Source: a plasmid. Taken from it: a DNA stretch of 64,000 bases. The stretch lies in the NCBI RefSeq assembly GCF_054482595.1, contig NZ_JBTHVH010000004.1; one strand, given 5' to 3'. The notes beneath the pieces are model-generated. The model searched no databases and was not told the DNA's origin. It saw only the letters and a list, made by a program, of their open reading frames with translations. Shown here piece by piece: positions 1 through 64,000 of this stretch. Positions within the stretch are counted from its first letter, which is position 1. The number at the start of each line of letters is the position of its first letter. Made by a program: the position numbers and the translations under genes.

Positions 1-141
1 TACAGGTCATTTTAGCACTCATGTACCTGGTTATGAACAGGGTGGAAACAACGAAAAAGGTTGTGAAATCGTTAGGCTTAAGTGAAAAATGATATTAAGA
101 TTATCCCTGGCCAGTTGAGGCCTGTCTAAAGAAGGTTGATT

Positions 142-354
142 ATGTCTGACACAAAGCAGTCTTATTTAATGAAATTCCGTAAGTGTAGTTCGTTCGAAAC
201 GCTCGAAAAAGTATTTGAAAGGTTATGTGAAAAAAACTCGGGTGTCGCCTCTCTTGAAATTTCTGGTGCTTATGATCATCGTAAAGCCGAACTGACAATG
301 AAAAAGTTATATGACAAAGTTCCTGCGAGTGTGTGGACCTTTGTTCGCGAGTAA
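142..354 (+). CDS. hha: Hha/YmoA-family expression modulator (about 70 aa)
   Basis: ORF 136..354 with ATG at 142; translation matches the Hha pattern by eye ('YLMKFRKC..ETLEKV..DHRKAELTMKKLYDKVPASVW'). Confidence 0.7.
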   Translation: MSDTKQSYLMKFRKCSSFETLEKVFERLCEKNSGVASLEISGAYDHRKAELTMKKLYDKVPASVWTFVRE

Positions 355-714
355 TTATTAATATTGGCACAACAAAAAGACTGTGCCTAGATTTGAAAAT
401 AGTTTATGCCCCTTTCGGGGCTAAAGGCATTGTAATAGCCTGTCTTTTAAAGTTGTTTATTAAGTTCGGAGAAAAACTTTAATCATAAGCCAAGCCCACT
501 GCTAAATACATCCGATATTCTCCTTCATTTTATTAGAAGTGATAAAAGTTACTTTACCTAAACTTCTCTCTCAATATTTGTAAGGCTCTCATTTGATTTT
601 TGTCAAACATTAATCTGGAAGACGGAAAAATCATTTCTTTTAATACGTTTTACAGAAATCCTCCTCCGTTATTTCGGATATAGTTTGAATCATTATCAAA
701 AACGGGGTGCAGCC

Positions 715-1797
715 ATGCGTAAGAGTTATACATTTGGTATTCCATTTGGACTCCAGCGAGAATCAGGACTCTTTTTAGATATTACAGAGGTCAGCCGGGG
801 TATTGACTGTAACTGCATCTGCCCCGCTTGCAAAACTGATCTGTTAGCAAAGCAGGGGGAGGTCAAGCTTTGGCATTTCTCACACAGTACAGCTGTAGCC
901 GGTGACTGTGATGGTCTGATGGAAGCCATCCGGGGAAAGATTATTGAAGTCATCAACGAGCACCAGGTTCTTGGTTTCCCAAATCTTCTCGCTGGCGACG
1001 ATGGTGGGCCGGTTTCACTGAATGAGGTTAGTGGAAGCGGCAGTATGTTCGGAGGCACAGCTGATCTGTTCGTAAAGGTTAATGATTTATGTGTGGCCGT
1101 CTTTCTGGACAGGGATCGCAGCATTTCAGAGAAGTTAACCTTTGACCATCTTCATCCTTCCGAAAGAGTTGCCGCATTGCGTATCGATCTTCCTGATATT
1201 GAATATGAAATCAGTCAGGTGCAGCTCGGGCGACGTAAAACAACATACAGTGAGTGCATTGAAAGCCTGATCATTGATGAGACCAGTTCCCGGGAATGGC
1301 TATATCATCCATTAATGCATGAACTTGAATCTGAACCTCTTCAGGAGTATCGGGGACGGGAGCCTTCAGAGGAAGGGCCTCTTCTTCAGCGCCTTGCTGA
1401 CTGTAAGATGAAATTGCCTGATATCCTTCCGGGCAGTCATAACGCGCTAGTCAGGTTACAGCAGGATACGATTGTATGTCTGTGTCGGTTAACGGTTCGG
1501 GCTTATGACATCGCTCAGACCGATGAATTTCCTTTGTTCCTTCGCTATTTCAGGTTGCACTGCCTGGAAAACAGCGAACATGTCAGTTACGAAAGACTGA
1601 TCTGCTGGCAGGAAATGATTTCAAAAACCCAGGAAGGCCAGTCCTTGACACAAAACGAACTTGAATATCTTCATGAGATTGTCCGCATCGCCTTTTACAA
1701 TCACCGGCTTAACAATGTCAGTATTTCAGATGTTAAAAACCATGACACTGGAAAGAAGAGCGGCAGGGTAGAGTCACAAAATTATTCACTTTTATAA
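715..1797 (+). CDS. CoiA-like family protein (Cys-rich N-terminal zinc-finger-like motif)
   Basis: ORF 685..1797; ATG at 715 preferred over the TTG at 685. N-terminus 'CNCICPACKTDL..GEVKLWHFSHS' resembles the CoiA CxxC..HF(A/S)H signature. Confidence 0.5.
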   Translation: MRKSYTFGIPFGLQRESGLFLDITEVSRGIDCNCICPACKTDLLAKQGEVKLWHFSHSTAVAGDCDGLMEAIRGKIIEVINEHQVLGFPNLLAGDDGGPVSLNEVSGSGSMFGGTADLFVKVNDLCVAVFLDRDRSISEKLTFDHLHPSERVAALRIDLPDIEYEISQVQLGRRKTTYSECIESLIIDETSSREWLYHPLMHELESEPLQEYRGREPSEEGPLLQRLADCKMKLPDILPGSHNALVRLQQDTIVCLCRLTVRAYDIAQTDEFPLFLRYFRLHCLENSEHVSYERLICWQEMISKTQEGQSLTQNELEYLHEIVRIAFYNHRLNNVSISDVKNHDTGKKSGRVESQNYSLL

Positions 1798-1963
1798 ATA
1801 ACTTGGGCTTTGCGCATTAAACCCTTGCCGCAGGCGGTGTACCGCATATCCGGCACAGACAGTCAGTTTTTTCTGGCAGCTTAAATTTGACACTGCTTAA
1901 TATAGTGATTCATTAAACAGGTTCAGTATGCTGCCAGAACGTTTTAGTCGTAATGGGCGTCCG

Positions 1964-3463
1964 TTAGTTTTCAACTAACTGAACGACGACCAGCCTGCCG
2001 CCTTCCTCCTTTGACAGAACAAACTGAGCGTTATTCGTCAGTTCAATTTTTTCCCCAATGGCAATCTGTCGTTTATCCGGTAATGACATAAGCCCATTTA
2101 TGCCTTCATTTACTAACCACCACTGATCGTTATGGAAAACAAAATACCCAACTCGTTTCCTTTGTGCATCGGTTGTGCGCTCATTTGGCGCAATGAGGCG
2201 ATTCACATGCCACGCATAGATTGACTGCCCGCTCCACACCATCAACCGGTGGTCGTCAGGACGATAACTGCCTTCCTTTCGGGATGAATATAAATTTAGA
2301 ACCGGTAATTTACCCTTGTATGGCGTACCGCAGTAGGGACAAACCGGCTTTGTCTTACCTGAGAAAACGTACCATTTCTGTTCACACGCCTTGTTCTGGC
2401 AGGGCTGTATCAGATCGACTGTTTTAACCAGGGCACTTTCCCACTCATCGGCGGTCGGGCGTTTATTGGCATCGTGTAAGCCATCAATAAAGGCGCGTTC
2501 AAACAAAGGCGTCAAATAAGGGCCCATGATGGTGTAAGGAATTTTCTCCGGGTCAGCCCAGGGCAGTGAAAAGGAGGATAGCTGACTGACTTTGACTGCA
2601 TTGCTTTTGTCTGTCGGATGTTCAATGAAGAGTGCCTTCTCACCCATAGATAAGGTCTCATCACGTACTTCATCCGACATGTCATGTATTTTTCCGCCAC
2701 GTAGCGGATGACGGAAGAACAGATACATGTAGATAAGCACCGACAGCGCATGACGGTCAGTAGAAATGCTTGGCAATACGCGGTTCGGATCCTCTTTGGA
2801 AAGATGGCTGGTTTTCACCACTTCCGGAGCGATAAAATCCGGGGTGCCCACGACGTCGGGAGGATACTTTCCAGGGACAACCAGGCCGTCTACGTCAATG
2901 ATGCAGGCATGTCCCATTTCTGGATCGATAAGCACGTTTTTATAGCTTAGATCGCTGTGACAGAGACCTGCCGCATGCATCCTTCTGACGGCTCTTGTTA
3001 GCAGCAGACAGACCTTGAGATAGGTAAGCGTATTGCCTCGTTCACGTGGGTCGAGAAATTTATTCTGGTTGCTGGCGCTGGCAAACCATTTGCCTTCCTT
3101 TTCACGGCCTTTTATGCCAAGAAAATCATCGTTTTTAGAGCCGTATTTAAAGAAAAAGTAGCTTTTGTAGGTTGGAACCACGATGCCGATTTTATCCCCA
3201 TGCTCAACAACGTGGGTCGGCCAGCAAAACAGGTCCTTCCAGTATTCACCTCCGGACTGGCCAAAAATGTTTTGCCTGTAGCGTCCGGTGATCATATCAA
3301 TCCGATCCCGGGCCTGCTCGTTCTGCGGTTTATGATAAAAAGCGACGACGTATGATTTATCAGGCGAGAAGTAAACATCCTTCATCGAGCCCGAACCAAT
3401 TACCTCGTCAACATACTGGACTGTTTCGCCGTCCTTTGTTTTGCACGTAACAATATTTGCCAT
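1964..3463 (-). CDS. Ser/Thr protein kinase with C-terminal Cys-rich zinc-ribbon region (ter-linked TerY-P type)
   Basis: Kinase motifs in translation: Gly-rich 'IGSGSMKDVY', catalytic loop 'HSDLSYKNVLID', 'IIDVDG' in the DFG position, 'FIAPEV' (APE). C-terminal 'CQNKACEQKW...CPYCG'. ATG at 3463 (M19 of the track ORF) sits 26 bp after the upstream stop. Confidence 0.8.
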   Translation of the reverse strand: MANIVTCKTKDGETVQYVDEVIGSGSMKDVYFSPDKSYVVAFYHKPQNEQARDRIDMITGRYRQNIFGQSGGEYWKDLFCWPTHVVEHGDKIGIVVPTYKSYFFFKYGSKNDDFLGIKGREKEGKWFASASNQNKFLDPRERGNTLTYLKVCLLLTRAVRRMHAAGLCHSDLSYKNVLIDPEMGHACIIDVDGLVVPGKYPPDVVGTPDFIAPEVVKTSHLSKEDPNRVLPSISTDRHALSVLIYMYLFFRHPLRGGKIHDMSDEVRDETLSMGEKALFIEHPTDKSNAVKVSQLSSFSLPWADPEKIPYTIMGPYLTPLFERAFIDGLHDANKRPTADEWESALVKTVDLIQPCQNKACEQKWYVFSGKTKPVCPYCGTPYKGKLPVLNLYSSRKEGSYRPDDHRLMVWSGQSIYAWHVNRLIAPNERTTDAQRKRVGYFVFHNDQWWLVNEGINGLMSLPDKRQIAIGEKIELTNNAQFVLSKEEGGRLVVVQLVEN

Positions 3464-3488
3464 ATTGATCACCGAAGAAGCGTATCCC

Positions 3489-5129
3489 TTACCACAACAC
3501 CGCAATAGTGCGGTCATCGTGGTTCCCTGTGGAGAAAAAGTTAAGCCAGTCGCCTAACCTCTCAGGCGCAATACTGGCGTCTGTAAGGACAGGGATGAGC
3601 TCATCAAGGAGACGGGTCCATTTTTCGTCACTGCGAAGCCCGTTATCTGTCTCAAACAGAGGGTCTGATACGCCATCTGTCATGAGGATCAAGTGAGATA
3701 CATCATTCCATTTACCCACGCTGATGCGGCCGCTAAACGAGGGGTCTGCGATAATGCTCTGGTCAAGAAAGCGGGTTTGTCCTGCGTATTCTCCGCTATC
3801 GGGATTTCCCAGTATCCTGACTTTACCGGAAGGGCTGTATGCACCTATCGCACCATCACCAAGCCAGAATGCAGCCGCAAACAGCTCGTTATCAGTTCGT
3901 AGCGCTACAGTTGCCAGTAGGGTTGTTGAATAGGATTTCACAGGTTGTTCTGCACAAATGGCTTCGTTCTGGATACTGTTGACCGCGAGCGTAGCTGCCT
4001 GTTTAAAATGATGAAGCATGGCGTTTATGGTTGCCTGCTGATCGCTCCCTTCCCACGCCGTGATGTGCTGCTTTAGATGGACGCCTTTCAAACCACTGAG
4101 CTGATTGAAAAGGTAATCGCCAGCCGTTTGGACTGCAATCCGGGAGCCTTCCCGGGAATTTACCGCACTACCGGCCCCGTCTGCGACCAGCATGACAGAC
4201 CATCCTGTTTCCTGGCAGTGGTTGATATAGAAGTCGTCATCTCTGAAGCTCCCGGCATGCTCATGAGATCGTCCCCGGCGACTGGCGGCAGCAATACGTA
4301 TGTCACCCCTGACCAGGCCAGCAGCGTCCAGATGGGACTTAGGGTAGGAAGCGTCTGCTGGTGGCTCTACCACCTTCCACAGGCTTCTCGGATCGGGATT
4401 GACTATAAAAAGCTGTTTTGTTTCGCATTCGTCGTGCGAAGCGCATGACCAGAGTACTGAAAGCTCTATATCGCCGCTTTCGGTGGGTGTACCTGTCAGC
4501 AACTTATGCTCTTTGTCAAAGGTCAGGCCAATGTTCCTGGGAAAGACAACGTCCCTGACAGTAGCCTGCTGGCCCTCATCCAGAACTATAGCAACCGGCG
4601 AAGAGAAACGTTCGCCTGCGCGGGCGTTGGGAATAACTATTTTAGCTCTCGGGGGAACGGCAGGTGGCACAGCTAATCCGGCCCGCTGCTGGCCTGTCGG
4701 TATCTGCCCGGGTTTTAATACCAGGGAAGACAGGTTTTCGTCTTCCCTCTGTGCTGGTTTATCAAATTCGTAATAAGGCATCAGCTTCCAGAACGGAGGA
4801 TGAGGTTCATTTTCTGGCAGGGGTTGCAGTAATGGTGTATCGGTAGCGTCAATGCCCGGGTTATCAGCATCACTTACGACCGTTTGTTGCTGATCGGAAA
4901 GGCTGGATGCTGACGAGGGGGCGATCTCTGCGTCGTTATAACCTTCGCTAACCCGCGCAGATAAACCCTGTGCAAGGCTCTCAATCCGCTCTTTAAGCCG
5001 CATAATCTCTTCAGTAAGGGAAGGGTCGTGCGATAGAAGAAAAAGCCGCTCACCTTCTACAGGGTGGCCCAGCTCAGACAGCACTAAGCGGATAATCTTC
5101 TCTTCAAGTAAAACATTTTGCGACATCAA
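3489..5129 (-). CDS. PP2C-family Ser/Thr protein phosphatase with long N-terminal extension
   Basis: PP2C signatures 'MLVADGAGSAVNSREGS' and 'LILMTDGVSD'. Its stop overlaps the downstream kinase region; its start overlaps the upstream vWA stop (ATGA). Confidence 0.8.
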   Translation of the reverse strand: MMSQNVLLEEKIIRLVLSELGHPVEGERLFLLSHDPSLTEEIMRLKERIESLAQGLSARVSEGYNDAEIAPSSASSLSDQQQTVVSDADNPGIDATDTPLLQPLPENEPHPPFWKLMPYYEFDKPAQREDENLSSLVLKPGQIPTGQQRAGLAVPPAVPPRAKIVIPNARAGERFSSPVAIVLDEGQQATVRDVVFPRNIGLTFDKEHKLLTGTPTESGDIELSVLWSCASHDECETKQLFIVNPDPRSLWKVVEPPADASYPKSHLDAAGLVRGDIRIAAASRRGRSHEHAGSFRDDDFYINHCQETGWSVMLVADGAGSAVNSREGSRIAVQTAGDYLFNQLSGLKGVHLKQHITAWEGSDQQATINAMLHHFKQAATLAVNSIQNEAICAEQPVKSYSTTLLATVALRTDNELFAAAFWLGDGAIGAYSPSGKVRILGNPDSGEYAGQTRFLDQSIIADPSFSGRISVGKWNDVSHLILMTDGVSDPLFETDNGLRSDEKWTRLLDELIPVLTDASIAPERLGDWLNFFSTGNHDDRTIAVLW

Positions 5130-6166
5130 CCTCTCCCTCTGTTTACGTCGAAGTTAGTGTTTCCGCCATCATTGCTGAATGACAGACCTGTTTCACACCA
5201 CGGGCAGATCACGTCATCCGGGCCGTCAATGCACAGCAATTTTCCGCATGAGCACAGGGCAAACGCACTGGCATTACCGCAGTGAGGGCAACCCGGTACG
5301 CCATGCAGTTCGCTGGTGTTTACCTGCAAACCGGTAGCGGTGGCATCTGACCATGCAAAATAGTCTTCATCGATGGGATAGCATCCGGCAATATTAAAGC
5401 TGTTCAGGTTCAGGCTGAAATCGAGCCCGGAAATCCTTGCTGGTGGCCGTTCATACTTCATCAGATACGGACGACGGGTCTTGCTGCAACGGCCGGTAAG
5501 CGTAACGCAGTTTTCGTCGTACGCTTTTACTGGCTCGTCCTTGGCCAGCCGGACTATGTATTCAGTCTGGCTGAGCTCAGGTTGTTTGTCGTCTCCGACG
5601 CTGCGGCTGTGCGCCGTAACCGAGGCTGTGATCCATTTGATGAAGCGGGTAAAGTCCCCTTCCTGAGACTCGGTGAACAGCATGACATTCTCTGTCAGTT
5701 GCCGCAGGGTATTCAGGTCCGCTGACGGCCCCAGGCCAACGGCAATGAGATTCACTTTACTCGCGTAGTGATCCTTCCAGCGCTTCACTTCTGCGGTTGT
5801 GTCGTCAGTCGGACGTCCGTCGGTAAGGAGATACACGACGGGTTTCCAGTCGCCTTTAGCCTCATGAGTGGTTTTTCTGACCTGGGTATCAATTTGTACG
5901 GTCAGCTCACGCAATGCGGCCCCAAGGCTCGTACCGCCGCCAACGGGAAGGCGGGGAGGGTAGAACGAGGCAATTTCGTGAAGAGGTACAATCGTACGGG
6001 CTACACCGGCAAATGCGATTACCGAAACCCAGGCTGTTTCAAGTGCGTGTGGATCCTTTCTTAAATCTCCGATGATCATTTGCAGACCATCAGTCATTTT
6101 TTTCAGGTTTTCACCAATCATGGACTCTGAACAGTCCAGGACAAAAAACACGGGAAGGCGTCTCAT
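5126..6166 (-). CDS. vWA-domain protein (TerY-like) with C-terminal zinc ribbon
   Basis: MIDAS motif 'FFVLDCSESM' directly after the start 'MRRLPV' (ATG at 6166 with GAGGAAAA RBS); C-terminal 'CPHCGN..CSCG..CPWC'. The track ORF N-extension to 6370 is rejected. Confidence 0.75.
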   Translation of the reverse strand: MRRLPVFFVLDCSESMIGENLKKMTDGLQMIIGDLRKDPHALETAWVSVIAFAGVARTIVPLHEIASFYPPRLPVGGGTSLGAALRELTVQIDTQVRKTTHEAKGDWKPVVYLLTDGRPTDDTTAEVKRWKDHYASKVNLIAVGLGPSADLNTLRQLTENVMLFTESQEGDFTRFIKWITASVTAHSRSVGDDKQPELSQTEYIVRLAKDEPVKAYDENCVTLTGRCSKTRRPYLMKYERPPARISGLDFSLNLNSFNIAGCYPIDEDYFAWSDATATGLQVNTSELHGVPGCPHCGNASAFALCSCGKLLCIDGPDDVICPWCETGLSFSNDGGNTNFDVNRGRG

Positions 6167-6251
6167 AATTTTCCTCGTACGGCTGGTACGGCCAGCAGAA
6201 AACGTTGCTGTACAGAAAGGTGCTGCCCGGAAAGCAGCACCTTTCTGTCTG

Positions 6252-6893
6252 TCAGAGCACCAGCTGGATTTCTGGTGGAGGAGGGGGAAGGGTATCAGTT
6301 CCGTTATTGATCCCCGCGCTTGTGCTGCCGGAAGACACGCTGGCCGATACCCATTTAAAGAAACCTGCAAACGCGGTTGAATCTAGCGTCTCCAGAGACA
6401 CAACCTTATCGGTGAGCTGTTTTAAGTGCTCATGGCCTGCTTTAGGACCAACGGCGCAGGCAATGATGGATCCGAATCCCCGGCCGCGAATCGCTTTTAC
6501 CGCTTCACCGTACGCCAGGGCATCAGAAGGGGTTCCATCAGTCATCAGGAATACCAGAGGACGCCAGTCTCCTTTTGTATCACCATCTGAGCGACGTACA
6601 TCCCGTTCAACACACTGCATCAGACATTCAAGGGCAGCACCGGTGAACGTCCCGCCTGCGCTTGGCACAACGATGTCAGAAAACTGGAAGTCTTCCAGCG
6701 GCGTGAGAGGAATGAACTCACGCGCCTCATTGTCATAGGTGATAATGGAGATATGAACGCTTTCGAGGGCGTAGGGATCCTGGCGAAGAGCGCTAAGCAT
6801 CGCCTGAATTCCAACGTTAACGGAATGGATGGACTCACCGCGCATCGAGCCGGATGTGTCGATAACAAGGTAAACAGGCAGGCGGCGCATCAC
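6252..6893 (-). CDS. vWA-domain protein, TerY-like
   Basis: 'MMRRLPVYLVIDTSGSM' gives the DxSxS MIDAS motif at the N-terminus; 213 aa. Confidence 0.8.
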   Translation of the reverse strand: MMRRLPVYLVIDTSGSMRGESIHSVNVGIQAMLSALRQDPYALESVHISIITYDNEAREFIPLTPLEDFQFSDIVVPSAGGTFTGAALECLMQCVERDVRRSDGDTKGDWRPLVFLMTDGTPSDALAYGEAVKAIRGRGFGSIIACAVGPKAGHEHLKQLTDKVVSLETLDSTAFAGFFKWVSASVSSGSTSAGINNGTDTLPPPPPEIQLVL

Positions 6894-7531
6894 ATGTAAT
6901 TCCTCAGGTGCGAGACAAACGAATCTGATTCTGAAGGCTCACCAATTGCCCTGAGTTTCCAGCCTGTAGCCTCGCGTATCAGCTCGGCAAAAACCATGGA
7001 GCGCTGGCTGGCGAAGGCGGGTCCGCCAGAAAGATCGAATCGTGCCATTTCAATATTACGGGCATCTACTGCCCGGATGAAGGCATTCTGAACTTTACCA
7101 AAGTGCTGCTGGAGCTTTTCACCATTGTAGATCTGAACGATGAACACAATTTTCTCGTACTGAGCGTCAAGGGAATTCAGGCGCACAATAATTTGCTCAT
7201 CGTCACCATCACCGGCTCCGGTTCGGTTATCGCCCGTCAGCCAGATATTTCCTGACTTATGGCGAAGGCTGTTGAAAAAGATGATATCGCCATTCACAAG
7301 CGTTGGTTTACCATTTTCCACATTGCCGAGATCGGTCACCTTTCCGGCTGAATTACACAGGAAAGCGATCACATCAAGGTCGTATTCTTCTTCTTTTTTA
7401 CCAAAGATCCCGCCGAGGAAACCTTTCTTTTCCTCATTAATATCCCAACCCAGGCCGATAGTAACGGACGAGAGATCGTATTCATTTTTTTTCAGGCTTA
7501 CGCCCTGGCCTTTGCTCAGACTGACAGACAT
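6890..7531 (-). CDS. terX: TerD-family protein (TerX-like)
   Basis: TerD-family Ca-binding motif 'GDNRTGAGDGDDEQI'; paralogous by eye to terZ/terD/terE in this window; overlaps the downstream gene by 4 bp. Confidence 0.8.
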   Translation of the reverse strand: MSVSLSKGQGVSLKKNEYDLSSVTIGLGWDINEEKKGFLGGIFGKKEEEYDLDVIAFLCNSAGKVTDLGNVENGKPTLVNGDIIFFNSLRHKSGNIWLTGDNRTGAGDGDDEQIIVRLNSLDAQYEKIVFIVQIYNGEKLQQHFGKVQNAFIRAVDARNIEMARFDLSGGPAFASQRSMVFAELIREATGWKLRAIGEPSESDSFVSHLRNYM

Positions 7532-7553
7532 GACATCCCCTTAATTAATAAAA

Positions 7554-8192
7554 TTATAAGACCACGTTTACTTCTGGCGGCGGCGGTGGCAGGTCTTCAA
7601 GACCGATCACTTCTTTTTTGCTGGACTCCACTTTCTGACTGCCTACCGAAATGCTCGCACTGACCCATTTAAAGAAAGCTTTAATCGTCGAACTGTCAGC
7701 TGTATCGAGCTGAACCACGATTTCAGTGATTTCTTTGAGGACGCTGGTATCGGCATCATGCCCGGCTGCACATGCCACAACAACGCCGGTTCTGGCCGCT
7801 TTAAAGTCATTCAGGCCTTTACGCCAGTCATCATTCGGACTTCCATCCGTCATCAGGAATACAAGGGGACGCCAGTCACCTTTAGTGTCAGCCGTCGTTT
7901 TCTGTACTTCTTTGGCAATGGAGCTGGCCGTGAGGGAAAGCGCTTCGCCAAGAGAGGTGGTGCCGCTGGCTGTTAGTGCTGGCATCTGGAAACTCAGGAG
8001 GTCTGTCAGGGGGACTGCCTGTCGGGCTGAAGAATCAAAGGTGATCACTGACACGTAAGCCGTTTCGAGTGCATACGGATCCTGTTTCAGCGTGGTAAGC
8101 AGCGTCTGAACGCCATTCTTAACCGCTTCGATAGGCTCTCCGTGCATAGAGCCGGACGTGTCGAGTAGCAGATATACGGGTAAGCGTCTCAA
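7554..8192 (-). CDS. terY: vWA-domain protein TerY
   Basis: 'RRLPVYLLLDTSGSMHGE' MIDAS motif. Start assigned to TTG at 8192 preceded by AAGAAGGAA, matching the other vWA paralog N-termini, rather than the track GTG at 8273. Confidence 0.75.
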   Translation of the reverse strand: MRRLPVYLLLDTSGSMHGEPIEAVKNGVQTLLTTLKQDPYALETAYVSVITFDSSARQAVPLTDLLSFQMPALTASGTTSLGEALSLTASSIAKEVQKTTADTKGDWRPLVFLMTDGSPNDDWRKGLNDFKAARTGVVVACAAGHDADTSVLKEITEIVVQLDTADSSTIKAFFKWVSASISVGSQKVESSKKEVIGLEDLPPPPPEVNVVL

Positions 8193-8611
8193 ATGTAATT
8201 CCTTCTTAAGAGATCGGAAGAGGAGAGTAGTTTCAGGAAGAGGCCAGAGTTTGTAGATTTGATAAAACGGCACGACATCTGTCGGGTGGAGATTAAATAC
8301 TCAGAAGCGGCATTAAAGAAATAAGTTAACCACCATTGAATTACCGACATGTGAATGGCCTCTTATCAGAGAAAAAAATTCAGACCGTACTGGAATATAA
8401 ATTTCTGAAAAAAACTCCGGCAAAAATAAACTTTCTTATGTATGAAAATCATCATACATCACAGATCTGCATGAATGGAGTGTAAATCGCCCAAAGATTG
8501 ATGTGTAGCACAAGAGGATGTCAAGACACCAGGTTTTGTAGGCAGAAAGGCGCTGCTGACATTGCGGGAGGAGAATAGATCAAAACTCCGTCACGCAGAT
8601 ACAGAGGTGAA

Positions 8612-8641
8612 ATATGACAAAACCGGGGTTTTCACCCCGGT
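8612..8641 (-). terminator. Rho-independent terminator candidate downstream of terW
   Basis: Hairpin arms 'ACCGGGG'/'CCCCGGT' followed on the minus strand by a U-rich run; lies 15-40 bp after the terW stop. Confidence 0.5.
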
Positions 8642-8654
8642 CTGAGATTTAGCG

Positions 8655-9122
8655 TCAGGACTTTTTAGCGCTGTATTCTTTTATCAGTTCATCAACGGAG
8701 TGCAGAGCCAGCTTCTCTACCGCTTCACTTCGGGTCGAGCCACTCAGCGCAGCCAGACGGTCAATTTTTCTTAAAATCCGCATGCGTAGCGATAATGACA
8801 CGGCTGTTTTTTTATCCTTATCGAGTACGACCTTCCCTGTGGACTCACCGGTTTTCAGTTCAGCATTCTGTGCGAGCGCTTCATTCATCCGGCGAAGGGT
8901 CTTTTTATCCAGCTGGCCCGGATTAACGAGATGGTAGGAATGACCTGCCTTGCTGTATTTGATCTCCGCAGAATATGACTCGCGTAGCTCTTTGAGTGCC
9001 CGGGTTAATGTCGGCTCTGAGCATTCCAGACTGGTTATAATGTCGGCAGCGGAAACGGGCTTGCCGGTGCCCAGTAAGTTGGCAAGCTTAAAAATCCGGG
9101 CCTGTCTGGTATTTAATTGCAT
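8655..9122 (-). CDS. terW: TerW-like small regulatory/DNA-binding protein
   Basis: 155-aa ORF in the position and size of terW between the terY operon and the biosynthesis operon; the N-terminus looks helix-turn-helix-like. Identity is from recalled ter locus organisation. Confidence 0.65.
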   Translation of the reverse strand: MQLNTRQARIFKLANLLGTGKPVSAADIITSLECSEPTLTRALKELRESYSAEIKYSKAGHSYHLVNPGQLDKKTLRRMNEALAQNAELKTGESTGKVVLDKDKKTAVSLSLRMRILRKIDRLAALSGSTRSEAVEKLALHSVDELIKEYSAKKS

Positions 9123-9139
9123 CGTAAGATTTAGCCTGC

Positions 9140-10348
9140 TTAAAGGGTTAGTGGTTCAATAGGCTGAAAAATGAAGGTACTGCTCATCTTTCGAATAACC
9201 GGGTGATCGCCTAACGCTTCAACCGGATCAATGTGTTCTAAGCCTGCAAAATTTACTGACGACATCTGGCTGCGACTGCATTTGCAGGACAGGATATACT
9301 CATCCTCCAGATAGCCGGTCCGCTTACTGACCCGTTGCGTAAAGCCTGACACAATCACGTTGTCGAACGGTAGCGTATGTAAAACGATACCGACCAGGCG
9401 GAACAAGCAGCCATGGACGTGGCGGGCATAGTTTTCGCGTACGGCTTTTTGCGTCATGGCTTTTTCCGTCAGCTCCGTGCCCCGGGCATTAACGCCGTAA
9501 ATCTTATCAGGGAAATCTTCAATCTCAGCTAAATCAACATCCAGCAGGACTGCTGATAGCTCCGGCTTTACTTCAAATGCAACAAGCGTTTCACGCGGCC
9601 ATTCAGTTTCTGCCAGCACACCCGCCAGGTATGATTCGAAAAACGCGGCGTCTGTCCGGAACTGCTGCCGGGCATCTGCCTGAGCCGTGGCGAGCCGTTT
9701 TTCATGTTCTTCAGCCTCAAACTTCCAGTTTGCATACTGTTCGGCCCAGGCCGTCCGTTGTTGCTGGTACCGGTGCTGTCGAAGGGTATTCTCACGCTCC
9801 ACATCAATCAGCTCCTGCTGCCACCGGCGAAGATTTTCGGCGTGGCGCTCAGCTTTAGCTGATTCCGATTCAAACCATTTACCCAGAAAACTAATGCCTT
9901 CGCTCTCGGCAGGCTTTTCCGGCAATGCAAGATAGTCTGGCTTTTCTGGACGCACCGGTGCCGGAACCTGAAAAGGCGACGTTCTGTTATGCAGGTATAC
10001 TGCTTCCAGCTCTGCCCAGCTGATGCCTGTTTTAGGATCCGGCGTCAGCTCGTGAATATTACGGATTGCGGTCACCGCTGACATGAGATCAGCGGCTTCC
10101 TCCTCAAGCGCCTGTCTGAGCCCCGGGTCGGTAGCCGTCCGGTTCCCACCTCCGGAACGCGCGGCCCGATCAAGCCGGGTACGGTAACTCAGCCCGGTAC
10201 CGGGCAAGCCCAGATTGGCATAGGTCCCCCGGCTTCCAAAAGAAACGGAAGCACCTCTCGGCCCGACACTCAGGCTCGGTGCACCGTTACTCAGGTTGAG
10301 GCGAACACCAGGAATAATGTTGATCGACTTTCTGAATCTGAACCCCAT
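9140..10348 (-). CDS. DUF4236-like hypothetical protein
   Basis: N-terminus 'MGFRFRKSINIIPGVRLNLS' matches my recollection of the DUF4236 signature; the remainder is Gln/Glu-rich and coiled-coil-like; ATG at 10348. Confidence 0.55.
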   Translation of the reverse strand: MGFRFRKSINIIPGVRLNLSNGAPSLSVGPRGASVSFGSRGTYANLGLPGTGLSYRTRLDRAARSGGGNRTATDPGLRQALEEEAADLMSAVTAIRNIHELTPDPKTGISWAELEAVYLHNRTSPFQVPAPVRPEKPDYLALPEKPAESEGISFLGKWFESESAKAERHAENLRRWQQELIDVERENTLRQHRYQQQRTAWAEQYANWKFEAEEHEKRLATAQADARQQFRTDAAFFESYLAGVLAETEWPRETLVAFEVKPELSAVLLDVDLAEIEDFPDKIYGVNARGTELTEKAMTQKAVRENYARHVHGCLFRLVGIVLHTLPFDNVIVSGFTQRVSKRTGYLEDEYILSCKCSRSQMSSVNFAGLEHIDPVEALGDHPVIRKMSSTFIFQPIEPLTL

Positions 10349-10358
10349 TATGATTTCC

Positions 10359-11318
10359 TTAATGATGCTGGGTCACGGTAAGTAATCTGATTCCATCAGC
10401 GCTTTGCTCGTTCTGTAACCCATAAAAACGAGCTCTGTCCAGAATGCCAGCCGCCCAGCGGCGATGTGTGGCGGGTTCACACATTGCTCCCTGCGACTTA
10501 AACACGGCCTGGGTAGAGTTCAGGATCCGCAGAGCGTCAGAATGCTCACCCTGAGTGACCATCAGCGCGTTTTGAATGACCTCTATCTGACCCGGGTGAA
10601 TGGCCGTTTTCCCAACAAGCCCATGTGCCATATCAAGAGCCAGCTCTCTGGCCATTACGGCATGATCGTCAATATGCTCACATACGGGCGCGGTCAGGGC
10701 AAAATCACGCGGGCCGAAGACCGAAACGAGCATTTTGATGACGTAGCCCATCGGGCTGTCATACAGCGTCAGGTCCCGGGGACGGCGAAGCGACACAACG
10801 TTCATAAGATCGTTGCCGCCGATTCGAAGCGCAATAATGCGGTCGTGGCAGGGATGTTCCACCAGACGGGTGGCCAGCTCCCGCATCTGAACCACGTCAA
10901 AGACGTCTTCTGTTTCCAGCGTTGGCATCATGCACAGGTGAGTCCCGCCCATGATATCCCACCATTCAGCTAACGAACTGAGGGTAAATTTCGGCAACAC
11001 AAACCCGTCGACAGCGGAAAGATCATAATGCGCTTTTAACCATCTGCCCATTTCGGCATGCCGGGGGCGAATGAACACCAGAGGCCAGTCATTTTTACCC
11101 AGGCTATGCATGCTGTTACTGAGCTCGTGCAGCAGGTGCTCCAGATTTTTGAGGGCGACGGGGATGTCTGCTTCACTGACAGCATCCTCCAGGCAAATCA
11201 CCAGAGAGCGCAAACCCGGGATTTTCCCGTGCAGGACGGCATCAGCAATATCTTCCCGTGTTGCAGGCATGTATAGCGTGGCTCCCAGATTCCAGGGAGA
11301 AAGACGATTTTTCATCAA
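10359..11318 (-). CDS. HpcH/HpaI aldolase / citrate-lyase beta (CitE)-like protein
   Basis: 'VICLEDAV' and 'ALRIGGNDL' motifs typical of the CitE/HpcH TIM-barrel family; 319 aa. Confidence 0.7.
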   Translation of the reverse strand: MMKNRLSPWNLGATLYMPATREDIADAVLHGKIPGLRSLVICLEDAVSEADIPVALKNLEHLLHELSNSMHSLGKNDWPLVFIRPRHAEMGRWLKAHYDLSAVDGFVLPKFTLSSLAEWWDIMGGTHLCMMPTLETEDVFDVVQMRELATRLVEHPCHDRIIALRIGGNDLMNVVSLRRPRDLTLYDSPMGYVIKMLVSVFGPRDFALTAPVCEHIDDHAVMARELALDMAHGLVGKTAIHPGQIEVIQNALMVTQGEHSDALRILNSTQAVFKSQGAMCEPATHRRWAAGILDRARFYGLQNEQSADGIRLLTVTQHH

Positions 11319-12394
11319 AGTACCTTCTTGATAATGGTTACAGCCCGATACTGGCCGAGGGTTCCCCCCATTTCTGTAACAACTATTCCCTTTTCACGAG
11401 CAAGCCCTACAAGCAAGGCAACGTCCGGGTCGTCAATAGAACGCACAAATACATGGTCCGGTACCCGACGTAATACAGCCCGGGTTGCTTCAGCAATACC
11501 GGGTTTTATACGATTGACGCTGTCCACTTTAAATTCATCGGCCAGGAACGCGATAACGTCGCGACTTGTCTGCCATAAGATCCGGGCTGACTCCGTATTC
11601 CAGCTCAGGGGAGCGAGGGATGACGGGGTTAACTTCTTACGGAAATGAGCGACGGTATCGACAAGCATCCGGCTGCATTCGAATTCACTGAGATGCTCGC
11701 AAACCATGCACCCGTGTAATCCTTCAGAGGACCACACTGACCGGGAGATCAGGCCTGACACCGGCGCACCCATGATGCCAAAAGGAATGAGCCAGTCATC
11801 ATCACTGGCTGCAAGCCAGGAGCAGCCACAGGGATCGGCCAGGACAACCAGTCGCGGCTGCTCAGGATAGCCCGGGCGATCTTTCAGTGCGCGTACAAGC
11901 TCTCCGGTAATTGCGCCTTTACCTGTCCATCCGTCAACAAAGACAATACCGCTGGTACCATGCCGCTCTTCAATGACGTCGAGGGCTGCACCGTCAATTC
12001 CACGATCCCGGATAATGCTGATACCGTAATGCCATGAGGTTTTCCCCATGTCACGCAGGGCCTGGTGCAGCATAACGCCGAGCGGCACGCCAGCCCTGAC
12101 AAGACTGGCCAGTACAATGGGCTCATCACCAAAGCGTTTGGCCAGAGCAATAGCGAGCTGTGTGACTTCTTTTGCAAGTCTCTCTGCGCCCCGATCCAGC
12201 GCCCGGTGAAACAAATCAAGATGCCATTGTGTTGGCGCTGGCTCCTGACTGAGCATGTCCGAATAATGTTTCTTCCCTGACTGAATCAGCTCTTCTTTTT
12301 GCTCAACCGGCGTCATCTCAATGACAACCGGCTTTAGCAGAAATTCCACGTCACCGGGCTGGTATGAGCCGGTAAATGTGTCATGTGGCTGCAT
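11315..12394 (-). CDS. StiP-like protein (family annotated as cysteine protease StiP in ter-linked operons)
   Basis: About 360 aa Cys-containing ORF in the ter-linked operon position; ATG at 12394 with GGAG RBS preferred over the TTG at 12460. Family name is from recall, not motif proof. Confidence 0.5.
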   Translation of the reverse strand: MQPHDTFTGSYQPGDVEFLLKPVVIEMTPVEQKEELIQSGKKHYSDMLSQEPAPTQWHLDLFHRALDRGAERLAKEVTQLAIALAKRFGDEPIVLASLVRAGVPLGVMLHQALRDMGKTSWHYGISIIRDRGIDGAALDVIEERHGTSGIVFVDGWTGKGAITGELVRALKDRPGYPEQPRLVVLADPCGCSWLAASDDDWLIPFGIMGAPVSGLISRSVWSSEGLHGCMVCEHLSEFECSRMLVDTVAHFRKKLTPSSLAPLSWNTESARILWQTSRDVIAFLADEFKVDSVNRIKPGIAEATRAVLRRVPDHVFVRSIDDPDVALLVGLAREKGIVVTEMGGTLGQYRAVTIIKKVL

Positions 12395-12395
12395 T

Positions 12396-13169
12396 TTAAT
12401 TTTCTCCAAAAATTCGCTGTGAAATGGCATCTGCAAACTGACTCTGACGCGGGATGCCAAACCAGCTGCACAGTTTCATAAAACGATGATCGCTCAGGCT
12501 GTCGCCCAGGCCAATTACGGGGAAGACTCCGCGTTCAGCCCGAAGTTTTTCAAGCAGCCATCTGACGGCCAGCCCTTTCTCAACCGGGGTGGGAAGCCAG
12601 GCCACGTTATTACTGTTGCGGTGGATGTAGAAGCCCTCGGTCGGAAACACCGTTTCTATCTCATCTGCAATGGCATTGAGCTCGTCAAGGCGGGTGCTGT
12701 CGCGGTGCTTCATCACCATATAAACCGCCGTTTCACCGTATTCGAAGTTCAGCCTTGCCCAGGCATTGATCCCTTTTGCGTCCATCATTTCAGTGATCAG
12801 ACGCTGCATCGATGTCAGCTTTTCCTGGTAGGGAGCCAGCTGGCCAAGCATATGGGCCTTCCACTCCTCGTCGGGTTTGCCTTCAGGCGTGAGAATGACG
12901 GCCCCGTGCGTGGTGATTGCCCAGGAGTGGAAAGGGATCCGGACGCGGCTGATTTCTTCAGTTCCCCGGGCGGTAACAGGTATGAGTTCAGCCTGCTCCA
13001 GGAGCCAGTCCACCAACATGGACTGTTCTTCCGTCATAAAGCTTCGTGGATTCAGGGTGCGATCAACGGCACCGGTACGGAATGGCTCCAGGGCCAGCTC
13101 GTCCACCATTTTACGACGGGTCTGAAAGAGCGTGTCGTCAAGGTCGCTCAGAACAACGGGTTTATTCAT
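12396..13169 (-). CDS. HAD-superfamily hydrolase (phosphatase)
   Basis: HAD motif I 'VLSDLDDTLF' directly after the start 'MNKPVV' (ATG at 13169). The 112-codon N-extension in the track ORF is rejected because it overlaps the upstream PRTase gene. Confidence 0.75.
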   Translation of the reverse strand: MNKPVVLSDLDDTLFQTRRKMVDELALEPFRTGAVDRTLNPRSFMTEEQSMLVDWLLEQAELIPVTARGTEEISRVRIPFHSWAITTHGAVILTPEGKPDEEWKAHMLGQLAPYQEKLTSMQRLITEMMDAKGINAWARLNFEYGETAVYMVMKHRDSTRLDELNAIADEIETVFPTEGFYIHRNSNNVAWLPTPVEKGLAVRWLLEKLRAERGVFPVIGLGDSLSDHRFMKLCSWFGIPRQSQFADAISQRIFGEN

Positions 13170-14304
13170 AGGTAACAATCTCCACGACGGGCGCAACCTC
13201 AGCCAGGGCTTTAAGAAGCTGCGTGTCAATACTTTCTGCGGGTGTCTCAGTACACACAAGAATACGGTCAAACTGCTGGTGGGCGACGTTATAGACAAAA
13301 TTGGGGATGCCCAGCCCGTAGTTATCCGTAAAGGAAATGGCGGACTCAATGGCATAACCAACGGCGATAGGGGAGCGGGTGGTCGAACCATAAAGTGCCT
13401 GTGCTCCGGCAGCTTCGAGCCGTTCAGCAAGCAGGAACGGCTCCCAGACGAATTCCCCGGTCCCGAGAACCAGAATACGTTCCCCCTTGCGGACGGAGAC
13501 CTCATGGCCGAGATCGGCCGCAGGTGCGAGCATCCCCAGTCGACCCCAGGACTGTTTTCCCAGGATGTCCCATTCTCCGCGTGAAGTTACGTTGACTTTC
13601 GGCATGTCCGGGACAGGTGCATCAGGTAATGGGGTCCATCCCCACTGACCGCTTACAAGCGAAACCGAAGTGACGGGCAAGGATGTGCGCTCCGACAGGG
13701 CGTTGCTACTCCAGTCGGTAAGCGTAACGGCGATAACCTGTTCAATATGTTGAAGCTTGCCGGTATTACGCAGGGCAGAAAGCAGGTTAATAAAGGTATT
13801 ACCGGTGGTTGCCTCGTCATCAATCAAAACCAGCGTTCGTGCGTTGGTAACACGACGTCTTTTCTCTTCATCATCTGGCAGATAGATCAGATGATCGGTG
13901 GCGTGGCTGTGTTCTTCCTTGAACTCGCAAAGTAACGTGCCATCAACCGGGTGACGGGTAGAGGTCAGATAGACAGATTCACGATGCTGGTGGCGCACTT
14001 CATCAAACACACCGGCCCCTAGCCCAACGGCGGTTTCAGCCATACCGATAAAAAGTACGGGCCCTGCCAGCGTTGCGGGGAACTGGCTGGCAAGCTGTCT
14101 GTAGGCCTGCCGCATGACTGAGGGTGGCACGGGAATGTGCCTGCCGAGTACTTTGCTGACAAACAGAAAGGCGCGTTTCGGGTTACGTCTTTCAGCGATA
14201 TCAAACAGGTCATCGAGCGAAACATCACCCTGGTCGCGGGTTACCTGTATCGTACCGCATGAGAGGGTACGGCGATAAATCATATCTTCGAGGGTATCAG
14301 ACAT
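13162..14304 (-). CDS. Phosphoribosyltransferase-domain protein (PRTase_2/TRSP-like)
   Basis: PRPP-binding signature 'TLVLIDDEATTGNTF'; about 380 aa; ATG at 14304. Confidence 0.75.
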   Translation of the reverse strand: MSDTLEDMIYRRTLSCGTIQVTRDQGDVSLDDLFDIAERRNPKRAFLFVSKVLGRHIPVPPSVMRQAYRQLASQFPATLAGPVLFIGMAETAVGLGAGVFDEVRHQHRESVYLTSTRHPVDGTLLCEFKEEHSHATDHLIYLPDDEEKRRRVTNARTLVLIDDEATTGNTFINLLSALRNTGKLQHIEQVIAVTLTDWSSNALSERTSLPVTSVSLVSGQWGWTPLPDAPVPDMPKVNVTSRGEWDILGKQSWGRLGMLAPAADLGHEVSVRKGERILVLGTGEFVWEPFLLAERLEAAGAQALYGSTTRSPIAVGYAIESAISFTDNYGLGIPNFVYNVAHQQFDRILVCTETPAESIDTQLLKALAEVAPVVEIVTYE

Positions 14305-14313
14305 AAACACGCC

Positions 14314-15372
14314 TTAATTCAGATGGTTAGAGAGTGATTCCGGGTAAACGATGACATCTGTGATGGATCTCACTGCAACCGGAGAAAAGGTATTTCTGGC
14401 GCTCTGGATCACCGCATCTTCAGACATCAGACCGAGCTTAAAGGCAGCAAACAACCCGGGAAGGTTCACCCCGCTGTGAAGGGTATAACCCACCCCGCCT
14501 GACGGACGCATGTTGGTTTCAAGCAGCACCGGGTTGCCATTCACATCGTTTCGCGTCTGAACATTCACCAGCCCGTCGGCCTTCATAACCCGGGCGCAGT
14601 CACAAGCCAGTTCCCAGGCGCTTCCTTCGTTTACCAGATACTGGATAGCCCCTTCCTTACGGCGTCCCACGGCTGCGAGTATTTCGCCCTTATCCGCGAG
14701 GATATCGACGGAAAATTCCGGGCCTGGCAGGTACGGCATCAAAACAAGGGGTTTAAACGACTCAGAAGCCGATGCTGCTGCAATATACTGTTGCGGACTG
14801 ACCAGACGATGTTCGGGATGATTAAAGACGGCCATGGGCGAAGCACTGTCATCAAAGCGCCAGAATCCCATGCCATAGATACCCGTCACCGGCTTCACGC
14901 ATACCGGGCTGTCCGAGAACGGCGGGGCCGCGAGGTGCGTCTTTAATTCTGCCAGCGTATTCACCCGCCAGGACGGTACGACCGGGAGCCCGTTTTGCTC
15001 CATAAACTGAGCAAAAGTAACTTTTTCGTCAGCCAGAGTTAACCAGTCGACGCCTGTTGCACCGGTAGTAAGGGTGGCTCCGGTCGATTCAATGGCTGAA
15101 CGGTGTTCTTCAAACCACTGGCTGTTACGGCCAGTATGAATATGGTGGATGCCGTAGGTCTGAATGGTTTCCTGAATAAACTGAAGACGTTTTTGAGGAT
15201 CTTCAGGTTCAGTCAAAGAATAATCGGCAACGGAAAGAATTTCATGTCTTTCGTTACGGTGGGAGGCAAATACGGTAATAGCAAAATTATTTTTTTGTGC
15301 AAATGATTTTACCCCCTGAATAATATCTCGCTGGGAGGACAAACCTTCCATAAACCAAATTTTCTTGTTCAT
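14314..15372 (-). CDS. ATP-grasp family enzyme
   Basis: ATP-grasp motif 'LLETNMRPSGG'; first gene of the minus-strand operon, divergent from terZ. Confidence 0.75.
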   Translation of the reverse strand: MNKKIWFMEGLSSQRDIIQGVKSFAQKNNFAITVFASHRNERHEILSVADYSLTEPEDPQKRLQFIQETIQTYGIHHIHTGRNSQWFEEHRSAIESTGATLTTGATGVDWLTLADEKVTFAQFMEQNGLPVVPSWRVNTLAELKTHLAAPPFSDSPVCVKPVTGIYGMGFWRFDDSASPMAVFNHPEHRLVSPQQYIAAASASESFKPLVLMPYLPGPEFSVDILADKGEILAAVGRRKEGAIQYLVNEGSAWELACDCARVMKADGLVNVQTRNDVNGNPVLLETNMRPSGGVGYTLHSGVNLPGLFAAFKLGLMSEDAVIQSARNTFSPVAVRSITDVIVYPESLSNHLN

Positions 15373-15694
15373 TTTTTTTAATTATCCGGAACGCCATGCA
15401 AATTTATGATTGAGAAGTGAGTCTATGAGTGTCTACGCTACATGTCAATCATAATATGATTAATAACTTCAGTGGTTATGGAGTGCGTCAGTGTTTTTTT
15501 AGTACCTTATAACGTATTGATATTTAAATTAAAAATAGAAAAATGAACACCATGAAAAGGATTTATTTTTGTGTTTTTGAAGAAAACTACCAAAATTTCC
15601 CTTGTCAGAGAACTTCATCATGATATGATTTTCTTCGTCAGTTACTAAATATACCTTTGATTGTCTCGGTCATTACCATTTTAAGGAATAAAAC
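15373..15694. promoter_or_regulatory. AT-rich divergent control region between the biosynthesis operon and terZ
   Basis: 322-bp non-coding, strongly AT-rich gap between divergently transcribed operons; no specific promoter elements assigned. Confidence 0.4.
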
Positions 15695-16276
15695 ATGGTT
15701 TCATTAGTTAAGAACCAGACGGTATCACTCAGCAAAGAATCATCTGCATTAAGCCAGCTTCATTTCGGTCTCGGTTGGGATCCGGTTAAGAAAAAAGGTC
15801 TTCTTGGAGGATTGTTTGGAGGCAACGACTCAATCGATCTCGATGCTGGCTGCGTATTAATGGACAGCACCGGTAAAACAATTGACACCATCTGGTTCCG
15901 CAAACTGGAATCCACCTGCGGCGCTGTTGTGCACAGTGGCGATAACCTGACCGGTGAGGGTGACGGTGACGATGAGGTGATTAAGGTCAACCTCTCCCGA
16001 CTGCCTGCAAACGTTGAATACCTGGCGTTTACGGTAAACAGCTTCCGTGGTCAGTCGTTCAATGACGTCGAAAACGCGTTCTGCCGCGTTGTCGATCAAA
16101 CCGGCAAAGAGCTGGCTCGCTACAAGCTGACTGAGCAGGGCTCACATACCGGGATCGTTATTTCTTCGCTGCGCCGTAATAACGGCAACTGGGACTTTAC
16201 CGCCCTTGGCCATGCCTGTCGCGGCCGCACAATTGACGATATGCACTCCGATATCGTTTCAGCGGTTATTCGCTAA
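15695..16276 (+). CDS. terZ: Tellurite resistance protein TerZ (TerD family)
   Basis: '[15 protein letters not shown]' TerD motif; 193 aa; first gene of the Z-A-B-C-D-E order. Confidence 0.85.
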   Translation: MVSLVKNQTVSLSKESSALSQLHFGLGWDPVKKKGLLGGLFGGNDSIDLDAGCVLMDSTGKTIDTIWFRKLESTCGAVVHSGDNLTGEGDGDDEVIKVNLSRLPANVEYLAFTVNSFRGQSFNDVENAFCRVVDQTGKELARYKLTEQGSHTGIVISSLRRNNGNWDFTALGHACRGRTIDDMHSDIVSAVIR

Positions 16277-17433
16277 TGAACCTGACGCCGGGGGGCAATG
16301 CCCCCGTTCCAGCCCAGGAGTTGCGGGTCCGGATCACCTCGGGCGGCCAGGTGGATGCTTCGGCGTTTCGCCTGTATGCCGACGGGAAGGTGCAGGGTGA
16401 TGCGGACATGGTGTTTTATGGTCAGCCACGTAACGATGATGGTACCGTCAGCCTGGTCAGTGAAGGCCAGTACTCAACCTTTACTGTCGCGCTCAACCGG
16501 CTGAAACCTGATGTCCAGAAAATTGCGTTCACCGTGACCTGTGACGGTGGGCAGACGGTGTCCGGTCTTCGTAATCTTTCCATCGACGTGGAGCAAGGGG
16601 CTACCGGCCTGGTTAGCGGCAGTGTCGAACTGAGCGGCCGTCAGGAAGCAGCCTTAATTCTGGGTGAATTTTACCGTCGTAATAATGACTGGAAATTCCG
16701 CTTCGTTGCGCAGGGGTTCAACGGTGGACTTAAACCGCTGGCAGAGCATTTCGGCGTAAATATTGCCGACGAACCGGCTCCCGCAGCCCCGACTCCTCCG
16801 GTTGTAACCCCTCCGCCAGTTGAGACAAAAATCAGCCTGAGCAAGGTATCGCTGACAAAAGAGAAGCCTGCAATCAGCCTGACCAAACGGGATAACTTCG
16901 GTGAAATCCGGATCAACCTGAACTGGCACCGGGGCAGCGGCAAATCAGGCTTTGCAGGCATGTTCGGCTCCAAAGGAATCGACCTGGATCTGGGGGCCTT
17001 TGTTGAGCTTCAGGACGGGTATAAATCGGTCATTCAGGCGCTCGGTAATGCATTCGGTAATTATCGGGATGAACCGTATGTTCAGCTCAAGGGCGATGAC
17101 CGTACGGGTGATGTATCAGACGGCGAGTGGCTGCATATCAATGGACGTGAATGGAAGCATATCCGCGAAGTGCTGATTTACGCCTTTATTTATGAAGGTG
17201 TTCCCAGCTGGGACAAGACTGATGGTGTGGTCACCATTCATGTGCCGGATCAACCGCCCATTGAGACCCGCCTGACCGAAGGTGAAAACCGTCGCACATT
17301 GTGCGCCATTGCCAGACTCGTAAACGAAAACGGCGCAATTAAAGTCGAGCGAATTAACCAGTACTTCAAAGGCCAGGACGAAATGGACCGGGCATTTGGC
17401 TGGGGATTTCGCTGGAGCGCCGGTTCTAAATAA
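16276..17433 (+). CDS. terA: Tellurite resistance protein TerA
   Basis: 385 aa with two TerD-like halves; its start overlaps the terZ stop (TAATGA). Confidence 0.8.
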   Translation: MNLTPGGNAPVPAQELRVRITSGGQVDASAFRLYADGKVQGDADMVFYGQPRNDDGTVSLVSEGQYSTFTVALNRLKPDVQKIAFTVTCDGGQTVSGLRNLSIDVEQGATGLVSGSVELSGRQEAALILGEFYRRNNDWKFRFVAQGFNGGLKPLAEHFGVNIADEPAPAAPTPPVVTPPPVETKISLSKVSLTKEKPAISLTKRDNFGEIRINLNWHRGSGKSGFAGMFGSKGIDLDLGAFVELQDGYKSVIQALGNAFGNYRDEPYVQLKGDDRTGDVSDGEWLHINGREWKHIREVLIYAFIYEGVPSWDKTDGVVTIHVPDQPPIETRLTEGENRRTLCAIARLVNENGAIKVERINQYFKGQDEMDRAFGWGFRWSAGSK

Positions 17434-17455
17434 CACAGCAACAAAGGAAACAGGT

Positions 17456-17911
17456 ATGAGCTTTTTCGACAAAGTTAAAGGTGCCATTAACTCAGGCCGT
17501 GACGAACTGACCCGCCAGGTTGGCCGTTTCAAAAACAAAAAATTCATGCAGGGCACCGTTGCTGTATGTGCCCGTATTGCCGTATCGAGTGACGGCGTAA
17601 GTTCGGAAGAAAAGCAGAAAATGATGGGCTTTCTGCGCTCTTCAGAAGAGCTGAAGGTCTTCGATACCAATGAGGTGATTGAGTTCTTCAATAAACTGGT
17701 TTCAAGCTTCGATTTCGATGTTGAAATCGGCAAGGGCGAAACCATGAAATACATCCTGGCGCTGAAAGATCAGCCTGAGGCCGCTCAGCTGGCCTTACGT
17801 GTTGGTATTGCCGTTGCGAAAAGTGACGGTAACTTCGATCAGGACGAGAAACTGGCCTCCCGCGAGATCGCTATCGCGTTGGGCTTCGACCCGGCTGAAT
17901 TTGGCCTCTGA
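17456..17911 (+). CDS. terB: Tellurite resistance protein TerB
   Basis: 151 aa; ATG at 17456 with AAAGGAAACAGG RBS; the track N-extension is rejected. Confidence 0.8.
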   Translation: MSFFDKVKGAINSGRDELTRQVGRFKNKKFMQGTVAVCARIAVSSDGVSSEEKQKMMGFLRSSEELKVFDTNEVIEFFNKLVSSFDFDVEIGKGETMKYILALKDQPEAAQLALRVGIAVAKSDGNFDQDEKLASREIAIALGFDPAEFGL

Positions 17912-17933
17912 TCCACATCCCTAAGGGTAAAAT

Positions 17934-18974
17934 ATGGTTTCCACACACATCGGCTTCCCGACTGAAACGGTCATTGTTTTTATTGCGCTTTCAGTCGGTG
18001 CCATCTTTATTGACCTGTTTATGCACCGTGATGACAAGCCTATCTCGCTGAAGAGTGCGGCGCTCTGGTCCGTATTCTGGGTTGTGGTTGCGATGGCATT
18101 TGCCGGTTTCCTCTATATCCACCACGGTGCTGAGGTTGCCAGTCTGTTTGTCACGGGTTATGCGCTGGAGAAAGTGCTGTCGGTCGATAACCTGTTCGTC
18201 ATGATGGCCATCTTCTCCTGGTTCGCCGTTCCGGATCGTTATCGCCACCGTGTTCTCTACTGGGGGATCATTGGTGCCATTGTCTTCAGGGGCATCTTTG
18301 TCGCCATCGGTACGAGCCTGCTGAGTCTGGGGCCGTACGTTGAAGTTGTCTTCGCTATTATCGTTGCCTGGACAGCGGTCATGATGCTTAAAAGCGGTGA
18401 TGACGATGATGAAATTGAGGATTACTCCCAGCATCTGGCTTACCGCATGGTTAAACGCTTCTTCCCTATCTGGCCGAAGCTCAGAGGGCATGCCTTCCTG
18501 CTTAACCAGAAGGAAGTGGATGCTGAACTGGCGAAACCAGAAAACAGCGATGTCACCATTGGCCGTGGTAAAAAAGCGGCGCTGTATGCGACCCCGCTGT
18601 TCCTGTGTGTAGCTGTGGTTGAACTCTCGGACGTAATGTTCGCGTTTGACTCGGTACCGGCAATCATTGCCGTCAGTCGTGAACCGCTTATCGTCTATAG
18701 TGCCATGATGTTTGCTATCCTGGGCCTGCGTACTCTGTACTTTGTCCTTGAGGCACTGAAACAGTACCTGGTTCATCTGGAGAAGGCCGTTATCGTGCTG
18801 CTGTTCTTCATCGCGGCAAAACTCGGCCTGAATGCGACCGATCACATCTGGCATCATGGTTACAGCATCGCGGCAACAACCAGCCTGTATGTTGTACTGG
18901 GTGTACTGGCGCTGGGCATTCTCGCAAGCGTCATGTTCCCGGGCAAACCTGAATCTGAGGAAAAGGGGAGTTAA
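17934..18974 (+). CDS. terC: Tellurite resistance integral membrane protein TerC
   Basis: 346 aa with multiple hydrophobic segments, in the expected position. Confidence 0.85.
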   Translation: MVSTHIGFPTETVIVFIALSVGAIFIDLFMHRDDKPISLKSAALWSVFWVVVAMAFAGFLYIHHGAEVASLFVTGYALEKVLSVDNLFVMMAIFSWFAVPDRYRHRVLYWGIIGAIVFRGIFVAIGTSLLSLGPYVEVVFAIIVAWTAVMMLKSGDDDDEIEDYSQHLAYRMVKRFFPIWPKLRGHAFLLNQKEVDAELAKPENSDVTIGRGKKAALYATPLFLCVAVVELSDVMFAFDSVPAIIAVSREPLIVYSAMMFAILGLRTLYFVLEALKQYLVHLEKAVIVLLFFIAAKLGLNATDHIWHHGYSIAATTSLYVVLGVLALGILASVMFPGKPESEEKGS

Positions 18975-19022
18975 TCCCCTTAAGTGTTAACCTGAACAAT
19001 TACTAATCGAAGAGGTTATTTT

Positions 19023-19601
19023 ATGAGTGTTTCTCTTTCCAAAGGCGGGAACGTCTCCCTGAGTAAAGCAGCTCCGTCAATGAAAAACGTCCTGGTGGGC
19101 CTTGGCTGGGATGCGCGTTCAACAGACGGTCAGGACTTTGACCTGGATGCTTCAGCGTTCCTGCTGGCCTCAAACGGCAAAGTGCGCGGCGATTCAGATT
19201 TCATCTTCTATAACAACCTGACGTCATCTGACGGTTCCGTAACCCATACCGGTGATAACCGTACCGGTGAAGGTGATGGTGATGATGAATCGCTGAAAAT
19301 TAAACTGGACGCCGTCCCGTCTGATGTTGACAAGATCATCTTCGTTGTCACTATCCATGATGCTCAGGCTCGTCGCCAGAGCTTTGGTCAGGTATCCGGT
19401 GCGTTTATTCGCCTGGTCAATGACGATAACCAGACTGAAGTCGCTCGCTACGATCTGACCGAAGATGCGTCCACTGAGACTGCCATGCTGTTCGGCGAGC
19501 TGTATCGCCACAATGGTGAGTGGAAATTCCGCGCAGTGGGCCAGGGTTATGCTGGTGGTCTGGCATCTGTATGTGCTCAGTACGGCATTAACGCGTCCTG
19601 A
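19023..19601 (+). CDS. terD: Tellurite resistance protein TerD
   Basis: '[15 protein letters not shown]'; 192 aa. Confidence 0.85.
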
Positions 19602-19668
19602 TCGAAAAGTAACTTTTCACCCGGGGCTGTTAATGCAGCCCTCATTCAACTGTTTGCAGGAGCTAAAA

Positions 19669-20244
19669 ATGGCAGTTTCTCTCGTAAAAGGCGGCAACGT
19701 ATCTCTGACCAAAGAAGCACCAACCATGAATATCGCTATGGTTGGCCTCGGCTGGGATGCCCGTGTAACTGACGGTCAGGCTTTTGACCTGGACGCTTCC
19801 GTGTTCGCAGTAGGCGAAGACGGTAAAGTGCTGTCAGATGCGCATTTCATTTTCTTCAATAACAAAACCAGCCCTGATGGCGCGGTAGAGCACCAGGGCG
19901 ACAACCGTACCGGTGAAGGCGACGGTGACGATGAGCAGGTCAAAATCGATCTGACCAAAGTCTCAGCAGATATCAAAAAACTGGTGTTTGCCGTTACCAT
20001 CTATGATGCAGAAGCGCGTAAACAAAACTTCGGCATGGTGAGCAACAGCTTCATACGCGTTTACAACAACGACAACGGCACGGAAATTGCCCGTTTCGAT
20101 CTGTCTGAAGATGCCTCAACCGAAACCGCTATGGTCTTCGGTGAACTGTATCGTCATGGCGCTGAGTGGAAGTTTAAAGCTGTCGGTCAGGGCTTTGCCG
20201 GTGGCCTGGCGGCTCTTGCCTCCCAGCACGGCGTTAACATCTAA
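19669..20244 (+). CDS. terE: Tellurite resistance protein TerE
   Basis: '[15 protein letters not shown]'; ATG at 19669; the track N-extension is rejected. Confidence 0.85.
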
Positions 20245-20261
20245 AACAACGCTGAATCATA

Positions 20262-20287
20262 CCCCGGCAATGCCGGGGTTTTTTTTG
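20262..20287 (+). terminator. Rho-independent terminator after terE
   Basis: 'CCCCGGCAATGCCGGGG' hairpin followed by T9. Confidence 0.65.
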
Positions 20288-20672
20288 GTTGCGATCCGCT
20301 TTCAGGAGGGAGTAGTAGAAAGGGGACTGGAAATTTCAGAAAGCAGGTCATGTTAATTCAGACCTGAGCCTTTTAAAGGCAGGAAACGGATTTATCTCTG
20401 GTTGCTGGTTAAAGCCGGTATTCCGTGCCTTTTATCAACAGAATGCCCCTCTGATATATGTTACTTTTGCGGTTTATGAAGGAACGGGATCTGGAACATA
20501 AGATACCCGGTCAATCAAAATTCCAGTTCAACAGGTATAGAAACTTCAGCGTGATGAAATATGGTGTCACACCATATATACGCCTCACCAGAAATCCAGC
20601 GTCCTGAACTAAGCCTGGGGAACATATATAAGCGCTGCGCTTTAAAAATAATCAAAAATCAGGAGAGTTAAT

Positions 20673-21914
20673 GTGAATCTACAATCCGGACAAAACATAC
20701 CGCTTCAGCAATCTGCGATCAGGCTGAATCTTCAGTACCCTGCCAAATCCGGCTTTAAAGGCGAACCCGATACCTGCCTCTTCCTGCTTAATGCTCAGGG
20801 AAAGGTAACCGGCGATTCTGACTTTATCTTTTATAATAATCTGTCTTCTCCTGAAGGGGCAGTAAAGCTCGTTACCGGTTCTCAGCAGTCCAGCATTGAG
20901 ATAGCACTGGATCGTGTTCCGGCGAACGTCAGTAAGATTGCGATCACCGTTGTCATTGATGGTGAAGATACTATCAGTGGGCTCAGTTTATTGAGCATTC
21001 AGGCTCCTGGTATCGCTGATTTTCAGGCTGAGACTCAGGGCCGCAGTGAGAAAGCAATCATCCTGGGTGAAGTATATCGGCACAATGGCGCCTGGAAGCT
21101 TCGTGCGCTCGGGCAGGGTTTCAACGGTGGTCTTGAGCCTCTGGCCATTAGCTTTGGCGTTGATGTCGCACAGCCAGCTCCGCAGCCAGCAAAGCCTGCT
21201 CGTATCAGTCTGGAAAAGAAACTTGAAACCAGATCTCCGCGCCTCGTAAGCCTCGCTAAAAAAGCCTCGGTCAGTCTCACTAAAAATAAACTGGACACCC
21301 TTGAGGCAGCGGTTGCATTTGTACTTGACGCATCCGGCTCAATGAGTGGCCAGTTCAGTAAGGGCAACGTTCAGTCTGTGCTGGACCGCATCGCCGTTCT
21401 TGCCGCCCAGTTCGACGACGACGGTGAAATGGATGTCTGGGGATTTGGAGAGAAGCACAAGAAGTATCCAAACGTCACACTGGACAACCTGGACACATAT
21501 ATTCAGTCCATTCGCGGGTCTGGAAAGCGTTCAGCCTGGGAGAACCTGCCGGGACTTGGTGGGACAAACAATGAGCCCCCTGTGATGGAAGAAATTGTCG
21601 ACTACTTTAAGGACTCGAAAATCCCGGTATATGTTGTATTTATTACCGATGGCGGGATCAGCAAGACCCGGGCGATTAAAGATGCAATCCGGCGTTCTGC
21701 CAACTACCCCATCTTCTGGAAGTTTGTCGGCCTGGGTGGTTCAAGCTACGGTATCCTCAAAAATCTGGATGACTTTACTGACCGCCGGGTTGATAACACC
21801 CACTTCTTTGCCATGGATGATTTCGGTTCGATCAGCGATGAAAAGTTATATGATAATTTACTGGAAGAATTCAGACCGTGGATCGATGAAACAAAAAGGT
21901 TAGGCATCCTGTAA
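20673..21914 (+). CDS. terF: TerF: TerD-like N-terminal domain fused to a C-terminal vWA domain
   Basis: GTG start at 20673 with AGGAGAG RBS; C-terminal half has MIDAS '[12 protein letters not shown]'. Confidence 0.8.
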
Positions 21915-21942
21915 TACGCACAGTTTTCGCATGGTTAAAGGA

Positions 21943-21970
21943 GCTCTACAGCAGCTTAATACTGTAGAGC
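21943..21970 (+). terminator. Hairpin (terminator candidate) after terF
   Basis: 9-bp arms 'GCTCTACAG'/'CTGTAGAGC' with a 10-nt loop; downstream T-tract is weak. Confidence 0.4.
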
Positions 21971-22004
21971 CTTTGTTCACTGGAAATCGTACAGGGAGGA
22001 GCAT

Positions 22005-22136
22005 ATGGACCGCATCAAGTACCTGAAATGGATAGCTGAAGAATCACCAACTGATGATGAAATCGACAACTACGATAGTATCATTAGTCGGGGCGCAGAA
22101 AGGGCCGAGAAGGTTCAGTTGTCTTTAAGACGTTAA
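22005..22136 (+). CDS. Small hypothetical protein (43 aa)
   Basis: ATG preceded by a strong GGGAGGAG RBS; not in the ORF track (<60 aa); translation 'MDRIKYLKWIAEESPTDDEIDNYDSIISRGAERAEKVQLSLRR'. Confidence 0.3.
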   Translation: MDRIKYLKWIAEESPTDDEIDNYDSIISRGAERAEKVQLSLRR

Positions 22137-22476
22137 TATACGGGAGTTTAAATGTTCGCAGAAATCAAAGATAATTATTCGTTAGGTGGATAAAGAAAGG
22201 TTGCCATTACCAGCTTTCGACGAGTCGAAAATAAAAACCTTATTTATAGTGACAGGGAGTATGAGCTGACGCTTGCCAATGGAACAATAATTAAAAATGT
22301 ACTTAGAAAAGAAGAGTGGGAACTGTTAGAAAGCAATTCAATTAAGGTTATATTATAACGAAAATATATTTACAGTTTTGGATAGGTTTCAAACGAGTCC
22401 GGACATTTGTACCTGAAGTATCTGACATTACAGTTAAGTGACGATTATGTCAGCACGTCTGTTGCTGGCAGCTTAG

Positions 22477-22758
22477 CTATCGGTCTAAAAGCTGATCCAT
22501 TAATAATTCTTCGTAAAGCCCAGAGGTATCGGGCTTTATTACAATATCCGTTATTTCGAAGCGTTCAAGTACAAATTGCAGATATTCCGGAGTAACGTAG
22601 TAGGGATCAGGTTCAGCCAGATTAGTATAGAGTGGGTCTTCTGCTGCATTAATGTCATAATCAATGCACATATGAAACCACTGCAAAGGTGGATCCCAGC
22701 CTAACATCACCTGAACAATTCCCTGATTGCTTTTCACCTCATACCAGTGCTGGCTCAT
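22477..22758 (-). CDS. Hypothetical protein (93 aa)
   Basis: ORF with no recognisable motif; last of three co-oriented minus-strand small genes. Confidence 0.4.
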   Translation of the reverse strand: MSQHWYEVKSNQGIVQVMLGWDPPLQWFHMCIDYDINAAEDPLYTNLAEPDPYYVTPEYLQFVLERFEITDIVIKPDTSGLYEELLMDQLLDR

Positions 22759-22807
22759 ACTTAGTCCTTAAGAAAATTTGTCATCGGAAAATAACACGAA
22801 GCCTGCA

Positions 22808-22999
22808 TCATCGAGGCGCATAACCTTCTTCCCTTAACGCCTGTTGTAATTTATCAACTGCGCTTTTCATTACCCAGGCTTCTTCGTCACTCACAGCACA
22901 ACCACGTAGATCGCTCCAGCTCAGACGTTTAACAAATTGAGCAAGGGCCATAGTTTCGTTCTCATCAAGCCGCAAACTCAGTGTCTCAATACCTTCCAC
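22808..22999 (-). CDS. Hypothetical small protein (63 aa)
   Basis: ORF in a minus-strand run of small genes; no family recognised. Confidence 0.35.
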   Translation of the reverse strand: MEGIETLSLRLDENETMALAQFVKRLSWSDLRGCAVSDEEAWVMKSAVDKLQQALREEGYAPR

Positions 23000-23090
23000 T
23001 ATCTAACCTCCCTTATAATGAAAAATGGCGCTTTACTTCTGACCAGATGCCGAAGCCTTGAATGCAGCCGGAACTGTCGTTGTTTCTACT

Positions 23091-23462
23091 TTACAGAAAT
23101 GGAATTAAAAAGTGGTGATGCTGGGCACGTTTCTTTTCCAGCCGGGGTTTAAGCCAGAGCTGAAACTCATTCAACTTCTCAGCAGCCAAAACCGCTTCAA
23201 CGGGGAAAACTTTATATTTACCCTGTTGCTGAGGTTCACCCAGCCATCGCCTGATGGCTCCGTCAGTCCATAAACGAGTCTCTTTTAGCCTAGTTACAGT
23301 GACCCATTTTCTGGACCATTCATCAAATTGTCGCTGGCGATCCCGATAACGTTGTTCTTCCTGCTGCCGAAGCCACTCGCGATCAACAGCAAATTTTCGG
23401 TATCCAACAAAGAGCCCTTGTACTTTGGCCATGTCATATTCCGGTTGCTTAGAGTTACTCAT
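23091..23462 (-). CDS. Hypothetical protein (123 aa, Arg/Gln-rich)
   Basis: ORF; first gene of the minus-strand small-gene run. Confidence 0.4.
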   Translation of the reverse strand: MSNSKQPEYDMAKVQGLFVGYRKFAVDREWLRQQEEQRYRDRQRQFDEWSRKWVTVTRLKETRLWTDGAIRRWLGEPQQQGKYKVFPVEAVLAAEKLNEFQLWLKPRLEKKRAQHHHFLIPFL

Positions 23463-23804
23463 TCAACCAAAACCTAAACGTCGATACAAACTCTGTTTCA
23501 TAACCAGGGTTTTATCCTTACCGCGACAGTAAGTAACAGGGGCTGCATAAACCGGTCATTTAGTCCGTTATGCAAAAATTATTGAGGATCCGGGCTGTTA
23601 AACTGTTCTTCCTCTTTCGCTTCCGGTGAAAAGGGGAGGTGTCACCCTGCGAGCCCGTGTAGTGAAAGGGATTCGTCGTAATACAGGCCAAAGGCTAACA
23701 TGACCGCAAAGGACGCCCGGGCGACCGGATACCTGCCGGGTTGTGCGATGTAAAATCCGGAAGCAGTGATAACACAAACAGGCCCCTACAGAGTAAGGAT
23801 TGTG

Positions 23805-24197
23805 ATGGACGATAAAGAGCAGTTTACGAATCTTGTGGCAAAGCATGCCTCCGGACTCACCGAAGAGCAGCTGGCCGGGTACGATGCCTGTTCCCTGGAT
23901 GGTGAATGCGTCACGCCTTCATACGAGGTTTTCCGGGGGTATCGTACCCGCCACACACTGGATGAATTTCTGGAGATGGCCATATCGCTGAATGCCATCC
24001 ACCCGGATGAATATTTAACGGATATGCTGCTGAAGCCTCATGAGGTGATCGGCGCTCTGGCCGATGAAGGCGACCAGCTGAACAACGCCACCCCGGTTTA
24101 TTTCTTTCCGGATACCGGCGTCTATGCAGCGGCCGTTAGTGAAACCCGGGTGCTCGATGCCTGGCTTTGCTGGCCATGCTACCCGGCGAACTGGTAA
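23805..24197 (+). CDS. Hypothetical protein (about 130 aa)
   Basis: ORF 23766..24197; internal Met (MDDKEQ) is the likely start; no family recognised. Confidence 0.35.
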   Translation: MDDKEQFTNLVAKHASGLTEEQLAGYDACSLDGECVTPSYEVFRGYRTRHTLDEFLEMAISLNAIHPDEYLTDMLLKPHEVIGALADEGDQLNNATPVYFFPDTGVYAAAVSETRVLDAWLCWPCYPANW

Positions 24198-24265
24198 CGC
24201 GGCCGTTGGAATTGCACCGGCCGGATACGAATTTAACCGACCCCGTGGCGGGAAGGCTATCAGAG

Positions 24266-24518
24266 TTGCATGTCCTCATCCCTCAAGCCCCCTGCCAGGC
24301 CCCAACGTGCTGTCAGGCTTCGCCTGATTCCCGATCTGCGCCGATACTTCAGCCGATAACTTTTTGTTTTCTTTTTATTTTCTTCCCATTTCCTCAAAAA
24401 TCGCGGGCGGCGTGGACAGGGCACCATTGCCGCATGTGGGGTCTTAATAAGGGCAGGGTGGTCAGTTTTGCTCGATGCCAGGGGTAGGCCCTCCCCTTCA
24501 TGGGATGAGGACATGCAA
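24266..24518. repeat. 17-bp perfect inverted-repeat pair bracketing about 219 bp
   Basis: 'TTGCATGTCCTCATCCC' at about 24266..24282 and its exact reverse complement at about 24502..24518. Confidence 0.6.
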
Positions 24519-24669
24519 GTAAGCTAACTATCTGAAATGACGAAGGTTAATTTGGTGAATGTCGCTTCATATTAATGTTGTGTCACTTATGATCGTATGT
24601 AGCTGGTTGCAAAGAGGAGCGATGAGACAATAAAGTTGTATCGCTAACAAGATTTATGCTGCCACATAG

Positions 24670-24771
24670 TAACAGCCTAAAAGTTGTACGCCCTATTTAA
24701 CAGCTTTTAGGCTGTTAATTTGATATTACAGCTTTTAGGGTGTATGTTTAGGAAACAGCCTGCAAGGTGTA
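24670..24771. promoter_or_regulatory. Array of four operator-like palindromes upstream of hipB
   Basis: Four related sites at about 24670, 24698, 24726 and 24753 (28-bp spacing), consensus ACAGC-N6-8-GTGT(A); the second is a perfect palindrome AACAGC-TTTTAG-GCTGTT. Confidence 0.55.
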
Positions 24772-24797
24772 TCAGAGGAAACTACTGAGGCCAGCTT

Positions 24798-25094
24798 ATG
24801 ATCAATAATGATTACCCGTTAAACACGCTCAACCAGCTGCGTCCCTTGCTCATTGGTTTTCGCAAGGCGAATGGCCTGACGCAAAAAGACCTGTCCGAAA
24901 GGTTAGGCGTCACTCAACAGACATACTCACGTCTGGAAGCCAACCCTGCCAGTGCGAGCATTGAACGGCTATTCAAGGTGTTTTCCATCCTGGGCGTAAA
25001 AATCAGCTTCTCCTCGGCAACCACCTCTTCAGAGAGGAAGCAGACGGAAGAAATGCTTAAATCAAACTCACCTGCACGACAGGAGGATTGGTAA
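24798..25094 (+). CDS. hipB: HipB-like antitoxin (XRE-family HTH)
   Basis: HTH 'LTQKDLSERLGVTQQTYSRLE'; directly upstream of the hipA-like gene. Confidence 0.8.
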   Translation: MINNDYPLNTLNQLRPLLIGFRKANGLTQKDLSERLGVTQQTYSRLEANPASASIERLFKVFSILGVKISFSSATTSSERKQTEEMLKSNSPARQEDW

Positions 25095-25098
25095 CGAT

Positions 25099-26424
25099 AT
25101 GAGCCGGAAACAGCAACGTCTGGTAATTTGGATGAACGGCATCAAAGTCGGGTACTGGGAAAAAAGCAAAGGGGTAGACAGCTTAGAATACCTTCCTGAA
25201 TGGGTTGCTGACGAACAGGGAAGGCCGCTGTCATTGTCCCTTCCTTTTACTCCCGGGAACCAGGTCTGGCGTGGAAATGTGGTACGTGACTATTTTGATA
25301 ATTTACTGCCGGACAGCGAAGGCATACGCAGACGTCTGGCAATGCGTTACAAGGCCGATAGCCTGGAGCCTTTTGATCTGCTGACGGAGCTGGGAAAAGA
25401 CTGCGTGGGCGCGATACAGCTGCTTCATGACGGAGATGAACCCACTGATTTATATTCCGTGAAGTATCACCCGCTTACTGAATCAGAAATTGCGGCAACT
25501 TTGCGTAATACCACGGAGACATTGCTACCGGGCAGGCCAGAAGATAACGACGACTTACGTTTATCTATTGCCGGTGCTCAGGAGAAAACAGCCCTACTGT
25601 GGCATGAAGATCGGTGGTGTATGCCGGAGGGTAATACACCAACGACGCATATATTCAAGCTACCGCTCGGACTTGTGGGGAACATGAAAGCCGACATGAG
25701 CTCGTCGGTTGAAAATGAATGGCTCTGCTCGGTACTTCTCGGCCAGTACGGGCTCCCCGTGGCAAGAACGCAGATTGCTCACTTTGAAGATCAGAAAGCG
25801 CTGGTGGTAGAACGTTTTGACCGAAAATGGTCAGGAGACGGACAATGGATCATTCGTTTACCCCAGGAGGATATGTGTCAGGCCCTGGGCGTTTCGCCAT
25901 TACGAAAATATCAGGCGGACGGCGGGCCAGGTATATCGGAAATTATGGAGGTTCTGAGTAATTCAGACCGTGCTGAGCGTGACAAAGCGCAGTTTTTTAT
26001 GACGCAGATAATTTTCTGGATGATGGCCGCAACAGATGGCCACGCTAAAAATTTCAGTATTTCTATTGGGCCACAGGGACGTTATCACCTTACACCAAAC
26101 TATGATGTGTTGTCGGCATGGCCGGTGATCGGTCATGGGAACAATCAGATATCCTGGCAGAAGTGCAAATTGGCGATGGCCGTACGTGGCAGTAGCAACT
26201 ATTACCAGATATATCGAATACAACGACGCCACTGGATCAGGCATGGTGAGATAACCGGCCTGAGTAAACAGCAGACAGAGGCGATGATAGAGGAAATCAT
26301 CGCCAGAACCCCAGGTGTCATTGAACGTGTTAGCGGGCTTCTTCCGGACCAGTTCCCCCAGCAGCTTGCGGAAAGTATTTTTGATGGAATGAGGCAGCAA
26401 TGCAGGCGCCTGGCTGAGAAATGA
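25099..26424 (+). CDS. hipA: HipA-family toxin kinase
   Basis: 441 aa; N-terminal region aligns by eye with E. coli HipA ('VGYW..YLPEWVA..RPLSLSLP..DNLLPDS..FDLL..G.DCVGA'); AGGAGGA RBS. Confidence 0.85.
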   Translation: MSRKQQRLVIWMNGIKVGYWEKSKGVDSLEYLPEWVADEQGRPLSLSLPFTPGNQVWRGNVVRDYFDNLLPDSEGIRRRLAMRYKADSLEPFDLLTELGKDCVGAIQLLHDGDEPTDLYSVKYHPLTESEIAATLRNTTETLLPGRPEDNDDLRLSIAGAQEKTALLWHEDRWCMPEGNTPTTHIFKLPLGLVGNMKADMSSSVENEWLCSVLLGQYGLPVARTQIAHFEDQKALVVERFDRKWSGDGQWIIRLPQEDMCQALGVSPLRKYQADGGPGISEIMEVLSNSDRAERDKAQFFMTQIIFWMMAATDGHAKNFSISIGPQGRYHLTPNYDVLSAWPVIGHGNNQISWQKCKLAMAVRGSSNYYQIYRIQRRHWIRHGEITGLSKQQTEAMIEEIIARTPGVIERVSGLLPDQFPQQLAESIFDGMRQQCRRLAEK

Positions 26425-26484
26425 CAGCCGCAATTTATAGTGTGCATGTTTTCAGAATAGCTGATGTAAGCGTGAGGATTCAGT

Positions 26485-26691
26485 ATGACTGAAGAACAAA
26501 AAAGAATAGAGCGGGCTATTGAGTTGGCTTGTCGTTACGGCGGAACCGATGAAATGCATCATCTGCAATGGGTCGTGGATCAGATGGTAAGAGAACTTGC
26601 TGGAGAACGTTATGCACAGATTGTAGCTGATGCCACCAGCGGAGAAGATGGGCCTGATACTTACAAATGGAGTGTTGGGATCGCGCCTTAA
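26485..26691 (+). CDS. Hypothetical small protein (68 aa)
   Basis: ORF only. Confidence 0.3.
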   Translation: MTEEQKRIERAIELACRYGGTDEMHHLQWVVDQMVRELAGERYAQIVADATSGEDGPDTYKWSVGIAP

Positions 26692-26792
26692 CAGCTGTCG
26701 GTCTGGGGGTGAAAACGTATTCTTCATTCAGCGAATTCCCAGGCTTCACATTAAGACTAAAGCGGCGGCCGCAGTAACGTAAGAGAAAATAA

Positions 26793-27203
26793 ATGGCTAT
26801 TTTAGCAATCATTGCAGTTATCGCCCTGGGTGGGTACGCCTACGGATTTATTAAAACCCGTGAGCTGAGCGCTTTGCGTAAAGAAATGAAACTATACGTG
26901 GATCGCATGGAAGCGGCGGAGCTGGACTTACACGCAATCAGAAGTGTAGCGGAGCACCGGTTGCACGGTGCAGGTAAACAGTTTGCCGACCTTTACAGCC
27001 GTATCGACGGTGCAACTGTGACGCTGACACCCGAAGATCAGCTGTTACTGGCAACGATGCCATTTAATATTCAGGATGTAGAAGACATCGTAAACGAGCG
27101 CGGTCCAAAGACAATTAGCGGCCGTCCATTCTGGGAAGTTGAGCCAGGCCCGCATGATTATGAATATGGCCCGCAATATCCGTATTTCCCAGACCAGCGC
27201 TAG
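26793..27203 (+). CDS. Hypothetical membrane-anchored protein (136 aa)
   Basis: ORF with an N-terminal hydrophobic segment. Confidence 0.4.
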   Translation: MAILAIIAVIALGGYAYGFIKTRELSALRKEMKLYVDRMEAAELDLHAIRSVAEHRLHGAGKQFADLYSRIDGATVTLTPEDQLLLATMPFNIQDVEDIVNERGPKTISGRPFWEVEPGPHDYEYGPQYPYFPDQR

Positions 27204-27215
27204 GAAGAGATCAAG

Positions 27216-27461
27216 ATGAGAGAGCCAAGACCACGCCATACCTTGCAGGTCATTCGTGTACCTTCTCTGGAGGTTCAGGACCTGGGGCTGACCAGCTTTG
27301 ATAGCTGGCTTGACGAGCACGGGTATGACAAAACGAATGCCAGAAATAACCGTACCATCTGGGCGAGAGAAGGCGGATGGCATCTGAAACGTTGCAGAAA
27401 TCTTGAAACTGGCACGGACGATTTCTGGTTTATCGCTTTCGATGGTAAAGGCGGGAAGATT
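27216..27461 (+). pseudogene. Hypothetical gene truncated at its 3' end by IS26
   Basis: The reading frame runs directly into the IS26 terminal inverted repeat at 27462. Confidence 0.4.
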
Positions 27462-28281
27462 GGCACTGTTGCAAAGTTAGCGATGAGGCAGCCTTTTGTC
27501 TTATTCAAAGGCCTTACATTTCAAAAACTCTGCTTACCAGGCGCATTTCGCCCAGGGGATCACCATAATAAAATGCTGAGGCCTGGCCTTTGCGTAGTGC
27601 ACGCATCACCTCAATACCTTTGATGGTGGCGTAAGCCGTCTTCATGGATTTAAATCCCAGCGTGGCGCCGATTATCCGTTTCAGTTTGCCATGATCGCAT
27701 TCAATCACGTTGTTCCGGTACTTAATCTGTCGGTGTTCAACGTCAGACGGGCACCGGCCTTCGCGTTTGAGCAGAGCAAGCGCGCGACCATAGGCGGGCG
27801 CTTTATCCGTGTTGATGAATCGCGGGATCTGCCACTTCTTCACGTTGTTGAGGATTTTACCCAGAAACCGGTATGCAGCTTTGCTGTTACGACGGGAGGA
27901 GAGATAAAAATCGACAGTGCGGCCCCGGCTGTCGACGGCCCGGTACAGATACGCCCAGCGGCCATTGACCTTCACGTAGGTTTCATCCATGTGCCACGGG
28001 CAAAGATCGGAAGGGTTACGCCAGTACCAGCGCAGCCGTTTTTCCATTTCAGGCGCATAACGCTGAACCCAGCGGTAAATCGTGGAGTGATCGACATTCA
28101 CTCCGCGTTCAGCCAGCATCTCCTGCAGCTCACGGTAACTGATGCCGTATTTGCAGTACCAGCGTACGGCCCACAGAATGATGTCACGCTGAAAATGCCG
28201 GCCTTTGAATGGGTTCATGTGCAGCTCCATCAGCAAAAGGGGATGATAAGTTTATCACCACCGACTATTTGCAACAGTGCC
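27462..28281 (-). mobile_element. IS26 copy 1 (820 bp)
   Basis: 14-bp terminal inverted repeats GGCACTGTTGCAAA at both ends; internal transposase identical in all five copies; no target-site duplication. Confidence 0.95.
27514..28218 (-). CDS. tnpA: IS26 transposase (234 aa)
   Basis: 'MNPFKGRHFQRDIILWAVRWYCKYGISYRELQEM...'; the track ORF includes a 6-codon upstream extension. Confidence 0.95.
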   Translation of the reverse strand: MNPFKGRHFQRDIILWAVRWYCKYGISYRELQEMLAERGVNVDHSTIYRWVQRYAPEMEKRLRWYWRNPSDLCPWHMDETYVKVNGRWAYLYRAVDSRGRTVDFYLSSRRNSKAAYRFLGKILNNVKKWQIPRFINTDKAPAYGRALALLKREGRCPSDVEHRQIKYRNNVIECDHGKLKRIIGATLGFKSMKTAYATIKGIEVMRALRKGQASAFYYGDPLGEMRLVSRVFEM

Positions 28282-28304
28282 GTTGATCGTGCTATGATCG
28301 ACTG

Positions 28305-29108
28305 ATGTCATCAGCGGTGGAGTGCAATGTCGTGCAATACGAATGGCGAAAAGCCGAGCTCATCGGTCAGCTTCTCAACCTTGGGGTTACCCCCGGCGGT
28401 GTGCTGCTGGTCCACAGCTCCTTCCGTAGCGTCCGGCCCCTCGAAGATGGGCCACTTGGACTGATCGAGGCCCTGCGTGCTGCGCTGGGTCCGGGAGGGA
28501 CGCTCGTCATGCCCTCGTGGTCAGGTCTGGACGACGAGCCGTTCGATCCTGCCACGTCGCCCGTTACACCGGACCTTGGAGTTGTCTCTGACACATTCTG
28601 GCGCCTGCCAAATGTAAAGCGCAGCGCCCATCCATTTGCCTTTGCGGCAGCGGGGCCACAGGCAGAGCAGATCATCTCTGATCCATTGCCCCTGCCACCT
28701 CACTCGCCTGCAAGCCCGGTCGCCCGTGTCCATGAACTCGATGGGCAGGTACTTCTCCTCGGCGTGGGACACGATGCCAACACGACGCTGCATCTTGCCG
28801 AGTTGATGGCAAAGGTTCCCTATGGGGTGCCGAGACACTGCACCATTCTTCAGGATGGCAAGTTGGTACGCGTCGATTATCTCGAGAATGACCACTGCTG
28901 TGAGCGCTTTGCCTTGGCGGACAGGTGGCTCAAGGAGAAGAGCCTTCAGAAGGAAGGTCCAGTCGGTCATGCCTTTGCTCGGTTGATCCGCTCCCGCGAC
29001 ATTGTGGCGACAGCCCTGGGTCAACTGGGCCGAGATCCGTTGATCTTCCTGCATCCGCCAGAGGCGGGATGCGAAGAATGCGATGCCGCTCGCCAGTCGA
29101 TTGGCTGA
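28305..29108 (+). CDS. aac(3)-IV: Aminoglycoside 3-N-acetyltransferase AAC(3)-IV (apramycin/gentamicin resistance)
   Basis: Translation matches the recalled AAC(3)-IV sequence ('YEWRKAELIGQLLNLGVTPGGVLLVHSSFRSV...'); starts 23 bp after the IS26 end. Confidence 0.85.
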   Translation: MSSAVECNVVQYEWRKAELIGQLLNLGVTPGGVLLVHSSFRSVRPLEDGPLGLIEALRAALGPGGTLVMPSWSGLDDEPFDPATSPVTPDLGVVSDTFWRLPNVKRSAHPFAFAAAGPQAEQIISDPLPLPPHSPASPVARVHELDGQVLLLGVGHDANTTLHLAELMAKVPYGVPRHCTILQDGKLVRVDYLENDHCCERFALADRWLKEKSLQKEGPVGHAFARLIRSRDIVATALGQLGRDPLIFLHPPEAGCEECDAARQSIG

Positions 29109-29336
29109 GCTCATGAGCGGAGAACGAGATGACGTTGGAGGGGCAAGGTCGCGCTGATTGCTGGGGCAACACGTGGAGCGGATCGGGGATTGTCTTTCTT
29201 CAGCTCGCTGATGATATGCTGACGCTCAATGCCGTTTGGCCTCCGACTAACGAAAATCCCGCATTTGGACGGCTGATCCGATTGGCACGGCGGACGGCGA
29301 ATGGCGGAGCAGACGCTCGTCCGGGGGCAATGAGAT

Positions 29337-30362
29337 ATGAAAAAGCCTGAACTCACCGCGACGTCTGTCGAGAAGTTTCTGATCGAAAAGTTCGACAGCG
29401 TCTCCGACCTGATGCAGCTCTCGGAGGGCGAAGAATCTCGTGCTTTCAGCTTCGATGTAGGAGGGCGTGGATATGTCCTGCGGGTAAATAGCTGCGCCGA
29501 TGGTTTCTACAAAGATCGTTATGTTTATCGGCACTTTGCATCGGCCGCGCTCCCGATTCCGGAAGTGCTTGACATTGGGGAATTCAGCGAGAGCCTGACC
29601 TATTGCATCTCCCGCCGTGCACAGGGTGTCACGTTGCAAGACCTGCCTGAAACCGAACTGCCCGCTGTTCTGCAGCCGGTCGCGGAGGCCATGGATGCGA
29701 TCGCTGCGGCCGATCTTAGCCAGACGAGCGGGTTCGGCCCATTCGGACCGCAAGGAATCGGTCAATACACTACATGGCGTGATTTCATATGCGCGATTGC
29801 TGATCCCCATGTGTATCACTGGCAAACTGTGATGGACGACACCGTCAGTGCGTCCGTCGCGCAGGCTCTCGATGAGCTGATGCTTTGGGCCGAGGACTGC
29901 CCCGAAGTCCGGCACCTCGTGCACGCGGATTTCGGCTCCAACAATGTCCTGACGGACAATGGCCGCATAACAGCGGTCATTGACTGGAGCGAGGCGATGT
30001 TCGGGGATTCCCAATACGAGGTCGCCAACATCTTCTTCTGGAGGCCGTGGTTGGCTTGTATGGAGCAGCAGACGCGCTACTTCGAGCGGAGGCATCCGGA
30101 GCTTGCAGGATCGCCGCGGCTCCGGGCGTATATGCTCCGCATTGGTCTTGACCAACTCTATCAGAGCTTGGTTGACGGCAATTTCGATGATGCAGCTTGG
30201 GCGCAGGGTCGATGCGACGCAATCGTCCGATCCGGAGCCGGGACTGTCGGGCGTACACAAATCGCCCGCAGAAGCGCGGCCGTCTGGACCGATGGCTGTG
30301 TAGAAGTACTCGCCGATAGTGGAAACCGACGCCCCAGCACTCGTCCGAGGGCAAAGGAATAG
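29337..30362 (+). CDS. hph: Hygromycin B phosphotransferase APH(4)-Ia
   Basis: 'MKKPELTATSVEKFLIEKFDSVSDLMQLSEGEESRAFSFDVGGRGYVLRVN...' matches recalled Hph. Confidence 0.9.
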   Translation: MKKPELTATSVEKFLIEKFDSVSDLMQLSEGEESRAFSFDVGGRGYVLRVNSCADGFYKDRYVYRHFASAALPIPEVLDIGEFSESLTYCISRRAQGVTLQDLPETELPAVLQPVAEAMDAIAAADLSQTSGFGPFGPQGIGQYTTWRDFICAIADPHVYHWQTVMDDTVSASVAQALDELMLWAEDCPEVRHLVHADFGSNNVLTDNGRITAVIDWSEAMFGDSQYEVANIFFWRPWLACMEQQTRYFERRHPELAGSPRLRAYMLRIGLDQLYQSLVDGNFDDAAWAQGRCDAIVRSGAGTVGRTQIARRSAAVWTDGCVEVLADSGNRRPSTRPRAKE

Positions 30363-30367
30363 AGTAG

Positions 30368-30729
30368 ATGCCGACCGAACAAGAGCTGATTTCGAGAACG
30401 CCTCAGCCAGCAACTCGCGCGAGCCTAGCAAGGCAAATGCGAGAGAACGGCCTTACGCTTGGTGGCACAGTTCTCGTCCACAGTTCGCTAAGCTCGCTCG
30501 GCTGGGTCGCGGGAGGGCCGGTCGCAGTGATTCAGGCCCTTCTGGATTGTGTTGGTCCCCAGGGCACGATTGTCATGCCCACGCACTCGGGTGATCTGAC
30601 TGATCCCGCAGATTGGAGATCGCCGCCCGTGCCTGCCGATTGGGTGCAGATCTTGCGCAACGAGATGCCGGCATACGATCCGCAAACCACACCAACTCGG
30701 AACATGGGTGCAGTGGCTGAATTGTTCCG
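30368..30729 (+). pseudogene. 3'-truncated AAC(3)-family acetyltransferase gene
   Basis: First 120 codons resemble the AAC(3) N-terminus ('GGTVLVHSSLSSLG...GTIVMPTHSGDLTDP'); the frame is cut by the IS6-family element at about 30730. Confidence 0.5.
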
Positions 30730-31619
30730 GGCGTGTCGCAAACACTTTTGGAGGCAGCTATCACCCAGCCAAGGCCGGTATTTTCATGCTTTGTTAACCT
30801 TTTGCAGTCCGAAGAGGCGCGCAAGCAAATCATTCTGGTCATTGACGGTCCAGCCGCCTGAAAAGCCAAAGCCCTTCCGCAGCCACAGCATCGCCTCGAA
30901 ACCCGCGATGGTTCGCCGCGCCGTGTTAAAGGATTGGAAACCGCCGATCTTCGGCATGTTCTTCTTCACCCGGAAATGGTCGCTCTCAATCCCCTGCTGG
31001 AGATGTTTGGTCACATAATGCACGGGATCGGGATGGAGAAGCCCATCATCAACCGACGTTTTGATCGTTGACGGGAAGGTGTTGGCCCCGTCCGTCCCAA
31101 TCCTGTTCGGCGACAACAAGGGTTCATCTTTAAGCATCTTTCGGAAGAACCGCTTGGCAGCGTCGAGATCGCGCTTAGCGGTCAGCAGGAAATCCACCGG
31201 ATTGCCATGCTTATCGATGGCTCGGTACAGATAGCGCCATTTGCCGCGGATCTTGACATAGGTCTCATCAATCCGGACCGAGCCGCAATGGGGTCGACGA
31301 AACTGCCGCAGCCGTTTCTCGATGACAGGTGCATAAGCCAATACCCAGCGGTTGATCGTGCTATGATCGACCTCGAAGCCCCGCTCGCGAAACATCTCTT
31401 CCAAGTCACGATAGCTGAGCGGGTAGCGCAAGTACCAGGCAACCGCCTGTACAATCAGCCAGGCCTCGAAATGCCTGCCCTTGAAATCATCCTTCGACTG
31501 GCGCTTCAGCTTTTCGGCAATGGTATTCAAAATCATCGGCTCGCTCCGCAATATCAGGAGCGGCAACTTCTCTCCCCATGGTCAACATCGAGTTAACCTG
31601 AAGAATTTGCGACAAGGCC
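30730..31619 (-). mobile_element. IS6-family insertion sequence, distinct from IS26 (about 890 bp)
   Basis: Imperfect terminal repeats GGCGTGTCGCAAA (left) and GGCCTTGTCGCAAA (right, reverse complement) flanking a 260-aa IS6-type transposase; exact IS name not determined. Confidence 0.7.
30784..31566 (-). CDS. IS6-family transposase (260 aa)
   Basis: Same domain layout as IS26 Tnp ('FKGRHFEAWLIVQAVAWYLRYPLSYRDLEEM...') but divergent in sequence. Confidence 0.8.
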   Translation of the reverse strand: MPLLILRSEPMILNTIAEKLKRQSKDDFKGRHFEAWLIVQAVAWYLRYPLSYRDLEEMFRERGFEVDHSTINRWVLAYAPVIEKRLRQFRRPHCGSVRIDETYVKIRGKWRYLYRAIDKHGNPVDFLLTAKRDLDAAKRFFRKMLKDEPLLSPNRIGTDGANTFPSTIKTSVDDGLLHPDPVHYVTKHLQQGIESDHFRVKKNMPKIGGFQSFNTARRTIAGFEAMLWLRKGFGFSGGWTVNDQNDLLARLFGLQKVNKA

Positions 31620-33121
31620 ATGCGTTCCGCTCCGGAGATGTCTGGCTTACTAGGTCCCGGCGCTATGGCGATCTGAAACACGCACTCGTTCCGGCACAAT
31701 CCATCGCGGAAGGCGGTCGTCTCGCTGTGCCATTGCGGCCGGAGGAATGGCTGGCAGACCGGCAAGCTCGCCTCGACATGCGGTTGCGCGAGCTTGGCCG
31801 TGCCGCTCGCGCAGGCACGATCCCGGGCGGGTCGATTGAAAACGGCGTTCTGCATATCGAGAAACTCGAAGCCGCCGCGCCGACAGGCGCCGAAGATCTG
31901 GTGCTCGATCTCTACAAGCAGATCCCGCCCACGCGCATCACCGATCTCCTGCTGGAGGTGGATGCGGCGACCGGCTTCACCGAAGCGTTCACCCATCTGC
32001 GCACAGGAGCACCCTGCGCTGACCGGATCGGGCTAATGAACGTTATCTTGGCGGAAGGGATCAACCTCGGCTTGCGCAAAATGGCGGATGCGACAAACAC
32101 CCACACCTTCTGGGAATTGATCCGCATTGGACGGTGGCATGTCGAGGGCGAAGCCTATGACCGGGCGCTGGCCATGGTGGTCGAGGCACAGGCAGCGTTA
32201 CCCATGGCCCGGTTCTGGGGCATGGGCACGTCGGCTTCGAGCGACGGACAGTTCTTCGTCGCTACAGAGCAAGGTGAGGCCATGAACCTGGTCAACGCGA
32301 AATATGGCAATACCCCGGGCCTGAAAGCCTATAGCCACGTCTCCGACCAATATGCGCCGTTCGCAACCCAGGTGATTCCTGCAACGGCAAGCGAAGCGCC
32401 TTACATCCTCGATGGCCTGCTGATGAACGATGCTGGACGCCATATCCGCGAGCAGTTCACCGACACGGGCGGCTTCACCGATCACGTCTTTGCCGCATGT
32501 GCCATTCTCGGCTACCGGTTCGCTCCGCGCATCCGCGACCTGCCATCCAAACGGCTCTACGCGTTCAATCCGTCGGCCGCCCCGGCGCACCTGCGAGCGT
32601 TGATCGGCGGAAAGGTCAACCAAGCCATGATCGAGCGCAATTGGCCCGACATCCTGCGCATCGCCGCCACCATTGCTGCCGGGACCGTCGCGCCAAGCCA
32701 GATTCTGCGGAAACTCGCCTCCTATCCGCGGCAGAACGAGCTCGCGACAGCCCTGCGGGAAGTCGGTCGCGTCGAGCGCACCCTGTTCATGATCGACTGG
32801 ATTCTGGATGCCGAACTCCAACGGCGTGCCCAGATCGGGCTCAACAAAGGCGAAGCTCATCATGCGCTGAAGCGGGCAATCAGCTTCCACCGCCGCGGTG
32901 AAATCCGCGACCGTTCCGCCGAAGGCCAGCATTACCGCATCGCCGGCATGAATCTGCTCGCCGCCATCATCATCTTCTGGAACACCATGAAGCTCGGCGA
33001 GGTCGTTGCAAACCAGAAACGCGATGGAAAGCTGCTATCGCCCGATCTCTTGGCCCATGTTTCGCCGCTCGGATGGGAACACATCAATCTCACCGGAGAA
33101 TATCGCTGGCCAAAGCCTTAG
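31620..33121 (+). pseudogene. tnpA: 5'-truncated Tn3-family transposase gene (Tn5393-type tnpA, C-terminal about 500 codons)
   Basis: Homologous by eye to the C-terminal half of the 995-aa TnpA at 50492..53479 ('...SPLGWEHINLTGEYRW'); the track ORF start lies inside the IS6 element so the 5' end is missing. Confidence 0.7.
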
Positions 33122-33153
33122 CGTAGGATTCCGCCCCCTCCCGCAAACGACCC
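33073..33153. repeat. Tn5393-type 81-bp terminal inverted repeat (tnpA end)
   Basis: Reverse complement reads 'GGGGTCGTTTGCGGGAGGGGGCGGAATCCTACGCTAAGGCTTTGGCCAGCGATATTCTCCGG...', matching the recalled Tn5393 IR; overlaps the tnpA 3' end. Confidence 0.6.
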
Positions 33154-33154
33154 C

Positions 33155-34066
33155 GTGATGACCCTGCAGGCATCCCCTGAGACCCGGTTAATGCGCGCCG
33201 AGGTGCAGCGGCATTATCCGCACATCTGGCAGGAGCTGGAGGGGCTGGCGCAGGGACTGGAGGCCACTGTTGATCAGGTCTTTGCCTGGAACTGCCGTGG
33301 CGATCTGGTGCGCTCAACGTCGGATGGCTGTACGACGGTGGCCGGGGTAAACGCCGCAGGCGAGCGGATTATCGCGCATAATGAAGACGGTTTTCCTCAG
33401 TTACGGGATGAATGCTTGCTGGCTACCATTACTCCGAGTCGCGGTCTGAGCTTTACGAGTTTTGCCTATCCGGGGTCGATTTGCGGCCACACCTTTGCGG
33501 TAAATGAAAAAGGTATCGTTAACACGGTGAATAACATCCGTGCAGTGTATCGTCCGCAGGGATTACCGCGTCAGATCCTGGCTCGCGCCTCGCTGAATGC
33601 GAACACCCTCGACGAGGCCATCACTATACTTACCGGCCAGCCGCGATCCGGGGCGTTTCACCATACGCTCGGGCAGCTGGGCGATGCGCGGCTGTTCAGC
33701 GTTGAGGCCACCGGTCAAGGCTGTTCCGTTCTACCCCTGACGACGGTAACCGGGCATGCCAACCATCTGGTGCATGCGGCACTGGCTGGCGTTGAGCAGA
33801 TCGTTACCGACAGTTCAGCGTCGCGGCAGTTACGCCTCGTGCAGTGGCGGGAAACGCAACCTCCGTTTGACGCCGCGGCGGCAAAAACCATTCTCTCAGA
33901 TACCCATGACGCAGAACTGCCAATTTACCGGCTGGCTGCCGACGATCCGGATGAGGAGAACACCCTCGCCACGGCAGTTTTCACCCTCGATGCCAACCAC
34001 GTCAGGTGGCAAATTTTCGACATTAACCGCGACGATGCTAAATTTCATGGAGAAGTGCGTGGGTGA
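33155..34066 (+). CDS. Hypothetical Ntn-hydrolase / peptidase C45-like protein (303 aa)
   Basis: ORF with 'DGCTT' candidate nucleophile context; family assignment is tentative. Confidence 0.45.
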   Translation: MMTLQASPETRLMRAEVQRHYPHIWQELEGLAQGLEATVDQVFAWNCRGDLVRSTSDGCTTVAGVNAAGERIIAHNEDGFPQLRDECLLATITPSRGLSFTSFAYPGSICGHTFAVNEKGIVNTVNNIRAVYRPQGLPRQILARASLNANTLDEAITILTGQPRSGAFHHTLGQLGDARLFSVEATGQGCSVLPLTTVTGHANHLVHAALAGVEQIVTDSSASRQLRLVQWRETQPPFDAAAAKTILSDTHDAELPIYRLAADDPDEENTLATAVFTLDANHVRWQIFDINRDDAKFHGEVRG

Positions 34067-34219
34067 AATAGCCGGTCGTCAGTCATAAAGGGCAGGGGAG
34101 TACCGTTGGCCCGGCGTTCGATAGTACCGTCCGGATACTGCCAGATATCGGCGTCCAGGGAGATGTCCTGAAGCGCGGTGTCCGGAATTTCAGGTTTGTG
34201 TCTCTACAAAGACTAACTA

Positions 34220-35035
34220 TCAGAAAAACTCATCGAGCATCAAATGAAACTGCAATTTATTCATATCAGGATTATCAATACCATATTTTTGAAAAAGCCG
34301 TTTCTGTAATGAAGGAGAAAATTCACCGAGGCAGTTCCATAGGATGGCAAGATCCTGGTATCGGTCTGCGATTCCGACTCGTCCAACATCAATACAACCT
34401 ATTAATTTCCCCTCGTCAAAAATAAGGTTATCAAGTGAGAAATCACCATGAGTGACGACTGAATCCGGTGAGAATGGCAAAAGCTTATGCATTTCTTTCC
34501 AGACTTGTTCAACAGGCCAGCCATTACGCTCGTCATCAAAATCACTCGCATCAACCAAACCGTTATTCATTCGTGATTGCGCCTGAGCGAGACGAAATAC
34601 GCGATCGCTGTTAAAAGGACAATTACTAACAGGAATCGAATGCAACCGGCGCAGGAACGCTGCCAGCGCATCAACAATATTTTCACCTGAATCAGGATAT
34701 TCTTCTAATACCTGGAATGCTGTTTTCCCGGGGAGCGCAGTGGTGAGTAACCATGCATCATCAGGAGTACGGATAAAATGCTTGATGGTCGGAAGAGGCA
34801 TAAATGCCGTCAGCCAGTTTAGTCTGACCATCTCATCTGTAACATCATTGGCAACGCTACCTTTGCCATGTTTCAGAAACAACTCTGGCGCATCGGGCTT
34901 CCCATACAATCGATAGATTGTCGCACCTGATTGCCCGACATTATCGCGAGCCCATTTATACCCATATAAATCAGCATCCAGGTTGGAATTTAATCGCGGC
35001 CTCGAGCAAGACGTTTCCCGTTGAATATGGCTCAT
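34220..35035 (-). CDS. aph(3')-Ia: Aminoglycoside 3'-phosphotransferase APH(3')-Ia (kanamycin/neomycin resistance)
   Basis: 'MSHIQRETSCSRPRLNSNLDADLYGYKWARDNVGQSGATIYRLYGKPDAPELFLKHGKG...' matches recalled Tn903 AphA1. Confidence 0.9.
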   Translation of the reverse strand: MSHIQRETSCSRPRLNSNLDADLYGYKWARDNVGQSGATIYRLYGKPDAPELFLKHGKGSVANDVTDEMVRLNWLTAFMPLPTIKHFIRTPDDAWLLTTALPGKTAFQVLEEYPDSGENIVDALAAFLRRLHSIPVSNCPFNSDRVFRLAQAQSRMNNGLVDASDFDDERNGWPVEQVWKEMHKLLPFSPDSVVTHGDFSLDNLIFDEGKLIGCIDVGRVGIADRYQDLAILWNCLGEFSPSLQKRLFQKYGIDNPDMNKLQFHLMLDEFF

Positions 35036-35139
35036 AACACCCCTTGTATTACTGTTTATGTAAGCAGACAGTTTTATTGTTCATGATGATATATTTTTAT
35101 CTTGTGCAATGTAACATCAGAGATTTTGAGACACAACGT

Positions 35140-35264
35140 GGATTTGTTGAATAAATCGAACTTTTGCTGAGTTGAAGGATCAGATCACGCATCTTCCCGA
35201 CAACGCAGACCGTTCCGTGGCAAAGCAAAAGTTCAAAATCACCAACTGGCCCACCTACAATAAA
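35140..35264. mobile_element. IS903 end remnant (about 125 bp) upstream of aph(3')-Ia
   Basis: 'GGATTTGTTGAATAAATCGAACTTTTGCTGAGTTGAAGGATCAGATCACGC...' resembles the IS903 terminal repeat and adjoining sequence of Tn903; cut by the Tn5393 IR. Confidence 0.5.
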
Positions 35265-35345
35265 GGGGTCGTTTGCGGGAGAGGGCGAAATCCTACGCTA
35301 AGGCTTTGGCCAACGATATTCTCCGGTAAGATTGATGTGTTCCCA
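35265..35345. repeat. Tn5393-type 81-bp terminal inverted repeat (strB end)
   Basis: 'GGGGTCGTTTGCGGGAGAGGGCGAAATCCTACGCTAAGGCTTTGGCCAACGATATTCTCCGG...' immediately downstream of strB. Confidence 0.6.
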
Positions 35346-35370
35346 GGGGATAGGAGAAGTCGCTTGATAT

Positions 35371-36207
35371 CTAGTATGACGTCTGTCGCACCTGCTTGAT
35401 CGCGGCCGCGATAGCTAGATCGCGTTGCTCCTCTTCTCCATCCGCGTTCCAAGCTGCGGAAAGGCACCCATAAGCGTACGCCTGGTCGAGCAGGCGACGC
35501 GGATCGACGTCCAGCGCACGAGAGAATGCGTCCGCCATCTGTGCAATGCGTCTAGGATCGAGACAAAGGTCGTCTCTGTCAGCCGGATCGTAGAACATAT
35601 TGGCGGCGCCAAAGCCCACTTCACCGACCAGACCGACGGGATCTATCACCAGCCAGCCGCGACTGGAGAACATGATGTTTTCATGATGCAGATCGCCATG
35701 TAGCCCACGCAGTTCCGAGGCATTGCTCATCATTTGATCGGCTATAATCGCCGCGTGGACGTAGTCAGTTTGACAACCTGCGTTTTGATCATCGCGCGCC
35801 CGCTGAAACAAAGCTGCAAAGCGATCCCGGATCGGGAGAAGGGCAGAAGGCAGGGGTTCCTCAGATGCGGCATACAGCTTCGCCATTAGTTCCGCTGCAA
35901 TTTCGGTCGCCTGGTAGTCGCCGTGCTCGGCAACGATGTGAGAGAGCATTCGCTCCCCGGCATATTCGAGCAACATCAGATTGTTCTCACGACCGAGCAA
36001 CCGGACTGCTCCCCTCCCATTGCGCCATACCAGATAGTCGGCCCCGCGCAGTTCATCAGCAATGTCTTCTATAGGTTTCAATTCCTTGACGATTGCAGGA
36101 GTCCCGTCTGGCAATGAAACTTTCCAAACGAGGCTGGAAAAGGTGTCCGCAATGAGAACAGGTTGCGAAACGTGCCAATGAGCAGGAAAAACAGGCGGCA
36201 TGAACAT
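35371..36207 (-). CDS. strB: Streptomycin phosphotransferase APH(6)-Id
   Basis: 'MFMPPVFPAHWHVSQPVLIADTFSSLVWKVSLPDGTPAIVK...' matches recalled StrB; its ATG shares one base with the strA stop. Confidence 0.9.
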   Translation of the reverse strand: MFMPPVFPAHWHVSQPVLIADTFSSLVWKVSLPDGTPAIVKELKPIEDIADELRGADYLVWRNGRGAVRLLGRENNLMLLEYAGERMLSHIVAEHGDYQATEIAAELMAKLYAASEEPLPSALLPIRDRFAALFQRARDDQNAGCQTDYVHAAIIADQMMSNASELRGLHGDLHHENIMFSSRGWLVIDPVGLVGEVGFGAANMFYDPADRDDLCLDPRRIAQMADAFSRALDVDPRRLLDQAYAYGCLSAAWNADGEEEQRDLAIAAAIKQVRQTSY

Positions 36208-37010
36208 CAACCCCAAGTCAGAGGGTCCAATCGCAGATAGAAGGCAAGGCGTTCGCGGTCGGGGGCTTCGATCCCCAATACATTGAATAGGACAGCGAAG
36301 GCGCGCTCTGCTTCATCTGGCGCTGCCCAGTTCTCTTCGGCGTTAGCAATCATGAGTGCCAAATCGGCATAGCGATCTGCTGTTCCGAGCCGCCCAAGGT
36401 CGATCAGACCCGTGCATTGAAGAGTTTTAGGGTCCACCATGAAGTTCGGCATGCAGGGATCACCATGGCAAACAACCATATCGGTGCGCTCTTGGTCGAG
36501 CCGCACCGGTAGCTCTCGTTCGACACGAGCCAAAAGATCGAGCTGCGGCGTACTCTTGTCCTCGTCCGGTAAGAAGTCGGGATTGACGGCATTGCGGGAC
36601 ACCACATCAACGGCGCGTCCGAACATTCGCGACAGCCTGCGCTCAAACGGACATTGATCAACCGATAGGCTGTGAACAGCGCCAAGTTGCTGCCCCATTG
36701 ACGGCCACGCTTTGAGCAAATCCGCTCCAGACAGATCAGCCGCCGGTACTCCCGGAATTGCCGTTATCACCAAGCATGCACCCTCCTGTTCCTCCTGCCA
36801 GTTGATCACCTCGGGGCAAGCCACACCTCGACCTTTGAGCCAAATGAGGCGGTCACGCTCTCCAGCGAGCTCACCGCGGCGGGAAGCAGGTGCGATTTTC
36901 GCGAAGGCATGCCCGTCACCACGTCGAAAAACAAAATCACCAGATTCTCCGCCTCTGACAGGCAACCAGTCAGAATGCGATTCACCAAAAAAAATATTAG
37001 TTCGATTCAA
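36207..37010 (-). CDS. strA: Streptomycin phosphotransferase APH(3'')-Ib
   Basis: '(M/L)NRTNIFFGESHSDWLPVRGGESGDFVFRRGDGHAFAKIAP...' matches recalled StrA; TTG start at 37010 with GAAGGA RBS. Confidence 0.9.
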   Translation of the reverse strand: MNRTNIFFGESHSDWLPVRGGESGDFVFRRGDGHAFAKIAPASRRGELAGERDRLIWLKGRGVACPEVINWQEEQEGACLVITAIPGVPAADLSGADLLKAWPSMGQQLGAVHSLSVDQCPFERRLSRMFGRAVDVVSRNAVNPDFLPDEDKSTPQLDLLARVERELPVRLDQERTDMVVCHGDPCMPNFMVDPKTLQCTGLIDLGRLGTADRYADLALMIANAEENWAAPDEAERAFAVLFNVLGIEAPDRERLAFYLRLDPLTWG

Positions 37011-37302
37011 TGGAGGTTCCTTCAGTTTTCTGATGAAGCGCGGAGGTGGCTCAACCTGCGAAAAGAAACGAGTTGCTATGGACTTGCACCGGTTGTGTTC
37101 CGGTCTATCTCTCATTTTAAGCGGCTTTTTTCTCAAATGCCACCGGCGATTTCCAGCCGAGTGTTGAATGTCTTCGGCGTGGATTATAAAAGCCATTTAC
37201 CCATATAATGCGCCTACTTATCAGCCTTTGGGACGTTGGGACGGTATTTTTCACTATATACCCCCAAGTTTTTAGACATGAAAAAAGGGTAATGACTCCA
37301 AC

Positions 37303-37806
37303 TTATTGATAGTGTTTTATGTTCAGATAATGCCCGATGACTTTGTCATGCAGCTCCACCGATTTTGAGAACGACAGCGACTTCCGTCCCAGCCGTGCCA
37401 GGTGCTGCCTCAGATTCAGGTTATGCCGCTCAATTCGCTGCGTATATCGCTTGCTGATTACGTGCAGCTTTCCCTTCAGGCGGGATTCATACAGCGGCCA
37501 GCCATCCGTCATCCATATCACCACGTCAAAGGGTGACAGCAGGCTCATAAGACGCCCCAGCGTCGCCATAGTGCGTTCACCGAATACGTGCGCAACAACC
37601 GTCTTCCGGAGCCTGTCATACGCGTAAAACAGCCAGCGCTGGCGCGATTTAGCCCCGACGTATCCCCACTGTTCGTCCATTTCCGCGCAGACGATGACGT
37701 CACTGCCCGGCTGTATGCGCGAGGTTACCGACTGCGGCCTGAGTTTTTTAAGTGACGTAAAATCGTGTTGAGGCCAACGCCCATAATGCGGGCTGTTGCC
37801 CGGCAT
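37303..37806 (-). CDS. insB: IS1 InsB (expressed as InsAB' by frameshift)
   Basis: 167-aa ORF overlapping insA in the -1 frame, as in IS1. Confidence 0.85.
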
Positions 37807-38000
37807 CCAACGCCATTCATGGCCATATCAATGATTTTCTGGTGCGTACCGGGTTGAGAAGCGGTGTAAGTGAACTGCAGTTGCCATGTTTTACGGCAGT
37901 GAGAGCAGAGATAGCGCTGATGTCCGGCGGTGCTTTTGCCGTTACGCACCACCCCGTCAGTAGCTGAACAGGAGGGACAGCTGATAGAAACAGAAGCCAC
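37725..38000 (-). CDS. insA: IS1 InsA
   Basis: '[43 protein letters not shown]...'. Confidence 0.9.
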
Positions 38001-38055
38001 TGGAGCACCTCAAAAACACCATCATACACTAAATCAGTAAGTTGGCAGCATCACC

Positions 38056-38234
38056 CGACGCACTTTGCGCCGAATAAATACCTGTGACGGAAGATCACTT
38101 CGCAGAATAAATAAATCCTGGTGTCCCTGTTGATACCGGGAAGCCCTGGGCCAACTTTTGGCGAAAATGAGACGTTGATCGGCACGTAAGAGGTTCCAAC
38201 TTTCACCATAATGAAATAAGATCACTACCGGGCG
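38056..38234. other. Tn9 remnant: catA1 upstream/promoter region without the cat gene
   Basis: 'CGACGCACTTTGCGCCGAATAAATACCTGTGACGGAAGATCACTTCGCAG...TTTCACCATAATGAAATAAGATCACTACCGGGCG' is the recalled sequence between IS1 and cat in Tn9/pACYC184-type DNA. Confidence 0.65.
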
Positions 38235-38793
38235 CTGAGAGATCCCCTCATAATTTCCCCAAAGCGTAACCATGTGTGAATAAATTTTGAGCTAGTAGGG
38301 TTGCAGCCACGAGTAAGTCTTCCCTTGTTATTGTGTAGCCAGAATGCCGCAAAACTTCCATGCCTAAGCGAACTGTTGAGAGTACGTTTCGATTTCTGAC
38401 TGTGTTAGCCTGGAAGTGCTTGTCCCAACCTTGTTTCTGAGCATGAACGCCCGCAAGCCAACATGTTAGTTGAAGCATCAGGGCGATTAGCAGCATGATA
38501 TCAAAACGCTCTGAGCTGCTCGTTCGGCTATGGCGTAGGCCTAGTCCGTAGGCAGGACTTTTCAAGTCTCGGAAGGTTTCTTCAATCTGCATTCGCTTCG
38601 AATAGATATTAACAAGTTGTTTGGGTGTTCGAATTTCAACAGGTAAGTTAGTTGCTAGAACCCATGGCTCCTTTGCCGACGCTGAGTAGATTTTAGGTGA
38701 CGGGTGGTGACAATGAGTCCGTGTCGAGCGCTGATTTTTTCGGCCTTTAGAGCGAGATTTATACAATAGAATTTGGCATGAGATTGGATTGCT
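38235..38793 (-). mobile_element. IS10 fragment (terminal about 560 bp, transposase C-terminus), truncated by IS26
   Basis: Starts with the IS10 end 'CTGAGAGATCCCCTCATAATTTCCCCAAAGCGTAACC'; the encoded C-terminal fragment ends '...LFTHGYALGKL'. Confidence 0.7.
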
Positions 38794-39613
38794 GGCACTG
38801 TTGCAAAGTTAGCGATGAGGCAGCCTTTTGTCTTATTCAAAGGCCTTACATTTCAAAAACTCTGCTTACCAGGCGCATTTCGCCCAGGGGATCACCATAA
38901 TAAAATGCTGAGGCCTGGCCTTTGCGTAGTGCACGCATCACCTCAATACCTTTGATGGTGGCGTAAGCCGTCTTCATGGATTTAAATCCCAGCGTGGCGC
39001 CGATTATCCGTTTCAGTTTGCCATGATCGCATTCAATCACGTTGTTCCGGTACTTAATCTGTCGGTGTTCAACGTCAGACGGGCACCGGCCTTCGCGTTT
39101 GAGCAGAGCAAGCGCGCGACCATAGGCGGGCGCTTTATCCGTGTTGATGAATCGCGGGATCTGCCACTTCTTCACGTTGTTGAGGATTTTACCCAGAAAC
39201 CGGTATGCAGCTTTGCTGTTACGACGGGAGGAGAGATAAAAATCGACAGTGCGGCCCCGGCTGTCGACGGCCCGGTACAGATACGCCCAGCGGCCATTGA
39301 CCTTCACGTAGGTTTCATCCATGTGCCACGGGCAAAGATCGGAAGGGTTACGCCAGTACCAGCGCAGCCGTTTTTCCATTTCAGGCGCATAACGCTGAAC
39401 CCAGCGGTAAATCGTGGAGTGATCGACATTCACTCCGCGTTCAGCCAGCATCTCCTGCAGCTCACGGTAACTGATGCCGTATTTGCAGTACCAGCGTACG
39501 GCCCACAGAATGATGTCACGCTGAAAATGCCGGCCTTTGAATGGGTTCATGTGCAGCTCCATCAGCAAAAGGGGATGATAAGTTTATCACCACCGACTAT
39601 TTGCAACAGTGCC
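38794..39613 (-). mobile_element. IS26 copy 2
   Basis: Identical terminal repeats and transposase; boundary set by the fixed 52/45-bp offsets from the tnp ORF; no target-site duplication. Confidence 0.95.
38846..39550 (-). CDS. tnpA: IS26 transposase
   Basis: Identical to copy 1. Confidence 0.95.
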   Translation of the reverse strand: MNPFKGRHFQRDIILWAVRWYCKYGISYRELQEMLAERGVNVDHSTIYRWVQRYAPEMEKRLRWYWRNPSDLCPWHMDETYVKVNGRWAYLYRAVDSRGRTVDFYLSSRRNSKAAYRFLGKILNNVKKWQIPRFINTDKAPAYGRALALLKREGRCPSDVEHRQIKYRNNVIECDHGKLKRIIGATLGFKSMKTAYATIKGIEVMRALRKGQASAFYYGDPLGEMRLVSRVFEM

Positions 39614-39664
39614 ACTTGACCTGATAGTTTGGCTGTGAGCAATTATGTGCTTAGTGCATCTAAC
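39614..39664 (-). other. Class 1 integron 3'-conserved-segment start (51 bp), truncated by IS26
   Basis: Reverse complement 'GTTAGATGCACTAAGCACATAATTGCTCACAGCCAAACTATCAGGTCAAGT' is the recalled beginning of the 3'-CS upstream of qacEdelta1. Confidence 0.6.
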
Positions 39665-39702
39665 GTCAAAATCAGCGGCGCGTTTTTATGCGTCCGCTGG
39701 AT

Positions 39703-40524
39703 TTACTTGTTGTGCGGCGTCGCAGACTCATTGAACAACCTTTTTGCCTGCGCAATTACAGTTCTCGGAAGCTCGATATTCAGAGGTTCTGTCACGCTCT
39801 TGAACAATTCGAGACTCCACGTCCACGTTTGATGATAGGCTGCACATAGTGCTCTTGGTTCTGCACTGCTTGTGCATGCCAGATAGCGATTATACGAGTC
39901 CTCCGAGATATCCTTTTCGAGCGCGCGTGAAGGTGTCGGCCAGTGGTCTGTTGCCCCTTCGTGGAGTCGAACCAGCTTGAGTAGGTTTTCATGTGCTTTG
40001 CTGAGCAAAGCCCAGGCGCGAGCGTACTCTCCCCGATTTAAAAGATTGGCCCCAAAGAGCATCAGGCTGATGAGGTTCAACACAAGCCCTTCCACCAGCG
40101 GCGCGCCTTCACGTATCGGGGGACCGCCCACGAGAGCGCTTGCGTACCTTGACAACTCTCCTGATCGGTCCAACAAAACAGCCGCCTCAAGCGAGGGAAA
40201 CCACCCATAGCCTTGCCAAGTGGAAATGACCGGTATGTCCGATTTTCGCATGAAATGGAATTCACCGCGAATGCCGTTTTCAAAAAGTGCGGTGTGGTGG
40301 CCGAAGTCGTCCGGAAAGTAAGCAGCAACCGGACTTACGGCATTAAGCCACGAGCGCTGATCGAAATTTTCAAAATGGTCATCCTGGATGAACACTGCGA
40401 ATTCGATATCAGAGAACTCGTCACCCTCTCCGATAGCAAATGAGCCGAACATCAATGCCGCGATTATTCGTGCATCCTCATGACAACCTTCCTTGAAGAG
40501 TTCGATCATTTTCAGTTGAAGCAT
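39703..40524 (-). CDS. lnu(F): Lincosamide nucleotidyltransferase Lnu(F)
   Basis: 273 aa 'MLQLKMIELFKEGCHEDARIIAALMFGSFAIGEGDEFSDIEFAVFIQDD...' matches recalled Lnu(F); second cassette position. Confidence 0.8.
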   Translation of the reverse strand: MLQLKMIELFKEGCHEDARIIAALMFGSFAIGEGDEFSDIEFAVFIQDDHFENFDQRSWLNAVSPVAAYFPDDFGHHTALFENGIRGEFHFMRKSDIPVISTWQGYGWFPSLEAAVLLDRSGELSRYASALVGGPPIREGAPLVEGLVLNLISLMLFGANLLNRGEYARAWALLSKAHENLLKLVRLHEGATDHWPTPSRALEKDISEDSYNRYLACTSSAEPRALCAAYHQTWTWSLELFKSVTEPLNIELPRTVIAQAKRLFNESATPHNK

Positions 40525-40589
40525 AGAAATATCCTTTTATTGAAGCCACAGATTATGAGGAAAGGTATACGCAGATTTTTGTTTTTTTT

Positions 40590-40655
40590 CGTCAGCACAA
40601 CGCCGGAGTTAAGCCGCCGCGCGTAGCGCGGTCGGCTTGAACGAATTGTTAGACA
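40590..40655 (-). other. attC (59-base element) of the aadA2 cassette (approximate)
   Basis: Imperfect palindromic region 'GTCTAACAATTCGTTCAAGCCGACCGCGCTACGCGCGGCGGCTTAACTCCGGCGTT' between the aadA2 stop and lnu(F). Confidence 0.5.
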
Positions 40656-41447
40656 TTATTTGCCGATTACCTTGGTGATCTCGCCTTTCACGTAGTGGAC
40701 AAATTCTTCCAACTGATCTGCGCGCGAGGCCAAGCGATCTTCTTCTTGTCCAAGATAAGCCTGTCTAGCTTCAAGTATGACGGGCTGATACTGGGCCGGC
40801 AGGCGCTCCATTGCCCAGTCGGCAGCGACATCCTTCGGCGCGATTTTGCCGGTTACTGCGCTGTACCAAATGCGGGACAACGTAAGCACTACATTTCGCT
40901 CATCGCCAGCCCAGTCGGGCGGCGAGTTCCATAGCGTTAAGGTTTCATTTAGCGCCTCAAATAGATCCTGTTCAGGAACCGGATCAAAGAGTTCCTCCGC
41001 CGCTGGACCTACCAAGGCAACGCTATGTTCTCTTGCTTTTGTCAGCAAGATAGCCAGATCAATGTCGATCGTGGCTGGCTCGAAGATACCTGCAAGAATG
41101 TCATTGCGCTGCCATTCTCCAAATTGCAGTTCGCGCTTAGCTGGATAACGCCACGGAATGATGTCGTCGTGCACAACAATGGTGACTTCTACAGCGCGGA
41201 GAATCTCGCTCTCTCCAGGGGAAGCCGAAGTTTCCAAAAGGTCGTTGATCAAAGCTCGCCGCGTTGTTTCATCAAGCCTTACGGTCACCGTAACCAGCAA
41301 ATCAATATCGCTGTATGGCTTCAGGCCGCCATCCACTGCGGAGCCGTACAAATGCACGGCCAGCAACGTTGATTCCAGATGGCGCTCAATGACGCTTAGC
41401 ACCTCTGATAGTTGGTTCGAAATTTCGATGGTCACCGCTACCCTCAT
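40656..41447 (-). CDS. aadA2: Aminoglycoside 3''-adenylyltransferase AadA2
   Basis: 'MRVAVTIEISNQLSEVLSVIERHLESTLLAVHLYGSAVDGGLKPYSDIDLL...'; preceded by the 5'-CS sequence '...AAAACAAAGTTAGACATCATGAGGGTAGCGGTGAC'. Confidence 0.9.
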   Translation of the reverse strand: MRVAVTIEISNQLSEVLSVIERHLESTLLAVHLYGSAVDGGLKPYSDIDLLVTVTVRLDETTRRALINDLLETSASPGESEILRAVEVTIVVHDDIIPWRYPAKRELQFGEWQRNDILAGIFEPATIDIDLAILLTKAREHSVALVGPAAEELFDPVPEQDLFEALNETLTLWNSPPDWAGDERNVVLTLSRIWYSAVTGKIAPKDVAADWAMERLPAQYQPVILEARQAYLGQEEDRLASRADQLEEFVHYVKGEITKVIGK

Positions 41448-41595
41448 GATGTCTAACTTTGTTTTAGGGCGACTGCCCTGCTGCGTAACATCGTTGCTGC
41501 TCCATAACATCAAACATCGACCCACGGCGTAACGCGCTTGCTGCTTGGATGCCCGAGGCATAGACTGTACCCCAAAAAAACAGTCATAACAAGCC

Positions 41596-41716
41596 ATGAA
41601 AACCGCCACTGCGCCGTTACCACCGCTGCGTTCGGTCAAGGTTCTGGACCAGTTGCGTGAGCGCATACGCTACTTGCATTACAGCTTACGAACCGAACAG
41701 GCTTATGTCCACTGGG
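41596..41716 (+). pseudogene. intI1: intI1 truncated after about 40 codons by IS26
   Basis: '[40 protein letters not shown]' then the IS26 inverted repeat. Confidence 0.85.
41683..41711 (-). promoter_or_regulatory. Integron cassette promoter Pc (weak variant: -35 TGGACA, -10 TAAGCT, 17-bp spacer)
   Basis: Reverse complement reads 'TGGACATAAGCCTGTTCGGTTCGTAAGCT'; the -35 lies 5 bp from the IS26 end. Confidence 0.65.
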
Positions 41717-42536
41717 GGCACTGTTGCAAATAGTCGGTGGTGATAAACTTATCATCCCCTTTTGCTGATGGAGCTGCACATGAACCCATTCAAAGGCCGG
41801 CATTTTCAGCGTGACATCATTCTGTGGGCCGTACGCTGGTACTGCAAATACGGCATCAGTTACCGTGAGCTGCAGGAGATGCTGGCTGAACGCGGAGTGA
41901 ATGTCGATCACTCCACGATTTACCGCTGGGTTCAGCGTTATGCGCCTGAAATGGAAAAACGGCTGCGCTGGTACTGGCGTAACCCTTCCGATCTTTGCCC
42001 GTGGCACATGGATGAAACCTACGTGAAGGTCAATGGCCGCTGGGCGTATCTGTACCGGGCCGTCGACAGCCGGGGCCGCACTGTCGATTTTTATCTCTCC
42101 TCCCGTCGTAACAGCAAAGCTGCATACCGGTTTCTGGGTAAAATCCTCAACAACGTGAAGAAGTGGCAGATCCCGCGATTCATCAACACGGATAAAGCGC
42201 CCGCCTATGGTCGCGCGCTTGCTCTGCTCAAACGCGAAGGCCGGTGCCCGTCTGACGTTGAACACCGACAGATTAAGTACCGGAACAACGTGATTGAATG
42301 CGATCATGGCAAACTGAAACGGATAATCGGCGCCACGCTGGGATTTAAATCCATGAAGACGGCTTACGCCACCATCAAAGGTATTGAGGTGATGCGTGCA
42401 CTACGCAAAGGCCAGGCCTCAGCATTTTATTATGGTGATCCCCTGGGCGAAATGCGCCTGGTAAGCAGAGTTTTTGAAATGTAAGGCCTTTGAATAAGAC
42501 AAAAGGCTGCCTCATCGCTAACTTTGCAACAGTGCC
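41717..42536 (+). mobile_element. IS26 copy 3
   Basis: Terminal repeats at both ends; opposite orientation to copies 1 and 2. Confidence 0.95.
41780..42484 (+). CDS. tnpA: IS26 transposase
   Basis: Identical to the other copies. Confidence 0.95.
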   Translation: MNPFKGRHFQRDIILWAVRWYCKYGISYRELQEMLAERGVNVDHSTIYRWVQRYAPEMEKRLRWYWRNPSDLCPWHMDETYVKVNGRWAYLYRAVDSRGRTVDFYLSSRRNSKAAYRFLGKILNNVKKWQIPRFINTDKAPAYGRALALLKREGRCPSDVEHRQIKYRNNVIECDHGKLKRIIGATLGFKSMKTAYATIKGIEVMRALRKGQASAFYYGDPLGEMRLVSRVFEM

Positions 42537-42964
42537 GTAAAGGCGGCCTTATCCACCATTTCCCGAACAAGCAGGCGCTAATATTCGCCCTGTTCGCGCG
42601 TCTGCTGGCAATCATGGAAGAAGCGATTACCGCGCTGATGCAACAGGATGGCGTGAGCTATGGCCGGTTTACCCGCGCCTATCTGAACTATCTGGCGGAT
42701 CTCACGGACACCCATGAAAGCCGCCAGCTTATGGTTTTGTCGCTGGCAATGCCCGATGAACCGGTGCTGCGCAAATGCTGGCGCGACTGGATGCTGGAGA
42801 AACTGGCGCAGGGCGATGAGCTGGATAACAGCCCAACCGGCACGCTGGTGCGCTACGCCGCTGACGGCATCTGGCTTTCGGAGTTGACGGAAGGGATCAC
42901 CATGAGCGCCGACCACCGTCGCGCGCTGGTTGACTCCCTGAATAAAATGACGCTTCCCGCGTGA
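42537..42964 (+). pseudogene. 5'-truncated TetR-family regulator gene (C-terminal ligand-binding part only)
   Basis: The reading frame continues from inside the IS26 end; no N-terminal HTH remains. Confidence 0.5.
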
Positions 42965-42983
42965 AGCACAGACTGAGGCCGCG

Positions 42984-43772
42984 ATGCGCTACAACATCAA
43001 TGCCCGTTTTATCTACGACGCCACCGACGGAACCCTGACGCTGCCGCAAAGCGATGAACCGGACAGCCAGCTATCCCTCACCGCCAGCGCCCTGTTTAAC
43101 TATTTTCTGCGCCATACCGAGATTGTCAGCCGGGAAGATGTTCTGAAAAAAGTCTGGGATGACAATGGATTAACCTCATCCAACAGCAATCTGAATCAGT
43201 ATCTCAGCATGCTGCGGAAGACCTTTCGCCATTACGGCGTCGATAACATCATCGTCACCGTCTCGCGCGGCTATTTGCAGCTTAATCCCGAGGTCATTAT
43301 CGAAGCGCTGGACGACGCGCCGCCGGTTTCACCACAACAGACGCCTGCCGAACCGCCGCCCGTTACGACAACGCCAGACGCACCGCGCTCCGCACATGCT
43401 CGCGGGATGTGCTGGTACATGGCCGGAGCCTGCTTGCTCACCATTGCCCTGCTTCTGGTTGCCTTCAGTCTGGTCGGCATCAGTGAATCCCAGCCTATCG
43501 CGCTGACCCGCCTCAGCCATAGCCAGTGCGAACTGCTGGCCAGCGATGAAATGCGACGTTCGGTCAGTGAAGAGTCCTACGGCAAAAACTTCGATGAGGT
43601 ACGCCAGCGGCTGAATATTGCCTGTAAACCCGGTGAACGTTTTCTTTTCTTCTACGGCGATCGGCTCGAAACCAACGGGCTGGGGCGCGTGTTCCTTGCC
43701 CACTGCGCCATGCATGAAGATAACCCGTTCAGCTATTGCGATAACTACTTTTACTACTCCTGGAAGCCGTAA
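42984..43772 (+). CDS. Membrane-anchored winged-helix (CadC/OmpR-like) transcriptional regulator
   Basis: N-terminal DNA-binding-like domain, Pro-rich linker and one hydrophobic segment ('MCWYMAGACLLTIALLLVAF'). Confidence 0.5.
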   Translation: MRYNINARFIYDATDGTLTLPQSDEPDSQLSLTASALFNYFLRHTEIVSREDVLKKVWDDNGLTSSNSNLNQYLSMLRKTFRHYGVDNIIVTVSRGYLQLNPEVIIEALDDAPPVSPQQTPAEPPPVTTTPDAPRSAHARGMCWYMAGACLLTIALLLVAFSLVGISESQPIALTRLSHSQCELLASDEMRRSVSEESYGKNFDEVRQRLNIACKPGERFLFFYGDRLETNGLGRVFLAHCAMHEDNPFSYCDNYFYYSWKP

Positions 43773-44290
43773 TGAGACTCGCGCCGCGTCCGTTCTTTGC
43801 CCTCTGCGTTCTGGTATTTATTGCCGCCGCCGCGTTTAGCGCCTGGCGGCTGCTGCCTGCCGACAACGCGGGTGTCATGAGCTGTTCCACTAAGGGCATC
43901 ATGCGCTTTGAGAACATGGACAAAGAGAACGTTAACGGCAATATTCACTTCAATTTTGGCGCGCAGGGTAAAGGCTCGATGGTGGTCGAAGGTTACACCG
44001 ACTCCGCCGCCGGCTGGCTCTACCTGCAACGCTACGTGAAGTTTACCTACAGCAGCAAACGCATCTCGGCCACCGAGCGTCATTACCGCATCAATCAGTG
44101 GGAATCGAGCGCCTCCTCGATTGATGAATCGCCGAACGTGATTTTCGACTACTTTATGCGCGAGATGTCCGACAGCCACGACGGGCTGTTTCTCAACGCT
44201 CAGAAGCTCAACGAAAAGGCTATCTTGCTCAGCTCTATCAATTCACCGCTGTGGATCTGCACGTTGAAATCCGGCAGTAAGCTGAACTAA
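43772..44290 (+). CDS. Hypothetical exported/membrane protein (172 aa)
   Basis: ORF with an N-terminal hydrophobic segment; start overlaps the upstream stop. Confidence 0.45.
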   Translation: MRLAPRPFFALCVLVFIAAAAFSAWRLLPADNAGVMSCSTKGIMRFENMDKENVNGNIHFNFGAQGKGSMVVEGYTDSAAGWLYLQRYVKFTYSSKRISATERHYRINQWESSASSIDESPNVIFDYFMREMSDSHDGLFLNAQKLNEKAILLSSINSPLWICTLKSGSKLN

Positions 44291-44294
44291 CCCG

Positions 44295-44711
44295 TCAATC
44301 AAAAAAGACCATCCCCTTGTAGGGGCGTTCGCGACAGGCGGCCAGCCGCTGCGCCAGATTCCCCACATGCAGCTCCAGCTTATGGCCGTCAGGGTCGAGA
44401 AAATAGTAAGACGCCCCTTCACTGCGGTTATCTTTCCATACCTCAGCCCCCGCCTGCGCCAGCAGAGCCACCACCCCGGCAAACTCTTCTTCCGCCACGC
44501 TGAAGGCGTAGTGGGTATAGTCGCTTTCCTGAGGGGGCGTTTTACGCCGCTGCTCATCCAGCGACAAGCACAGCCACAGCGCCCCACAGGAGAGATAGGC
44601 TCCGCTATCCCAGCTGGCGTGCAGGCGCATTCCAGGTAACTGCTGATAAAATGCCAGGCTTGACGCCAGATCGCTGACCGCCAGCGTCAGATGATTCAAT
44701 CCCTGCAGCAT
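44295..44711 (-). CDS. fosA3: Fosfomycin thiol transferase FosA3
   Basis: 138 aa '[54 protein letters not shown]...' matches recalled FosA3; ATG at 44711. Confidence 0.9.
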
Positions 44712-45033
44712 GACTTTTCCTCCCGTTATCAAACCCTGTTGTAAACTGTGATCGGCGACGCATCCCCTCCCGGCCTCACCTCATCACCGGCTAAAAAGCG
44801 CATTTTTTGCGTTTAGCCTGCCATCGGAAACCTGCGCCTCGCCACACTAATCCCCGCTCTATGTTACCCCTTTTTTGAAATCATTTAGCAATCCAATAAC
44901 ATTTCATCCCCCCGGAAAAAGCGGGCTAAAAATCGCCTTATTGAAGACCAAATCAGCACCGACATTACAGCATAAAGACATAAATAAACGCCCTAAAAAG
45001 ACTAAATCACAGAGCTATATCCTAAATAATTAC

Positions 45034-46594
<1,561 letters not shown>

Positions 46595-46703
46595 CTGTCA
46601 GACCAAGTTTACTCATATATACTTTAGATTGATTTAAAACTTCATTTTTAATTTAAAAGGATCTAGGTGAAGATCCTTTTTGATAATCTCATGACCAAAA
46701 TCC

Positions 46704-46741
46704 CTTAACGTGAGTTTTCGTTCCACTGAGCGTCAGACCCC
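46704..46741. repeat. Tn2/Tn3 38-bp terminal inverted repeat
   Basis: 'CTTAACGTGAGTTTTCGTTCCACTGAGCGTCAGACCCC' downstream of blaTEM. Confidence 0.85.
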
Positions 46742-47355
46742 GTATATCGCTTGCTGATTACGTGCAGCTTTCCCTTCAGGCGGGATTCATACAGCGGCCA
46801 GCCATCCGTCATCCATATCACCACGTCAAAGGGTGACAGCAGGCTCAGAAGACGCTCCAGTGTGGCCAGAGTGCGTTCACCGAAAACGTGCGCCACAACT
46901 GTCCTCCGTATCCTGTCATACGCGTAAAACAGCCAGCGCTGACGTGATTTAGCACCGACGTAGCCCCACTGTTCGTCCATTTCAGCGCAGACAATCACAT
47001 CACTGCCCGGTTGTATGCGCGAGGTTACCGACTGCGGCCTGAGTTTTTTAAGTGACGTAAAACCGTGTTGAGGCCAACGCCCATAATGCGGGCAGTTGCC
47101 CGGCATCCAACGCCATTCATGGCCATATCAATGATTTTCTGGTGCGTACCGGGTTGAGAAGCGGTGTAAGTGAACTGCAGTTGCCATGTTTTACGGCAGT
47201 GAGAGCAGAGATAGCGCTGGTGTCCGGCAGTGCTTTTGCCGTTACGCACCACCCCGTCAGTAGCTGAACAGGAGGGACAGCTGATAGAAACAGAAGCCAC
47301 TGGAGCACCTCAAAAACACCATCATACACTAAATCAGTAAGTTGGCAGCATCACC
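46742..47355 (-). mobile_element. IS1, truncated (about 614 bp; insA intact, insB 3'-truncated)
   Basis: Matches the full IS1 at 37288..38055 from an internal point to the insA-proximal end '...GTTGGCAGCATCACC'; abuts the Tn2 IR. Confidence 0.85.
47025..47300 (-). CDS. insA: IS1 InsA
   Basis: Near-identical to insA at 37725..38000. Confidence 0.85.
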
Positions 47356-47401
47356 CGATGCAGCTTTCGTCAATCATGACAGTTATGAGTTTTCCGGTTA
47401 C

Positions 47402-47725
47402 TTATCCATTTTTGCCAGCGTGTTCCGCAACATCTGTTTTACTGTTTACACAGCACTCTTCACGTAAGAATTCGATGATAGCTTCCAGTATTTCGTATTG
47501 AGAGACACACATGAGCGTTCGACTCTCCCGGTTTTGTGTGACGAGCCCTACTGATACCAGGGCTGAAATATGATGACTTAACGTTGATGAGGGAATGCCA
47601 AGCTGCTTTTGCAATTCACCTACAGGCAAACCTTGTTCTCCAGCTTTTACAAGATGTTTGAATATGAACAAACGGGTCGGGTGACCCAGCTCTTTTAGTG
47701 CTTTAGCTACTTCTTCCAGTTGCAT
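47402..47725 (-). CDS. ArsR/SmtB-family metalloregulatory transcriptional repressor
   Basis: 107 aa with HTH 'LPVGELQKQLGIPSSTLSHHISAL' and C-terminal Cys pair 'ECCVN'. Confidence 0.7.
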   Translation of the reverse strand: MQLEEVAKALKELGHPTRLFIFKHLVKAGEQGLPVGELQKQLGIPSSTLSHHISALVSVGLVTQNRESRTLMCVSQYEILEAIIEFLREECCVNSKTDVAEHAGKNG

Positions 47726-47830
47726 GTGACAACCCTCTGTCTAATGATATTTCGATAATACCAGAAATATCTTGACCAGAATTATATTTCGATTATTCTA
47801 GAAACGTAGATTTTGTCAAGAGGGTTTAGT

Positions 47831-48964
47831 ATGAATAGTTGGATTTCTATGCTGCAAGATGCCGCAGAGATGTTTTTGTTTTTGGCCGTCGAGCTATCTT
47901 TGCTGTTTATTGTCATCAGTGCCGGTGTGAGCCTGATAAGGCAAAAGGTCCCGGACCATAAAATCCAGCAATTGATAGGGGCGAAAAAAGGAAAAGGCTA
48001 CCTGCTGGCCTCGTTGTTGGGAGCCGTTACCCCTTTCTGTAGTTGCTCAACAATTCCAATGCTACGAGGGTTGTTGTCGGCGAAAGCAGGGTTTGGTCCG
48101 ACACTCACTTTTTTGTTTGTTTCACCGTTGCTTAATCCCATTATCGTGGGGTTAATGTGGGTTACCTTTGGCTGGAAAGTAACTTTGTTGTACGCGATCA
48201 TCGCTGCCGGTGTCTCAGTCCTTGCCAGTATCGTATTGGATTTACTAGGATTTGAACGTCATATTGTTGATCACAAAAACTCAGCATCAAGTGGTTGCAC
48301 CACGAAATGCGATGATTCCGAAGCTTCGGTAAAAACGTCGGCGGGTTCCAGTTGTTGCAGCACTAGCTCGACTCAATTGCCTTTAAAAACGAGTTGCTGT
48401 ACTTCATCAGCGAACCCCATAATTAACTTAAGGACGGTAAAGAACGAGCAGAACGTATCAGCGTGTTGTTCATCAATATCATCTGAACAACCAGCTGTTA
48501 GCTGTTGCAGCAGCGAGAATCTGGGCAATGTGAATCTCACAACGAATACCACCTCTGGCCCAATAAAGTTAGCTATGAAAGATGCCTTACAGCAGTTTAA
48601 GGATGTTCTGCCTTATCTTTTGTTAAGTGTATTAATAGGTTCATTTATTTATGGCTTTATCCCTTCAGAGTGGATTGCAGCTCATGCCGGAGCAGATAAT
48701 CCCTTAGCCATACCGCTGAGTGCAGTTGTTGGTATTCCGTTGTATATCCGCGCAGAGGCAGTGATACCACTTGCATCAGTGCTGATGACTAAAGGAATGG
48801 GCCTGGGGGCATTAATGGCCTTGATAATCGGTAGTGCTGGAGCGAGTTTGACAGAAGTAATACTGCTTAAATCAATGTTCAGAATGCCTATGATAGTCGC
48901 TTTTCTGACAGTAATCCTGGGTATGGCCATACTTATGGGGTATCTGACCCAATTGCTTTTTTAA
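47831..48964 (+). CDS. Permease with conserved 'TPFCSCS' motif (ArsP-like) and Cys/Ser-rich central loop
   Basis: Multi-TM protein; 'VTPFCSCSTIP' motif; divergent from the arsR-like gene; ATG at 47831 preferred over TTG at 47813. Confidence 0.6.
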   Translation: MNSWISMLQDAAEMFLFLAVELSLLFIVISAGVSLIRQKVPDHKIQQLIGAKKGKGYLLASLLGAVTPFCSCSTIPMLRGLLSAKAGFGPTLTFLFVSPLLNPIIVGLMWVTFGWKVTLLYAIIAAGVSVLASIVLDLLGFERHIVDHKNSASSGCTTKCDDSEASVKTSAGSSCCSTSSTQLPLKTSCCTSSANPIINLRTVKNEQNVSACCSSISSEQPAVSCCSSENLGNVNLTTNTTSGPIKLAMKDALQQFKDVLPYLLLSVLIGSFIYGFIPSEWIAAHAGADNPLAIPLSAVVGIPLYIRAEAVIPLASVLMTKGMGLGALMALIIGSAGASLTEVILLKSMFRMPMIVAFLTVILGMAILMGYLTQLLF

Positions 48965-48988
48965 TAATAATAGTAAGGGTCTTCTGGT

Positions 48989-49808
48989 GGCACTGTTGCA
49001 AATAGTCGGTGGTGATAAACTTATCATCCCCTTTTGCTGATGGAGCTGCACATGAACCCATTCAAAGGCCGGCATTTTCAGCGTGACATCATTCTGTGGG
49101 CCGTACGCTGGTACTGCAAATACGGCATCAGTTACCGTGAGCTGCAGGAGATGCTGGCTGAACGCGGAGTGAATGTCGATCACTCCACGATTTACCGCTG
49201 GGTTCAGCGTTATGCGCCTGAAATGGAAAAACGGCTGCGCTGGTACTGGCGTAACCCTTCCGATCTTTGCCCGTGGCACATGGATGAAACCTACGTGAAG
49301 GTCAATGGCCGCTGGGCGTATCTGTACCGGGCCGTCGACAGCCGGGGCCGCACTGTCGATTTTTATCTCTCCTCCCGTCGTAACAGCAAAGCTGCATACC
49401 GGTTTCTGGGTAAAATCCTCAACAACGTGAAGAAGTGGCAGATCCCGCGATTCATCAACACGGATAAAGCGCCCGCCTATGGTCGCGCGCTTGCTCTGCT
49501 CAAACGCGAAGGCCGGTGCCCGTCTGACGTTGAACACCGACAGATTAAGTACCGGAACAACGTGATTGAATGCGATCATGGCAAACTGAAACGGATAATC
49601 GGCGCCACGCTGGGATTTAAATCCATGAAGACGGCTTACGCCACCATCAAAGGTATTGAGGTGATGCGTGCACTACGCAAAGGCCAGGCCTCAGCATTTT
49701 ATTATGGTGATCCCCTGGGCGAAATGCGCCTGGTAAGCAGAGTTTTTGAAATGTAAGGCCTTTGAATAAGACAAAAGGCTGCCTCATCGCTAACTTTGCA
49801 ACAGTGCC
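48989..49808 (+). mobile_element. IS26 copy 5, flanked by an 8-bp target-site duplication CTTCTGGT
   Basis: Identical 8-mer at 48981..48988 and 49809..49816 directly abutting the inverted repeats; the only IS26 copy with a duplication. Confidence 0.95.
49052..49756 (+). CDS. tnpA: IS26 transposase
   Basis: Identical to the other copies. Confidence 0.95.
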   Translation: MNPFKGRHFQRDIILWAVRWYCKYGISYRELQEMLAERGVNVDHSTIYRWVQRYAPEMEKRLRWYWRNPSDLCPWHMDETYVKVNGRWAYLYRAVDSRGRTVDFYLSSRRNSKAAYRFLGKILNNVKKWQIPRFINTDKAPAYGRALALLKREGRCPSDVEHRQIKYRNNVIECDHGKLKRIIGATLGFKSMKTAYATIKGIEVMRALRKGQASAFYYGDPLGEMRLVSRVFEM

Positions 49809-49919
49809 CTTCTGGTTTCATGTTGAACAAAGAAGACCCTTTAGCTTCTGTAATCCATTTAATCAGTCTGAATGAAATAGATTATAAATTCTGCTCTGCA
49901 TACCTGCTTAACCAAAGTC

Positions 49920-50314
49920 TCATGATTCTGATTGTCGGTACAGTGCCTGAATGTGGCATATCTGGGAGGTGCTGTACCCTGTTGCATCTGCCGTTTCTTT
50001 CTTGACCTGCCGGTAGTAAAGTACCTTTTGATGCCGTTCCTGAGCGACCTGTTTTCCCTGATATTTACCCAGCGTATGTGCGAGTTCAACTCCCTGCTTT
50101 TGGCGCTGGCGGTCAATTTGCTCGACCAGCAAAATATCATTGCGGTGACTGTCCATCAGTAAGCGACCCAGTTCCGGTCGGTCAAGTTTTGTACCGCTGA
50201 TATTCTCCCGGTAGTAACTGGCTATTTTATGCCCCCGCTCCTAAACAAACTGCTCCAGCATCTCTTTTGCCCGATCGGTGAACTGATCTTCCGTCTATGC
50301 CCTTAAATAAGTGC
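49920..50314 (-). pseudogene. Serine recombinase (resolvase/invertase-like) pseudogene
   Basis: Conceptual translation 'MFISTYLRA*TEDQ...LEQFV*ERGHKIASYYRENISGTKLDRPELGRLL...TGYSTSQICHIQALYR': two in-frame TAG codons, the first at the expected catalytic-Ser position (Y.R.S.T.DQ), and a shortened central region. Confidence 0.55.
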
Positions 50315-50491
50315 TGATGAACATTTTTTCACCGCATTACCGCATTTAGGTTATTGCATTTAATCTATCGCATATAGGCTATGTCGTTCATTGTGTGCCG
50401 TCACGTTTAGATTATGGTGTCAGGGTATACCCTTATGCGATAACCATTTTTGTTAAAAATAACGCATCGAATAATTTATGAGGAAAACTAT

Positions 50492-53479
50492 ATGGCAAGG
50501 AGGCAGATTCTTTCTCTGTCGGAAAGAGAATCATTACTGGCATTACCGGACGATGAGTTAACGCTGACCCGAATGGCCTATTTCAGTGAGCATGATCTGG
50601 CGCTTATCAGTGCTCACCGTAAACCCGCCAGCCGTTTTGGTTTTGCCGTCCTTCTTTGCTATCTGAAAAATGTCGGCTTTGCCCCGGATAAAAAAATCTC
50701 TCCCTCTGATGCGCTGCTGAAGCATATCGCCAGCAGGCTAAAGCTTACCGGGGATCTCTGGCCTGCTTACCTTTCCGGCCGGGATACGACCCTGCGTGAG
50801 CATTTAACCGAACTGTACCGCTATCTTGGCGTAAAGGCGTTCACCGGCAAAATACAGCAGGACTGTATTACGCACCTGTTATCGATGGCGACGCGCACCG
50901 ATAAAGGCATTCTCCTAGCCGAAGAGTTACTTGTCTATCTCCGGCAGAACAACGTGATAATCCCCGCGATTGATGTCGTGGAGCGTACCTGTGCTGAAGT
51001 CATGGCAGGCGGCGATAAAATCGTATTTCAGACCCTGAATGCCCCGTTAACTCCGGCTCACAGGGATGCCCTGGATCATTTACTTGAGTCATCAGATAAT
51101 CAGCCTTCCAGGCTGACATGGCTTCTGCAACCGCCGGGTAAAATCAATGGTAAGAACGTGCTGCAACATCTTGATCGGCTCAGCAGCATTGAATCGCTGG
51201 CATTACCTGAAGGTATAGATCGTACCATTCACCAGAACCGGTTGCTGAAACTGGCGCGGGAAGGCCGAAAGATGAGTAGCCGGGATTTGACCCGATTTTC
51301 AGCTGCCCGGCGTCATGCGATCCTGGTGTGCGTGCTGGAAGAAGCCAGAGCCACACTGACAGACGAAGTGATTGAGCTGCATGAGCGAATGCTGAATAGT
51401 CTTTTCAGCAAAGCCAAACGAACACAGGCTGAGCGCCTTCAGCAGACCGGAAAGCTGATCCAGTCAAAACTGAGGCAGTACATCGATGTCGGTCAGGCGC
51501 TGTCTGATGCCCGTGATTCCGGTGGCGATCCCTGGCTCGCAATAGAAAACATACTCCCATGGGCTGAATTTGTCGCCAGTCTGGATGAAACACGCCATCT
51601 CGCCAGAAAAAATAATTTTGACCCGCTGCATATTATTACCGAGAAATACAGCACATTACGGAAATATGCCCCACGCATGTTGTCCGCTTTACAGTTAGTC
51701 GCAACCCCGGCAGCGCAACCTCTGGCTGATGCACTGGTTGTGATCAAGGATATGTACCGGAAGCAGTCACGTAAAGTTCCGGCGGCAGCGCCGCTTGAGT
51801 TTGTCCCTGAAAGCTGGCGCAAGGTGGTGATTACACCTGTGGGTATTGACCGGCAGTACTATGAGTTTTGTGCACTCAGCGAGCTTAAGGGGGCGTTGCG
51901 CTCCGGGGATATCTGGGTTAAAGGCTCGCGCCGCTACAAAAATTTTGATGATTACCTCATACCCGAGAAGGACTTTGACAAACTCACACCGGCACTGCCA
52001 CTGCCCGTATCTGCTGATTATCATGAGTACATTACCAGCCGTATGACCCTGCTTCAGTCCAGACTTGAAGAGGTCAATGCCATGGCTGCCCTTGGTGAAC
52101 TGCCCGATGTGGAAATATCCGACAGGGGCGTAAAAGTCTCTCCGCTGGATAACTGCGTTCCGGCGCAGGTTTCACCGCTGGCAGAGCTGGTTTACAGCAT
52201 GCTACCGCGACCTAAAATCACGGAAATTCTCGATGAGGTAAACAGCTGGACGACGTTTACCCGACATTTTTCGCATATAAAAAATGACATTACCCGTCCC
52301 GATACCCGCTTGCTCCTCACCACCATTCTTGCGGATGGCATCAATCTTGGCCTGACCAAAATGGCAGAAGCCTGCCCCGGGAGCACCAAATCATCACTCG
52401 AAGATATTCAGGCATGGTACATCCGTGACGAAACCTATTCAGCCGCTCTTGCAGAGCTGGTAAATGCGCAGGGGAAAAGACCGTTGGCGGCATTTTGGGG
52501 AGACGGAACAACGTCATCATCAGATGGACAAAATTTCAGAACCGGCAGCTCAGGCCGCTACGCAGGGCAGGTTAACCCGAAATATGGGCAAGAGCCTGGA
52601 CGTCAGTTTTATACCCATATTTCGGATCAATACAGCCCGTTTTACACCTGCATAATCAGTCGGGTCAGGGATTCAACCCATGTTCTCGATGGCTTGCTGT
52701 ACCACGAAAGCGACCTGGAAATCAGGGAACATTACACCGATACCGCTGGTTTCACCGATCATGTCTTTGCCCTGATGCATCTGTTGGGATTTGCGTTCTG
52801 TCCGCGAATCAGGGATCTCCACGACAAAAAACTGTTTATCAAAGGGAAAGCAGAGAAATACCCGGCGCTTCAGTCACTGATATCAACGACCAGCCTGAAT
52901 CTGAAAGAGATCGAAATCCACTGGCGTGAAGTGCTGCGTCTGGCAACCTCGATAAAGCAGGGAACCGTGACGGCATCCCTGATGCTGAAAAAGCTTGCCA
53001 GCTATCCCAAGCAAAACGGACTTGCCAAAGCACTGAGAGAAATTGGCCGCATTGAGCGAACCCTGTTTATGCTCGACTGGTTCCGCGACCCGGCTCTGCG
53101 TCGGCGGGTACAGGCGGGGCTGAATAAAGGCGAAGCCCGTAACGCGCTGGCGCGTGCGGTATTTATGCACCGACTGGGAGAAATCAGGGACAGAAAACCG
53201 GAAAATCAGAGCTATCGCGCCAGTGGACTGACGCTGCTGACGGCTGCCATATCCCTGTGGAATACCGTCTATATGGAAAGAGCGGTCGATGCCCTGAAGC
53301 GTAAAGGGGTGAAGATCAACGAGCAACTGCTGTCGCATTTGTCGCCGTTGGGCTGGGAACACATCAATCTGACAGGTGATTATATCTGGAAAAGCAACCG
53401 GATACCGGCTTCTGGTAAGTTTCGTCGGCTAAGACCAGCTAAAGTCGAAAGGTCAAAAAACAGCCTTAACGTACAATAA
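50492..53479 (+). CDS. tnpA: Tn3-family transposase TnpA (995 aa)
   Basis: Full-length; conserved C-terminal '...HYTDTAGFTDHVFALMHLLGF...LSPLGWEHINLTGDYIW'; ATG at 50492 with AGGAAAAC RBS. Confidence 0.85.
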   Translation: MARRQILSLSERESLLALPDDELTLTRMAYFSEHDLALISAHRKPASRFGFAVLLCYLKNVGFAPDKKISPSDALLKHIASRLKLTGDLWPAYLSGRDTTLREHLTELYRYLGVKAFTGKIQQDCITHLLSMATRTDKGILLAEELLVYLRQNNVIIPAIDVVERTCAEVMAGGDKIVFQTLNAPLTPAHRDALDHLLESSDNQPSRLTWLLQPPGKINGKNVLQHLDRLSSIESLALPEGIDRTIHQNRLLKLAREGRKMSSRDLTRFSAARRHAILVCVLEEARATLTDEVIELHERMLNSLFSKAKRTQAERLQQTGKLIQSKLRQYIDVGQALSDARDSGGDPWLAIENILPWAEFVASLDETRHLARKNNFDPLHIITEKYSTLRKYAPRMLSALQLVATPAAQPLADALVVIKDMYRKQSRKVPAAAPLEFVPESWRKVVITPVGIDRQYYEFCALSELKGALRSGDIWVKGSRRYKNFDDYLIPEKDFDKLTPALPLPVSADYHEYITSRMTLLQSRLEEVNAMAALGELPDVEISDRGVKVSPLDNCVPAQVSPLAELVYSMLPRPKITEILDEVNSWTTFTRHFSHIKNDITRPDTRLLLTTILADGINLGLTKMAEACPGSTKSSLEDIQAWYIRDETYSAALAELVNAQGKRPLAAFWGDGTTSSSDGQNFRTGSSGRYAGQVNPKYGQEPGRQFYTHISDQYSPFYTCIISRVRDSTHVLDGLLYHESDLEIREHYTDTAGFTDHVFALMHLLGFAFCPRIRDLHDKKLFIKGKAEKYPALQSLISTTSLNLKEIEIHWREVLRLATSIKQGTVTASLMLKKLASYPKQNGLAKALREIGRIERTLFMLDWFRDPALRRRVQAGLNKGEARNALARAVFMHRLGEIRDRKPENQSYRASGLTLLTAAISLWNTVYMERAVDALKRKGVKINEQLLSHLSPLGWEHINLTGDYIWKSNRIPASGKFRRLRPAKVERSKNSLNVQ

Positions 53480-53502
53480 TTTTCGATATCCAAACTGACC
53501 CC
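53465..53502. repeat. Tn3-family 38-bp terminal inverted repeat overlapping the tnpA stop
   Basis: 'CTTAACGTACAATAATTTTCGATATCCAAACTGACCCC' shares the CTTAACGT..GACCCC ends of the Tn3 IR; no partner left IR found in the window. Confidence 0.55.
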
Positions 53503-53832
53503 GAATACAAGGACAATGCCGGTACCGCCTGATTACTTCTGGCGTCGTCTACAATGTTACTCCAGGCATATGCTGCGTCGTCCGGGGTTTGTTTTGGATC
53601 TATGTCCAATGTCGGCCAGACGTGGCCCTGATGATTCTTGCCCTTTGTACAGGAAGTGATTAAGTGTACTGAGCGTTCAGAGAACATTATCTTCCTTACA
53701 TACCCATAGAACAGCTTTCTAAGAACGGTGGGCTCGGCTGAAAATTACAAATCAGCCCCTTTCACGGCATCATTTTGATTCTTCGCGTCTGCCCCAGTAA
53801 GATGACCGGTTTTCTGCATGACAGTGTTATTC

Positions 53833-54126
53833 CTAACAAACGCAACACAAAACCACGCCAGCCAGAGCAAATTTTTTCATTTGCTGCGTAAAGAGCCTAT
53901 TGTTTTCTCTTTTAAGCTTCGCCCACTCGTTACAGAGGGTAACATCATCAAGCGCTGTTATATGCTTCGCCTCACCTTCGACGATAACGGTATGGATACC
54001 GTATGCTGTAAATCTCATACTATTTTCCAGAACCCAGTTGCGGTATTCGTCGAGTCCACCTTCGGAACCGGTAGCTCTGCGCCACATTTCAATTTGCTTG
54101 TGTGATGGGTCAAGTGTACTTGTCAT
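53833..54126 (-). CDS. Hypothetical protein (97 aa)
   Basis: ORF only. Confidence 0.3.
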   Translation of the reverse strand: MTSTLDPSHKQIEMWRRATGSEGGLDEYRNWVLENSMRFTAYGIHTVIVEGEAKHITALDDVTLCNEWAKLKRENNRLFTQQMKKFALAGVVLCCVC

Positions 54127-54394
54127 TGAAGCCTCGTCTCAGCGATAACGCTTGAAATAGCCCGCTTTGGTCATCATGAAATTAGCCATCTGACTGGCGA
54201 TTTGATTGTATCTTACTCATAGTGCCCTACCTATAGGTTAAAAAGGGGCATTTTCGCTTTATAGCGTGTTCAGCAGCATCAATCCTCCCAAGAAAGGCTG
54301 GCTTATTAAGCCGGTCCATCATTTTCTGTATATCTCTCATCAATTTTTATATCCGCCCTGGAGTGCACCGTTCAAGCACACCGATTAGGCAGAT

Positions 54395-54680
54395 AGTCAC
54401 TAGTTAACTCTTTACTAGTGACTAAATTCCATTGATATACGTGACAACGTCACGTCATGAAAGCTTTTAAATGCCTATTTTTCATACAATGGGATTTAAT
54501 TAGGAGTAAATCCCATAGGCTTACATAAGGATGACAATTAAAAGCGTTAAATATCAACCAGATAGAATGATTACCCCCAATTAATGGGCTCATCACATTA
54601 TTTCACTGGCTGGGGTTATTGCTGGCATATCTGAAAGTGCTAATATGTTAGTCATTAGTAATTAGTAAAGCCTTTACTAA
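54395..54680. promoter_or_regulatory. Palindrome-rich intergenic region (candidate operator / partition-type sites)
   Basis: Palindromes 'AGTCACTAGT..ACTAGTGACT' (about 54395..54424), 'ACGTGACAACGTCACGT' (about 54439..54455), 'TTAGTAAAGCCTTTACTAA' (about 54662..54680), plus repeated 'TAGTG(C/T)CCTACCT' at about 54217 and 54709. Confidence 0.45.
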
Positions 54681-54768
54681 ACGCGTTTCTACGTAAATTC
54701 TATAGGTTTTATAGTGTCCTACCTTTGCTCAAATCAAAATGTTCTGACATACCAAAATGGAGTGTAAA

Positions 54769-55587
54769 ATGACTCAAAACCAGGGTTCTGAGCCAGTACC
54801 GGCGAGCCGGACAGGGCAGCTCATCAGCGCCCGGGATATGGCCATGCAGAAATTCGAAGAAGGGATGCGGTTAATCTCGGAAGCGTCGGAACTGTGCGGT
54901 CTCTCTCTCTTCACCAGCAGAATTATGCAGCCCAACGCATTTGGTCTTCCGTCGTCACTGGATCGCACCATCGAGGAGGGGCGTAAGGAAATTGACCGTA
55001 AAACGTGGAAAAGGCTCTTTGAAGAAACAGGTATGGACCGGTACTGGAACCATAAGCAAAAAGAAGCCTTTAACGAATCCCTTCGTACGGATCCGCCCGT
55101 CGCTTCCCTGGAGATTGTTAAGGGAACATTACAGCATGCACTGGCTAACAGACGAGACACCCTTGCAGAAGGTTTCGTTGATGTTCTCAACAAGCTTGAC
55201 CGAAGTTTCAAAAGCAATGCCAGGCAATATACAATGCCAAAAAAGCTTGTTCTTCGGGGGATTTTTCCTGGTGTGAACGTGCTGAGGTACAACGGTTTCT
55301 CGCAGGACAATCACTTTTGTTTACGCGACTTTGAGAATATTGTATGCATCTGTTCTGATACTCCAACACCTGCAACCGGCGGTGGGCTGAGTATGGTCGA
55401 CAGGCTGACGGCCATGAGAAATACAGAATTCACAGGCGAGGTCAGTGATGAGAATGGCTGGCGGTGTCGCCTGTTTGAGAATGGAAACGTTCATATTTGC
55501 ATCGACAGTATCTCGCTTCTGAATGCTCTGAACGATCTTATCAGCATATATTTTGCAAACCAGCTTCCGGCCGCAGGAAAAAAATGA
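54769..55587 (+). CDS. Hypothetical protein (about 272 aa)
   Basis: ATG at 54769 with GGAGTG RBS; its stop overlaps the next start (ATGA), indicating translational coupling. Confidence 0.5.
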   Translation: MTQNQGSEPVPASRTGQLISARDMAMQKFEEGMRLISEASELCGLSLFTSRIMQPNAFGLPSSLDRTIEEGRKEIDRKTWKRLFEETGMDRYWNHKQKEAFNESLRTDPPVASLEIVKGTLQHALANRRDTLAEGFVDVLNKLDRSFKSNARQYTMPKKLVLRGIFPGVNVLRYNGFSQDNHFCLRDFENIVCICSDTPTPATGGGLSMVDRLTAMRNTEFTGEVSDENGWRCRLFENGNVHICIDSISLLNALNDLISIYFANQLPAAGKK

Positions 55588-56789
55588 TGATTGAAAATGA
55601 TAAAGAAAAAAGCCTGAACGATGCTACCCCGCCAGAGGTGCAGAATGACATCCGCAGCGAATCCACTGAAAAATCAAAGGAAATGGGTCGTTCAAGGTAC
55701 TCATCTATCGCGATGATCGATTACTTCAATGCAATCGAACGTCTGTGCAAAGAGAAAGAAATTAACCCGGAAAATATCGATCTGAGCTTCAAAGTTCACT
55801 GGCTCAGAAACGCTGTTGGCGGCTCGTTTGCAAGGTCACAGGAGATGTTCGCGGAGTACCAGAAGTATGTTAAAGAGGTTCCTGAAGAGGCCCGTTACCT
55901 GGATATACCCGATGAGGTAAAGGTTGCACTCGGCGATATTATCTCGTACATCACCTGGCACTACCGTAGAAGCTATACCGCAATACAGAATGATAGTGTT
56001 AAAAAAGCTGAAGCACGTAGCATGCAGCTGGAGGAGGAGGTAACGCAGCTGTTACAGCGGCTTGAGCAAAGCGCTACCGATATGGATGAGCTGAAACTTG
56101 AGAATCAGGCACTACAGGGTCGATTAGAGATCCGGGACAGTACCGTCAAGGAGTTAGAAACAAGGCTGAATGTTGCCGAAGCAGAACTCGAAACCTGCCA
56201 TCACCAGTTAGATAGCACACGGCATGAATTGAGCCTCGCACAGCAGTCAAATGACTCACTCTCCCAGCAACTGGCTGAACGTAAAACAGAGATCGCTGGT
56301 CACCTTGAATATCAAAAAAAGCTGAACGAAGAGATCAACACGCAGCGTTCTGATAACGCCGGTCTTTCCAGACAATGCGACCAGTTAAGTCAGACTGTGT
56401 CAGATACAAAGGCAGAGAGGGACAGGTTTGAACAGGAATTGATTGCTGCACAGAACCTTTGTACTGAGCTGAAAAGTGCACTGTCCGGGAAAGAGGGTGA
56501 CCTGGTGGCGGTGAATGCCGAGCTTACTGAACTCCATAAACTAAACGAGTCGCTGAGCGCCGACCTGAATAAAGTAACTTTGGTCAGCCAGGGCTATGAA
56601 GCGGAAGTGGCTGAACAAAGCAATGAACTCAAAACGCTCCAGGCCAAAGTAATGAAGCTGGAAGCTACCCTGGAGGCGGAGAAAACAATCTCAGAATCCC
56701 TAAAAGGCACCATTGATACATTAACTGGTGCAATGGCAGGGGGAGGTACTGGAAAGTCAAAACAGCCGCGTAGCAGAAAAACATCATGA
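55584..56789 (+). CDS. KfrA-like DNA-binding protein with long coiled-coil C-terminal region
   Basis: N-terminal 'HWLRNAVGGSFARSQEMFAEYQ' resembles the KfrA N-domain GGGSF motif; the C-terminal about 250 aa is heptad-like and Glu/Leu/Gln-rich. Confidence 0.5.
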   Translation: MMIENDKEKSLNDATPPEVQNDIRSESTEKSKEMGRSRYSSIAMIDYFNAIERLCKEKEINPENIDLSFKVHWLRNAVGGSFARSQEMFAEYQKYVKEVPEEARYLDIPDEVKVALGDIISYITWHYRRSYTAIQNDSVKKAEARSMQLEEEVTQLLQRLEQSATDMDELKLENQALQGRLEIRDSTVKELETRLNVAEAELETCHHQLDSTRHELSLAQQSNDSLSQQLAERKTEIAGHLEYQKKLNEEINTQRSDNAGLSRQCDQLSQTVSDTKAERDRFEQELIAAQNLCTELKSALSGKEGDLVAVNAELTELHKLNESLSADLNKVTLVSQGYEAEVAEQSNELKTLQAKVMKLEATLEAEKTISESLKGTIDTLTGAMAGGGTGKSKQPRSRKTS

Positions 56790-56852
56790 TAAATGAAGCC
56801 AGGTTGATACACTTCTCTGCATCCCCTGGCACATAAGAACTTCTGCGGACAT

Positions 56853-57056
56853 TCAGCCCGTCCGCAGGAGTTTTCGTCCTTCAGTCAACAAATGCACTAC
56901 CTTTTTTGAGTCTCCACTTTCCAGAGCAGAAAACACGTTACCGATTCTACCAACAGCTTGTATCTGAGTGATAACCCCAGTCTTGTAATCATCTAGGATC
57001 CCTGACAGGAAAGCGTTCAGTTTTGTCTGTTCGCTTAGCGAAAGCATGTAGGACAT
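56853..57056 (-). CDS. Hypothetical small protein (67 aa)
   Basis: ORF at the 3' end of the minus-strand methyltransferase operon. Confidence 0.3.
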   Translation of the reverse strand: MSYMLSLSEQTKLNAFLSGILDDYKTGVITQIQAVGRIGNVFSALESGDSKKVVHLLTEGRKLLRTG

Positions 57057-57068
57057 TTTTTCTCCATT

Positions 57069-58388
57069 TTAAGCAGGTGTGTCAGTTGAAAGAGGTTTGC
57101 GTGATTCTGGAAAATGAGGCAGCACCATAGTTTCAGATGCTGTGGTCGCATCCCAGTGCCACCATCCATAAGGCCCATATTCACGGTTGTAATAATCTTT
57201 TTTGAGTTGCTTTCGGGCCAGATAAGCAGGAGTGGCCATACCAAATACTTCCATCGGGAACGGCTTATCGCTTTTTGTGTCGAGCAGGTAGAAGTCAGGG
57301 AACACCTCACTAATACTCGCATCATAACGCATGGGCTTAACGTACTGCCGGTGCTCTGCATCCAGCTTTTCTGCAACAACCGCCTCATAGGAGGAGTCCA
57401 GAGGTATCCAGTTCTCGCTAACGTGCATCAGCACAATTTGATGAGCTCTTACAGAAGGGCCTCTGCCGGTTACCGCAGCTGGTGACGTCAACGCAAAGAC
57501 AACTATTTTCGCCCCGGATTTCCATGCTGCGTACTCCGATGAAAATCGTTTCTTTACGCTATCCCAATGGACTTCTGAATTGAAAAAAATCAGCGGTAGC
57601 CCCCCAAAATTCCGCAGGGGTAAAAATTTAAGTGGCTTCTCATGCTTTTCAGCATCGTAGCGAGGTAAAACTGACAGGAGCATGAGACGTTTATCACTCA
57701 TCGCCTGTGATGAAAGACGCTGAATTTGCGACTGAGCGACAGGTTGTTTCGGGTCAGGTACACCAATGAATAAATGGTCACCTATGCAGGCTCTGCCGGT
57801 ACGAATTTGTTTAGCGGTTTCAAGCAGACGATACCGTACCAGTGAATCGTTACGTTTCCCTGCCATTTTCGGGTACCAGACATTCAGACCAGACTCTGTC
57901 CACAAAAGACTAAGCAAGCCCAGGAGGGTCATTGAGGCCTGACCTCCTTCTGGTCGCTGAACATGGGGCAGGGGAGGCACTTCTGATTTTTCAGGAGGAT
58001 CTTTCTCTGTCATACCGATACCGAGCCTTACAGCCATATCACCTTCGGTTGTAATCCGGACCACACCACTCGCATATCCTTTCAGGCCGGTATGCCGGGC
58101 ATCAAGGGAGAAGAATACACAGGAAGGATCATGCTCAATGCCCGTGTTAGCGGCTTTGACGAGAATAAAGGCATCACCGTTCGGTAAAGCACGAACATAA
58201 AGTCGCTTTTCTCCTTTTCCACGACATCCGCAGGTGATGACTGATTTTTGACCTGAGGTGTGGTGTGCCTTTTTAAGAGCCGACTGCCACCCTTTAGCAA
58301 ACTCATCCTGCGTTTGAAAGTCAGGTGAATACCTTTTGACGTTTGGATCGTCGTCGTAAGCAATCATCACTGCGAATTTTTGGCTCAT
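57069..58388 (-). CDS. Hypothetical protein (439 aa; possibly DUF1173-like)
   Basis: Long ORF co-oriented with and downstream of the C5-methyltransferase; contains 'CGCRG' and 'PDFYLLDTK' segments; family uncertain. Confidence 0.5.
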   Translation of the reverse strand: MSQKFAVMIAYDDDPNVKRYSPDFQTQDEFAKGWQSALKKAHHTSGQKSVITCGCRGKGEKRLYVRALPNGDAFILVKAANTGIEHDPSCVFFSLDARHTGLKGYASGVVRITTEGDMAVRLGIGMTEKDPPEKSEVPPLPHVQRPEGGQASMTLLGLLSLLWTESGLNVWYPKMAGKRNDSLVRYRLLETAKQIRTGRACIGDHLFIGVPDPKQPVAQSQIQRLSSQAMSDKRLMLLSVLPRYDAEKHEKPLKFLPLRNFGGLPLIFFNSEVHWDSVKKRFSSEYAAWKSGAKIVVFALTSPAAVTGRGPSVRAHQIVLMHVSENWIPLDSSYEAVVAEKLDAEHRQYVKPMRYDASISEVFPDFYLLDTKSDKPFPMEVFGMATPAYLARKQLKKDYYNREYGPYGWWHWDATTASETMVLPHFPESRKPLSTDTPA

Positions 58389-58410
58389 AGTAGTCTCCTA
58401 AACAGGAAGT

Positions 58411-58578
58411 TTAATATCCCAACCAGAGCAACACTTCCTGAGCGTCATACTGTTCCTTTACGCCCATGTCGCTAAAGAATTCTTCGAAATCTGTTTCGGG
58501 AACGCAATGCCTGGACAGTTCTTGTAATGCTCGTTCTTTAGATACCGTCTCACCTTCAGCTGATTCGAAATACGTCAT
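58411..58578 (-). CDS. Hypothetical small acidic protein (55 aa)
   Basis: Not in the ORF track (<60 aa); 'MTYFESAEGETVSKERALQELSRHCVPETDFEEFFSDMGVKEQYDAQEVLLWLGY'; sits between the methyltransferase and the 439-aa gene. Confidence 0.25.
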   Translation of the reverse strand: MTYFESAEGETVSKERALQELSRHCVPETDFEEFFSDMGVKEQYDAQEVLLWLGY

Positions 58579-58638
58579 GGTTGACCTCTGACATTATTAC
58601 AACAATCTTAAGCATTTAAATTGATGAAGGAGCTCAGG

Positions 58639-60108
58639 TCAGCTGACTTCGTCGTAAAACTGCCGCAAGCGCTGGGAGGCTGCAAATTCAATTCGTGACT
58701 TCAGCAGTTTGGCGACGGCCGCAAAGACATCAACGACCACGGAGTTCCCAAACTGTCTGTAAGCCTGTGTATTGGACACAGGGATACGGAAAACACTTTC
58801 CCCGGGTTTATCGAAGCCCATTAGCCTGCTGCATTCACGTGGCGTTAGCATGCGTGGCCGACGGTCCATGTTGTATGTGTTATGGAAATCAGTTTCTCCC
58901 AGTTCATGAGACCAGCCCCGATCAATAAGAATTTCAGATCCGTCTTTCATATAGCGGCTTGAGAGGGTTATGGTGACACTATTAACATTGGAAGGATCTA
59001 CTAGTCCAAAACCAAAACCATTGCCTTTTGCCGCATGTTTCTTTGCATAGTTGTATAAGTACTCCCAGAGTTTAGGGGAGAGGATGTATTTACTATCTAC
59101 GCTCGGATCCAGTAAATCTGAGAGAGAAGGGCGCTTGTCCGGATAAAAGTCTTTAATGTCTCTCAGAGTAAAACCGTCTTTCAGACGTAGGTCGCGGCGA
59201 AAACCAATAAGGACGATACGTTCACGGTGCTGGGGTCGGAAATGACGGCCATCGATGACTTTAGGATCATCCGCGCCCGTGCTTTCGCTGTTTGCGACGT
59301 CGTAGCCAAGCTCATCGAGCGTTTTCATGATGATGTTAAAGGTATTACCCTTATCGTGACTCTTCAGATTTTTTACGTTTTCCAGAACAAAAATTGCAGG
59401 TTGTTTTGCCCGGATGATCCTGGCCACATCAAAGAAGAGCGTACCCTGAGTGTCGCACTCGAAACCGTGTTTGCGACCCATAGAGTTCTTTTTACTGACA
59501 CCGGCGATGCTGAATGGCTGGCATGGAAATCCCGCAAGAAGAACATCATGATCCGGGATAGAGGCATCGATAAATTTGTATGCCTCGTCATCAGTAACCT
59601 CGGGCCGGTTGCTAAGAGTGATGTCACGGATGTCTGAATTGAAGCGGTGCTCGTTCTCATCGCAATACCAGTTCGCCCGGTAAGTACGGCTGGAATAAGT
59701 ATTCCATTCGCTCGTGAAAAGACATTTACCACCGATGGCATCAAATCCGCTTCGCAGTCCACCTATCCCTGCAAACAGATCGATAAAGCTAAAGTGCCTG
59801 TCCTCATAATCAGCAGGTCGTGAAGGTATTAAAGTCTGTAGATAGCGTCCATCTGCGATACTCAGCTCACAATGCTCAGGTATGCATGTAACCTGACGTT
59901 TAAGGGATGCACGGGACCAATTACTGCCATTTTCATCATTTAATACCTGAGCCAGATATTTCAGGTCATAAATGGTCGAAGCTGTTAACAAAGTTTTGTG
60001 GATCAGAGATGGTGTTTTATCCACATCATTCAGGTCTGTCTCAAGATCATGAGTGTAACGTTTCATCCAAACTCTCTCAGGAATAATATCTTTGAGATAG
60101 ATTAACAC
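58639..60108 (-). CDS. DNA (cytosine-5)-methyltransferase
   Basis: C5-MTase motifs '[15 protein letters not shown]' (I), '[11 protein letters not shown]' (IV), 'VLENVKNL' (VI); start is either GTG at 60108 or ATG at 60066. Confidence 0.8.
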
Positions 60109-60277
60109 GCTTAATTTGGATTATTTTTTGGTTCAGGTTCTAAATTTATTGTGATTATTCTGCCTTTAAGTTGCAAAAAGATTGGTTTTAAGCCCGCCCA
60201 TGAAATAATGACTTGTTAAAATACTGCCTGTAAATAGGCTTGTGGATACATGTCTGTACTCAACAAATCAAGGTGAA

Positions 60278-60796
60278 ATGATGTTTTTTTTAACAAAGTT
60301 ACTTTTGCCCATCATGATTGTTGTATTCCCAGTGGCGTCCTGGGGGAACTCAACAACTTTTGAGGCAAAGGTGGTTAAGATTGTTGACGGTGACACCATA
60401 ACTGCGTTGGATGCTCAAAACACAACCATCAAAATACGGATGTATGGTATAGACGCTCCTGAATCTAAACAGGCTTTTGGCCAAAAAGCAAAACAGGCCT
60501 TAACCACAGCTATAGCAACTAAAATCGTTACCGTGATAGACCATGGTACGGATATCTATGGCCGTATGTTAGGTACCATCTGGTTAGATGGATATGATAT
60601 CAATGCCTCTATGGTGGACAGTGGATATGCGTGGGTTTATCGGTTCGAAGATAACGCCATTGTCCCTGGCTATATCAAATATGAATCCGCAGCACAAAAG
60701 GAGGCAAAAGGGTTATGGGCAGACACCAACCCTGTCCCACCATGGCAGTGGAGACAGGCAAACGAAAAGCCCAGAAAGGTGAAAGAGAAGAAATAA
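60278..60796 (+). CDS. Thermonuclease (staphylococcal-nuclease-like) family protein with signal peptide
   Basis: N-terminal hydrophobic signal; 'VVKIVDGDTI...IRMYGIDAPES' SNase-like core; ATG at 60278 with AAGGTGA RBS. Confidence 0.7.
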   Translation: MMFFLTKLLLPIMIVVFPVASWGNSTTFEAKVVKIVDGDTITALDAQNTTIKIRMYGIDAPESKQAFGQKAKQALTTAIATKIVTVIDHGTDIYGRMLGTIWLDGYDINASMVDSGYAWVYRFEDNAIVPGYIKYESAAQKEAKGLWADTNPVPPWQWRQANEKPRKVKEKK

Positions 60797-60798
60797 CC

Positions 60799-61695
60799 AT
60801 GATGAAAGAGCCTCATCCGTTACTTCAGTTGGTACTAAACGATTCCGGTCGTCTAACCATGCCTGTTTATTATAGAGATCAACAGTATTGCCCGACTTGC
60901 CTTACAAAGGTGTTGAAGAGTGAGGATGGAAGTTTGGCGCACCTCGGGGAAATAAATCAAAATACATGTAGACCTTCTATTTCAGTAGTTGTGACAAAAG
61001 CAATTATTGAAATGTTATGTGACGGGGAAAAAATATATGTAAATCCAATACGACACCGAGGCCGGGTGCTGGCACCCTCAGTAATTTTTTCTCCCGACAC
61101 TCACACTTTCAAACCGTTTATAAATACAGACTATCAGCCTGTGGGAGCAAACTGGAAAAGTGAAAAGGGATATAAACTCGGTCTGTTTTATCTCAAAGAT
61201 CGAGCCAACTCTATCAATAAAGAGGAATTTGATTTCATTGCCGTTATAGACCCTGAGGCAATGCAGAAAGAATTTATTTCGGCCTGGTCTGAGGTTGATG
61301 AAAAAAATCCATTGGAAACGCTGAAGCAGATCTTACGATCTAAAAACAACTCTTCTTTATGGGTAAAATGGCCTGGCAAAATTGAGCATGCGCAAAAAGG
61401 AAATTACAACGAAAATTACTGGTTCGATTATCAATCTGATAATCAGGAAGTGAACTGTACGGTCTCTGTTGTAGGTATCGAAGGTAACAGTTCCGGTGAG
61501 ACAATTTATAGATTGCAAACTTTGCTAAAGCGTAAGCTCAATGAATATCAACTGGTTCGGTCTTTAGGGACTATTATGCTTCTTGATAATACCGGGAATA
61601 TGATTCCATCAAACCATCCTTATTTTGAAGTCATCTCAAAAGCATGTATAAATGGAGTGCGTGACTTTGTTCGTCAAAACCCGTGGGTAGTCTGA
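60799..61695 (+). CDS. Hypothetical protein (298 aa) with 'CPTC' motif
   Basis: ATG at 60799, 3 bp after the upstream stop; AT-rich codon usage. Confidence 0.45.
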   Translation: MMKEPHPLLQLVLNDSGRLTMPVYYRDQQYCPTCLTKVLKSEDGSLAHLGEINQNTCRPSISVVVTKAIIEMLCDGEKIYVNPIRHRGRVLAPSVIFSPDTHTFKPFINTDYQPVGANWKSEKGYKLGLFYLKDRANSINKEEFDFIAVIDPEAMQKEFISAWSEVDEKNPLETLKQILRSKNNSSLWVKWPGKIEHAQKGNYNENYWFDYQSDNQEVNCTVSVVGIEGNSSGETIYRLQTLLKRKLNEYQLVRSLGTIMLLDNTGNMIPSNHPYFEVISKACINGVRDFVRQNPWVV

Positions 61696-61742
61696 CGGTC
61701 AACTATAAAGCATAATATAATTAGTAATAACAAGGAACAGAC

Positions 61743-62150
61743 ATGAATGAAAACTCAGTAATCTTAATAAGTTTATTTTGGTTTTTTTTGGGATCGAGTG
61801 TTGTAGCTGGTTTTATGGATGCATCATTATATTGCTGGATTTTTGCAGCCATAAGCGCATTGTTTCTTCTTTCGGTGATACAAACACCAAAGGAGTTAAC
61901 GGTATCTATTAGTCATATGACAAGCAAAACGCTGATCTCAAAGACAGATGATGGATACACATTTAGCATTTCACCTTACGGAGACGGGTACCGCTTATCA
62001 GTCTCGCCTGAAAATCGTCACAATGGTACCCAAAGCTTTGACGGCTGGTTCCCACGTTTTTTTTCCGAACCACAGTATGCCAAATCATCTTTAACTAAAT
62101 TTCTCGGTGAGTCCTTAGTATGGGAAGAAGATTCAAGTAATGCTCTATGA
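61743..62150 (+). CDS. Hypothetical membrane protein (135 aa)
   Basis: ORF with two N-terminal hydrophobic segments. Confidence 0.4.
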   Translation: MNENSVILISLFWFFLGSSVVAGFMDASLYCWIFAAISALFLLSVIQTPKELTVSISHMTSKTLISKTDDGYTFSISPYGDGYRLSVSPENRHNGTQSFDGWFPRFFSEPQYAKSSLTKFLGESLVWEEDSSNAL

Positions 62151-62195
62151 GATTACTTATTATAAATTTTTCTATTAATCTCCATGGAGTGATAT

Positions 62196-62450
62196 ATGAA
62201 TTTGGCCTATTTTTTATTTTTGTCTATAACTGTTATGCTTACGAGCTTTATTATTAAATCACTTGTCGTATTGGTAAAGTTCAAATTACTTCGTGATGAA
62301 CGTCTCGAATATACCAGCAATAAAAATATTGATGAGATGTACGATTTAATGAATGCGAAGGAAGAAATCCTCATAAGGCATCATAAGCAGATGTTGGCAT
62401 TGCATCTTTCACTATTAATATTCGTTCTATTTATTGCTTACATTTACTAA
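62196..62450 (+). CDS. Hypothetical small membrane protein (84 aa)
   Basis: ORF with hydrophobic N- and C-termini. Confidence 0.35.
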   Translation: MNLAYFLFLSITVMLTSFIIKSLVVLVKFKLLRDERLEYTSNKNIDEMYDLMNAKEEILIRHHKQMLALHLSLLIFVLFIAYIY

Positions 62451-62487
62451 AAATAATTTTATTCAACATTTCAACAAAGGGTTTTCA

Positions 62488-62775
62488 ATGGAAAGCTTCG
62501 AAACTGAACAAATGATTCAATATGCTTTCTACATAAATATCGTAATAACGACTGGTTTGGCATGGTTTTGCTTGCGGTCAGGATTGCATTACAATTTTTT
62601 CAGAAAAGCAGAGAGTGCCAGAACAAAAGGGCTGAGTAGTACCTCTACTGAACACGGTCCAGCAATAGTGAGACTAAAGAAGCTACAAGCATTAGTAGAT
62701 TTTATTAGTAACTGTGCTTTTCTAATCCTTTCAATTGGCACAGCTTATATTTTGTATGTTTGGAGCCACAGTTAA
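62488..62775 (+). CDS. Hypothetical small membrane protein (about 95 aa)
   Basis: Internal ATG of ORF 62434..62775; two hydrophobic segments. Confidence 0.3.
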   Translation: MESFETEQMIQYAFYINIVITTGLAWFCLRSGLHYNFFRKAESARTKGLSSTSTEHGPAIVRLKKLQALVDFISNCAFLILSIGTAYILYVWSHS

Positions 62776-62841
62776 CTCATACGAGGTAACTTCGGCAGGT
62801 AACAACTTCTAATGCAGGACTTTAATAACTCTAAGGGATTC

Positions 62842-63042
62842 TACATGAAAAAAGACGATCTAATTACGCGTTGTAAATTACTTAAAGGCGAACGCGATGA
62901 GTCTATCTTTACCATATTAATTGGGATAGTAGTAAAGCTGGGGCTGGTAGGCCTGGCATTCTATCTGTTGCTTGGTTCCACGATTGATTGGTCAAGCTGG
63001 AAAACTTATGCCGCCATGTTGATCTTGGGAGCATTTCTCTAA
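62842..63042 (+). CDS. Hypothetical small membrane protein (about 66 aa)
   Basis: Internal ATG of ORF 62812..63042; C-terminal hydrophobic segment. Confidence 0.3.
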   Translation, partial: YMKKDDLITRCKLLKGERDESIFTILIGIVVKLGLVGLAFYLLLGSTIDWSSWKTYAAMLILGAFL

Positions 63043-63378
63043 AATCTTGAACCTTTTTTCACTCATTACAAGCCATGACCTAGTGCGTAGATCATACGAT
63101 CTTTAAACCTTATGTCATTGATTTATAAGTACATATAACAAAGATTATGTTAAATACTGTATGTATGTACAGCATCAACAGTTGCCCCCCTCATATTGAG
63201 GTAATTGCTACATTCATACCACTATTCTTCTTATAGTATCGACATCCTGAATTATTGCACCCTACTGCTTTGTCTTTAGCTGTTCCGAATTAAAATTCAT
63301 TGCTCAATTTGGATCACATGACGATCAGCGTATTCCTTTGCTTTATCAAAGTTAAGTTTTTAAAACATAAGATATGTA

Positions 63379-63840
63379 ATGACAAATTCTCAATCTGATT
63401 TTCCTTTGAACGATCAAAATTTTCAGGCAGATTTGCTGAAAATCAAAAAGGTTTTCGCCGACCTTATAACGCAGGCATCAGATGGTAAGATACCCATAAG
63501 GTCTTCTCATGTACACGGCTTACACCATTTCGAGGAGCTCTACATCCGGGCAAGAGCAGGCATGTGTTCGGTCCTGGGATATCCGGTCATGGTTGTTTCA
63601 ACTATCTCAGTTAAAGAGCCCGGCACAGGCATTTTTAGAGCGCTTCTTGCAGAATTGAAATGTATTGCAGATGAACAAAATTACATTTTGAAAATTGAAA
63701 ATGTACTGCCTCCCCTATTCCGCAAATACCTTATTCAAGAAGGTTTTGTTTTCCCAGGTGAACCTTGGATGTGTGGTTCCGGCTATTGGTTTAAGAACCC
63801 ACAAGTACTTCATGAAAATATTGAGTTATTATCTGTTTAA
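63379..63840 (+). CDS. Hypothetical protein (153 aa)
   Basis: ORF only. Confidence 0.4.
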   Translation: MTNSQSDFPLNDQNFQADLLKIKKVFADLITQASDGKIPIRSSHVHGLHHFEELYIRARAGMCSVLGYPVMVVSTISVKEPGTGIFRALLAELKCIADEQNYILKIENVLPPLFRKYLIQEGFVFPGEPWMCGSGYWFKNPQVLHENIELLSV

Positions 63841-63869
63841 GTCGATCTAACAATTTCACTGGAGCTAAC

Positions 63870-64000
63870 ATGTCCCCGGAATTGGTATCAGACATTGCAA
63901 GAGTGGCGCATGAAAAGCTACTTTCAATTTTAACGGAGTGCGGCATAGAGAAGACGGCAGGCACTTGCCTTTTTGCAAGCTATCTTGTGTGTTATTTAGC
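63870..64000 (+). CDS. Hypothetical protein, 5' part only (runs off the window end)
   Basis: ATG at 63870 with GGAG RBS; open to the window edge. Confidence 0.3.
   Translation, partial: MSPELVSDIARVAHEKLLSILTECGIEKTAGTCLFASYLVCYL

What the first reader, a model, noticed from the sequence alone, without database searches (positions are those of the whole stretch)
39614..41716. Frozen class 1 integron: intI1 cut at codon about 40, cassettes aadA2 then lnu(F)
IS26 copy 3 sits 5 bp from the Pc -35 (TGGACA, with -10 TAAGCT: the weak variant) and removes almost all of intI1; IS26 copy 2 leaves only 51 bp of the 3'-CS. The array can no longer rearrange, and cassette expression depends on a weak Pc possibly aided by IS26 read-out.
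Basis: partly seen in the sequence, partly recalled or inferred. Interest (0 to 1): 0.35.

Follow-up and report, generated by a model that had tools for sequence, protein, structure and literature searches.

The report
IS26-trimmed class 1 integron remnant
This is a well-known piece of antibiotic-resistance DNA (a class 1 integron stump carrying aadA22 and lnu(F), boxed in by two IS26 copies) on an IncHI2-type multiresistance plasmid; it is ordinary apart from a previously unrecorded cut point in the integrase gene.

Summary
The structure is real and sits exactly at 39614-41716. It contains 121 nt (40 codons) of intI1, attI1, two intact cassettes and 51 bp of 3'-CS, between two IS26 copies.

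Two corrections:
- The first cassette is aadA22, an aadA2/aadA1 mosaic that is only 91.5% identical to aadA2 at nucleotide level. It is not aadA2.
Published measurements put P2 at about 7 times PcW and show it drives expression in PcW-P2 integrons. Expression therefore does not depend on weak Pc.

IS26 read-out is unlikely. Both flanking tnpA genes point away from the cassettes, and the IS26 outward -35 has no usable -10.

"Frozen" holds only in cis. attI1 and both attC sites are intact, so an IntI1 supplied in trans could still act.

The 2103-bp fragment is 100% identical to many plasmids, and an IS26-bounded delta-intI1-aadA22-lnu(F) unit is already published. Only the intI1 nt-121/IS26 junction is unrecorded: no hits in five searched collections. 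Low interest.

The parts
38794..39613 (-). IS26 (left copy), tnpA 39550-38846 reading away from the integron fragment; no target-site duplication
   Evidence: 14-bp IRs; identical to the other four copies, flanks GGATTGCT / ACTTGACC
39614..39664 (-). 3'-CS remnant, 51 bp (GTTAGATGCAC...GGTCAAGT), cut by IS26 before qacEdelta1
   Evidence: 100% match to the start of the 3'-CS of L005 and L004; this exact IS26/3'-CS junction occurs in 192 PLSDB plasmids
39664..40600 (-). lnu(F) cassette (937 bp); CDS 39703-40524; attC about 39664-39715 (inverse core GCACAAC 39715-39709, core G|TTAGAT at 39664)
   Evidence: NF000119 Lnu(F), 604.6 bits; 1 nt / 1 aa (L264F) difference from the L004 cassette; bottom strand folds as an imperfect hairpin, z = -2.4
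40601..41456 (-). aadA22 cassette (856 bp); CDS 40656-41447 (263 aa); attC 40601-40654 (GTCTAAC ... G|TTGTGC)
   Evidence: Mosaic of aadA2 (5' 150 nt and attC) and aadA1 (rest); identical DNA is scored aadA22 at 100%; best NCBIfam hit is AadA1 at 578.9 bits, just below its cutoff; attC hairpin z = -2.7
41451..41530 (-). attI1 recombination site (core GTTAGAC 41457-41451), intact
   Evidence: Identical to the 5'-CS of complete integrons L004 and L005 across this stretch
41564..41592 (-). P2 promoter, active form: -35 TTGTTA (41592-41587), 17-bp spacer containing the GGG insertion, -10 TACAGT (41569-41564)
   Evidence: L004 and L005 lack GGG and have a 14-bp spacer; promoter strength from PMC2791841
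41538..41583 (+). PintI1 (TTGCTG-17-TAGACT, 41538-41566) with the LexA box disrupted to CTG-N13-CAG (41565-41583) by the same 3-bp insertion; reads through the intI1 stub into IS26 tnpA
   Evidence: Disruption of the LexA site by GGG is stated in PMC2791841 and PMC8876359. The hexamer identities come from my own knowledge of the 5'-CS; the papers read here do not print them
41596..41716 (+). intI1 remnant, nt 1-121 (40 codons); continues as a 45-aa stub ORF ending in the IS26 IR at 41733
   Evidence: NF011946 positions 1-40 of 337; tblastn 100% over residues 1-40
41683..41711 (-). Pc, weak variant PcW: -35 TGGACA, 17-bp spacer, -10 TAAGCT, TCG (no TGN) upstream of the -10
   Evidence: L004 shows PcS TTGACA/TAAACT for contrast
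41717..42536 (+). IS26 (right copy), tnpA 41780-42484 reading away from the integron; it is also the left arm of the IS26-fosA3-IS26 module (to 45853)

Best explanation
The region is a relic of a class 1 integron (PcW-P2 type, array aadA22 then lnu(F)) inside the IS26-rich multiresistance region of an IncHI2-type plasmid.

IS26 has removed everything beyond 51 bp of the 3'-CS on one side. That boundary is shared with about 190 plasmids. On the other side it has removed everything beyond nt 121 of intI1, a boundary not seen elsewhere.

The right-hand IS26 is the arm of an IS26-fosA3 module. The new boundary most likely arose by an IS26 replicative event (adjacent deletion) or by IS26-IS26 recombination that trimmed a longer delta-intI1 ancestor. 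Forms ending at nt 1006, 798 and 538 exist in relatives.

Both cassette genes are intact. I infer they are transcribed as one operon mainly from the P2 promoter in attI1, with a minor contribution from PcW, giving spectinomycin/streptomycin and lincosamide modification.

Without IntI1 the array is fixed in cis, but attI1 and both attC sites remain substrates for an integrase supplied in trans. Because the two flanking IS26 are inverted, the fragment is also not an IS26 translocatable unit on its own.
For: Shown:
- Anatomy and coordinates.
- Exact 2103-bp identity to five fetched plasmids and 100% contiguous identity of 36000-41716 to many IncHI2 plasmids.
- The backbone at 1-25000 is 100% identical to IncHI2 plasmids.
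- The left junction occurs in 192 plasmids.
- The right junction has 0 hits in PLSDB, complete E. coli genomes, GTDB representatives, metagenome contigs and the gene-product index.
- Alternative intI1 breakpoints are nt 798 (567 plasmids), nt 538 (20 plasmids) and nt 1006.
- In L001 the nt-538 form shows an IS26-made inversion of intI1 539-798, so IS26 is demonstrably remodelling this gene.
- P2 carries the GGG insertion, unlike L004 and L005.
- The fosA3 module is identical to L006.

From the literature:
- P2 is 7 times PcW and dominates in PcW-P2 (PMC2791841).
- A 2,780-bp IS26-flanked delta-intI1-aadA22-lnu(F) unit with shared boundaries is described in PMC7843705.

Inferred:
- The operon transcript, the order of IS26 events, and the resistance phenotype.
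Against: - No transcription or MIC data exist for this sequence.
- Replacing the DNA upstream of the Pc -35 with the IS26 end could change Pc activity in either direction.
- None of the four TSD-less IS26 copies leaves a footprint, so the exact event (adjacent deletion versus recombination between IS26 copies) cannot be reconstructed.
- With five identical 820-bp repeats, the linkage across IS26 depends on assembly quality, which I cannot check.
Confidence: 0.85

Rival explanations
1. One reading: the cassettes are driven only by the weak PcW, possibly boosted by transcription reading out of the adjoining IS26 (tnpA read-through or an IS26/Pc hybrid promoter).
For: PcW is intact and lies 5 bp from the IS26 end. 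IS26 is known to supply an outward -35 TTGCAA that forms active hybrid promoters (PMC11156391). TTGCAA is 16 nt from CATAAG, a 4/6 match to the -10 consensus.
Against: An active P2 is present and is reported to dominate PcW. The tnpA of this IS26 is on the strand opposite to the cassettes. At the optimal 17-nt spacing the -10 candidate is ATAAGC (1/6). CATAAG lacks the near-invariant T at -7. The consensus scan reports no promoter there.
Confidence: 0.08
2. The unique intI1-nt121/IS26 junction, or its linkage to the fosA3 module, is an assembly artefact caused by the five identical IS26 copies.
For: The junction is absent from every collection searched. There are five identical 820-bp repeats in 22 kb.
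Against: A mis-join across a repeat swaps flanks but does not create a new breakpoint between unique DNA and the IS end. Unique breakpoints are the normal product of IS26 activity, and four different intI1 breakpoints exist in close relatives. The control search for the left junction worked.
Confidence: 0.05
3. The relic now matters mainly as a pair of outward promoters for IS26. Constitutive PintI1 (LexA box destroyed) reads into the right IS26 tnpA, and P2/Pc read through the cassettes into the left IS26 tnpA. This would raise Tnp26 levels and local rearrangement rates.
For: Both tnpA genes are co-oriented with the promoter that faces them. The LexA box is CTG-N13-CAG, and GGG is reported to abolish LexA repression. 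No terminator-like site lies between PintI1 and tnpA, and only one weak site (40194-40182) lies on the cassette strand.
Against: This is purely inferred. IS26 has its own promoter, and translation of tnpA from a long read-through RNA is unknown. The same geometry exists in the nt-538 form (L001), with no reported effect.
Confidence: 0.15

Closest known systems
IS26-flanked incomplete class 1 integron delta-intI1-aadA22-lnu(F) (2,780-bp form; pYUHAP5-2, p160070-CTXM MG288677, pNDM33-1 MN915011; described in PMC7843705)
   Same: The cassettes, attI1, PcW-P2 and the 51-bp 3'-CS/IS26 boundary are identical. The window's 2103 bp are an exact substring of pNDM33-1 (L008) and pTB-nb4 (L002).
   Different: In that form intI1 is kept to nt 798 and the two IS26 are in direct orientation. 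Here intI1 ends at nt 121, the right IS26 is inverted relative to the left one, and it belongs to a fosA3 module.
PcW-P2 class 1 integrons such as In2 of Tn21 (In2 from my own knowledge; the promoter configuration is defined in Jove et al. 2010, PMC2791841)
   Same: TGGACA-17-TAAGCT plus TTGTTA-17(GGG)-TACAGT, with the LexA box disrupted.
   Different: Those integrons keep a full intI1 (IntI1 R32_H39). Here the integrase is gone, so the trade-off between promoter strength and integrase activity no longer applies.
IS26-harvested In37 cassettes (IS26-aac(6')-Ib-cr-blaOXA-1-delta-catB3-IS26; PMC11156391)
   Same: IS26 has cut an integron down to its cassettes and boxed them in.
   Different: There IS26 removed Pc and attI1 and supplies the -35 of a proven hybrid promoter (TTGCAA-17-CATAAT), and the two IS26 form a composite transposon. 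Here the integron's own promoters survive, no usable hybrid exists, and the IS26 copies are inverted.
dfrA12-gcuF-aadA2-lnu(F) integron of pU-KP1685-1 (L004)
   Same: The lnu(F) cassette is the same (1 nt difference), and the aadA attC/lnu(F) junction is identical.
   Different: It carries true aadA2, PcS without P2, a complete intI1 and a full 3'-CS.

Membership tests
Class 1 integron (functional platform) | Intact intI1 encoding a 337-aa tyrosine recombinase | tested here: not met
   Only nt 1-121 / residues 1-40 remain. No other intI1 lies in the window.
Class 1 integron (functional platform) | attI1 site adjacent to the first cassette | tested here: met
   The 5'-CS from the intI1 start to core GTTAGAC (41457-41451) is identical to complete integrons L004 and L005.
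Class 1 integron (functional platform) | Pc promoter inside intI1 reading into the cassettes | tested here: met
   TGGACA-17-TAAGCT at 41711-41683. Activity was not measured.
Class 1 integron (functional platform) | Cassettes, each an ORF plus an attC with inverse core/core and an imperfect hairpin | tested here: met
   GTCTAAC...GTTGTGC and GCACAAC...GTTAGAT; hairpins with z = -2.7 and -2.4. Recombination competence itself was not tested.
Clinical class 1 integron 3'-CS | qacEdelta1-sul1 downstream of the array | tested here: not met
   Only 51 bp of the 3'-CS remain.
PcW-P2 promoter configuration (Jove et al. 2010) | PcW hexamers without TGN, plus P2 TTGTTA/TACAGT brought to 17-bp spacing by a GGG insertion | tested here: met
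   The relative strength is taken from PMC2791841, not measured here.
   725/792 nt identity to the aadA2 of L004, with differences clustered after nt ~150 where the gene matches aadA1.
aadA22 | Allele-level identity to the reference AadA22 | tested here: met
   Indirect: the same 2103 bp in L001, L002, L003 and L008 carry an AMRFinder call of aadA22 at 100% identity. The reference sequence itself was not held here.
Lnu(F) lincosamide nucleotidyltransferase | Score above the NCBIfam NF000119 cutoff over the full length | tested here: met
   604.6 bits against a cutoff of 450, positions 1-273 of 273. AMRFinder gives 99.63% in identical DNA, with L264F relative to L004.
IS26 pseudo-compound transposon / translocatable unit | Two directly oriented IS26 flanking the passenger, with or without an 8-bp TSD | tested here: not met
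   The copies at 38794 and 41717 are inverted and their flanks are unrelated.
IS26 hybrid promoter | Outward -35 TTGCAA followed at about 17 nt by a good -10 in the flanking DNA | tested here: not met
   17 nt: ATAAGC. 16 nt: CATAAG. 18 nt: TAAGCC. None has T at -7 (the criterion follows PMC11156391). Activity is not testable here.

The most novel reading that the evidence does not exclude
The integron relic acts as a bidirectional promoter block for the two IS26 copies that flank it. The GGG insertion that creates P2 also destroys the LexA box, so PintI1 would run constitutively through the 40-codon intI1 stub into the right-hand tnpA. P2/Pc transcripts would run through the cassettes into the left-hand tnpA. 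Together these could raise Tnp26 and make this region a local hot spot of IS26 rearrangement. The otherwise unrecorded nt-121 breakpoint would be one product of that activity.
Probability: 0.12. Interest if true: 0.35.

Novelty: already known. Interest (0 to 1): 0.1.

Why it matters
The practical value is in annotation and phenotype prediction.
- The gene should be named aadA22, not aadA2.
- The array should be predicted as moderately expressed (P2 class, roughly 7 times PcW in published assays), not weakly expressed.
- The fragment should be scored as an integrase-less array, so intI1-based PCR screens targeting the 3' part of the gene will miss it.
- The unrecorded intI1-nt121/IS26 junction could serve as an epidemiological marker for this plasmid lineage.

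None of this changes the understanding of integrons or of IS26.

Tried and rejected
- Searched for the right-hand junction (40-mer or 43-mer spanning 41716/41717) in PLSDB plasmids, complete E. coli genomes, GTDB representative genomes and JGI metagenome contigs, and searched the gene index for the 45-aa stub ORF. All gave zero hits. The left-junction control with the same method gave 192 records.
- A 160-bp junction query was uninformative, because the tool joins separate IS26 and intI1 pieces into one 'place'.
- Looked for 8-bp target duplications, direct or inverted, that would pair the IS26 copies and reveal the event that made the junction. None were found, except the simple insertion at 48989.
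- Looked for a second intI1 or more 3'-CS in the window. None were found. The tblastn hits at 35265 and 33154 match only the aberrant C-terminal extension of the L005 protein, not intI1.
- Considered an IS26/Pc hybrid promoter and tnpA read-through. Rejected on hexamer quality and gene orientation.
- The generic promoter scan detects neither PcW nor P2, because both fall below its 9/12 threshold. It cannot be used for or against them.

Full report
**1. What is in the sequence**

The 14-bp IS26 terminal repeat occurs ten times, defining five 820-bp IS26 copies at 27462, 38794, 41717, 45034 and 48989. All five are identical in sequence. The finding's coordinates, 39614-41716, are exactly the 2103 bp between the second and third copies.

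Read on the minus strand, which is the cassette direction, the fragment contains the following:
- Five bases (CCCAG) next to the IS26 end.
- Pc -35 TGGACA (41711-41706), a 17-bp spacer ending in TCG (no TGN), and -10 TAAGCT (41688-41683).
- The start of intI1 on the opposite strand (ATG at 41596).
- TTGTTA (41592-41587), a 17-bp spacer TGACTGTTTTTTTGGGG, and TACAGT (41569-41564).
- attI1, with core GTTAGAC (41457-41451).
- An aadA gene (41447-40656) with a 54-bp attC ending at G|TTGTGC (40601).
- lnu(F) (40524-39703), whose attC ends at G|TTAGAT (39664).
- 51 bp of 3'-CS running up to the left IS26.

intI1 keeps nt 1-121, i.e. 40 codons. NCBIfam's integron-integrase model matches only positions 1-40 of 337, and tblastn with a full IntI1 finds nothing else in the window.

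**2. Two corrections to the observation**

(a) The aadA gene is not aadA2.
- I aligned it with a true aadA2 (L004) and an aadA1 (L005). The first ~150 nt are aadA2-like (1 mismatch) and the remainder is aadA1-like. Overall it matches aadA2 at 725/792 nt.
- The attC is identical to that of aadA2. The cassette is thus an aadA2 cassette whose coding body has been replaced by aadA1-type sequence.
- The same DNA in public plasmids is scored aadA22 at 100% by AMRFinder, and the window fragment is byte-identical to those plasmids.

- Alignment of the 5'-CS with complete integrons shows a GGG insertion in the window and its close relatives. It is absent from L004 and L005. It lengthens the TTGTTA/TACAGT spacer from 14 to 17 bp.
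- This is the defined active P2. Jove et al. 2010 measured it at 7 times PcW and found that in PcW-P2 integrons PcW 'does not contribute significantly' (PMC2791841).

**3. How it most likely works**

Shown:
- Both cassette ORFs are intact. Lnu(F) scores 604.6 bits against a cutoff of 450. AadA scores 508 bits against the ANT(3'')-I equivalog cutoff of 375.
- attI1 and both attC sites are intact. The attC bottom strands fold as imperfect hairpins.

Inferred:
- One transcript from P2, plus a little from PcW, covers aadA22 and lnu(F).

IS26 help is unlikely:
- The tnpA of the adjoining copy is on the + strand and reads away from the cassettes.
- The outward -35 that IS26 can donate (TTGCAA; PMC11156391) faces ATAAGC at 17 nt, CATAAG at 16 nt and TAAGCC at 18 nt. 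None has the -7 T.

If anything, transcription runs the other way:
- PintI1 (TTGCTG-17-TAGACT, 41538-41566) is intact and its LexA box is stretched to CTG-N13-CAG by the same insertion. The literature says GGG abolishes LexA control.
- PintI1 points through a 45-aa stub ORF into the right-hand tnpA. The cassette transcript points into the left-hand tnpA.
- This read-through is an inference I could not test.

'Frozen' is true in cis, since there is no integrase here. It is not true for an IntI1 supplied in trans. The fragment is also immobile in a second sense: its two IS26 copies are inverted, so it is not an IS26 translocatable unit, unlike the published direct-repeat form.

**4. Context and origin**

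- Window 1-25000 is the ter region of IncHI2 plasmids at 100% identity.
- Window 36000-41716 (aph(3'')-Ib, IS1A, an IS4-family remnant, IS26 and the integron fragment) is contiguous and 100% identical in many IncHI2 plasmids from E. coli and Salmonella. Every such match stops at 41716.
- The right-hand IS26 begins an IS26-fosA3-IS26 module followed by a 5'-truncated blaTEM, as in L006.
- In relatives, intI1 next to IS26 ends at nt 1006 (L003), nt 798 (L002, L007, L008; 567 PLSDB records) or nt 538 (L001; 20 records).
- In L001 the DNA beyond the IS26 is intI1 798->539 inverted. That is the signature of an intramolecular IS26 event.
- The window's nt-121 junction was found nowhere, while the same method recovers the left junction in 192 plasmids.
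- The simplest history is that an IS26 associated with the fosA3 module trimmed a longer delta-intI1 ancestor, by adjacent deletion or by IS26-IS26 recombination. The absence of target duplications prevents choosing between these.

**5. Comparison with what is known, and novelty**

[quoted passage not shown] The window holds the same element with 677 bp less intI1 and the right IS26 flipped. It fails the test for a functional integron (no integrase, no qacEdelta1-sul1) and for an IS26 composite transposon (inverted copies). It meets the tests for the PcW-P2 configuration, aadA22 and lnu(F). I rate it as already known; the only new item is a deletion end point.

**6. Verdict**

The most novel reading not excluded is that the relic's divergent promoters feed both flanking IS26 transposase genes. 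I give that 0.12 probability and modest interest if true.

A streptomycin MIC is confounded by strAB in the same window. Lincosamide MICs in wild-type Enterobacterales are high anyway (general knowledge). Spectinomycin and TSS mapping are the informative tests.

Noticed in passing
window 41717-45853: IS26-fosA3-IS26 module in direct orientation: truncated TetR-like ORF, winged-HTH gene 42984-43772, FidL-like gene 43772-44290, fosA3 about 44295-44711 on the - strand. It is identical to the one in E. coli plasmid NZ_CP066367 (L006). Its left IS26 is the copy that cuts intI1.
   Followed up: partly
window 45857-46594: blaTEM lacking about the first 42 codons, cut by the IS26 at 45034-45853. It matches TEM model positions 43-286 and scores below the cutoff.
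   Followed up: partly
window 48989-49808: The only IS26 copy with an 8-bp target-site duplication (CTTCTGGT on both sides), i.e. a simple insertion. It appears to interrupt a permease/efflux ORF (47813-48964).
   Followed up: partly
window 28305-37196: A dense aminoglycoside-resistance block: aac(3)-IV, aph(4)-Ia, aph(3')-Ia, aph(6)-Id and aph(3'')-Ib. The last two also confer streptomycin resistance, so they confound any streptomycin test of aadA22.
   Followed up: partly
window 39669-39642 (- strand): The best sigma-70-like match in the region (TTGACG-16-CATAAT, 10/12). It is formed at the joint of the lnu(F) attC and the 3'-CS and points into the left IS26 in the direction of its tnpA.
   Followed up: no
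L001 (CP090269.1) 5083-6480: In this relative, intI1 is cut at nt 538 by an IS26. The DNA on the far side of that IS26 is intI1 nt 798->539 in inverted orientation, which is a footprint of an intramolecular replicative IS26 inversion.
   Followed up: partly
window 40601-41456: aadA22 is a three-part mosaic: an aadA2-type 5' end (~150 nt), an aadA1-type body, and an attC identical to that of aadA2. This suggests recombination or gene conversion between aadA1 and aadA2 cassettes.
   Followed up: partly
window 1-26424: IncHI2 backbone with the tellurite-resistance (ter) cluster, 100% identical to many IncHI2 plasmids, and a HipA-N-domain ORF at 25099-26424 just before the resistance region.
   Followed up: no
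L007 (NZ_CP151163.1) 16472-17310: RefSeq annotates the identical aadA22 DNA as a 'frameshifted' AadA pseudogene, although the 263-aa ORF is intact. This appears to be an annotation artefact of the extended upstream ORF through attI1, the same 336-aa ORF listed in the window at 40656-41666.
   Followed up: no

Follow-up and report, generated by a model that had tools for sequence, protein, structure and literature searches.

The segment at positions 42537-45033 of the window (the whole 64,000-nucleotide stretch of DNA that was analysed) is very probably the classical 4.1-kb IS26-bounded fosA3 pseudo-compound transposon of type A, a Kluyvera-derived piece of chromosome that IS26 has made mobile and in which the open reading frames other than fosA3 are passengers. 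The module is already known from published work, which covers its structure, its Kluyvera origin and a circular intermediate. Among the acquired fosfomycin-resistance genes of Enterobacterales, fosA3 is the most widespread, with the IS26-bounded module as its main vehicle, and recognition of the module matters for resistance annotation and for the epidemiology of the present record.

The segment measures 2497 bp and fills exactly the interval between two IS26 copies, located at 41717-42536 (left) and 45034-45853 (right). An earlier note on this DNA had placed a fosA3 module between direct IS26 copies at this position, which proved correct to the base. Both bounding copies are complete, with a length of 820 bp and 100% identity to each other, and they lie in direct orientation, tnp26 being encoded on the + strand in each. 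The left copy has 14-bp terminal inverted repeats and an intact tnp26, and shares 100% identity with each of the four further copies in the window; the IS26 transposase scores 275 bits against the NCBIfam IS6 family profile (cut-off 125). The five copies delimit a series of overlapping segments, and the module is one part of this array. The 8 bp outside the left IS26 (CCACTGGG) lie within a class 1 integron 5'-conserved segment, and the 8 bp outside the right IS26 (CGAGTGGG) lie inside blaTEM, which is truncated by this IS26 so that the leftover open reading frame matches positions 43-286 of the TEM profile. Chance is ruled out as the source of this arrangement by the 820-bp exact repeat and the 100% identity of the 2497-bp segment to many plasmids. 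A 4-nt inverted match (GTAA/TTAC) at the two inner junctions was considered as a footprint and rejected; it was treated as chance (1 in 256), because IS26 duplications are direct and 8 bp long, not inverted.

Within the segment, a TetR remnant, orf2 and orf1 are encoded on the + strand and fosA3 on the - strand, in convergent orientation, with 4 bp separating the stop codons of orf1 and fosA3. fosA3 is preceded by a spacer of 322 bp and followed by one of 1758 bp. The three + strand reading frames had been described as lying downstream of fosA3. They do lie beyond its 3' end, but on the opposite strand, and they are not co-transcribed with it.

The fosA3 gene (44295-44711, - strand) encodes a fosfomycin-inactivating glutathione S-transferase of 138 aa. 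The protein scores 325.2 bits against the NCBIfam profile NF000075 for FosA3/FosA4 (cut-off 275), with residues 1-138 of 138 covered, and is identical at all 138 positions to the FosA3 of PDB entries 5VB0 and 5WEP. Because the sequence is identical to that of the reference enzyme, all catalytic and metal-binding residues are present. FosA3, a glutathione transferase that depends on Mn2+ and K+, acts by opening the fosfomycin epoxide. At the DNA level the gene is 100% identical to genes annotated as fosA3 in many plasmids, and a fosfomycin resistance phenotype is documented for the identical gene (PMC10352792).

One representative genome per species was scanned for the segment. All 2497 bp of the segment are collinear with the chromosome of Kluyvera genomosp. 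3 YDC799 (CP022114; 98.3% identity, one 1-nt gap) and with that of K. georgiana ATCC 51603 (93.5% identity), and every non-Kluyvera genus reached at most 80% identity to the segment. The order and orientation of the genes in the Kluyvera chromosomes are those of the module, namely tetR, a ToxR-like regulator, a FidL-like gene and a convergent fosA, and among the loci compared the convergent fidL/fosA arrangement occurs only in Kluyvera. At both junctions of the module, chromosome-like DNA gives way abruptly to an IS26 end, and the Kluyvera chromosome runs on past both. The earlier suggestion of a mobilised chromosomal segment is thereby borne out, as the neighbours of fosA3 do match a chromosomal fosA neighbourhood. 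A Kluyvera georgiana origin of fosA3 has also been reported (PMC7755807, PMC7782503).

In the Kluyvera georgiana group (YDC799, ATCC 51603), the chromosomal fosA(KG) locus has the same genes in the same orientation, and in YDC799 the FosA protein differs from that of the module at 2 residues, the orf1 product at none and the DNA at 43 nucleotides. Unlike the module, the Kluyvera chromosome lacks IS26 and its tetR is full-length; upstream of fosA it continues into a BMC microcompartment operon, and beyond tetR there is a gene for an IS110-like transposase. No exact donor (at least 99.9% identity) was found among the species-representative genomes scanned. Because of its 43 nucleotide differences YDC799, the best match, is a close relative of the donor and not the donor itself, and since the nearest chromosome is 98.3% and not 100% identical, the donor lineage is absent from the genomes scanned.

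An early speculation had placed the source of the segment in a Klebsiella chromosome, on the ground that the 1758-bp spacer is 79% identical to K. pneumoniae 342. Klebsiella and Raoultella chromosomes do contain homologous tetR, winged-helix and fidL genes at 77-79% nucleotide identity, with a fosA gene nearby. However, this fosA lies about 2 kb away on the other side of tetR, so that the plasmid gene order is not reproduced, and the segment matches Kluyvera YDC799 over its full length at 98.3%. Identity and gene order together refute a Klebsiella origin, to which we attach practically no credence. The module very probably arose when IS26 captured 2497 bp from the chromosome of a member of the Kluyvera georgiana group, with one capture junction cutting tetR at codon 51 and the other falling 322 bp upstream of fosA.

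The tetR junction has left a truncated TetR-family gene (delta-orf3, 42537-42964, + strand) that lacks about 50 N-terminal codons; the full-length homologue of Kluyvera YDC799 has 192 aa. Only TetR_C_28 (Pfam) is left and the N-terminal helix-turn-helix DNA-binding domain is gone. An in-frame TTG at 42524, inside the IS26 end, provides an artefactual start. The remnant, which the earlier note had recognised as a truncated TetR-like gene, is a pseudogene.

At the other junction, a 322-bp Kluyvera-derived region upstream of fosA3 (44712-45033, - strand) ends at IS26. This region aligns to YDC799 and ATCC 51603 until 45033, beyond which the chromosomes continue and the window becomes IS26. A relaxed scan returned a candidate hybrid promoter that may read into fosA3 (45019-45046, - strand; 8/12 consensus match), with a -35 box (TTGCAA) in the IS26 terminal repeat, a 16-nt spacer and a -10 box (TAGGAT) in Kluyvera DNA. 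A stricter promoter/terminator scan of the module found no convincing fosA3 promoter and did not call the hybrid candidate. We expect that fosA3 would be expressed from the native upstream DNA that it has retained, possibly aided by the -35 box in the IS26 end.

The segment is widely disseminated. It was found in 705 plasmid records; identity reaches 99% or more in 681 of these, and at least 80% of the segment is present in 330. The exact junction of delta-tetR with IS26 is present in 303 plasmids and that of the fosA3 upstream region with IS26 in 542. Identical segments and junctions occur across Escherichia, Klebsiella, Salmonella, Citrobacter and other genera, and in many replicon types. 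At least 80% of the segment is also present in 170 of 5426 complete E. coli genomes, including a chromosomal IS26-bounded copy. A phage collection contained no match to the module, so that carriage by phages or phage-plasmids is not indicated there.

The two intact reading frames beyond fosA3 were analysed for domains and topology. orf2 (42984-43772, + strand) encodes a ToxR/CadC/MarT-like membrane-anchored winged-helix regulator of 262 aa, with a Trans_reg_C winged helix at residues 29-97 (Pfam) and a single hydrophobic stretch around residues 141-170, in agreement with what the earlier note had read from the sequence. From the cytoplasmic winged helix the chain passes through a proline-rich linker and a single transmembrane helix to a Cys-containing domain in the periplasm. 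A search for homologues of orf2 returned generic "winged helix" names only and no curated function. orf1 (43772-44290, + strand), the 172-aa reading frame that had also been noted next to fosA3, encodes a FidL-like co-component. It matches Pfam FidL_like at 3.6e-41 and combines an N-terminal membrane anchor (hydrophobic segment at residues 7-25) with a periplasmic lipocalin-like beta-barrel and a conserved Cys pair. The start codon of orf1 overlaps the stop codon of orf2 by 1 nt (TAATG).

Judged by these features, orf2 and orf1 are predicted to form an intact ToxR/ToxS-type (MarT/FidL-like) co-component signalling pair. This family takes in Salmonella MarT/FidL, E. coli GrvA/FidL and YqeI/YqeJ, ToxR/ToxS and VtrA/VtrC (PMC9214523). 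With the ToxR/ToxS and VtrA/VtrC systems, orf2 shares the ToxR-like winged helix, the single transmembrane helix and the Cys-containing periplasmic domain, and orf1, as a FidL_like member, shares the ToxS/VtrC-like barrel with its conserved Cys pair; the overlap of the two genes is also common to these systems. Unlike them, orf2/orf1 is a plasmid-borne passenger that has been parted from whatever targets it has in Kluyvera. That the long-ignored orf1 and orf2 make up a complete ToxR/ToxS-like pair is a mildly fresh point.

Together with the TetR remnant, orf2/orf1 are chromosomal passengers, and the pair is unneeded for resistance because shorter module variants exist without it. The alternative, that the pair has been retained for a benefit to the module or its host, for example through control of fosA3 by convergent transcription or through regulation of host colonisation genes, appears unlikely to us. 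In its favour, both genes are intact and translationally coupled, the orf1 protein is identical to the Kluyvera copy, the version that keeps the pair is the commonest single junction type (the 303 plasmids mentioned above), and MarT/FidL, GrvA/FidL, ToxR/ToxS and VtrA/VtrC are known virulence regulators of the family (PMC9214523). However, about half of the segment-bearing plasmids have shorter versions, and in the published types B and C, with orf2 or orf1 truncated, resistance is still conferred. Moreover, the 100% identity across plasmids points to recent spread, so the intactness of the genes is uninformative about selection, and orf2/orf1 have no known target site or regulon.

We consider it very unlikely that orf2/orf1 are expressed in new hosts and either cross-regulate host genes there (the regulons of the paralogues MarT/FidL, GrvA/FidL and YqeI/YqeJ, or the native tetR-wHTH-fidL cluster) or modulate fosA3 by convergent transcription. 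The native tetR-wHTH-fidL cluster is present in about 6% of E. coli genomes. If the pair were active in new hosts, the resistance module would also be spreading a colonisation-related regulator. No study of an effect of orf1/orf2 in recipient hosts was found in the literature searched.

Returning to the module as a mobile passenger-bearing segment, we propose that homologous recombination between the direct IS26 copies or, rarely, Tnp26 could free a 3317-bp circle. This circle, consisting of one IS26 and the 2497-bp segment, would be a translocatable unit, which Tnp26 would insert preferentially beside another IS26 by the targeted conservative route, without target-site duplication. The module is also carried along passively by conjugative plasmids and as part of bigger blocks that IS26 bounds. 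Published work sets out how IS26 pseudo-compound transposons and translocatable units operate (PMC8722046), and inverse PCR has demonstrated a fosA3 minicircle derived from exactly the 322/1758-bp arrangement (PMC7385254). With this published minicircle and the occurrence of the identical segment and IS26 junctions in hundreds of plasmids, in many genera and in an E. coli chromosome, the claim that the segment is portable as a unit is supported.

The flanks of the module were inspected for traces of its route into the present site. An 8-bp duplication outside the IS26 pair is expected only with copy-in transposition of the whole structure. No such target-site duplication surrounds the pair, the two outer 8-bp sequences matching at 6 of 8 bases, which was taken as chance. 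IS26 pseudo-compound transposons do not need such a duplication, and both targeted conservative insertion and homologous recombination are compatible with its absence (PMC8722046). The plasmid collection was also queried with the expected empty site, assembled as a single IS26 with 250 bp of the outer flanking sequence on each side. This site (5'-CS/IS26/delta-blaTEM) was not found in one piece in any plasmid record, a result that gives no direct support to solo insertion at this position.

The missing duplication and empty site are also in line with the module having arrived not as a free translocatable unit, but in a larger block (IS26-fosA3 segment-IS26-delta-blaTEM), by homologous recombination at the IS26 and blaTEM/Tn2 sequences shared by two plasmids or by cointegrate resolution. 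The right IS26/delta-blaTEM junction is present in other fosA3 plasmids too, which suggests arrival within a larger block, and several of these plasmids (H38, H41, H42) match the window unbroken from the left IS26 through 60 bp of the truncated blaTEM. Moreover, the plasmid with the closest backbone (IncHI2A, from Salmonella) lacks the fosA3 module and has a complete blaTEM-1 in its position; the sequence on either side is otherwise 99.9-100% identical. On the other hand, the right-flank comparison across plasmids spans 60 bp only, and targeted conservative insertion beside a resident IS26 would leave the same footprint. We regard arrival in a larger block as possible, though not as the probable route. 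The element would be the same in either case, and the last step different.

Among published fosA3 environments, the module corresponds to type A (IS26-fosA3-orf1-orf2-delta-orf3-IS26), which reportedly goes back to Wachino et al. in 2010 and Hou et al. in 2012. Gene content, gene order and the direct orientation of IS26 are the same, and so are the 322-bp upstream and 1758-bp downstream spacers and the size of about 4.1 kb, with 100% nucleotide identity to many deposited plasmids. The module itself is without any difference; only the outer flanks are particular to the present record: within an IncHI2-like multiresistance region, the module is bordered by a class 1 integron 5'-CS and, at its other end, by a truncated blaTEM. 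The upstream spacer is 322 bp by direct count, as in the work that named the structure "IS26-322 bp-fosA3-1758 bp-IS26" (PMC7385254), and some reviews quote 316 bp. The classification into types A-E and the 322/1758-bp spacers have been described (PMC10352792).

The same holds for the wider class of IS26 pseudo-compound transposons, in which two identical direct IS26 copies bound a resistance segment and no 8-bp duplication flanks the structure, as is the case here. These transposons and their translocatable units were reportedly worked out by Harmer, Moran and Hall in 2014 and by Harmer, Pong and Hall in 2020. The present module, known here from its sequence alone, does not differ from them in any evident way.

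Five copies of IS26, each 820 bp and 100% identical, lie in the window (27462-28281 and 38794-39613 on the minus strand; 41717-42536, 45034-45853 and 48989-49808 on the plus strand) and bound segments that overlap in an array. Between the third and the fourth, which are in direct orientation, lie the 2497 bp from 42537 to 45033, exactly where the earlier note had accurately placed a fosA3 module between direct IS26 copies. The segment opens with a remnant of a TetR-family gene (42537-42964, plus strand), followed by a 262-aa ORF (orf2, 42984-43772, plus strand), a 172-aa ORF (orf1, 43772-44290, plus strand) and fosA3 (44295-44711, minus strand). The orf1 ATG shares one base with the orf2 stop codon (TAATG), and fosA3 converges on orf1, ending four bases from its stop. 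The contents are as described earlier, except that the three ORFs called "downstream" of fosA3 are all on the opposite strand to it. The spacers to IS26 are 322 bp from the fosA3 start and 1758 bp from its stop, and the module including both IS26 copies measures 4137 bp. The bases just inside each IS26 (42537-42540, GTAA; 45030-45033, TTAC) are reverse complements, so that the IS26 ends match in inverted orientation over 18 nt instead of 14. A chance match (1 in 256) is the probable explanation, and the pattern is at odds with the direct 8-bp duplications of IS26.

The 262-aa protein was used for a single scan of representative bacterial genomes, and the 38 loci that it yielded were compared with the 2497-bp segment by BLASTN. 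The suspected chromosomal derivation held: the segment aligned collinearly and over its full length with the Kluyvera genomosp. 3 YDC799 chromosome (98.3% identity, one 1-nt gap) and with K. georgiana ATCC 51603 (93.5%), and at about 80% or lower with every other genus among the 38 loci. In YDC799, a full-length tetR (192 codons) is followed by the regulator, the FidL-like gene and the convergent fosA, with BMC microcompartment genes next, upstream of fosA; the plasmid ORFs thus do have a chromosomal fosA neighbourhood. Gene order discriminates between candidate source genera. Kluyvera loci alone had the FidL-like gene and fosA as immediate convergent neighbours, and most genera besides Kluyvera, Klebsiella and Raoultella had no fosA nearby. 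Junction alignments switched cleanly from chromosome-like sequence to an IS26 end at tetR codon 51 and again 322 bp upstream of fosA. The 43 nt that differ from YDC799 are scattered along the segment and change two amino acids in FosA, none in the FidL-like protein, three in the regulator and one in the TetR remnant. Both fosA3 and fosA4 have been traced to K. georgiana (Ito et al., 2018; Rodriguez et al., 2018; as cited in PMC7755807 and PMC7782503), an origin that our chromosomal comparison reproduces.

Other fosA arrangements were also seen. In Klebsiella and Raoultella (loci L007, L009, L010, L012, L015-L019 and L033) fosA is on the opposite side of the trio, some 2 kb upstream of tetR, and in an Enterobacter sp. 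(L027) it is directly adjacent to tetR on that same other side; the conserved tetR-regulator-fidL trio and fosA have therefore been linked in two or more different ways. A native tetR, ToxR-like regulator and FidL-like cluster is found in about 6% of complete E. coli genomes (~320 chromosomes; for example L040, Rb-23 chromosome NZ_AP025677.1, 4850-6787). It is about 79% identical to window 42537-43321, lacks fosA and adjoins a BMC microcompartment operon, a synteny shared with Kluyvera, where fosA lies between fidL and the BMC genes. The fosA4 modules of E. coli plasmids NZ_CP100956.1, NZ_CP100877.1 and NZ_CP138424.1 (H103-H105) also contain the regulator and its FidL-like partner, 93-95% identical to the segment, a divergence equal to that of K. 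georgiana ATCC 51603 and consistent with separate captures from different Kluyvera lineages. In Citrobacter freundii pfosA3_CFR867, a 12.9-kb IS26-bounded fosA3 transposon retains an intact tetR-like gene (acrR) and genes beyond it (PMC11378647), which implies that this part of the Kluyvera chromosome was captured as a larger piece or independently.

The FosA3 protein scored 325 bits against the curated NCBIfam FosA3/FosA4 model (cut-off 275) and is identical at 138/138 residues to crystallised FosA3 (PDB 5VB0/5WEP). With strict consensus settings, no promoter for fosA3 was called. A relaxed scan found a -35 element, TTGCAA, in the IS26 terminal repeat and, after a 16-nt spacer, TAGGAT in the neighbouring Kluyvera DNA, directed towards fosA3; we infer a hybrid IS26/Kluyvera candidate promoter. 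At the other end, TetR_C_28 is the sole domain left in the TetR remnant. An in-frame TTG within the IS26 terminal repeat opens a 146-aa ORF (42524-42964) in which four IS26-encoded codons are fused to the TetR C-terminal domain. This is most likely an ORF-calling artefact; if expressed, it would be a DNA-binding-deficient TetR fragment.

The 172-aa protein matched Pfam FidL_like strongly (139.9 bits) and has a single N-terminal hydrophobic helix. The 262-aa protein has a Trans_reg_C winged helix (residues 29-97), a proline-rich linker that varies between orthologues, one hydrophobic helix (about residues 141-170) and a Cys-containing C-terminal domain. Orthologues from the fetched loci were aligned for both proteins, and both structures were predicted. 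C38 and C163 of the FidL-like protein were invariant, in agreement with the conserved disulfide reported for the family (PMC9214523). The "orf2/orf1" of the fosA3 literature is therefore a complete ToxR/ToxS-VtrA/VtrC-type co-component cassette of the MarT/FidL kind. The regulator adjoins its FidL-like partner in 37 of the 38 loci (L001-L038), from Enterobacterales to Aeromonas and Photobacterium; the barrel (FidL-like) protein is the more conserved (52-100% identity versus 42-99% for the regulator), and the regulator linker is highly variable. The fosA3 literature searched does not discuss orf2/orf1 as a ToxR/ToxS-type system, and plasmids and fosA go unmentioned in the co-component paper (PMC9214523). 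A gene map in one fosA3 paper carries the name "fidL". About half of the segment-bearing plasmids have shorter versions, and in published types B and C either orf2 or orf1 is cut short (PMC10352792); the signalling pair is therefore dispensable for resistance. That it is intact in identical copies is a mark of recent spread and carries no information on selection, and any role in recipient hosts is speculative.

The segment occurred in 705 plasmid records, 681 of them at 99% identity or more; 330 records held at least 80% of it, and many matched at 100% over the full 2497 bp. Escherichia (319), Klebsiella (211), Salmonella (114) and Citrobacter (24) were the main genera, with others besides. 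Junction-spanning queries found the exact junction of truncated tetR with IS26 in 303 plasmids and that of the fosA3 upstream region with IS26 in 542. The fosA3-upstream junction is nearly universal and the far end is repeatedly trimmed, in agreement with published types A-E and their 1758-, 1222-, 536- and 370-bp spacers (PMC10352792). At least 80% of the segment was present in 170 of 5426 complete E. coli genomes, and one E. coli chromosome carried the same IS26-bounded module.

At the present site, the left IS26 cuts the 5'-conserved segment of a class 1 integron fragment (39703-41716) that has, on the minus strand, lnu(F) (a 273-aa product scoring 604 bits) and an aadA-family gene. On the right (45854-46594) lies an IS26-truncated blaTEM without its first 42 codons (profile positions 43-286 left). 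No 8-bp duplication was found around the fosA3 IS26 pair (flanks CCACTGGG versus CGAGTGGG). Among the five copies, a perfect 8-bp target duplication (CTTCTGGT) flanks only the one at 48989, a sign of simple copy-in insertion there. The closest overall context, an IncHI2A Salmonella Derby plasmid, matches at 99.9-100% identity on either side and has a complete blaTEM-1 at the site without the fosA3 module. A query made up as an artificial empty site found no plasmid record with the empty-site arrangement. Since the junction of IS26 with truncated blaTEM beside the module is common to other fosA3 plasmids, the module may have arrived inside a larger block by homologous recombination, an alternative that concerns the last step only and not the identity of the element.

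That element is already known: it is the type A fosA3 module of Kluyvera origin, a textbook IS26 pseudo-compound transposon. The earlier note's reading of it as a mobilised, portable chromosomal segment is supported. Structures between direct IS26 copies are termed pseudo-compound transposons; homologous recombination between the copies readily yields a translocatable unit, a circle with one IS26, and Tnp26 places it beside another IS26 in a targeted conservative reaction without duplication (PMC8722046). The excised circle that the earlier note proposed to seek has been reported: a fosA3 minicircle was confirmed by inverse PCR for IS26-322 bp-fosA3-1758 bp-IS26 with IS26 in the same orientation (PMC7385254), which is exactly the structure of the module described here.

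What the first reader, a model, noticed from the sequence alone, without database searches (positions are those of the whole stretch)
47356..49816. arsR-like repressor divergent from an ArsP-like permease, later hit by IS26
The permease carries the 'TPFCSCS' motif characteristic of organoarsenical efflux permeases plus an unusual Cys/Ser-rich central loop. The 8-bp duplication around IS26 copy 5 shows this pair was originally contiguous with the Tn3-family remnant to its right, so it may be passenger cargo of that transposon. A metalloid-related determinant beside the tellurite locus is notable.
Basis: partly seen in the sequence, partly recalled or inferred. Interest (0 to 1): 0.5.

Follow-up and report, generated by a model that had tools for sequence, protein, structure and literature searches.

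The report
Plasmid-borne methylarsenite sensor and efflux pump
This is an intact two-gene module, a repressor and an export pump, that most likely senses and expels trivalent organic arsenic compounds; it is a common relative of a characterised Shewanella system, left as a fragment inside a broken transposon, so it is ordinary but under-annotated.

Summary
A 107-aa ArsR/SmtB regulator (47402-47725, minus strand) lies divergent from a 377-aa ArsP_1 permease (47831-48964). IS1 bounds the pair on the left. An 820-bp IS26 with a perfect 8-bp duplication (CTTCTGGT) bounds it on the right. With IS26 removed, the window is 99.98% identical over 5.3 kb to plasmid pVM01. There the pair lies inside a Tn3-family element with perfect 38-bp ends and a 5-bp duplication.

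The pair is an ortholog-level relative of the Shewanella putrefaciens SpArsR-arsP system:
- The regulator is 57% identical, and all three cysteines align.
- The permease is 47% identical.
- A 22-bp stretch of the operator is shared exactly.

In close relatives (R64, pUO-STmRV1, Buttiauxella, Citrobacter, E. coli and E. fergusonii chromosomes) the pair sits beside arsH or the arsRBC/arsRDABC operons.

The TPFCSCS motif and the cysteine-rich loop are traits of the whole family; this loop is only long. Closeness to the tellurite locus is incidental.

Verdict: a new member of a known kind, of low to moderate interest. Its substrate is inferred, not measured.

The parts
46736..47355 (-). Truncated IS1 (620 of 768 bp). 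Its right end forms the left boundary of the module, and its other end is cut off by the Tn2 terminal repeat (46698-46735) that follows a truncated blaTEM.
   Evidence: IS1 terminal repeat found at 47333-47355. Sequence read. The same IS1|arsR junction is present in 224 PLSDB plasmids.
47402..47725 (-). arsR ('arsR2' of R64): a 107-aa ArsR/SmtB repressor of the SpArsR (two-cysteine, AfArsR-derived) type. Cys73, Cys91 and Cys92 are invariant in orthologs.
   Evidence: family. (AfArsR 6J05, E=1.8e-11, CC aligned to Cys95/96, no Cys102). (Cys invariant in 10 loci). (57% identity to an SpArsR-like protein).
47745..47770 (.). Operator box 1: TGATATTTCGATAATACCAGAAATAT, with the dyad GATATTTC-N10-GAAATATC. 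It lies just upstream of the permease -35 hexamer and inside the arsR leader.
   Evidence: Invariant in six lineages, from Escherichia to Aeromonas. A 22-bp exact match (47751-47772) to the S. putrefaciens arsP promoter used in an SpArsR biosensor (PMC12124457, supplementary Text S3).
47786..47806 (.). Operator-like box 2 (TTTCGATTATTCTAGAAA core). It overlaps the -10 hexamers of both divergent promoters.
   Evidence: Partly conserved in the alignment. Direct repeat ATATTTCGAT shared with box 1. Promoter-like sites: plus strand TTGACC (47772)-16-TATTCT (47799); minus strand TTGACA (47819-47814)-16-AATAAT (47797-47792), 11 of 12 matches.
47831..48964 (+). arsP-type permease, 377 aa (Pfam ArsP_1).
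   Evidence: and 72/76.
48029..48049 (+). TPFCSCS motif (residues 67-73). Cys70 and Cys72 correspond to Cys65 and Cys67 of Campylobacter ArsP. In the model the motif lies at the break between two short helices.
   Evidence: alignment. (C70 in 93 of 96 and C72 in 83 of 96 family representatives). (helices 55-66 and 71-83).
48263..48559 (+). Central Cys/Ser-rich loop (residues ~145-243) with four CC pairs. It is predicted to be disordered and is hypervariable in length between alleles.
   Evidence: alleles of 337-377 aa in the aligned loci, in-frame deletions, CC pairs kept; homologs down to 322 aa. (family survey). (pLDDT below 50 for 166-235).
48975..48988 (+). Left arm (AAGGGTCTTCT) of a terminator-like hairpin downstream of the permease, split by IS26. 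It includes the left copy of the 8-bp duplication (48981-48988).
   Evidence: Sequence read. The right arm AGAAGACCCTT is at 49831-49841.
48989..49808 (+). IS26 (820 bp), a simple insertion.
   Evidence: terminal repeats and the identical 8-bp flanks CTTCTGGT. Contiguity in pVM01.
49809..49841 (+). Right copy of the 8-bp duplication (49809-49816), followed by the loop and right arm of the split hairpin.
49920..50324 (-). Degenerate tnpR (serine resolvase) of the Tn3-family element. It has two in-frame stop codons, one of them in place of the catalytic serine (YLRA*TEDQ).
   Evidence: three-frame translation. The same sequence is present in pVM01.
50492..53479 (+). Tn3-family transposase tnpA (995 aa from the ATG), intact.
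   Evidence: NF033527, 1128 bits against a cut-off of 500. (annotated as WP_000124023.1).
53465..53502 (-). 38-bp terminal inverted repeat (right end) of the Tn3-family element. The left-end copy is absent from the window.
   Evidence: a single match in the window; 0 expected by chance. (both ends plus the 5-bp duplication TACAA in pVM01).

Best explanation
The pair is a self-contained resistance module that responds to trivalent organoarsenicals.

**Proposed mechanism.**
1. Without inducer, dimers of the ArsR protein bind two dyad boxes (consensus ATTTCGATAATACCAGAAAT) in the 105-bp intergenic region. These boxes overlap the face-to-face promoters of arsR and the permease gene, so both are repressed.
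2. Methylarsenite or an aromatic As(III) compound, such as reduced roxarsone or phenylarsine oxide, binds the C-terminal Cys91-Cys92 pair in two-coordinate fashion. The repressor then leaves the DNA.
3. The permease is a secondary (proton-motive-force driven) exporter. It binds the arsenical through Cys70 and Cys72 of the TPFCSCS motif and moves it out of the cytoplasm.
4. The cytoplasmic, disordered loop with four vicinal cysteine pairs may collect substrate and pass it to that site.

**Shown here:** the homology, the cysteine correspondence, the operator conservation, the gene neighbourhoods and the mobile-element history.

**Inferred:** the inducer, the substrate, the energy coupling, the loop function and the membrane topology.

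**History.** The module was once the distal end of an ars island (arsH-arsR-arsP, as in R64). It became cargo downstream of tnpR in a Tn3-family transposon. An IS1 event removed what lay to its left. IS26 then inserted into its terminator hairpin without touching either gene.
For: **Regulator.**
- It is 57% identical over 92 aa to a 98%-identical copy of SpArsR, with Cys73/91/92 aligned to Cys83/101/102.
- The best PDB match is AfArsR 6J05. The CC pair falls on Cys95/96 and no residue corresponds to Cys102.
- SpArsR is reported to respond to MAs(III) but not As(III), because it lacks that third cysteine (PMC11868830, PMC13236881).

**Operator.**
- A 26-bp box is invariant in six lineages.
- Twenty-two bp of it are identical to the S. 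putrefaciens arsP promoter, which SpArsR controls in a working MAs(III) biosensor (PMC12124457).

**Permease.**
- Pfam ArsP_1, E=6.7e-53.
- 47% identical to the Shewanella arsP that lies divergent from SpArsR; that protein also has a loop with CC pairs.
- 33% identical to Campylobacter ArsP, with the same TPFCSCSTIP motif.
- Campylobacter jejuni ArsP exports MAs(III) and Rox(III) but not As(III), and needs its two conserved cysteines (my recollection of Chen et al. 2015; partly summarised in PMC6205960).

**Gene context in orthologs.**
- arsH lies immediately downstream of arsR in R64, pUO-STmRV1, E. coli S30 plasmid B and Buttiauxella.
- arsRDABC lies adjacent in Citrobacter.
- arsRBC lies adjacent in the E. 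fergusonii and E. coli chromosomes.

**Phenotype in a close relative.** The strain carrying pUO-STmRV1 has an identical ArsR and a pair 98.8% identical in DNA, plus arsH. Its MIC was 16-fold higher for phenylarsine oxide and 4-fold higher for roxarsone, and unchanged for arsenite and arsenate (PMC8169936).

**Structure model.**
- The core is confident (pLDDT 82.5, pTM 0.78).
- The motif lies at a helix break and the loop is disordered.
Against: - No transport, binding or induction data exist for this protein pair.
- In the pUO-STmRV1 strain the phenotype cannot be divided between ArsH and the permease, and other plasmid genes were not excluded.
- In this window the pair stands alone. tblastn finds no ArsH, ArsB, ArsC, ArsD or canonical ArsR anywhere in the 64 kb, so the context argument comes only from relatives.
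- Aeromonas orthologs also stand alone.
- The identities to the characterised proteins (33-57%) allow a shift in substrate range.
- The CxC motif is conserved across a branch of PF03773 that includes members of unknown or different function. NCBIfam's only hits are sub-threshold matches to Cu/Zn (SO_0444) and SaoE exporters.
- Identical copies in more than 200 plasmids may simply hitch-hike with IS26/IS1-bounded resistance regions.
Confidence: 0.75

Rival explanations
1. It is a soft-metal (Cu/Zn/Cd/Hg) exporter. An ArsR/SmtB metal sensor controls it, and the cysteine-rich loop acts as a metal-binding domain, as in the SO_0444 family.
For: - The best NCBIfam hit of the permease is the SO_0444 Cu/Zn efflux model (116 bits, E=1.9e-33).
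- Vicinal cysteines bind soft metals as well as arsenicals.
- ArsR/SmtB regulators often sense metals.
Against: - The score is far below the curated cut-off of 300.
- The Campylobacter ArsP control gives the same kind of sub-threshold hits (SaoE 105 bits, SO_0444 82 bits), so these hits do not discriminate.
- The regulator's closest characterised relatives are AfArsR and SpArsR, which are arsenic sensors.
- Neighbours in orthologs are ars genes, never cop, czc or mer genes.
Confidence: 0.06
2. It exports inorganic arsenite or antimonite and serves as a back-up to ArsB/Acr3. Cys73 would supply a third ligand, so that the regulator senses As(III).
For: - Cys73 is invariant in all orthologs.
- The pair is usually attached to arsRBC or arsRDABC operons.
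- The fold resembles ArsB.
Against: - SpArsR has the equivalent Cys83, yet is reported not to respond to As(III) (PMC11868830).
- Campylobacter ArsP does not transport As(III) (PMC6205960).
- The pUO-STmRV1 strain shows no rise in arsenite or arsenate MIC (PMC8169936).
- Loci that already hold ArsB would gain little from a second As(III) pump.
Confidence: 0.08
3. In this plasmid the pair is an inert passenger. It is an intact but unselected leftover of an ars island that spreads only because it lies between IS1, IS26 and a Tn3-family remnant in a multiresistance region.
For: - arsH and the rest of the island are gone.
- The transposon is defective: tnpR has two stop codons and the left end is missing.
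- The same IS1 junction occurs in 224 plasmids and the sequence is 100% identical in many of them, which looks like recent clonal spread rather than selection on the genes.
Against: - Both reading frames, both promoters and both operator boxes are intact.
- IS26 inserted 17 bp past the end of the permease ORF and spared the gene.
- A stand-alone arsR-arsP pair is a natural configuration in Aeromonas, and arsP-arsR alone is the common form in C. jejuni (PMC3774448).
- This reading concerns selection, not mechanism, and is compatible with the best explanation.
Confidence: 0.1

Closest known systems
SpArsR-arsP of Shewanella putrefaciens 200 (Sput200_1227/1226; Chen, Nadar & Rosen 2017; used as a MAs(III) biosensor in PMC12124457)
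   Same: - The arsR and arsP genes are divergent.
- The regulator is 57% identical, with all three cysteines aligned and no third cysteine after the CC pair.
- The permease is 47% identical and has CC pairs in its central loop.
- The operator box is shared, including 22 identical bp.
   Different: - The intergenic region is shorter (105 against 221 bp), with two boxes rather than three.
- The loop is longer (four CC pairs against three).
- This copy is carried on enterobacterial plasmids inside a transposon remnant, not in a chromosomal ars cluster with arsC, a second arsR, a second ArsP_1 paralog, GAPDH and ArsJ.
- It has not been tested experimentally.
ArsP of Campylobacter jejuni/coli (MAs(III)/Rox(III) efflux permease; Shen 2014, Chen 2015)
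   Same: - Same Pfam family.
- 33% identity over the full length.
- Identical TPFCSCSTIP motif, with the two functionally required cysteines.
- One CC pair in the central loop.
   Different: - The Campylobacter gene heads an arsP-arsR-arsC-acr3 operon. Its regulator is of the R773 type (ELCVCDL site) and is co-directional, not divergent.
- The protein is 315 aa, with a loop of about 48 aa, against 377 aa and about 104 aa here.
arsR2-arsH region of IncI1 plasmid R64 and of pUO-STmRV1 (Sampei 2010; Vazquez 2021, PMC8169936)
   Same: - The same gene pair, at 96% (R64) and 98.8% (pUO-STmRV1) DNA identity.
- The ArsR protein is identical to that of pUO-STmRV1.
- The host of pUO-STmRV1 is resistant to phenylarsine oxide.
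   Different: - In those plasmids arsH follows arsR and the pair borders the plasmid backbone (ProQ/FinO).
- Here IS1 has replaced arsH, and the right flank is a Tn3-family tnpR.
- The published analysis credits ArsH and does not mention the permease.
AfArsR of Acidithiobacillus ferrooxidans (PDB 6J05), the type 2 As(III) site
   Same: It is the best solved-structure match (E=1.8e-11), and the CC pair aligns with Cys95/96.
   Different: AfArsR has a third ligand, Cys102, and senses As(III). The window protein has no cysteine after Cys92.
ArsB and DASS/AbgT transporters (ion-transporter superfamily, elevator mechanism)
   Same: - There is a clear gap to the next hit at 7.6.
- The model has two repeats, each with pairs of short helices broken at conserved motifs.
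   Different: - Sequence identity is only 8-12%, and there is no sequence-level match to any PDB chain.
- The protein is much smaller (about 290 core residues).
- The similarity rests on a predicted model, not a solved structure.

Membership tests
ArsP organoarsenical efflux permease (Pfam ArsP_1 PF03773; ArsP 'cluster 2' of Yang et al. 2015) | Full-length match to the ArsP_1 profile | tested here: met
   E=6.7e-53, model positions 4-293 of 294.
ArsP organoarsenical efflux permease (Pfam ArsP_1 PF03773; ArsP 'cluster 2' of Yang et al. 2015) | Membrane-embedded C(S/T)C motif preceded by tPF, equivalent to Cys65/Cys67 of Campylobacter ArsP | tested here: met
   TPFCSCS is at residues 67-73 and aligns residue for residue with the C. 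coli ArsP motif at 62-68. The motif definition comes from PMC4435449. Caveat: the motif is nearly invariant in 96 family representatives, so it marks the family and not a substrate.
ArsP organoarsenical efflux permease (Pfam ArsP_1 PF03773; ArsP 'cluster 2' of Yang et al. 2015) | Full-length similarity to an ArsP with experimental support | tested here: met
   33% identity to Campylobacter ArsP, E=1e-61. 47% identity to the Shewanella arsP controlled by SpArsR, E=5e-112. Only about 31% identity to the thioredoxin-linked paralog in the same Shewanella locus.
ArsP organoarsenical efflux permease (Pfam ArsP_1 PF03773; ArsP 'cluster 2' of Yang et al. 2015) | Encoded in or next to an ars operon (this window) | tested here: not met
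   tblastn finds no ArsH, ArsB, ArsC, ArsD or canonical ArsR in the 64-kb window. IS1 has replaced the neighbouring DNA.
ArsP organoarsenical efflux permease (Pfam ArsP_1 PF03773; ArsP 'cluster 2' of Yang et al. 2015) | Encoded in or next to an ars operon (orthologs at 72-99% DNA identity) | tested here: met
   arsH is adjacent in R64, pUO-STmRV1, E. coli S30 plasmid B and Buttiauxella. arsRDABC is adjacent in Citrobacter. arsRBC is adjacent in the E. fergusonii and E. coli chromosomes. The exception is Aeromonas, where the pair stands alone.
ArsP organoarsenical efflux permease (Pfam ArsP_1 PF03773; ArsP 'cluster 2' of Yang et al. 2015) | Exports MAs(III)/Rox(III) but not As(III) or pentavalent forms | not testable with these tools
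   Only indirect evidence: the pUO-STmRV1 host has a 16-fold higher phenylarsine oxide MIC and an unchanged arsenite MIC, but it also carries arsH (PMC8169936).
SpArsR-type MAs(III)-selective ArsR repressor | ArsR/SmtB winged-helix fold | tested here: met
   NF033788, 63 bits against a cut-off of 55. Pfam HTH_20 and HTH_5.
SpArsR-type MAs(III)-selective ArsR repressor | C-terminal vicinal cysteine pair at the position of SpArsR Cys101/102 (AfArsR Cys95/96) | tested here: met
   Cys91/92 align to AfArsR Cys95/96 and to Cys101/102 of the SpArsR-like protein P0285. They are invariant in 10 orthologous loci.
SpArsR-type MAs(III)-selective ArsR repressor | No third cysteine equivalent to AfArsR Cys102 | tested here: met
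   There is no Cys after residue 92 in the window protein or in any ortholog.
SpArsR-type MAs(III)-selective ArsR repressor | Controls a divergent arsP promoter through a conserved operator | tested here: met
   The divergent arrangement is present, and 22 bp of the invariant box are identical to the S. putrefaciens arsP promoter. Binding itself was not tested.
SpArsR-type MAs(III)-selective ArsR repressor | Derepressed by MAs(III) and not by As(III) | not testable with these tools
   This needs a reporter or binding assay.
R773-type (type 1) As(III)-sensing ArsR | Cys32-x-Cys34-x-x-Cys37 site (ELCVCDL) in the DNA-binding helix | tested here: not met
   The corresponding stretch reads GLPVGELQKQL and has no cysteine.
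SO_0444 family Cu/Zn efflux transporter (NF033936) | Score above the curated equivalog cut-off | tested here: not met
   116 bits against a cut-off of 300. Campylobacter ArsP scores 82 bits on the same model.
SaoE efflux transporter (NF040736) | Score above the curated equivalog cut-off | tested here: not met
   88 bits against a cut-off of 325.
Passenger gene of a Tn3-family transposon | Lies between 38-bp terminal inverted repeats flanked by a 5-bp target duplication, with tnpA and tnpR | tested here: met
   This is met in pVM01: perfect 38-bp repeats, TACAA on both sides, and the pair downstream of tnpR. In the window only the right repeat survives, and tnpR carries two stop codons, so here it is a remnant. 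The internal IS1 has no duplication, so the left part has been rearranged.
Simple IS26 insertion | 820-bp element with 14-bp terminal repeats and an 8-bp target duplication | tested here: met
   48989-49808, with CTTCTGGT on both sides. The uninterrupted target exists in pVM01.

The most novel reading that the evidence does not exclude
The long, disordered, length-variable loop with vicinal cysteine pairs is a built-in arsenical-harvesting (chaperone-like) domain. It would set the capacity or substrate range of this permease, for example extending it to aromatic arsenicals such as reduced roxarsone. On this reading, the stand-alone arsR-arsP module on multiresistance plasmids of food-animal E. 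coli and Salmonella is kept by organoarsenical feed additives, and so co-selects antibiotic resistance.
Probability: 0.2. Interest if true: 0.5.

Novelty: new member of a known kind. Interest (0 to 1): 0.25.

Why it matters
- **Annotation.** The gene is annotated only as 'permease' in hundreds of plasmids. At least one published plasmid analysis overlooked it and credited organoarsenical resistance to ArsH alone.
- **Prevalence.** A match to the pair occurs in 648 of 72,556 PLSDB plasmids, and 2386 of 5426 complete E. coli genomes have a match.
- **Practical consequence.** Recognising it as a likely methylarsenite and aromatic-arsenical efflux module gives a testable link between arsenical feed additives or herbicides and the persistence of multiresistance plasmids in poultry and pig isolates.
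- **Possible tool.** It offers a second, enterobacterial sensor and promoter pair for methylarsenite biosensors.
- **Mechanistic lead.** The predicted fold resembles ArsB and DASS elevator transporters, which is a modest lead for a family with no solved structure.

None of this changes the current understanding of arsenic resistance.

Tried and rejected
- **NCBIfam scan of the permease.** It gave only sub-threshold SO_0444 and SaoE hits. I first read this as a hint of a metal exporter. I dropped that reading after Campylobacter ArsP, used as a control, gave the same pattern.
- **PADLOC scan.** Nothing for the permease, and only generic winged-helix hits for the regulator. No defence role.
- **PDB sequence search with the permease.** No hit, even at E=1.
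- **Primary papers.** The ArsP and SpArsR papers (PMC4681449, PMC5653410) are not held. I used reviews, later papers and a biosensor supplement instead.
- **Paper searches.** One search with match='anywhere' returned only noise. One call failed on a bad term.
- **Names of family representatives.** All were generic ('permease', 'YraQ') and uninformative.
- **Link between cargo regions.** I tested whether the SulP/USP/thioredoxin/permease/sigma-70 cargo beside the same transposon end in a Citrobacter plasmid (L007) is related to the R64 ars island. There is no nucleotide similarity, so a larger ancestral arsenic transposon remains speculation.
- **Pre-IS1 form of the allele.** I looked for a form of the ≥99% allele that predates the IS1 event. 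None was seen: 224 plasmids share the IS1 junction.
- **Link with the tellurite locus.** Rejected. The ter genes are IncHI2 backbone, and the distance varies between sister plasmids.
- **SpArsR sequence.** The PDF text had lost two bases, so I rebuilt the protein by hand. The rebuilt sequence has cysteines at 83, 101 and 102, as published, and a database protein (P0285) is 98% identical to it.

Full report
**1. What is in the sequence**

The region 47356-49816 holds two intact divergent genes followed by an IS26.

- The minus-strand ORF at 47402-47725 encodes a 107-aa ArsR/SmtB regulator.
- The plus-strand ORF encodes a 377-aa permease, counted from the ATG at 47831. This ATG has a ribosome-binding site, and all orthologs start at the same residue.
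- The permease matches Pfam ArsP_1 over the whole model (E=6.7e-53).
- TPFCSCS lies at residues 67-73.
- A loop of about 100 residues (145-243) contains 10 cysteines, eight of them in four CC pairs, and is rich in serine and threonine.

**2. The mobile-element frame**

IS26 occupies 48989-49808. It is the only one of the five IS26 copies in the window with matching flanks: CTTCTGGT at 48981-48988 and at 49809-49816. Removing IS26 and one flank copy gives a sequence that aligns without gaps to plasmid pVM01 at 99.98% over 5319 bp.

IS26 landed in a terminator-like hairpin just past the permease stop codon (AAGGGTCTTCT ... AGAAGACCCTT). It left the gene intact.

To the right lie the remains of a Tn3-family element:
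- a decayed resolvase gene (49920-50324, minus strand) with two in-frame stops, one of them in place of the catalytic serine;
- an intact Tn3-family transposase gene at 50492-53479;
- a 38-bp terminal repeat at 53465-53502.

In pVM01 the same element is complete at both ends. It has perfect 38-bp repeats and a 5-bp duplication, TACAA. The arsR-permease pair sits downstream of tnpR, where bla sits in Tn3. The cargo idea is therefore supported.

There is a caveat. An IS1 inside the element abuts the arsR side and has no 9-bp duplication, so DNA to its left has been lost or exchanged. The 307 bp between the left repeat and IS1 continue, in a Citrobacter plasmid, into a different cargo that begins with a SulP transporter and a universal stress protein.

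In the window the IS1 is itself cut down to 620 bp by the end of Tn2, and the left repeat of the Tn3-family element is absent.

**3. Where else the pair occurs**

- Megablast finds the 1.6-kb pair in 648 PLSDB plasmids, mostly from E. coli and Salmonella and many from chickens, pigs and ducks.
- 224 of these plasmids share the IS1 junction.
- Alleles at 83-99% identity lie in ordinary arsenic-resistance islands.
  - In the classical IncI1 plasmid R64, in pUO-STmRV1, in E. coli S30 plasmid B and in a Buttiauxella plasmid, arsH follows arsR directly and arsA, arsD, arsB and arsC are nearby.
  - In Citrobacter the pair follows arsRDABC.
  - In E. fergusonii and in many E. coli chromosomes it follows arsRBC, between gor and slp.
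- 2386 of 5426 complete E. coli genomes have a match, with 2249 chromosomal places.
- In Aeromonas the pair stands alone.
- In the window no other ars gene is present. Comparison with pUO-STmRV1 shows that IS1 cut in the spacer between arsR and arsH.

**4. The regulator**

Its best match among solved structures is AfArsR (6J05, E=1.8e-11). Cys91-Cys92 fall exactly on AfArsR Cys95-Cys96, and nothing corresponds to the third ligand, Cys102. That pattern defines SpArsR of Shewanella putrefaciens, which is reported to respond to methylarsenite but not to arsenite (PMC11868830, PMC13236881).

I recovered the SpArsR coding sequence and the native arsP promoter from the supplement of a biosensor paper (PMC12124457). 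I then found a 98%-identical natural protein and its locus.

The window regulator is 57% identical to that protein over 92 residues. Cys73/91/92 align with Cys83/101/102. These three cysteines are invariant in ten orthologous loci.

**5. The operator**

The 105-bp intergenic region contains a 26-bp box, TGATATTTCGATAATACCAGAAATAT (47745-47770), with a dyad GATATTTC-N10-GAAATATC. The box is invariant from Escherichia to Aeromonas, while the surrounding DNA varies. Twenty-two bases of it are identical to the Shewanella arsP promoter that SpArsR controls.

A second, related box (47786-47806) overlaps the -10 hexamers of two face-to-face promoter-like sites. This fits repression of both genes by one protein.

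**6. The permease**

- A primer from a Campylobacter survey (PMC3774448) retrieved the arsP-arsR-arsC-acr3 operon of C. coli.
- The window permease is 33% identical to that ArsP over its full length. It has the same TPFCSCSTIP motif, so Cys70/72 correspond to Cys65/67.
- It is 47% identical to the Shewanella arsP that is divergent from SpArsR. It is only about 31% identical to the thioredoxin-linked paralog in the same locus.
- In 96 family representatives the motif is nearly invariant. It therefore marks the family, not a particular substrate.
- The loop varies from about 20 to 129 residues across those representatives. 38 of the 96 have at least one CC pair, Campylobacter ArsP has one, and the Shewanella protein has three.
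- Natural alleles of the plasmid gene differ by in-frame deletions in the loop but keep CC pairs.

**7. Structure model**

An AlphaFold2 model is confident for the membrane core (pLDDT 82.5, pTM 0.78) and disordered for the loop. The motif lies at a break between two short helices (55-66 and 71-83). A matching break occurs in the second half (293-304 and 308-320).

I infer an elevator-type fold in which the two short-helix pairs are re-entrant hairpins. I counted lysine and arginine residues by hand in the loops between the helices. On that count, this topology places the positively charged first loop and the cysteine-rich loop in the cytoplasm. This is an inference from a model, not a result.

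**8. Function and rivals**

The best-supported reading is a methylarsenite and aromatic As(III) sensor coupled to an efflux pump.

A published phenotype fits. The strain carrying pUO-STmRV1 (arsH, an identical ArsR and the permease) has a 16-fold higher MIC for phenylarsine oxide and a 4-fold higher MIC for roxarsone. Its arsenite and arsenate MICs are unchanged. The authors credited ArsH and did not mention the permease (PMC8169936).

- A soft-metal exporter is unlikely, because the NCBIfam hits are sub-threshold and the Campylobacter control reproduces them.
- An arsenite pump is unlikely, given what is reported for SpArsR and Campylobacter ArsP and the unchanged arsenite MIC.
- Whether the module is under selection in this plasmid or merely hitch-hikes cannot be decided from sequence.

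**9. Verdict**

- The pair is a plasmid-borne member of a characterised kind of system. It is very common and is annotated only as 'permease'.
- The motif and the loop are family traits.
- The neighbourhood with the tellurite genes is incidental: ter is IncHI2 backbone at window 1-25000 and lies about 48 kb away in a sister plasmid.
- Interest is low to moderate.

Noticed in passing
window 45857-46735: blaTEM is truncated at its 5' end by the IS26 copy ending at 45853. The ORF starts at residue ~43 of TEM-1 ([11 protein letters not shown]...). In the sister plasmid pNDM-M121 the gene is intact. The Tn2 terminal repeat (46698-46735) directly abuts an internal point of IS1.
   Followed up: partly
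window 49920-50324 (minus strand): The resolvase gene of the Tn3-family element has a TAG in place of the catalytic serine codon (YLRA*TEDQ) and a second in-frame stop. The same defects are present in pVM01, where the element still has perfect ends and a target duplication.
   Followed up: partly
window 27462-49808 (five IS26 copies): All five IS26 copies have the same orientation. Only the copy at 48989-49808 has matching 8-bp flanks, so the other four were probably placed by cointegrate or recombination events.
   Followed up: no
L018 (E. coli MLI107 chromosome) 4993-6397; E. coli genome search: 2386 of 5426 complete E. coli genomes have a match to the pair, with 2249 places on chromosomes. 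In the example inspected, an ortholog (about 84% DNA identity, 333-aa permease, 98-aa ArsR) follows arsRBC between gor and slp. It is annotated only as 'permease'.
   Followed up: partly
L007 (Citrobacter plasmid pRHBSTW-00535_2) 6896-13255: The left-end 276 bp of the same Tn3-family element continue into a different cargo: SulP transporter, universal stress protein, thioredoxin-family protein, another ArsP_1-type permease and a sigma-70 factor. An IS110-family element is inserted in the terminal repeat.
   Followed up: partly
[not shown]
   Followed up: partly
L019 (Shewanella-like contig) 2374-8496: The locus of the SpArsR-like regulator holds two ArsP_1 paralogs. One is divergent from the regulator. 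The other is paired with a small thioredoxin and follows arsC and a second arsR. GAPDH and an MFS (ArsJ-like) gene lie downstream.
   Followed up: no
window 53503-53512 versus L001 7914-7925: The sequence just outside the right end of the Tn3-family element in the window (GAATACAAGG) resembles the sequence outside the LEFT end in pVM01 (GAATACAA). I did not establish whether this reflects a preferred target, an inversion or chance.
   Followed up: no

What the first reader, a model, noticed from the sequence alone, without database searches (positions are those of the whole stretch)
49920..50314. Resolvase-like pseudogene with a stop codon at the catalytic serine position
The conceptual translation shows a serine-recombinase N-terminus in which the position of the catalytic Ser (Y-x-R-x-S-T-x-DQ) is a TAG codon; a second in-frame TAG follows and the central region is shortened. 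It lies divergent from the Tn3-family tnpA, where a resolvase is expected. Either the resolvase is dead (so cointegrates could not resolve) or the sequence has errors here.
Basis: seen in the sequence. Interest (0 to 1): 0.45.

Follow-up and report, generated by a model that had tools for sequence, protein, structure and literature searches.

The report
Dead resolvase gene in a transposon
This is a real, decayed copy of the resolvase gene of a Tn3-type transposon; public annotation already marks it as a pseudogene in hundreds of plasmids, and the transposon has kept moving without it.

Summary
Window 49920-50324 (minus strand) is a 405-nt remnant of a serine resolvase gene (tnpR). It lies divergent from an intact Tn3-family tnpA (50492-53479).

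Compared with an intact 213-aa relative, it carries four lesions:
- TAG in place of the catalytic Ser10 codon (TCG);
- TAG in place of Gln28 (CAG);
- a 222-bp in-frame deletion that removes half of the catalytic domain;
- a 12-bp in-frame deletion.

It is not a sequencing error. The 405 nt were identical in all 11 deletion-type plasmid copies I fetched. The lineage-specific 3' half is at least 99% identical in 256 PLSDB plasmids from six genera. RefSeq/PGAP annotates it as "recombinase family protein, pseudo, internal stop".

An undeleted precursor with three TAG stops sits next to a full arsenic-resistance cluster. The stops therefore most likely came first and the deletion later.

Three complete copies at three different sites each have their own 5-bp target duplication and are identical outside an inserted IS1. 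The element therefore transposed, and ended up as simple insertions, after tnpR died. The likely routes are host RecA or a related resolvase acting in trans.

This is ordinary and already annotated. Interest is low.

The parts
49920..50324 (-). tnpR pseudogene: 134 codons plus stop, the remnant of a serine resolvase of about 208-213 aa.
   Evidence: Translation. Alignment to the intact relative L001. tblastn E=5e-41 and 4e-28. PGAP annotates the same 405 nt as 'recombinase family protein; pseudo; internal stop'.
50295..50297 (-). TAG at codon 10, the catalytic serine position. Intact relatives have TCG.
   Evidence: Mapping onto Ser10 of gamma-delta resolvase.
50241..50243 (-). TAG at codon 28. 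Intact relatives have CAG (Gln).
   Evidence: Two short contigs (L026, L027) have CAG here but keep the TAG at codon 10.
50108..50112 (-). Junction of the 222-bp (74-codon) in-frame deletion, inside a 5-bp CCGCC microhomology. It removes residues of about 73-146: the second half of the catalytic domain, including the arginine equivalent to gamma-delta R71.
   Evidence: Alignment A1. Pfam Resolvase domain spans residues 5-161 of the intact relative. DRLTR aligns to DRLGR of gamma-delta. The undeleted state is preserved in L020-L025.
49994..50001 (-). Site of the 12-bp (4-codon) in-frame gap relative to other family members (KKLSIQET becomes KKET). It lies at the start of the C-terminal helix-turn-helix region and is shared with the undeleted precursor.
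   Evidence: Alignment A1. P0090 and L020 carry the same gap.
50325..50491 (.). res region between tnpR and tnpA. It contains repeated TATCGCAT-like motifs. A candidate crossover subsite (site I) is the palindrome at 50412-50443, centred on TA|TA at 50427/50428, on the tnpA side.
   Evidence: Palindrome I11. Conservation across five family members. Two hybrid joints map here: divergence from L001 switches from 24 mismatches in 50130-50427 to none in 50428-50748, and homology with L020 ends just past the centre. Site I lying next to tnpA with a central TA crossover is the published Tn3-type layout (PMC7157771). The site assignment is inferred, not tested.
50492..53479 (+). tnpA, an intact Tn3-family DDE transposase of 995 aa.
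   Evidence: NCBIfam NF033527, 1128 bits, full length. PGAP calls it WP_000124023.1 'Tn3 family transposase'. It is 99.6% identical to the tnpA of L001.
53465..53502 (-). Right terminal inverted repeat, 38 bp: GGGGTCAGTTTGGATATCGAAAATTATTGTACGTTAAG.
   Evidence: Homology with L001 ends exactly here. There is a single exact match in the window. A perfect inverted copy forms the left end in L004, L005, L007, L008, L010 and L012.
48989..49808 (+). IS26, a later simple insertion into the transposon between the permease gene and tnpR. Its 8-bp target duplication CTTCTGGT lies at 48981-48988 and 49809-49816.
   Evidence: (compared with the uninterrupted L004).
47831..48964 (+). Passenger gene: ArsP_1-family permease (PF03773).
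   Evidence: PGAP 'permease'. Pfam ArsP_1 on the identical gene in L019 and L020.
47402..47725 (-). Passenger gene: ArsR/SmtB-family regulator.
   Evidence: PGAP annotation.
46705..47355 (-). Truncated IS1 that ends the transposon on the left in this window. The left 311 bp and the left inverted repeat are missing here.
   Evidence: PGAP 'IS1 family transposase, incomplete'. IS1 end at 47355. No left inverted repeat in the window. Complete copies have IRL, then 311 bp, then IS1 at this same position.

Best explanation
The feature is the non-functional remnant of the resolvase gene (tnpR) of a Tn3-type transposon. The element's order is: left inverted repeat, IS1, arsR, arsP-like permease, dead tnpR, res, tnpA, right inverted repeat.

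The gene was first killed by nonsense mutations: TCG to TAG at the catalytic Ser10 and CAG to TAG at Gln28. An undeleted sister copy also has TGG to TAG at Trp104. The gene then lost 74 codons through a slippage-type deletion between CCGCC repeats. It cannot make a recombinase.

The transposase and both ends are intact in complete copies, and this one clone of the element has spread among enterobacterial plasmids.

Replicative transposition should give cointegrates. The inference is that these are resolved by host homologous recombination between the two 6.4-kb copies, or by resolvases of closely related co-resident transposons acting on the retained res. By analogy with Tn3, where TnpR also represses tnpA, loss of TnpR probably derepresses the transposase.

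In this window the element is further damaged: an IS26 has inserted downstream of tnpR, and the left arm is cut off at the IS1.
For: Shown:
- The four lesions relative to an intact relative, and the catalytic-Ser mapping.
- The deletion removes half of the Pfam Resolvase domain.
- The 405 nt are byte-identical in all 11 deletion-type copies fetched from different plasmids.
- The lineage-specific 3' half is at least 99% identical in 256 PLSDB plasmids: Escherichia 162, Salmonella 67, Klebsiella 14, Citrobacter 7, Shigella 5, Enterobacter 1.
- PGAP annotates it as a pseudogene.
- The undeleted precursor has TAG at codons 10, 28 and 104. It sits beside arsP-arsR-arsH-sigma-acr3-arsD-arsA in L020-L025 and in one Citrobacter plasmid.
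- Three complete copies have perfect 38-bp inverted repeats and different 5-bp target duplications: TTGGT, TATCA and TTCTC. They have zero differences outside the IS1.
- There are six different right-hand junctions in 12 loci. Only 52 PLSDB records share this window's junction.
- tnpA is intact.
- The window contains no other serine recombinase and no tRNA gene.

From the literature: the Tn3-type res layout and TnpR acting as repressor (PMC7157771).
Against: The route by which cointegrates are resolved was not tested. Conservative or one-ended events cannot be excluded.

Identical copies at different sites could in principle reflect gene conversion of older insertions rather than new transposition, though that is less parsimonious.

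Stop-free 134-aa ORFs with the same deletions exist in metagenome assemblies (P0001, P0122, P0123, P0126, P0127). These could mean the deletion once existed in an open frame. However, their contigs have k-mer coverage below 1. They are also 8-10% diverged from the window exactly from the deletion junction rightwards, as expected for recombinants or assembly chimeras with intact relatives.
Confidence: 0.9

Rival explanations
1. The stops are sequencing or assembly errors and the gene is really intact.
For: A few short contigs show CAG at codon 28 (L026, L027) or no stops at all (L018, L019).
Against: The sequence is identical in hundreds of complete plasmid assemblies from many laboratories and platforms. 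The 222-bp deletion alone would inactivate the enzyme whatever the stops do. The stop-free contigs are low-coverage metagenome assemblies that diverge 8-10% in the 5' half.
Confidence: 0.01
2. The TAG codons are read through, either by an amber suppressor or by recoding, so that a protein is still made.
For: All nonsense codons in this lineage are TAG: two here and three in the undeleted precursor.
Against: The three TAGs replace three different amino acids (Ser, Gln, Trp), which does not fit a reassigned codon. Each is the only, or one of only two, single-step stops available from TCG, CAG and TGG. There is no tRNA gene in the window. Even if read through, the product lacks residues of about 73-146 of the catalytic domain.
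Confidence: 0.02
3. A truncated product is retained for DNA binding. The candidate is the 78-aa ORF starting at Met57 (50156 down to 49920), which carries the C-terminal helix-turn-helix. It would bind res and repress tnpA without recombining.
For: Both deletions are in frame, and the frame stays open for 106 codons after the second TAG. The ORF 49920-50156 is listed. In Tn3, TnpR is a repressor that acts through res (PMC7157771).
Against: Two in-frame deletions have about a 1 in 9 chance under neutrality. I saw no Shine-Dalgarno-like sequence upstream of that ATG when reading the sequence. All copies are identical, so there is no variation with which to test selection. The window's res carries lineage-specific changes in the repeated motifs. 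PGAP calls no such gene.
Confidence: 0.04

Closest known systems
Tn3 / gamma-delta (Tn1000) type transposition module of the Tn3 family (divergent tnpR and tnpA with res between them)
   Same: The transposase is about 1000 aa. The 38-bp terminal inverted repeats start GGGGTC and end ACGTTAAG. Target duplications are 5 bp. The serine resolvase gene is divergent from tnpA, with a 167-bp res region between them. The candidate crossover palindrome lies on the tnpA side.
   Different: The resolvase gene here is dead. The intact relatives' TnpR is only distantly similar in sequence to gamma-delta resolvase (phmmer E about 4e-4 over the N-terminal 90 residues) and is longer (213 against 183 aa). The cargo is an ars remnant rather than bla.
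Unnamed family of enterobacterial Tn3-type transposons with intact 'recombinase family protein' tnpR (for example NZ_CP156945 = L001, NZ_CP023917 = L014, NZ_CP149263 = L015, NZ_CP129512 = L016)
   Same: The tnpA is 94-99.6% identical. The inverted repeat is identical where I compared it (L001). The res region is 85-96% identical, and the tnpR 5' half is 89-94% identical.
   Different: Those elements have an open 211-219-aa tnpR and other cargo: frmRAB, bacteriocin export genes, or a CDF transporter. The window's res/tnpR side is a different, more diverged module. It is joined to an L001-like tnpA at the candidate res site I. Some papers call elements in these positions 'Tn5403' (PMC8637017, PMC7347964). 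I could not check this against a Tn5403 reference sequence.
Tn3-family elements that transpose without their own resolvase (IS1071-type elements; TIMEs and TIME-COMPs mobilised in trans)
   Same: These are Tn3-family ends plus transposase, or ends alone, moving without an element-encoded resolvase (PMC4133298 and PMC13367494, listed; IS1071 is named as a subgroup in PMC7157771).
   Different: Here the resolvase gene and res are still physically present as a recent pseudogene, rather than absent.

Membership tests
Serine recombinase (resolvase/invertase, Pfam PF00239) - functional member | A catalytic serine nucleophile in the N-terminal Y-x-R-x-S-T-x-x-Q motif. | tested here: not met
   Codon 10 is TAG, where relatives have TCG. 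It aligns to Ser10 of gamma-delta resolvase.
Serine recombinase (resolvase/invertase, Pfam PF00239) - functional member | A complete catalytic domain of about 140 residues, including the D-R-x-x-R motif and the long E-helix. | tested here: not met
   The 74-codon deletion removes residues of about 73-146. Only D-R of DRLTR remains.
Serine recombinase (resolvase/invertase, Pfam PF00239) - homologue by descent | Significant sequence similarity to family members over both domains. | tested here: met
   93% identity over residues 1-72 and 76% over residues 146-212 of an intact TnpR. NCBIfam serine-recombinase models hit the repaired N-terminus. Pfam finds Resolvase plus a helix-turn-helix on the intact relative.
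Tn3-family transposon | A large DDE transposase (TnpA, about 1000 aa). | tested here: met
   NF033527, 1128 bits, full length, 995 aa.
Tn3-family transposon | Terminal inverted repeats of about 38 bp at both ends. | tested here: inconclusive
   The right repeat is present at 53465-53502. The left repeat is absent from this window because the left arm is cut at the IS1. Both perfect repeats are present in the complete copies L004, L005 and L008.
Tn3-family transposon | A 5-bp target-site duplication. | tested here: met
   TTGGT (L004), TATCA (L005) and TTCTC (L008). This cannot be tested for the truncated copy in the window.
Tn3-family transposon | A working cointegrate-resolution system: a res site plus a cognate recombinase. 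| tested here: not met
   A res-like region is retained, but the cognate recombinase gene is a pseudogene. No other serine recombinase is present in the 64-kb window.

The most novel reading that the evidence does not exclude
Loss of TnpR is not just decay but helped this element succeed. Without its repressor/resolvase, tnpA would be derepressed and cointegrates would persist. One clone of the element would then both hop unusually often and fuse plasmids. The data show identical copies at six or more junctions, on IncHI2, IncF, IncN-hybrid and P1-like phage-plasmids, in six genera. This would contribute to multi-replicon resistance plasmids.
Probability: 0.15. Interest if true: 0.4.

Novelty: already known. 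Interest (0 to 1): 0.12.

Why it matters
It matters little on its own. The feature is a correctly spotted pseudogene that RefSeq already flags.

The useful points are practical:
- The stops are real and should not be 'corrected'.
- The element is a remnant of an arsenic-resistance Tn3-type transposon that is widespread in multidrug-resistance plasmids of E. coli and Salmonella.
- It is a natural example of a Tn3-family element that keeps spreading after losing its own resolvase. This is consistent with what laboratory tnpR mutants of Tn3 showed decades ago.

Tried and rejected
**ISEc63.** I recalled this name as a possible match. The papers show ISEc63 is the Tn5393-type transposase, so the lead was dropped.

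**Tn5403.** This name is used in papers for elements at similar positions next to Tn1721/tet(A) and tet(M). No reference sequence was available, and the reported size I remember (3.6 kb) is smaller than tnpA + res + tnpR here. It remains an unverified lead.

**Literature searches.** Searches by RefSeq protein accession, for 'tnpR pseudogene cointegrate', and for an ars-carrying Tn3-family element all found nothing.

**Left inverted repeat.** I looked for it in the window allowing up to 12 mismatches. There is none.

**Insertion into a res site in L008.** I checked whether the L008 insertion lay inside the res of a neighbouring relative. It lies about 35 bp beyond where that remnant ends, so there is no evidence of res targeting.

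**Stop-free ORFs as a functional mini-resolvase.** I considered the stop-free 134-aa metagenome ORFs as evidence for this. I rejected it because the contigs are low-coverage and switch lineage at the deletion junction.

**Promoter and terminator scan.** The scan of the res region was uninformative: 1 hit against 1.8 expected.

**Unresolved cointegrates.** I wanted to inspect the five PLSDB records that carry two copies for unresolved cointegrates, but could not list them with the tools. The one plasmid I opened (L029) had a single copy, inverted relative to L008.

Full report
**What is there**

On the minus strand, window 50324 down to 49920 translates as MFISTYLRA*TEDQFTDRAKEMLEQFV*ERGHKIASYYRENISGTKLDRPELGRLLMDSHRNDILLVEQIDRQRQKQGVELAHTLGKYQGKQVAQERHQKVLYYRQVKKETADATGYSTSQICHIQALYRQSES*. 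The two internal stops are TAG at codon 10 (50295-50297) and TAG at codon 28 (50241-50243).

The gene lies 167 bp from, and divergent to, an intact 995-aa Tn3-family transposase gene at 50492-53479. That gene scores 1128 bits on NCBIfam NF033527 against a cut-off of 500.

**Comparison with an intact relative**

A plasmid of Enterobacter hormaechei (L001, NZ_CP156945) carries an open 213-aa 'recombinase family protein' in the same position. A nucleotide alignment shows four lesions in the window copy:
- TCG to TAG at codon 10;
- CAG to TAG at codon 28;
- a 222-bp in-frame deletion, with its junction inside a CCGCC microhomology at window 50108-50112;
- a 12-bp in-frame gap (KKLSIQET becomes KKET).

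The intact relative has a Pfam Resolvase domain over residues 5-161 and a helix-turn-helix over about 168-205. HMMER alignment to gamma-delta resolvase puts its Ser10 on the catalytic Ser10 of gamma-delta, and its DRLTR on DRLGR. The deletion removes about residues 73-146, which is half of the catalytic domain.

The homology is far beyond chance. tblastn gives 93% identity over residues 1-72 (E=5e-41) and 76% over residues 146-212 (E=4e-28).

**Not an error**

- The 693-bp stretch around the gene is at least 99% identical in 256 PLSDB plasmids and 156 complete E. coli RefSeq records.
- The 3' half of the remnant is specific to this lineage. It hits 256 plasmids at 99% or more: Escherichia 162, Salmonella 67, Klebsiella 14, Citrobacter 7, Shigella 5, Enterobacter 1.
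- In all 11 deletion-type loci I fetched, the 405 nt are byte-identical to the window.
- PGAP annotates exactly these 405 nt as 'recombinase family protein', pseudo, 'internal stop'.

**The element it belongs to**

Homology with L001 ends at window 53502, at a 38-bp end that reads GGGGTCAGTTTGGATATCGAAAATTATTGTACGTTAAG on the minus strand. A perfect inverted copy forms the left end in other plasmids.

Complete copies have this order: left inverted repeat, 311 bp, IS1, arsR-family regulator, ArsP_1-family permease, dead tnpR, res, tnpA, right inverted repeat. They are 6394 bp long including the IS1.

The copy in the window is further damaged:
- The left arm is cut at the IS1, whose end is at 47355. 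No left inverted repeat is present.
- An IS26 (48989-49808) has inserted 111 bp downstream of tnpR, with an 8-bp target duplication CTTCTGGT.

The right flank is IncHI2-type backbone. Only 52 PLSDB records share this junction.

**History of the pseudogene**

A protein search with the repaired translation led to contigs L020-L025. One PLSDB plasmid, Citrobacter pRHBSTW-00599_2 (L028), has the same arrangement. In these, the same tnpR lineage is not deleted but has three TAG stops, at codons 10, 28 and 104 (TGG to TAG).

There the gene sits next to a full arsenic cluster: arsP, arsR, arsH, a sigma factor, acr3, arsD and arsA. It has no tnpA.

The nonsense mutations at codons 10 and 28 are shared with the window, so they most likely predate the 222-bp deletion. 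The deletion removed the region that holds codon 104. Only 1 of the 256 PLSDB lineage hits keeps the central segment at 99% or more. The arsR-permease pair in the window is a remnant of that ars cluster.

All three stops being TAG is unremarkable. TAG is the only single-step stop from TCG and from CAG, and one of two from TGG. The three TAGs replace three different amino acids, which argues against recoding. The window has no tRNA gene.

**Stop-free versions**

Several 134-aa ORFs with both deletions but no stops exist in metagenome assemblies (P0001, P0122, P0123, P0126, P0127). I fetched two of their contigs, L018 and L019. Both are identical to the window from the permease up to the deletion junction. 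From 50130 or 50166 rightwards, through the tnpR 5' half, res and the start of tnpA, they are 8-10% diverged. Their k-mer coverage is below 1.

They are therefore recombinants, or assembly chimeras, with intact relatives. They are not evidence for a maintained 'mini-resolvase'.

Two other short contigs (L026, L027) have CAG at codon 28 but keep the TAG at codon 10. In L026 this change lies within a 30-bp patch of five differences, which looks like a conversion tract.

**Does a dead resolvase strand the element?**

It does not. Three complete copies lie at three different sites, each with its own perfect 5-bp target duplication:

| Locus | Plasmid | Target duplication |
|---|---|---|
| L004 | pHFQ1 | TTGGT |
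| L005 | pCP131-IncFIB | TATCA |
| L008 | pPK8568-122kb | TTCTC |

 Aligned over their full length, these copies differ only inside the IS1. They carry the IS1 at the same position and the same four tnpR lesions. Across 12 loci there are six different right-hand junctions.

The parsimonious reading is that one clone of the element, already resolvase-dead, transposed repeatedly and ended up as simple insertions.

How the cointegrates were resolved is inferred, not shown. The candidates are:
- RecA-dependent recombination between the two 6.4-kb copies.
- Resolution in trans by resolvases of related elements. These are common: several hundred PLSDB records carry relatives of the 5' half of tnpR and of res at 80-95% identity.

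In Tn3, TnpR also represses tnpA through res (PMC7157771). Loss of TnpR probably derepresses the transposase here, but this was not tested.

**The res region**

The 167-bp intergenic region contains repeated TATCGCAT-like motifs. It also contains a palindrome, TTATGGTGTCAGGGTA|TACCCTTATGCGATAA (50412-50443), on the tnpA side. Two independent hybrid joints map to its centre:
- Against L001, there are 24 mismatches between 50130 and 50427, then none until 50749. The tnpA is 99.6% identical.
- In L020, homology with the window ends a few bases past the centre and continues into a different half-site.

This matches the published Tn3-type layout, in which site I lies next to tnpA and the crossover is at a central TA. 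It also matches the known shuffling of Tn3-family modules at res. The site assignment remains an inference.

Compared with five relatives, the window's res carries about ten lineage-specific substitutions, some of them in the repeated motifs. That would fit relaxed constraint, but it could equally be lineage divergence.

**Comparison with known systems, and verdict**

The module is of the Tn3/gamma-delta type. It belongs to a family of enterobacterial Tn3-type transposons that share tnpA, res and tnpR but carry different cargo: frmRAB, bacteriocin export genes, or a CDF transporter. I could not name that family.

As a recombinase, the gene fails the defining tests: it has no nucleophile and no complete catalytic domain. 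As a homologue by descent, it passes.

Elements of the Tn3 family that move without their own resolvase are already known, for example IS1071-type elements and TIMEs.

The finding is a correct observation of an ordinary pseudogene that is already annotated. The sequencing-error alternative is rejected. The predicted consequence, unresolvable cointegrates, is not borne out by the element's distribution.

Noticed in passing
window 27462-28281, 38794-39613, 41717-42536, 45034-45853, 48989-49808: Five IS26 copies lie within 22 kb. They bracket resistance segments, including a FosA3-like ORF at 44295-44732 (minus strand) and a 5'-truncated blaTEM at 45857-46594. This is a typical IS26-built resistance region on an IncHI2-type plasmid related to pTB-nb4.
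   Followed up: partly
window 48981-48988 and 49809-49816: The IS26 next to the pseudogene is a simple insertion with an 8-bp target duplication, CTTCTGGT. Most sampled copies of the transposon lack it; it is shared by pTB-nb4 and pHNGDSC2239PM-1.
   Followed up: yes
L001, L014, L015, L016, L017: A family of Tn3-type transposons shares this tnpA/res/tnpR module at 85-99.6% identity but carries different cargo next to tnpR. The cargo includes formaldehyde detoxification genes (frmRAB), a CPBP/HlyD/ABC exporter set, a CDF transporter with cytochrome b, and LysR with gamma-glutamylcyclotransferase.
   Followed up: partly
L020-L025 and L028 (Citrobacter pRHBSTW-00599_2): The undeleted precursor of this tnpR has three TAG stops and lies beside a complete ars cluster. 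Its res is a hybrid that ends at the candidate site I, and it has no tnpA. It looks like the product of a res-by-res recombination with another site.
   Followed up: partly
L008 (pPK8568-122kb) versus L029 (pPK8217-139kb): In two P1-like phage-plasmids from chickens in Faisalabad, the element sits between the same flanking genes but in opposite orientation. This suggests an in-situ inversion. A second, frameshifted tnpR of a relative lies next to it.
   Followed up: no
L003, L006, L011 (window-equivalent positions 50462, 50478, 50484): A sub-lineage on mcr-1 plasmids (pMR0516mcr, pMCR1-PA) has an internally deleted tnpA. It also has three substitutions just upstream of the tnpA start codon. 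The tnpR remnant itself is unchanged.
   Followed up: no
L004 1847-3320: pHFQ1 has two tandem IS1 copies at the position where other copies of the element have one. All sequence differences among complete copies of the element lie inside the IS1, which suggests conversion with other IS1 copies in the host.
   Followed up: partly
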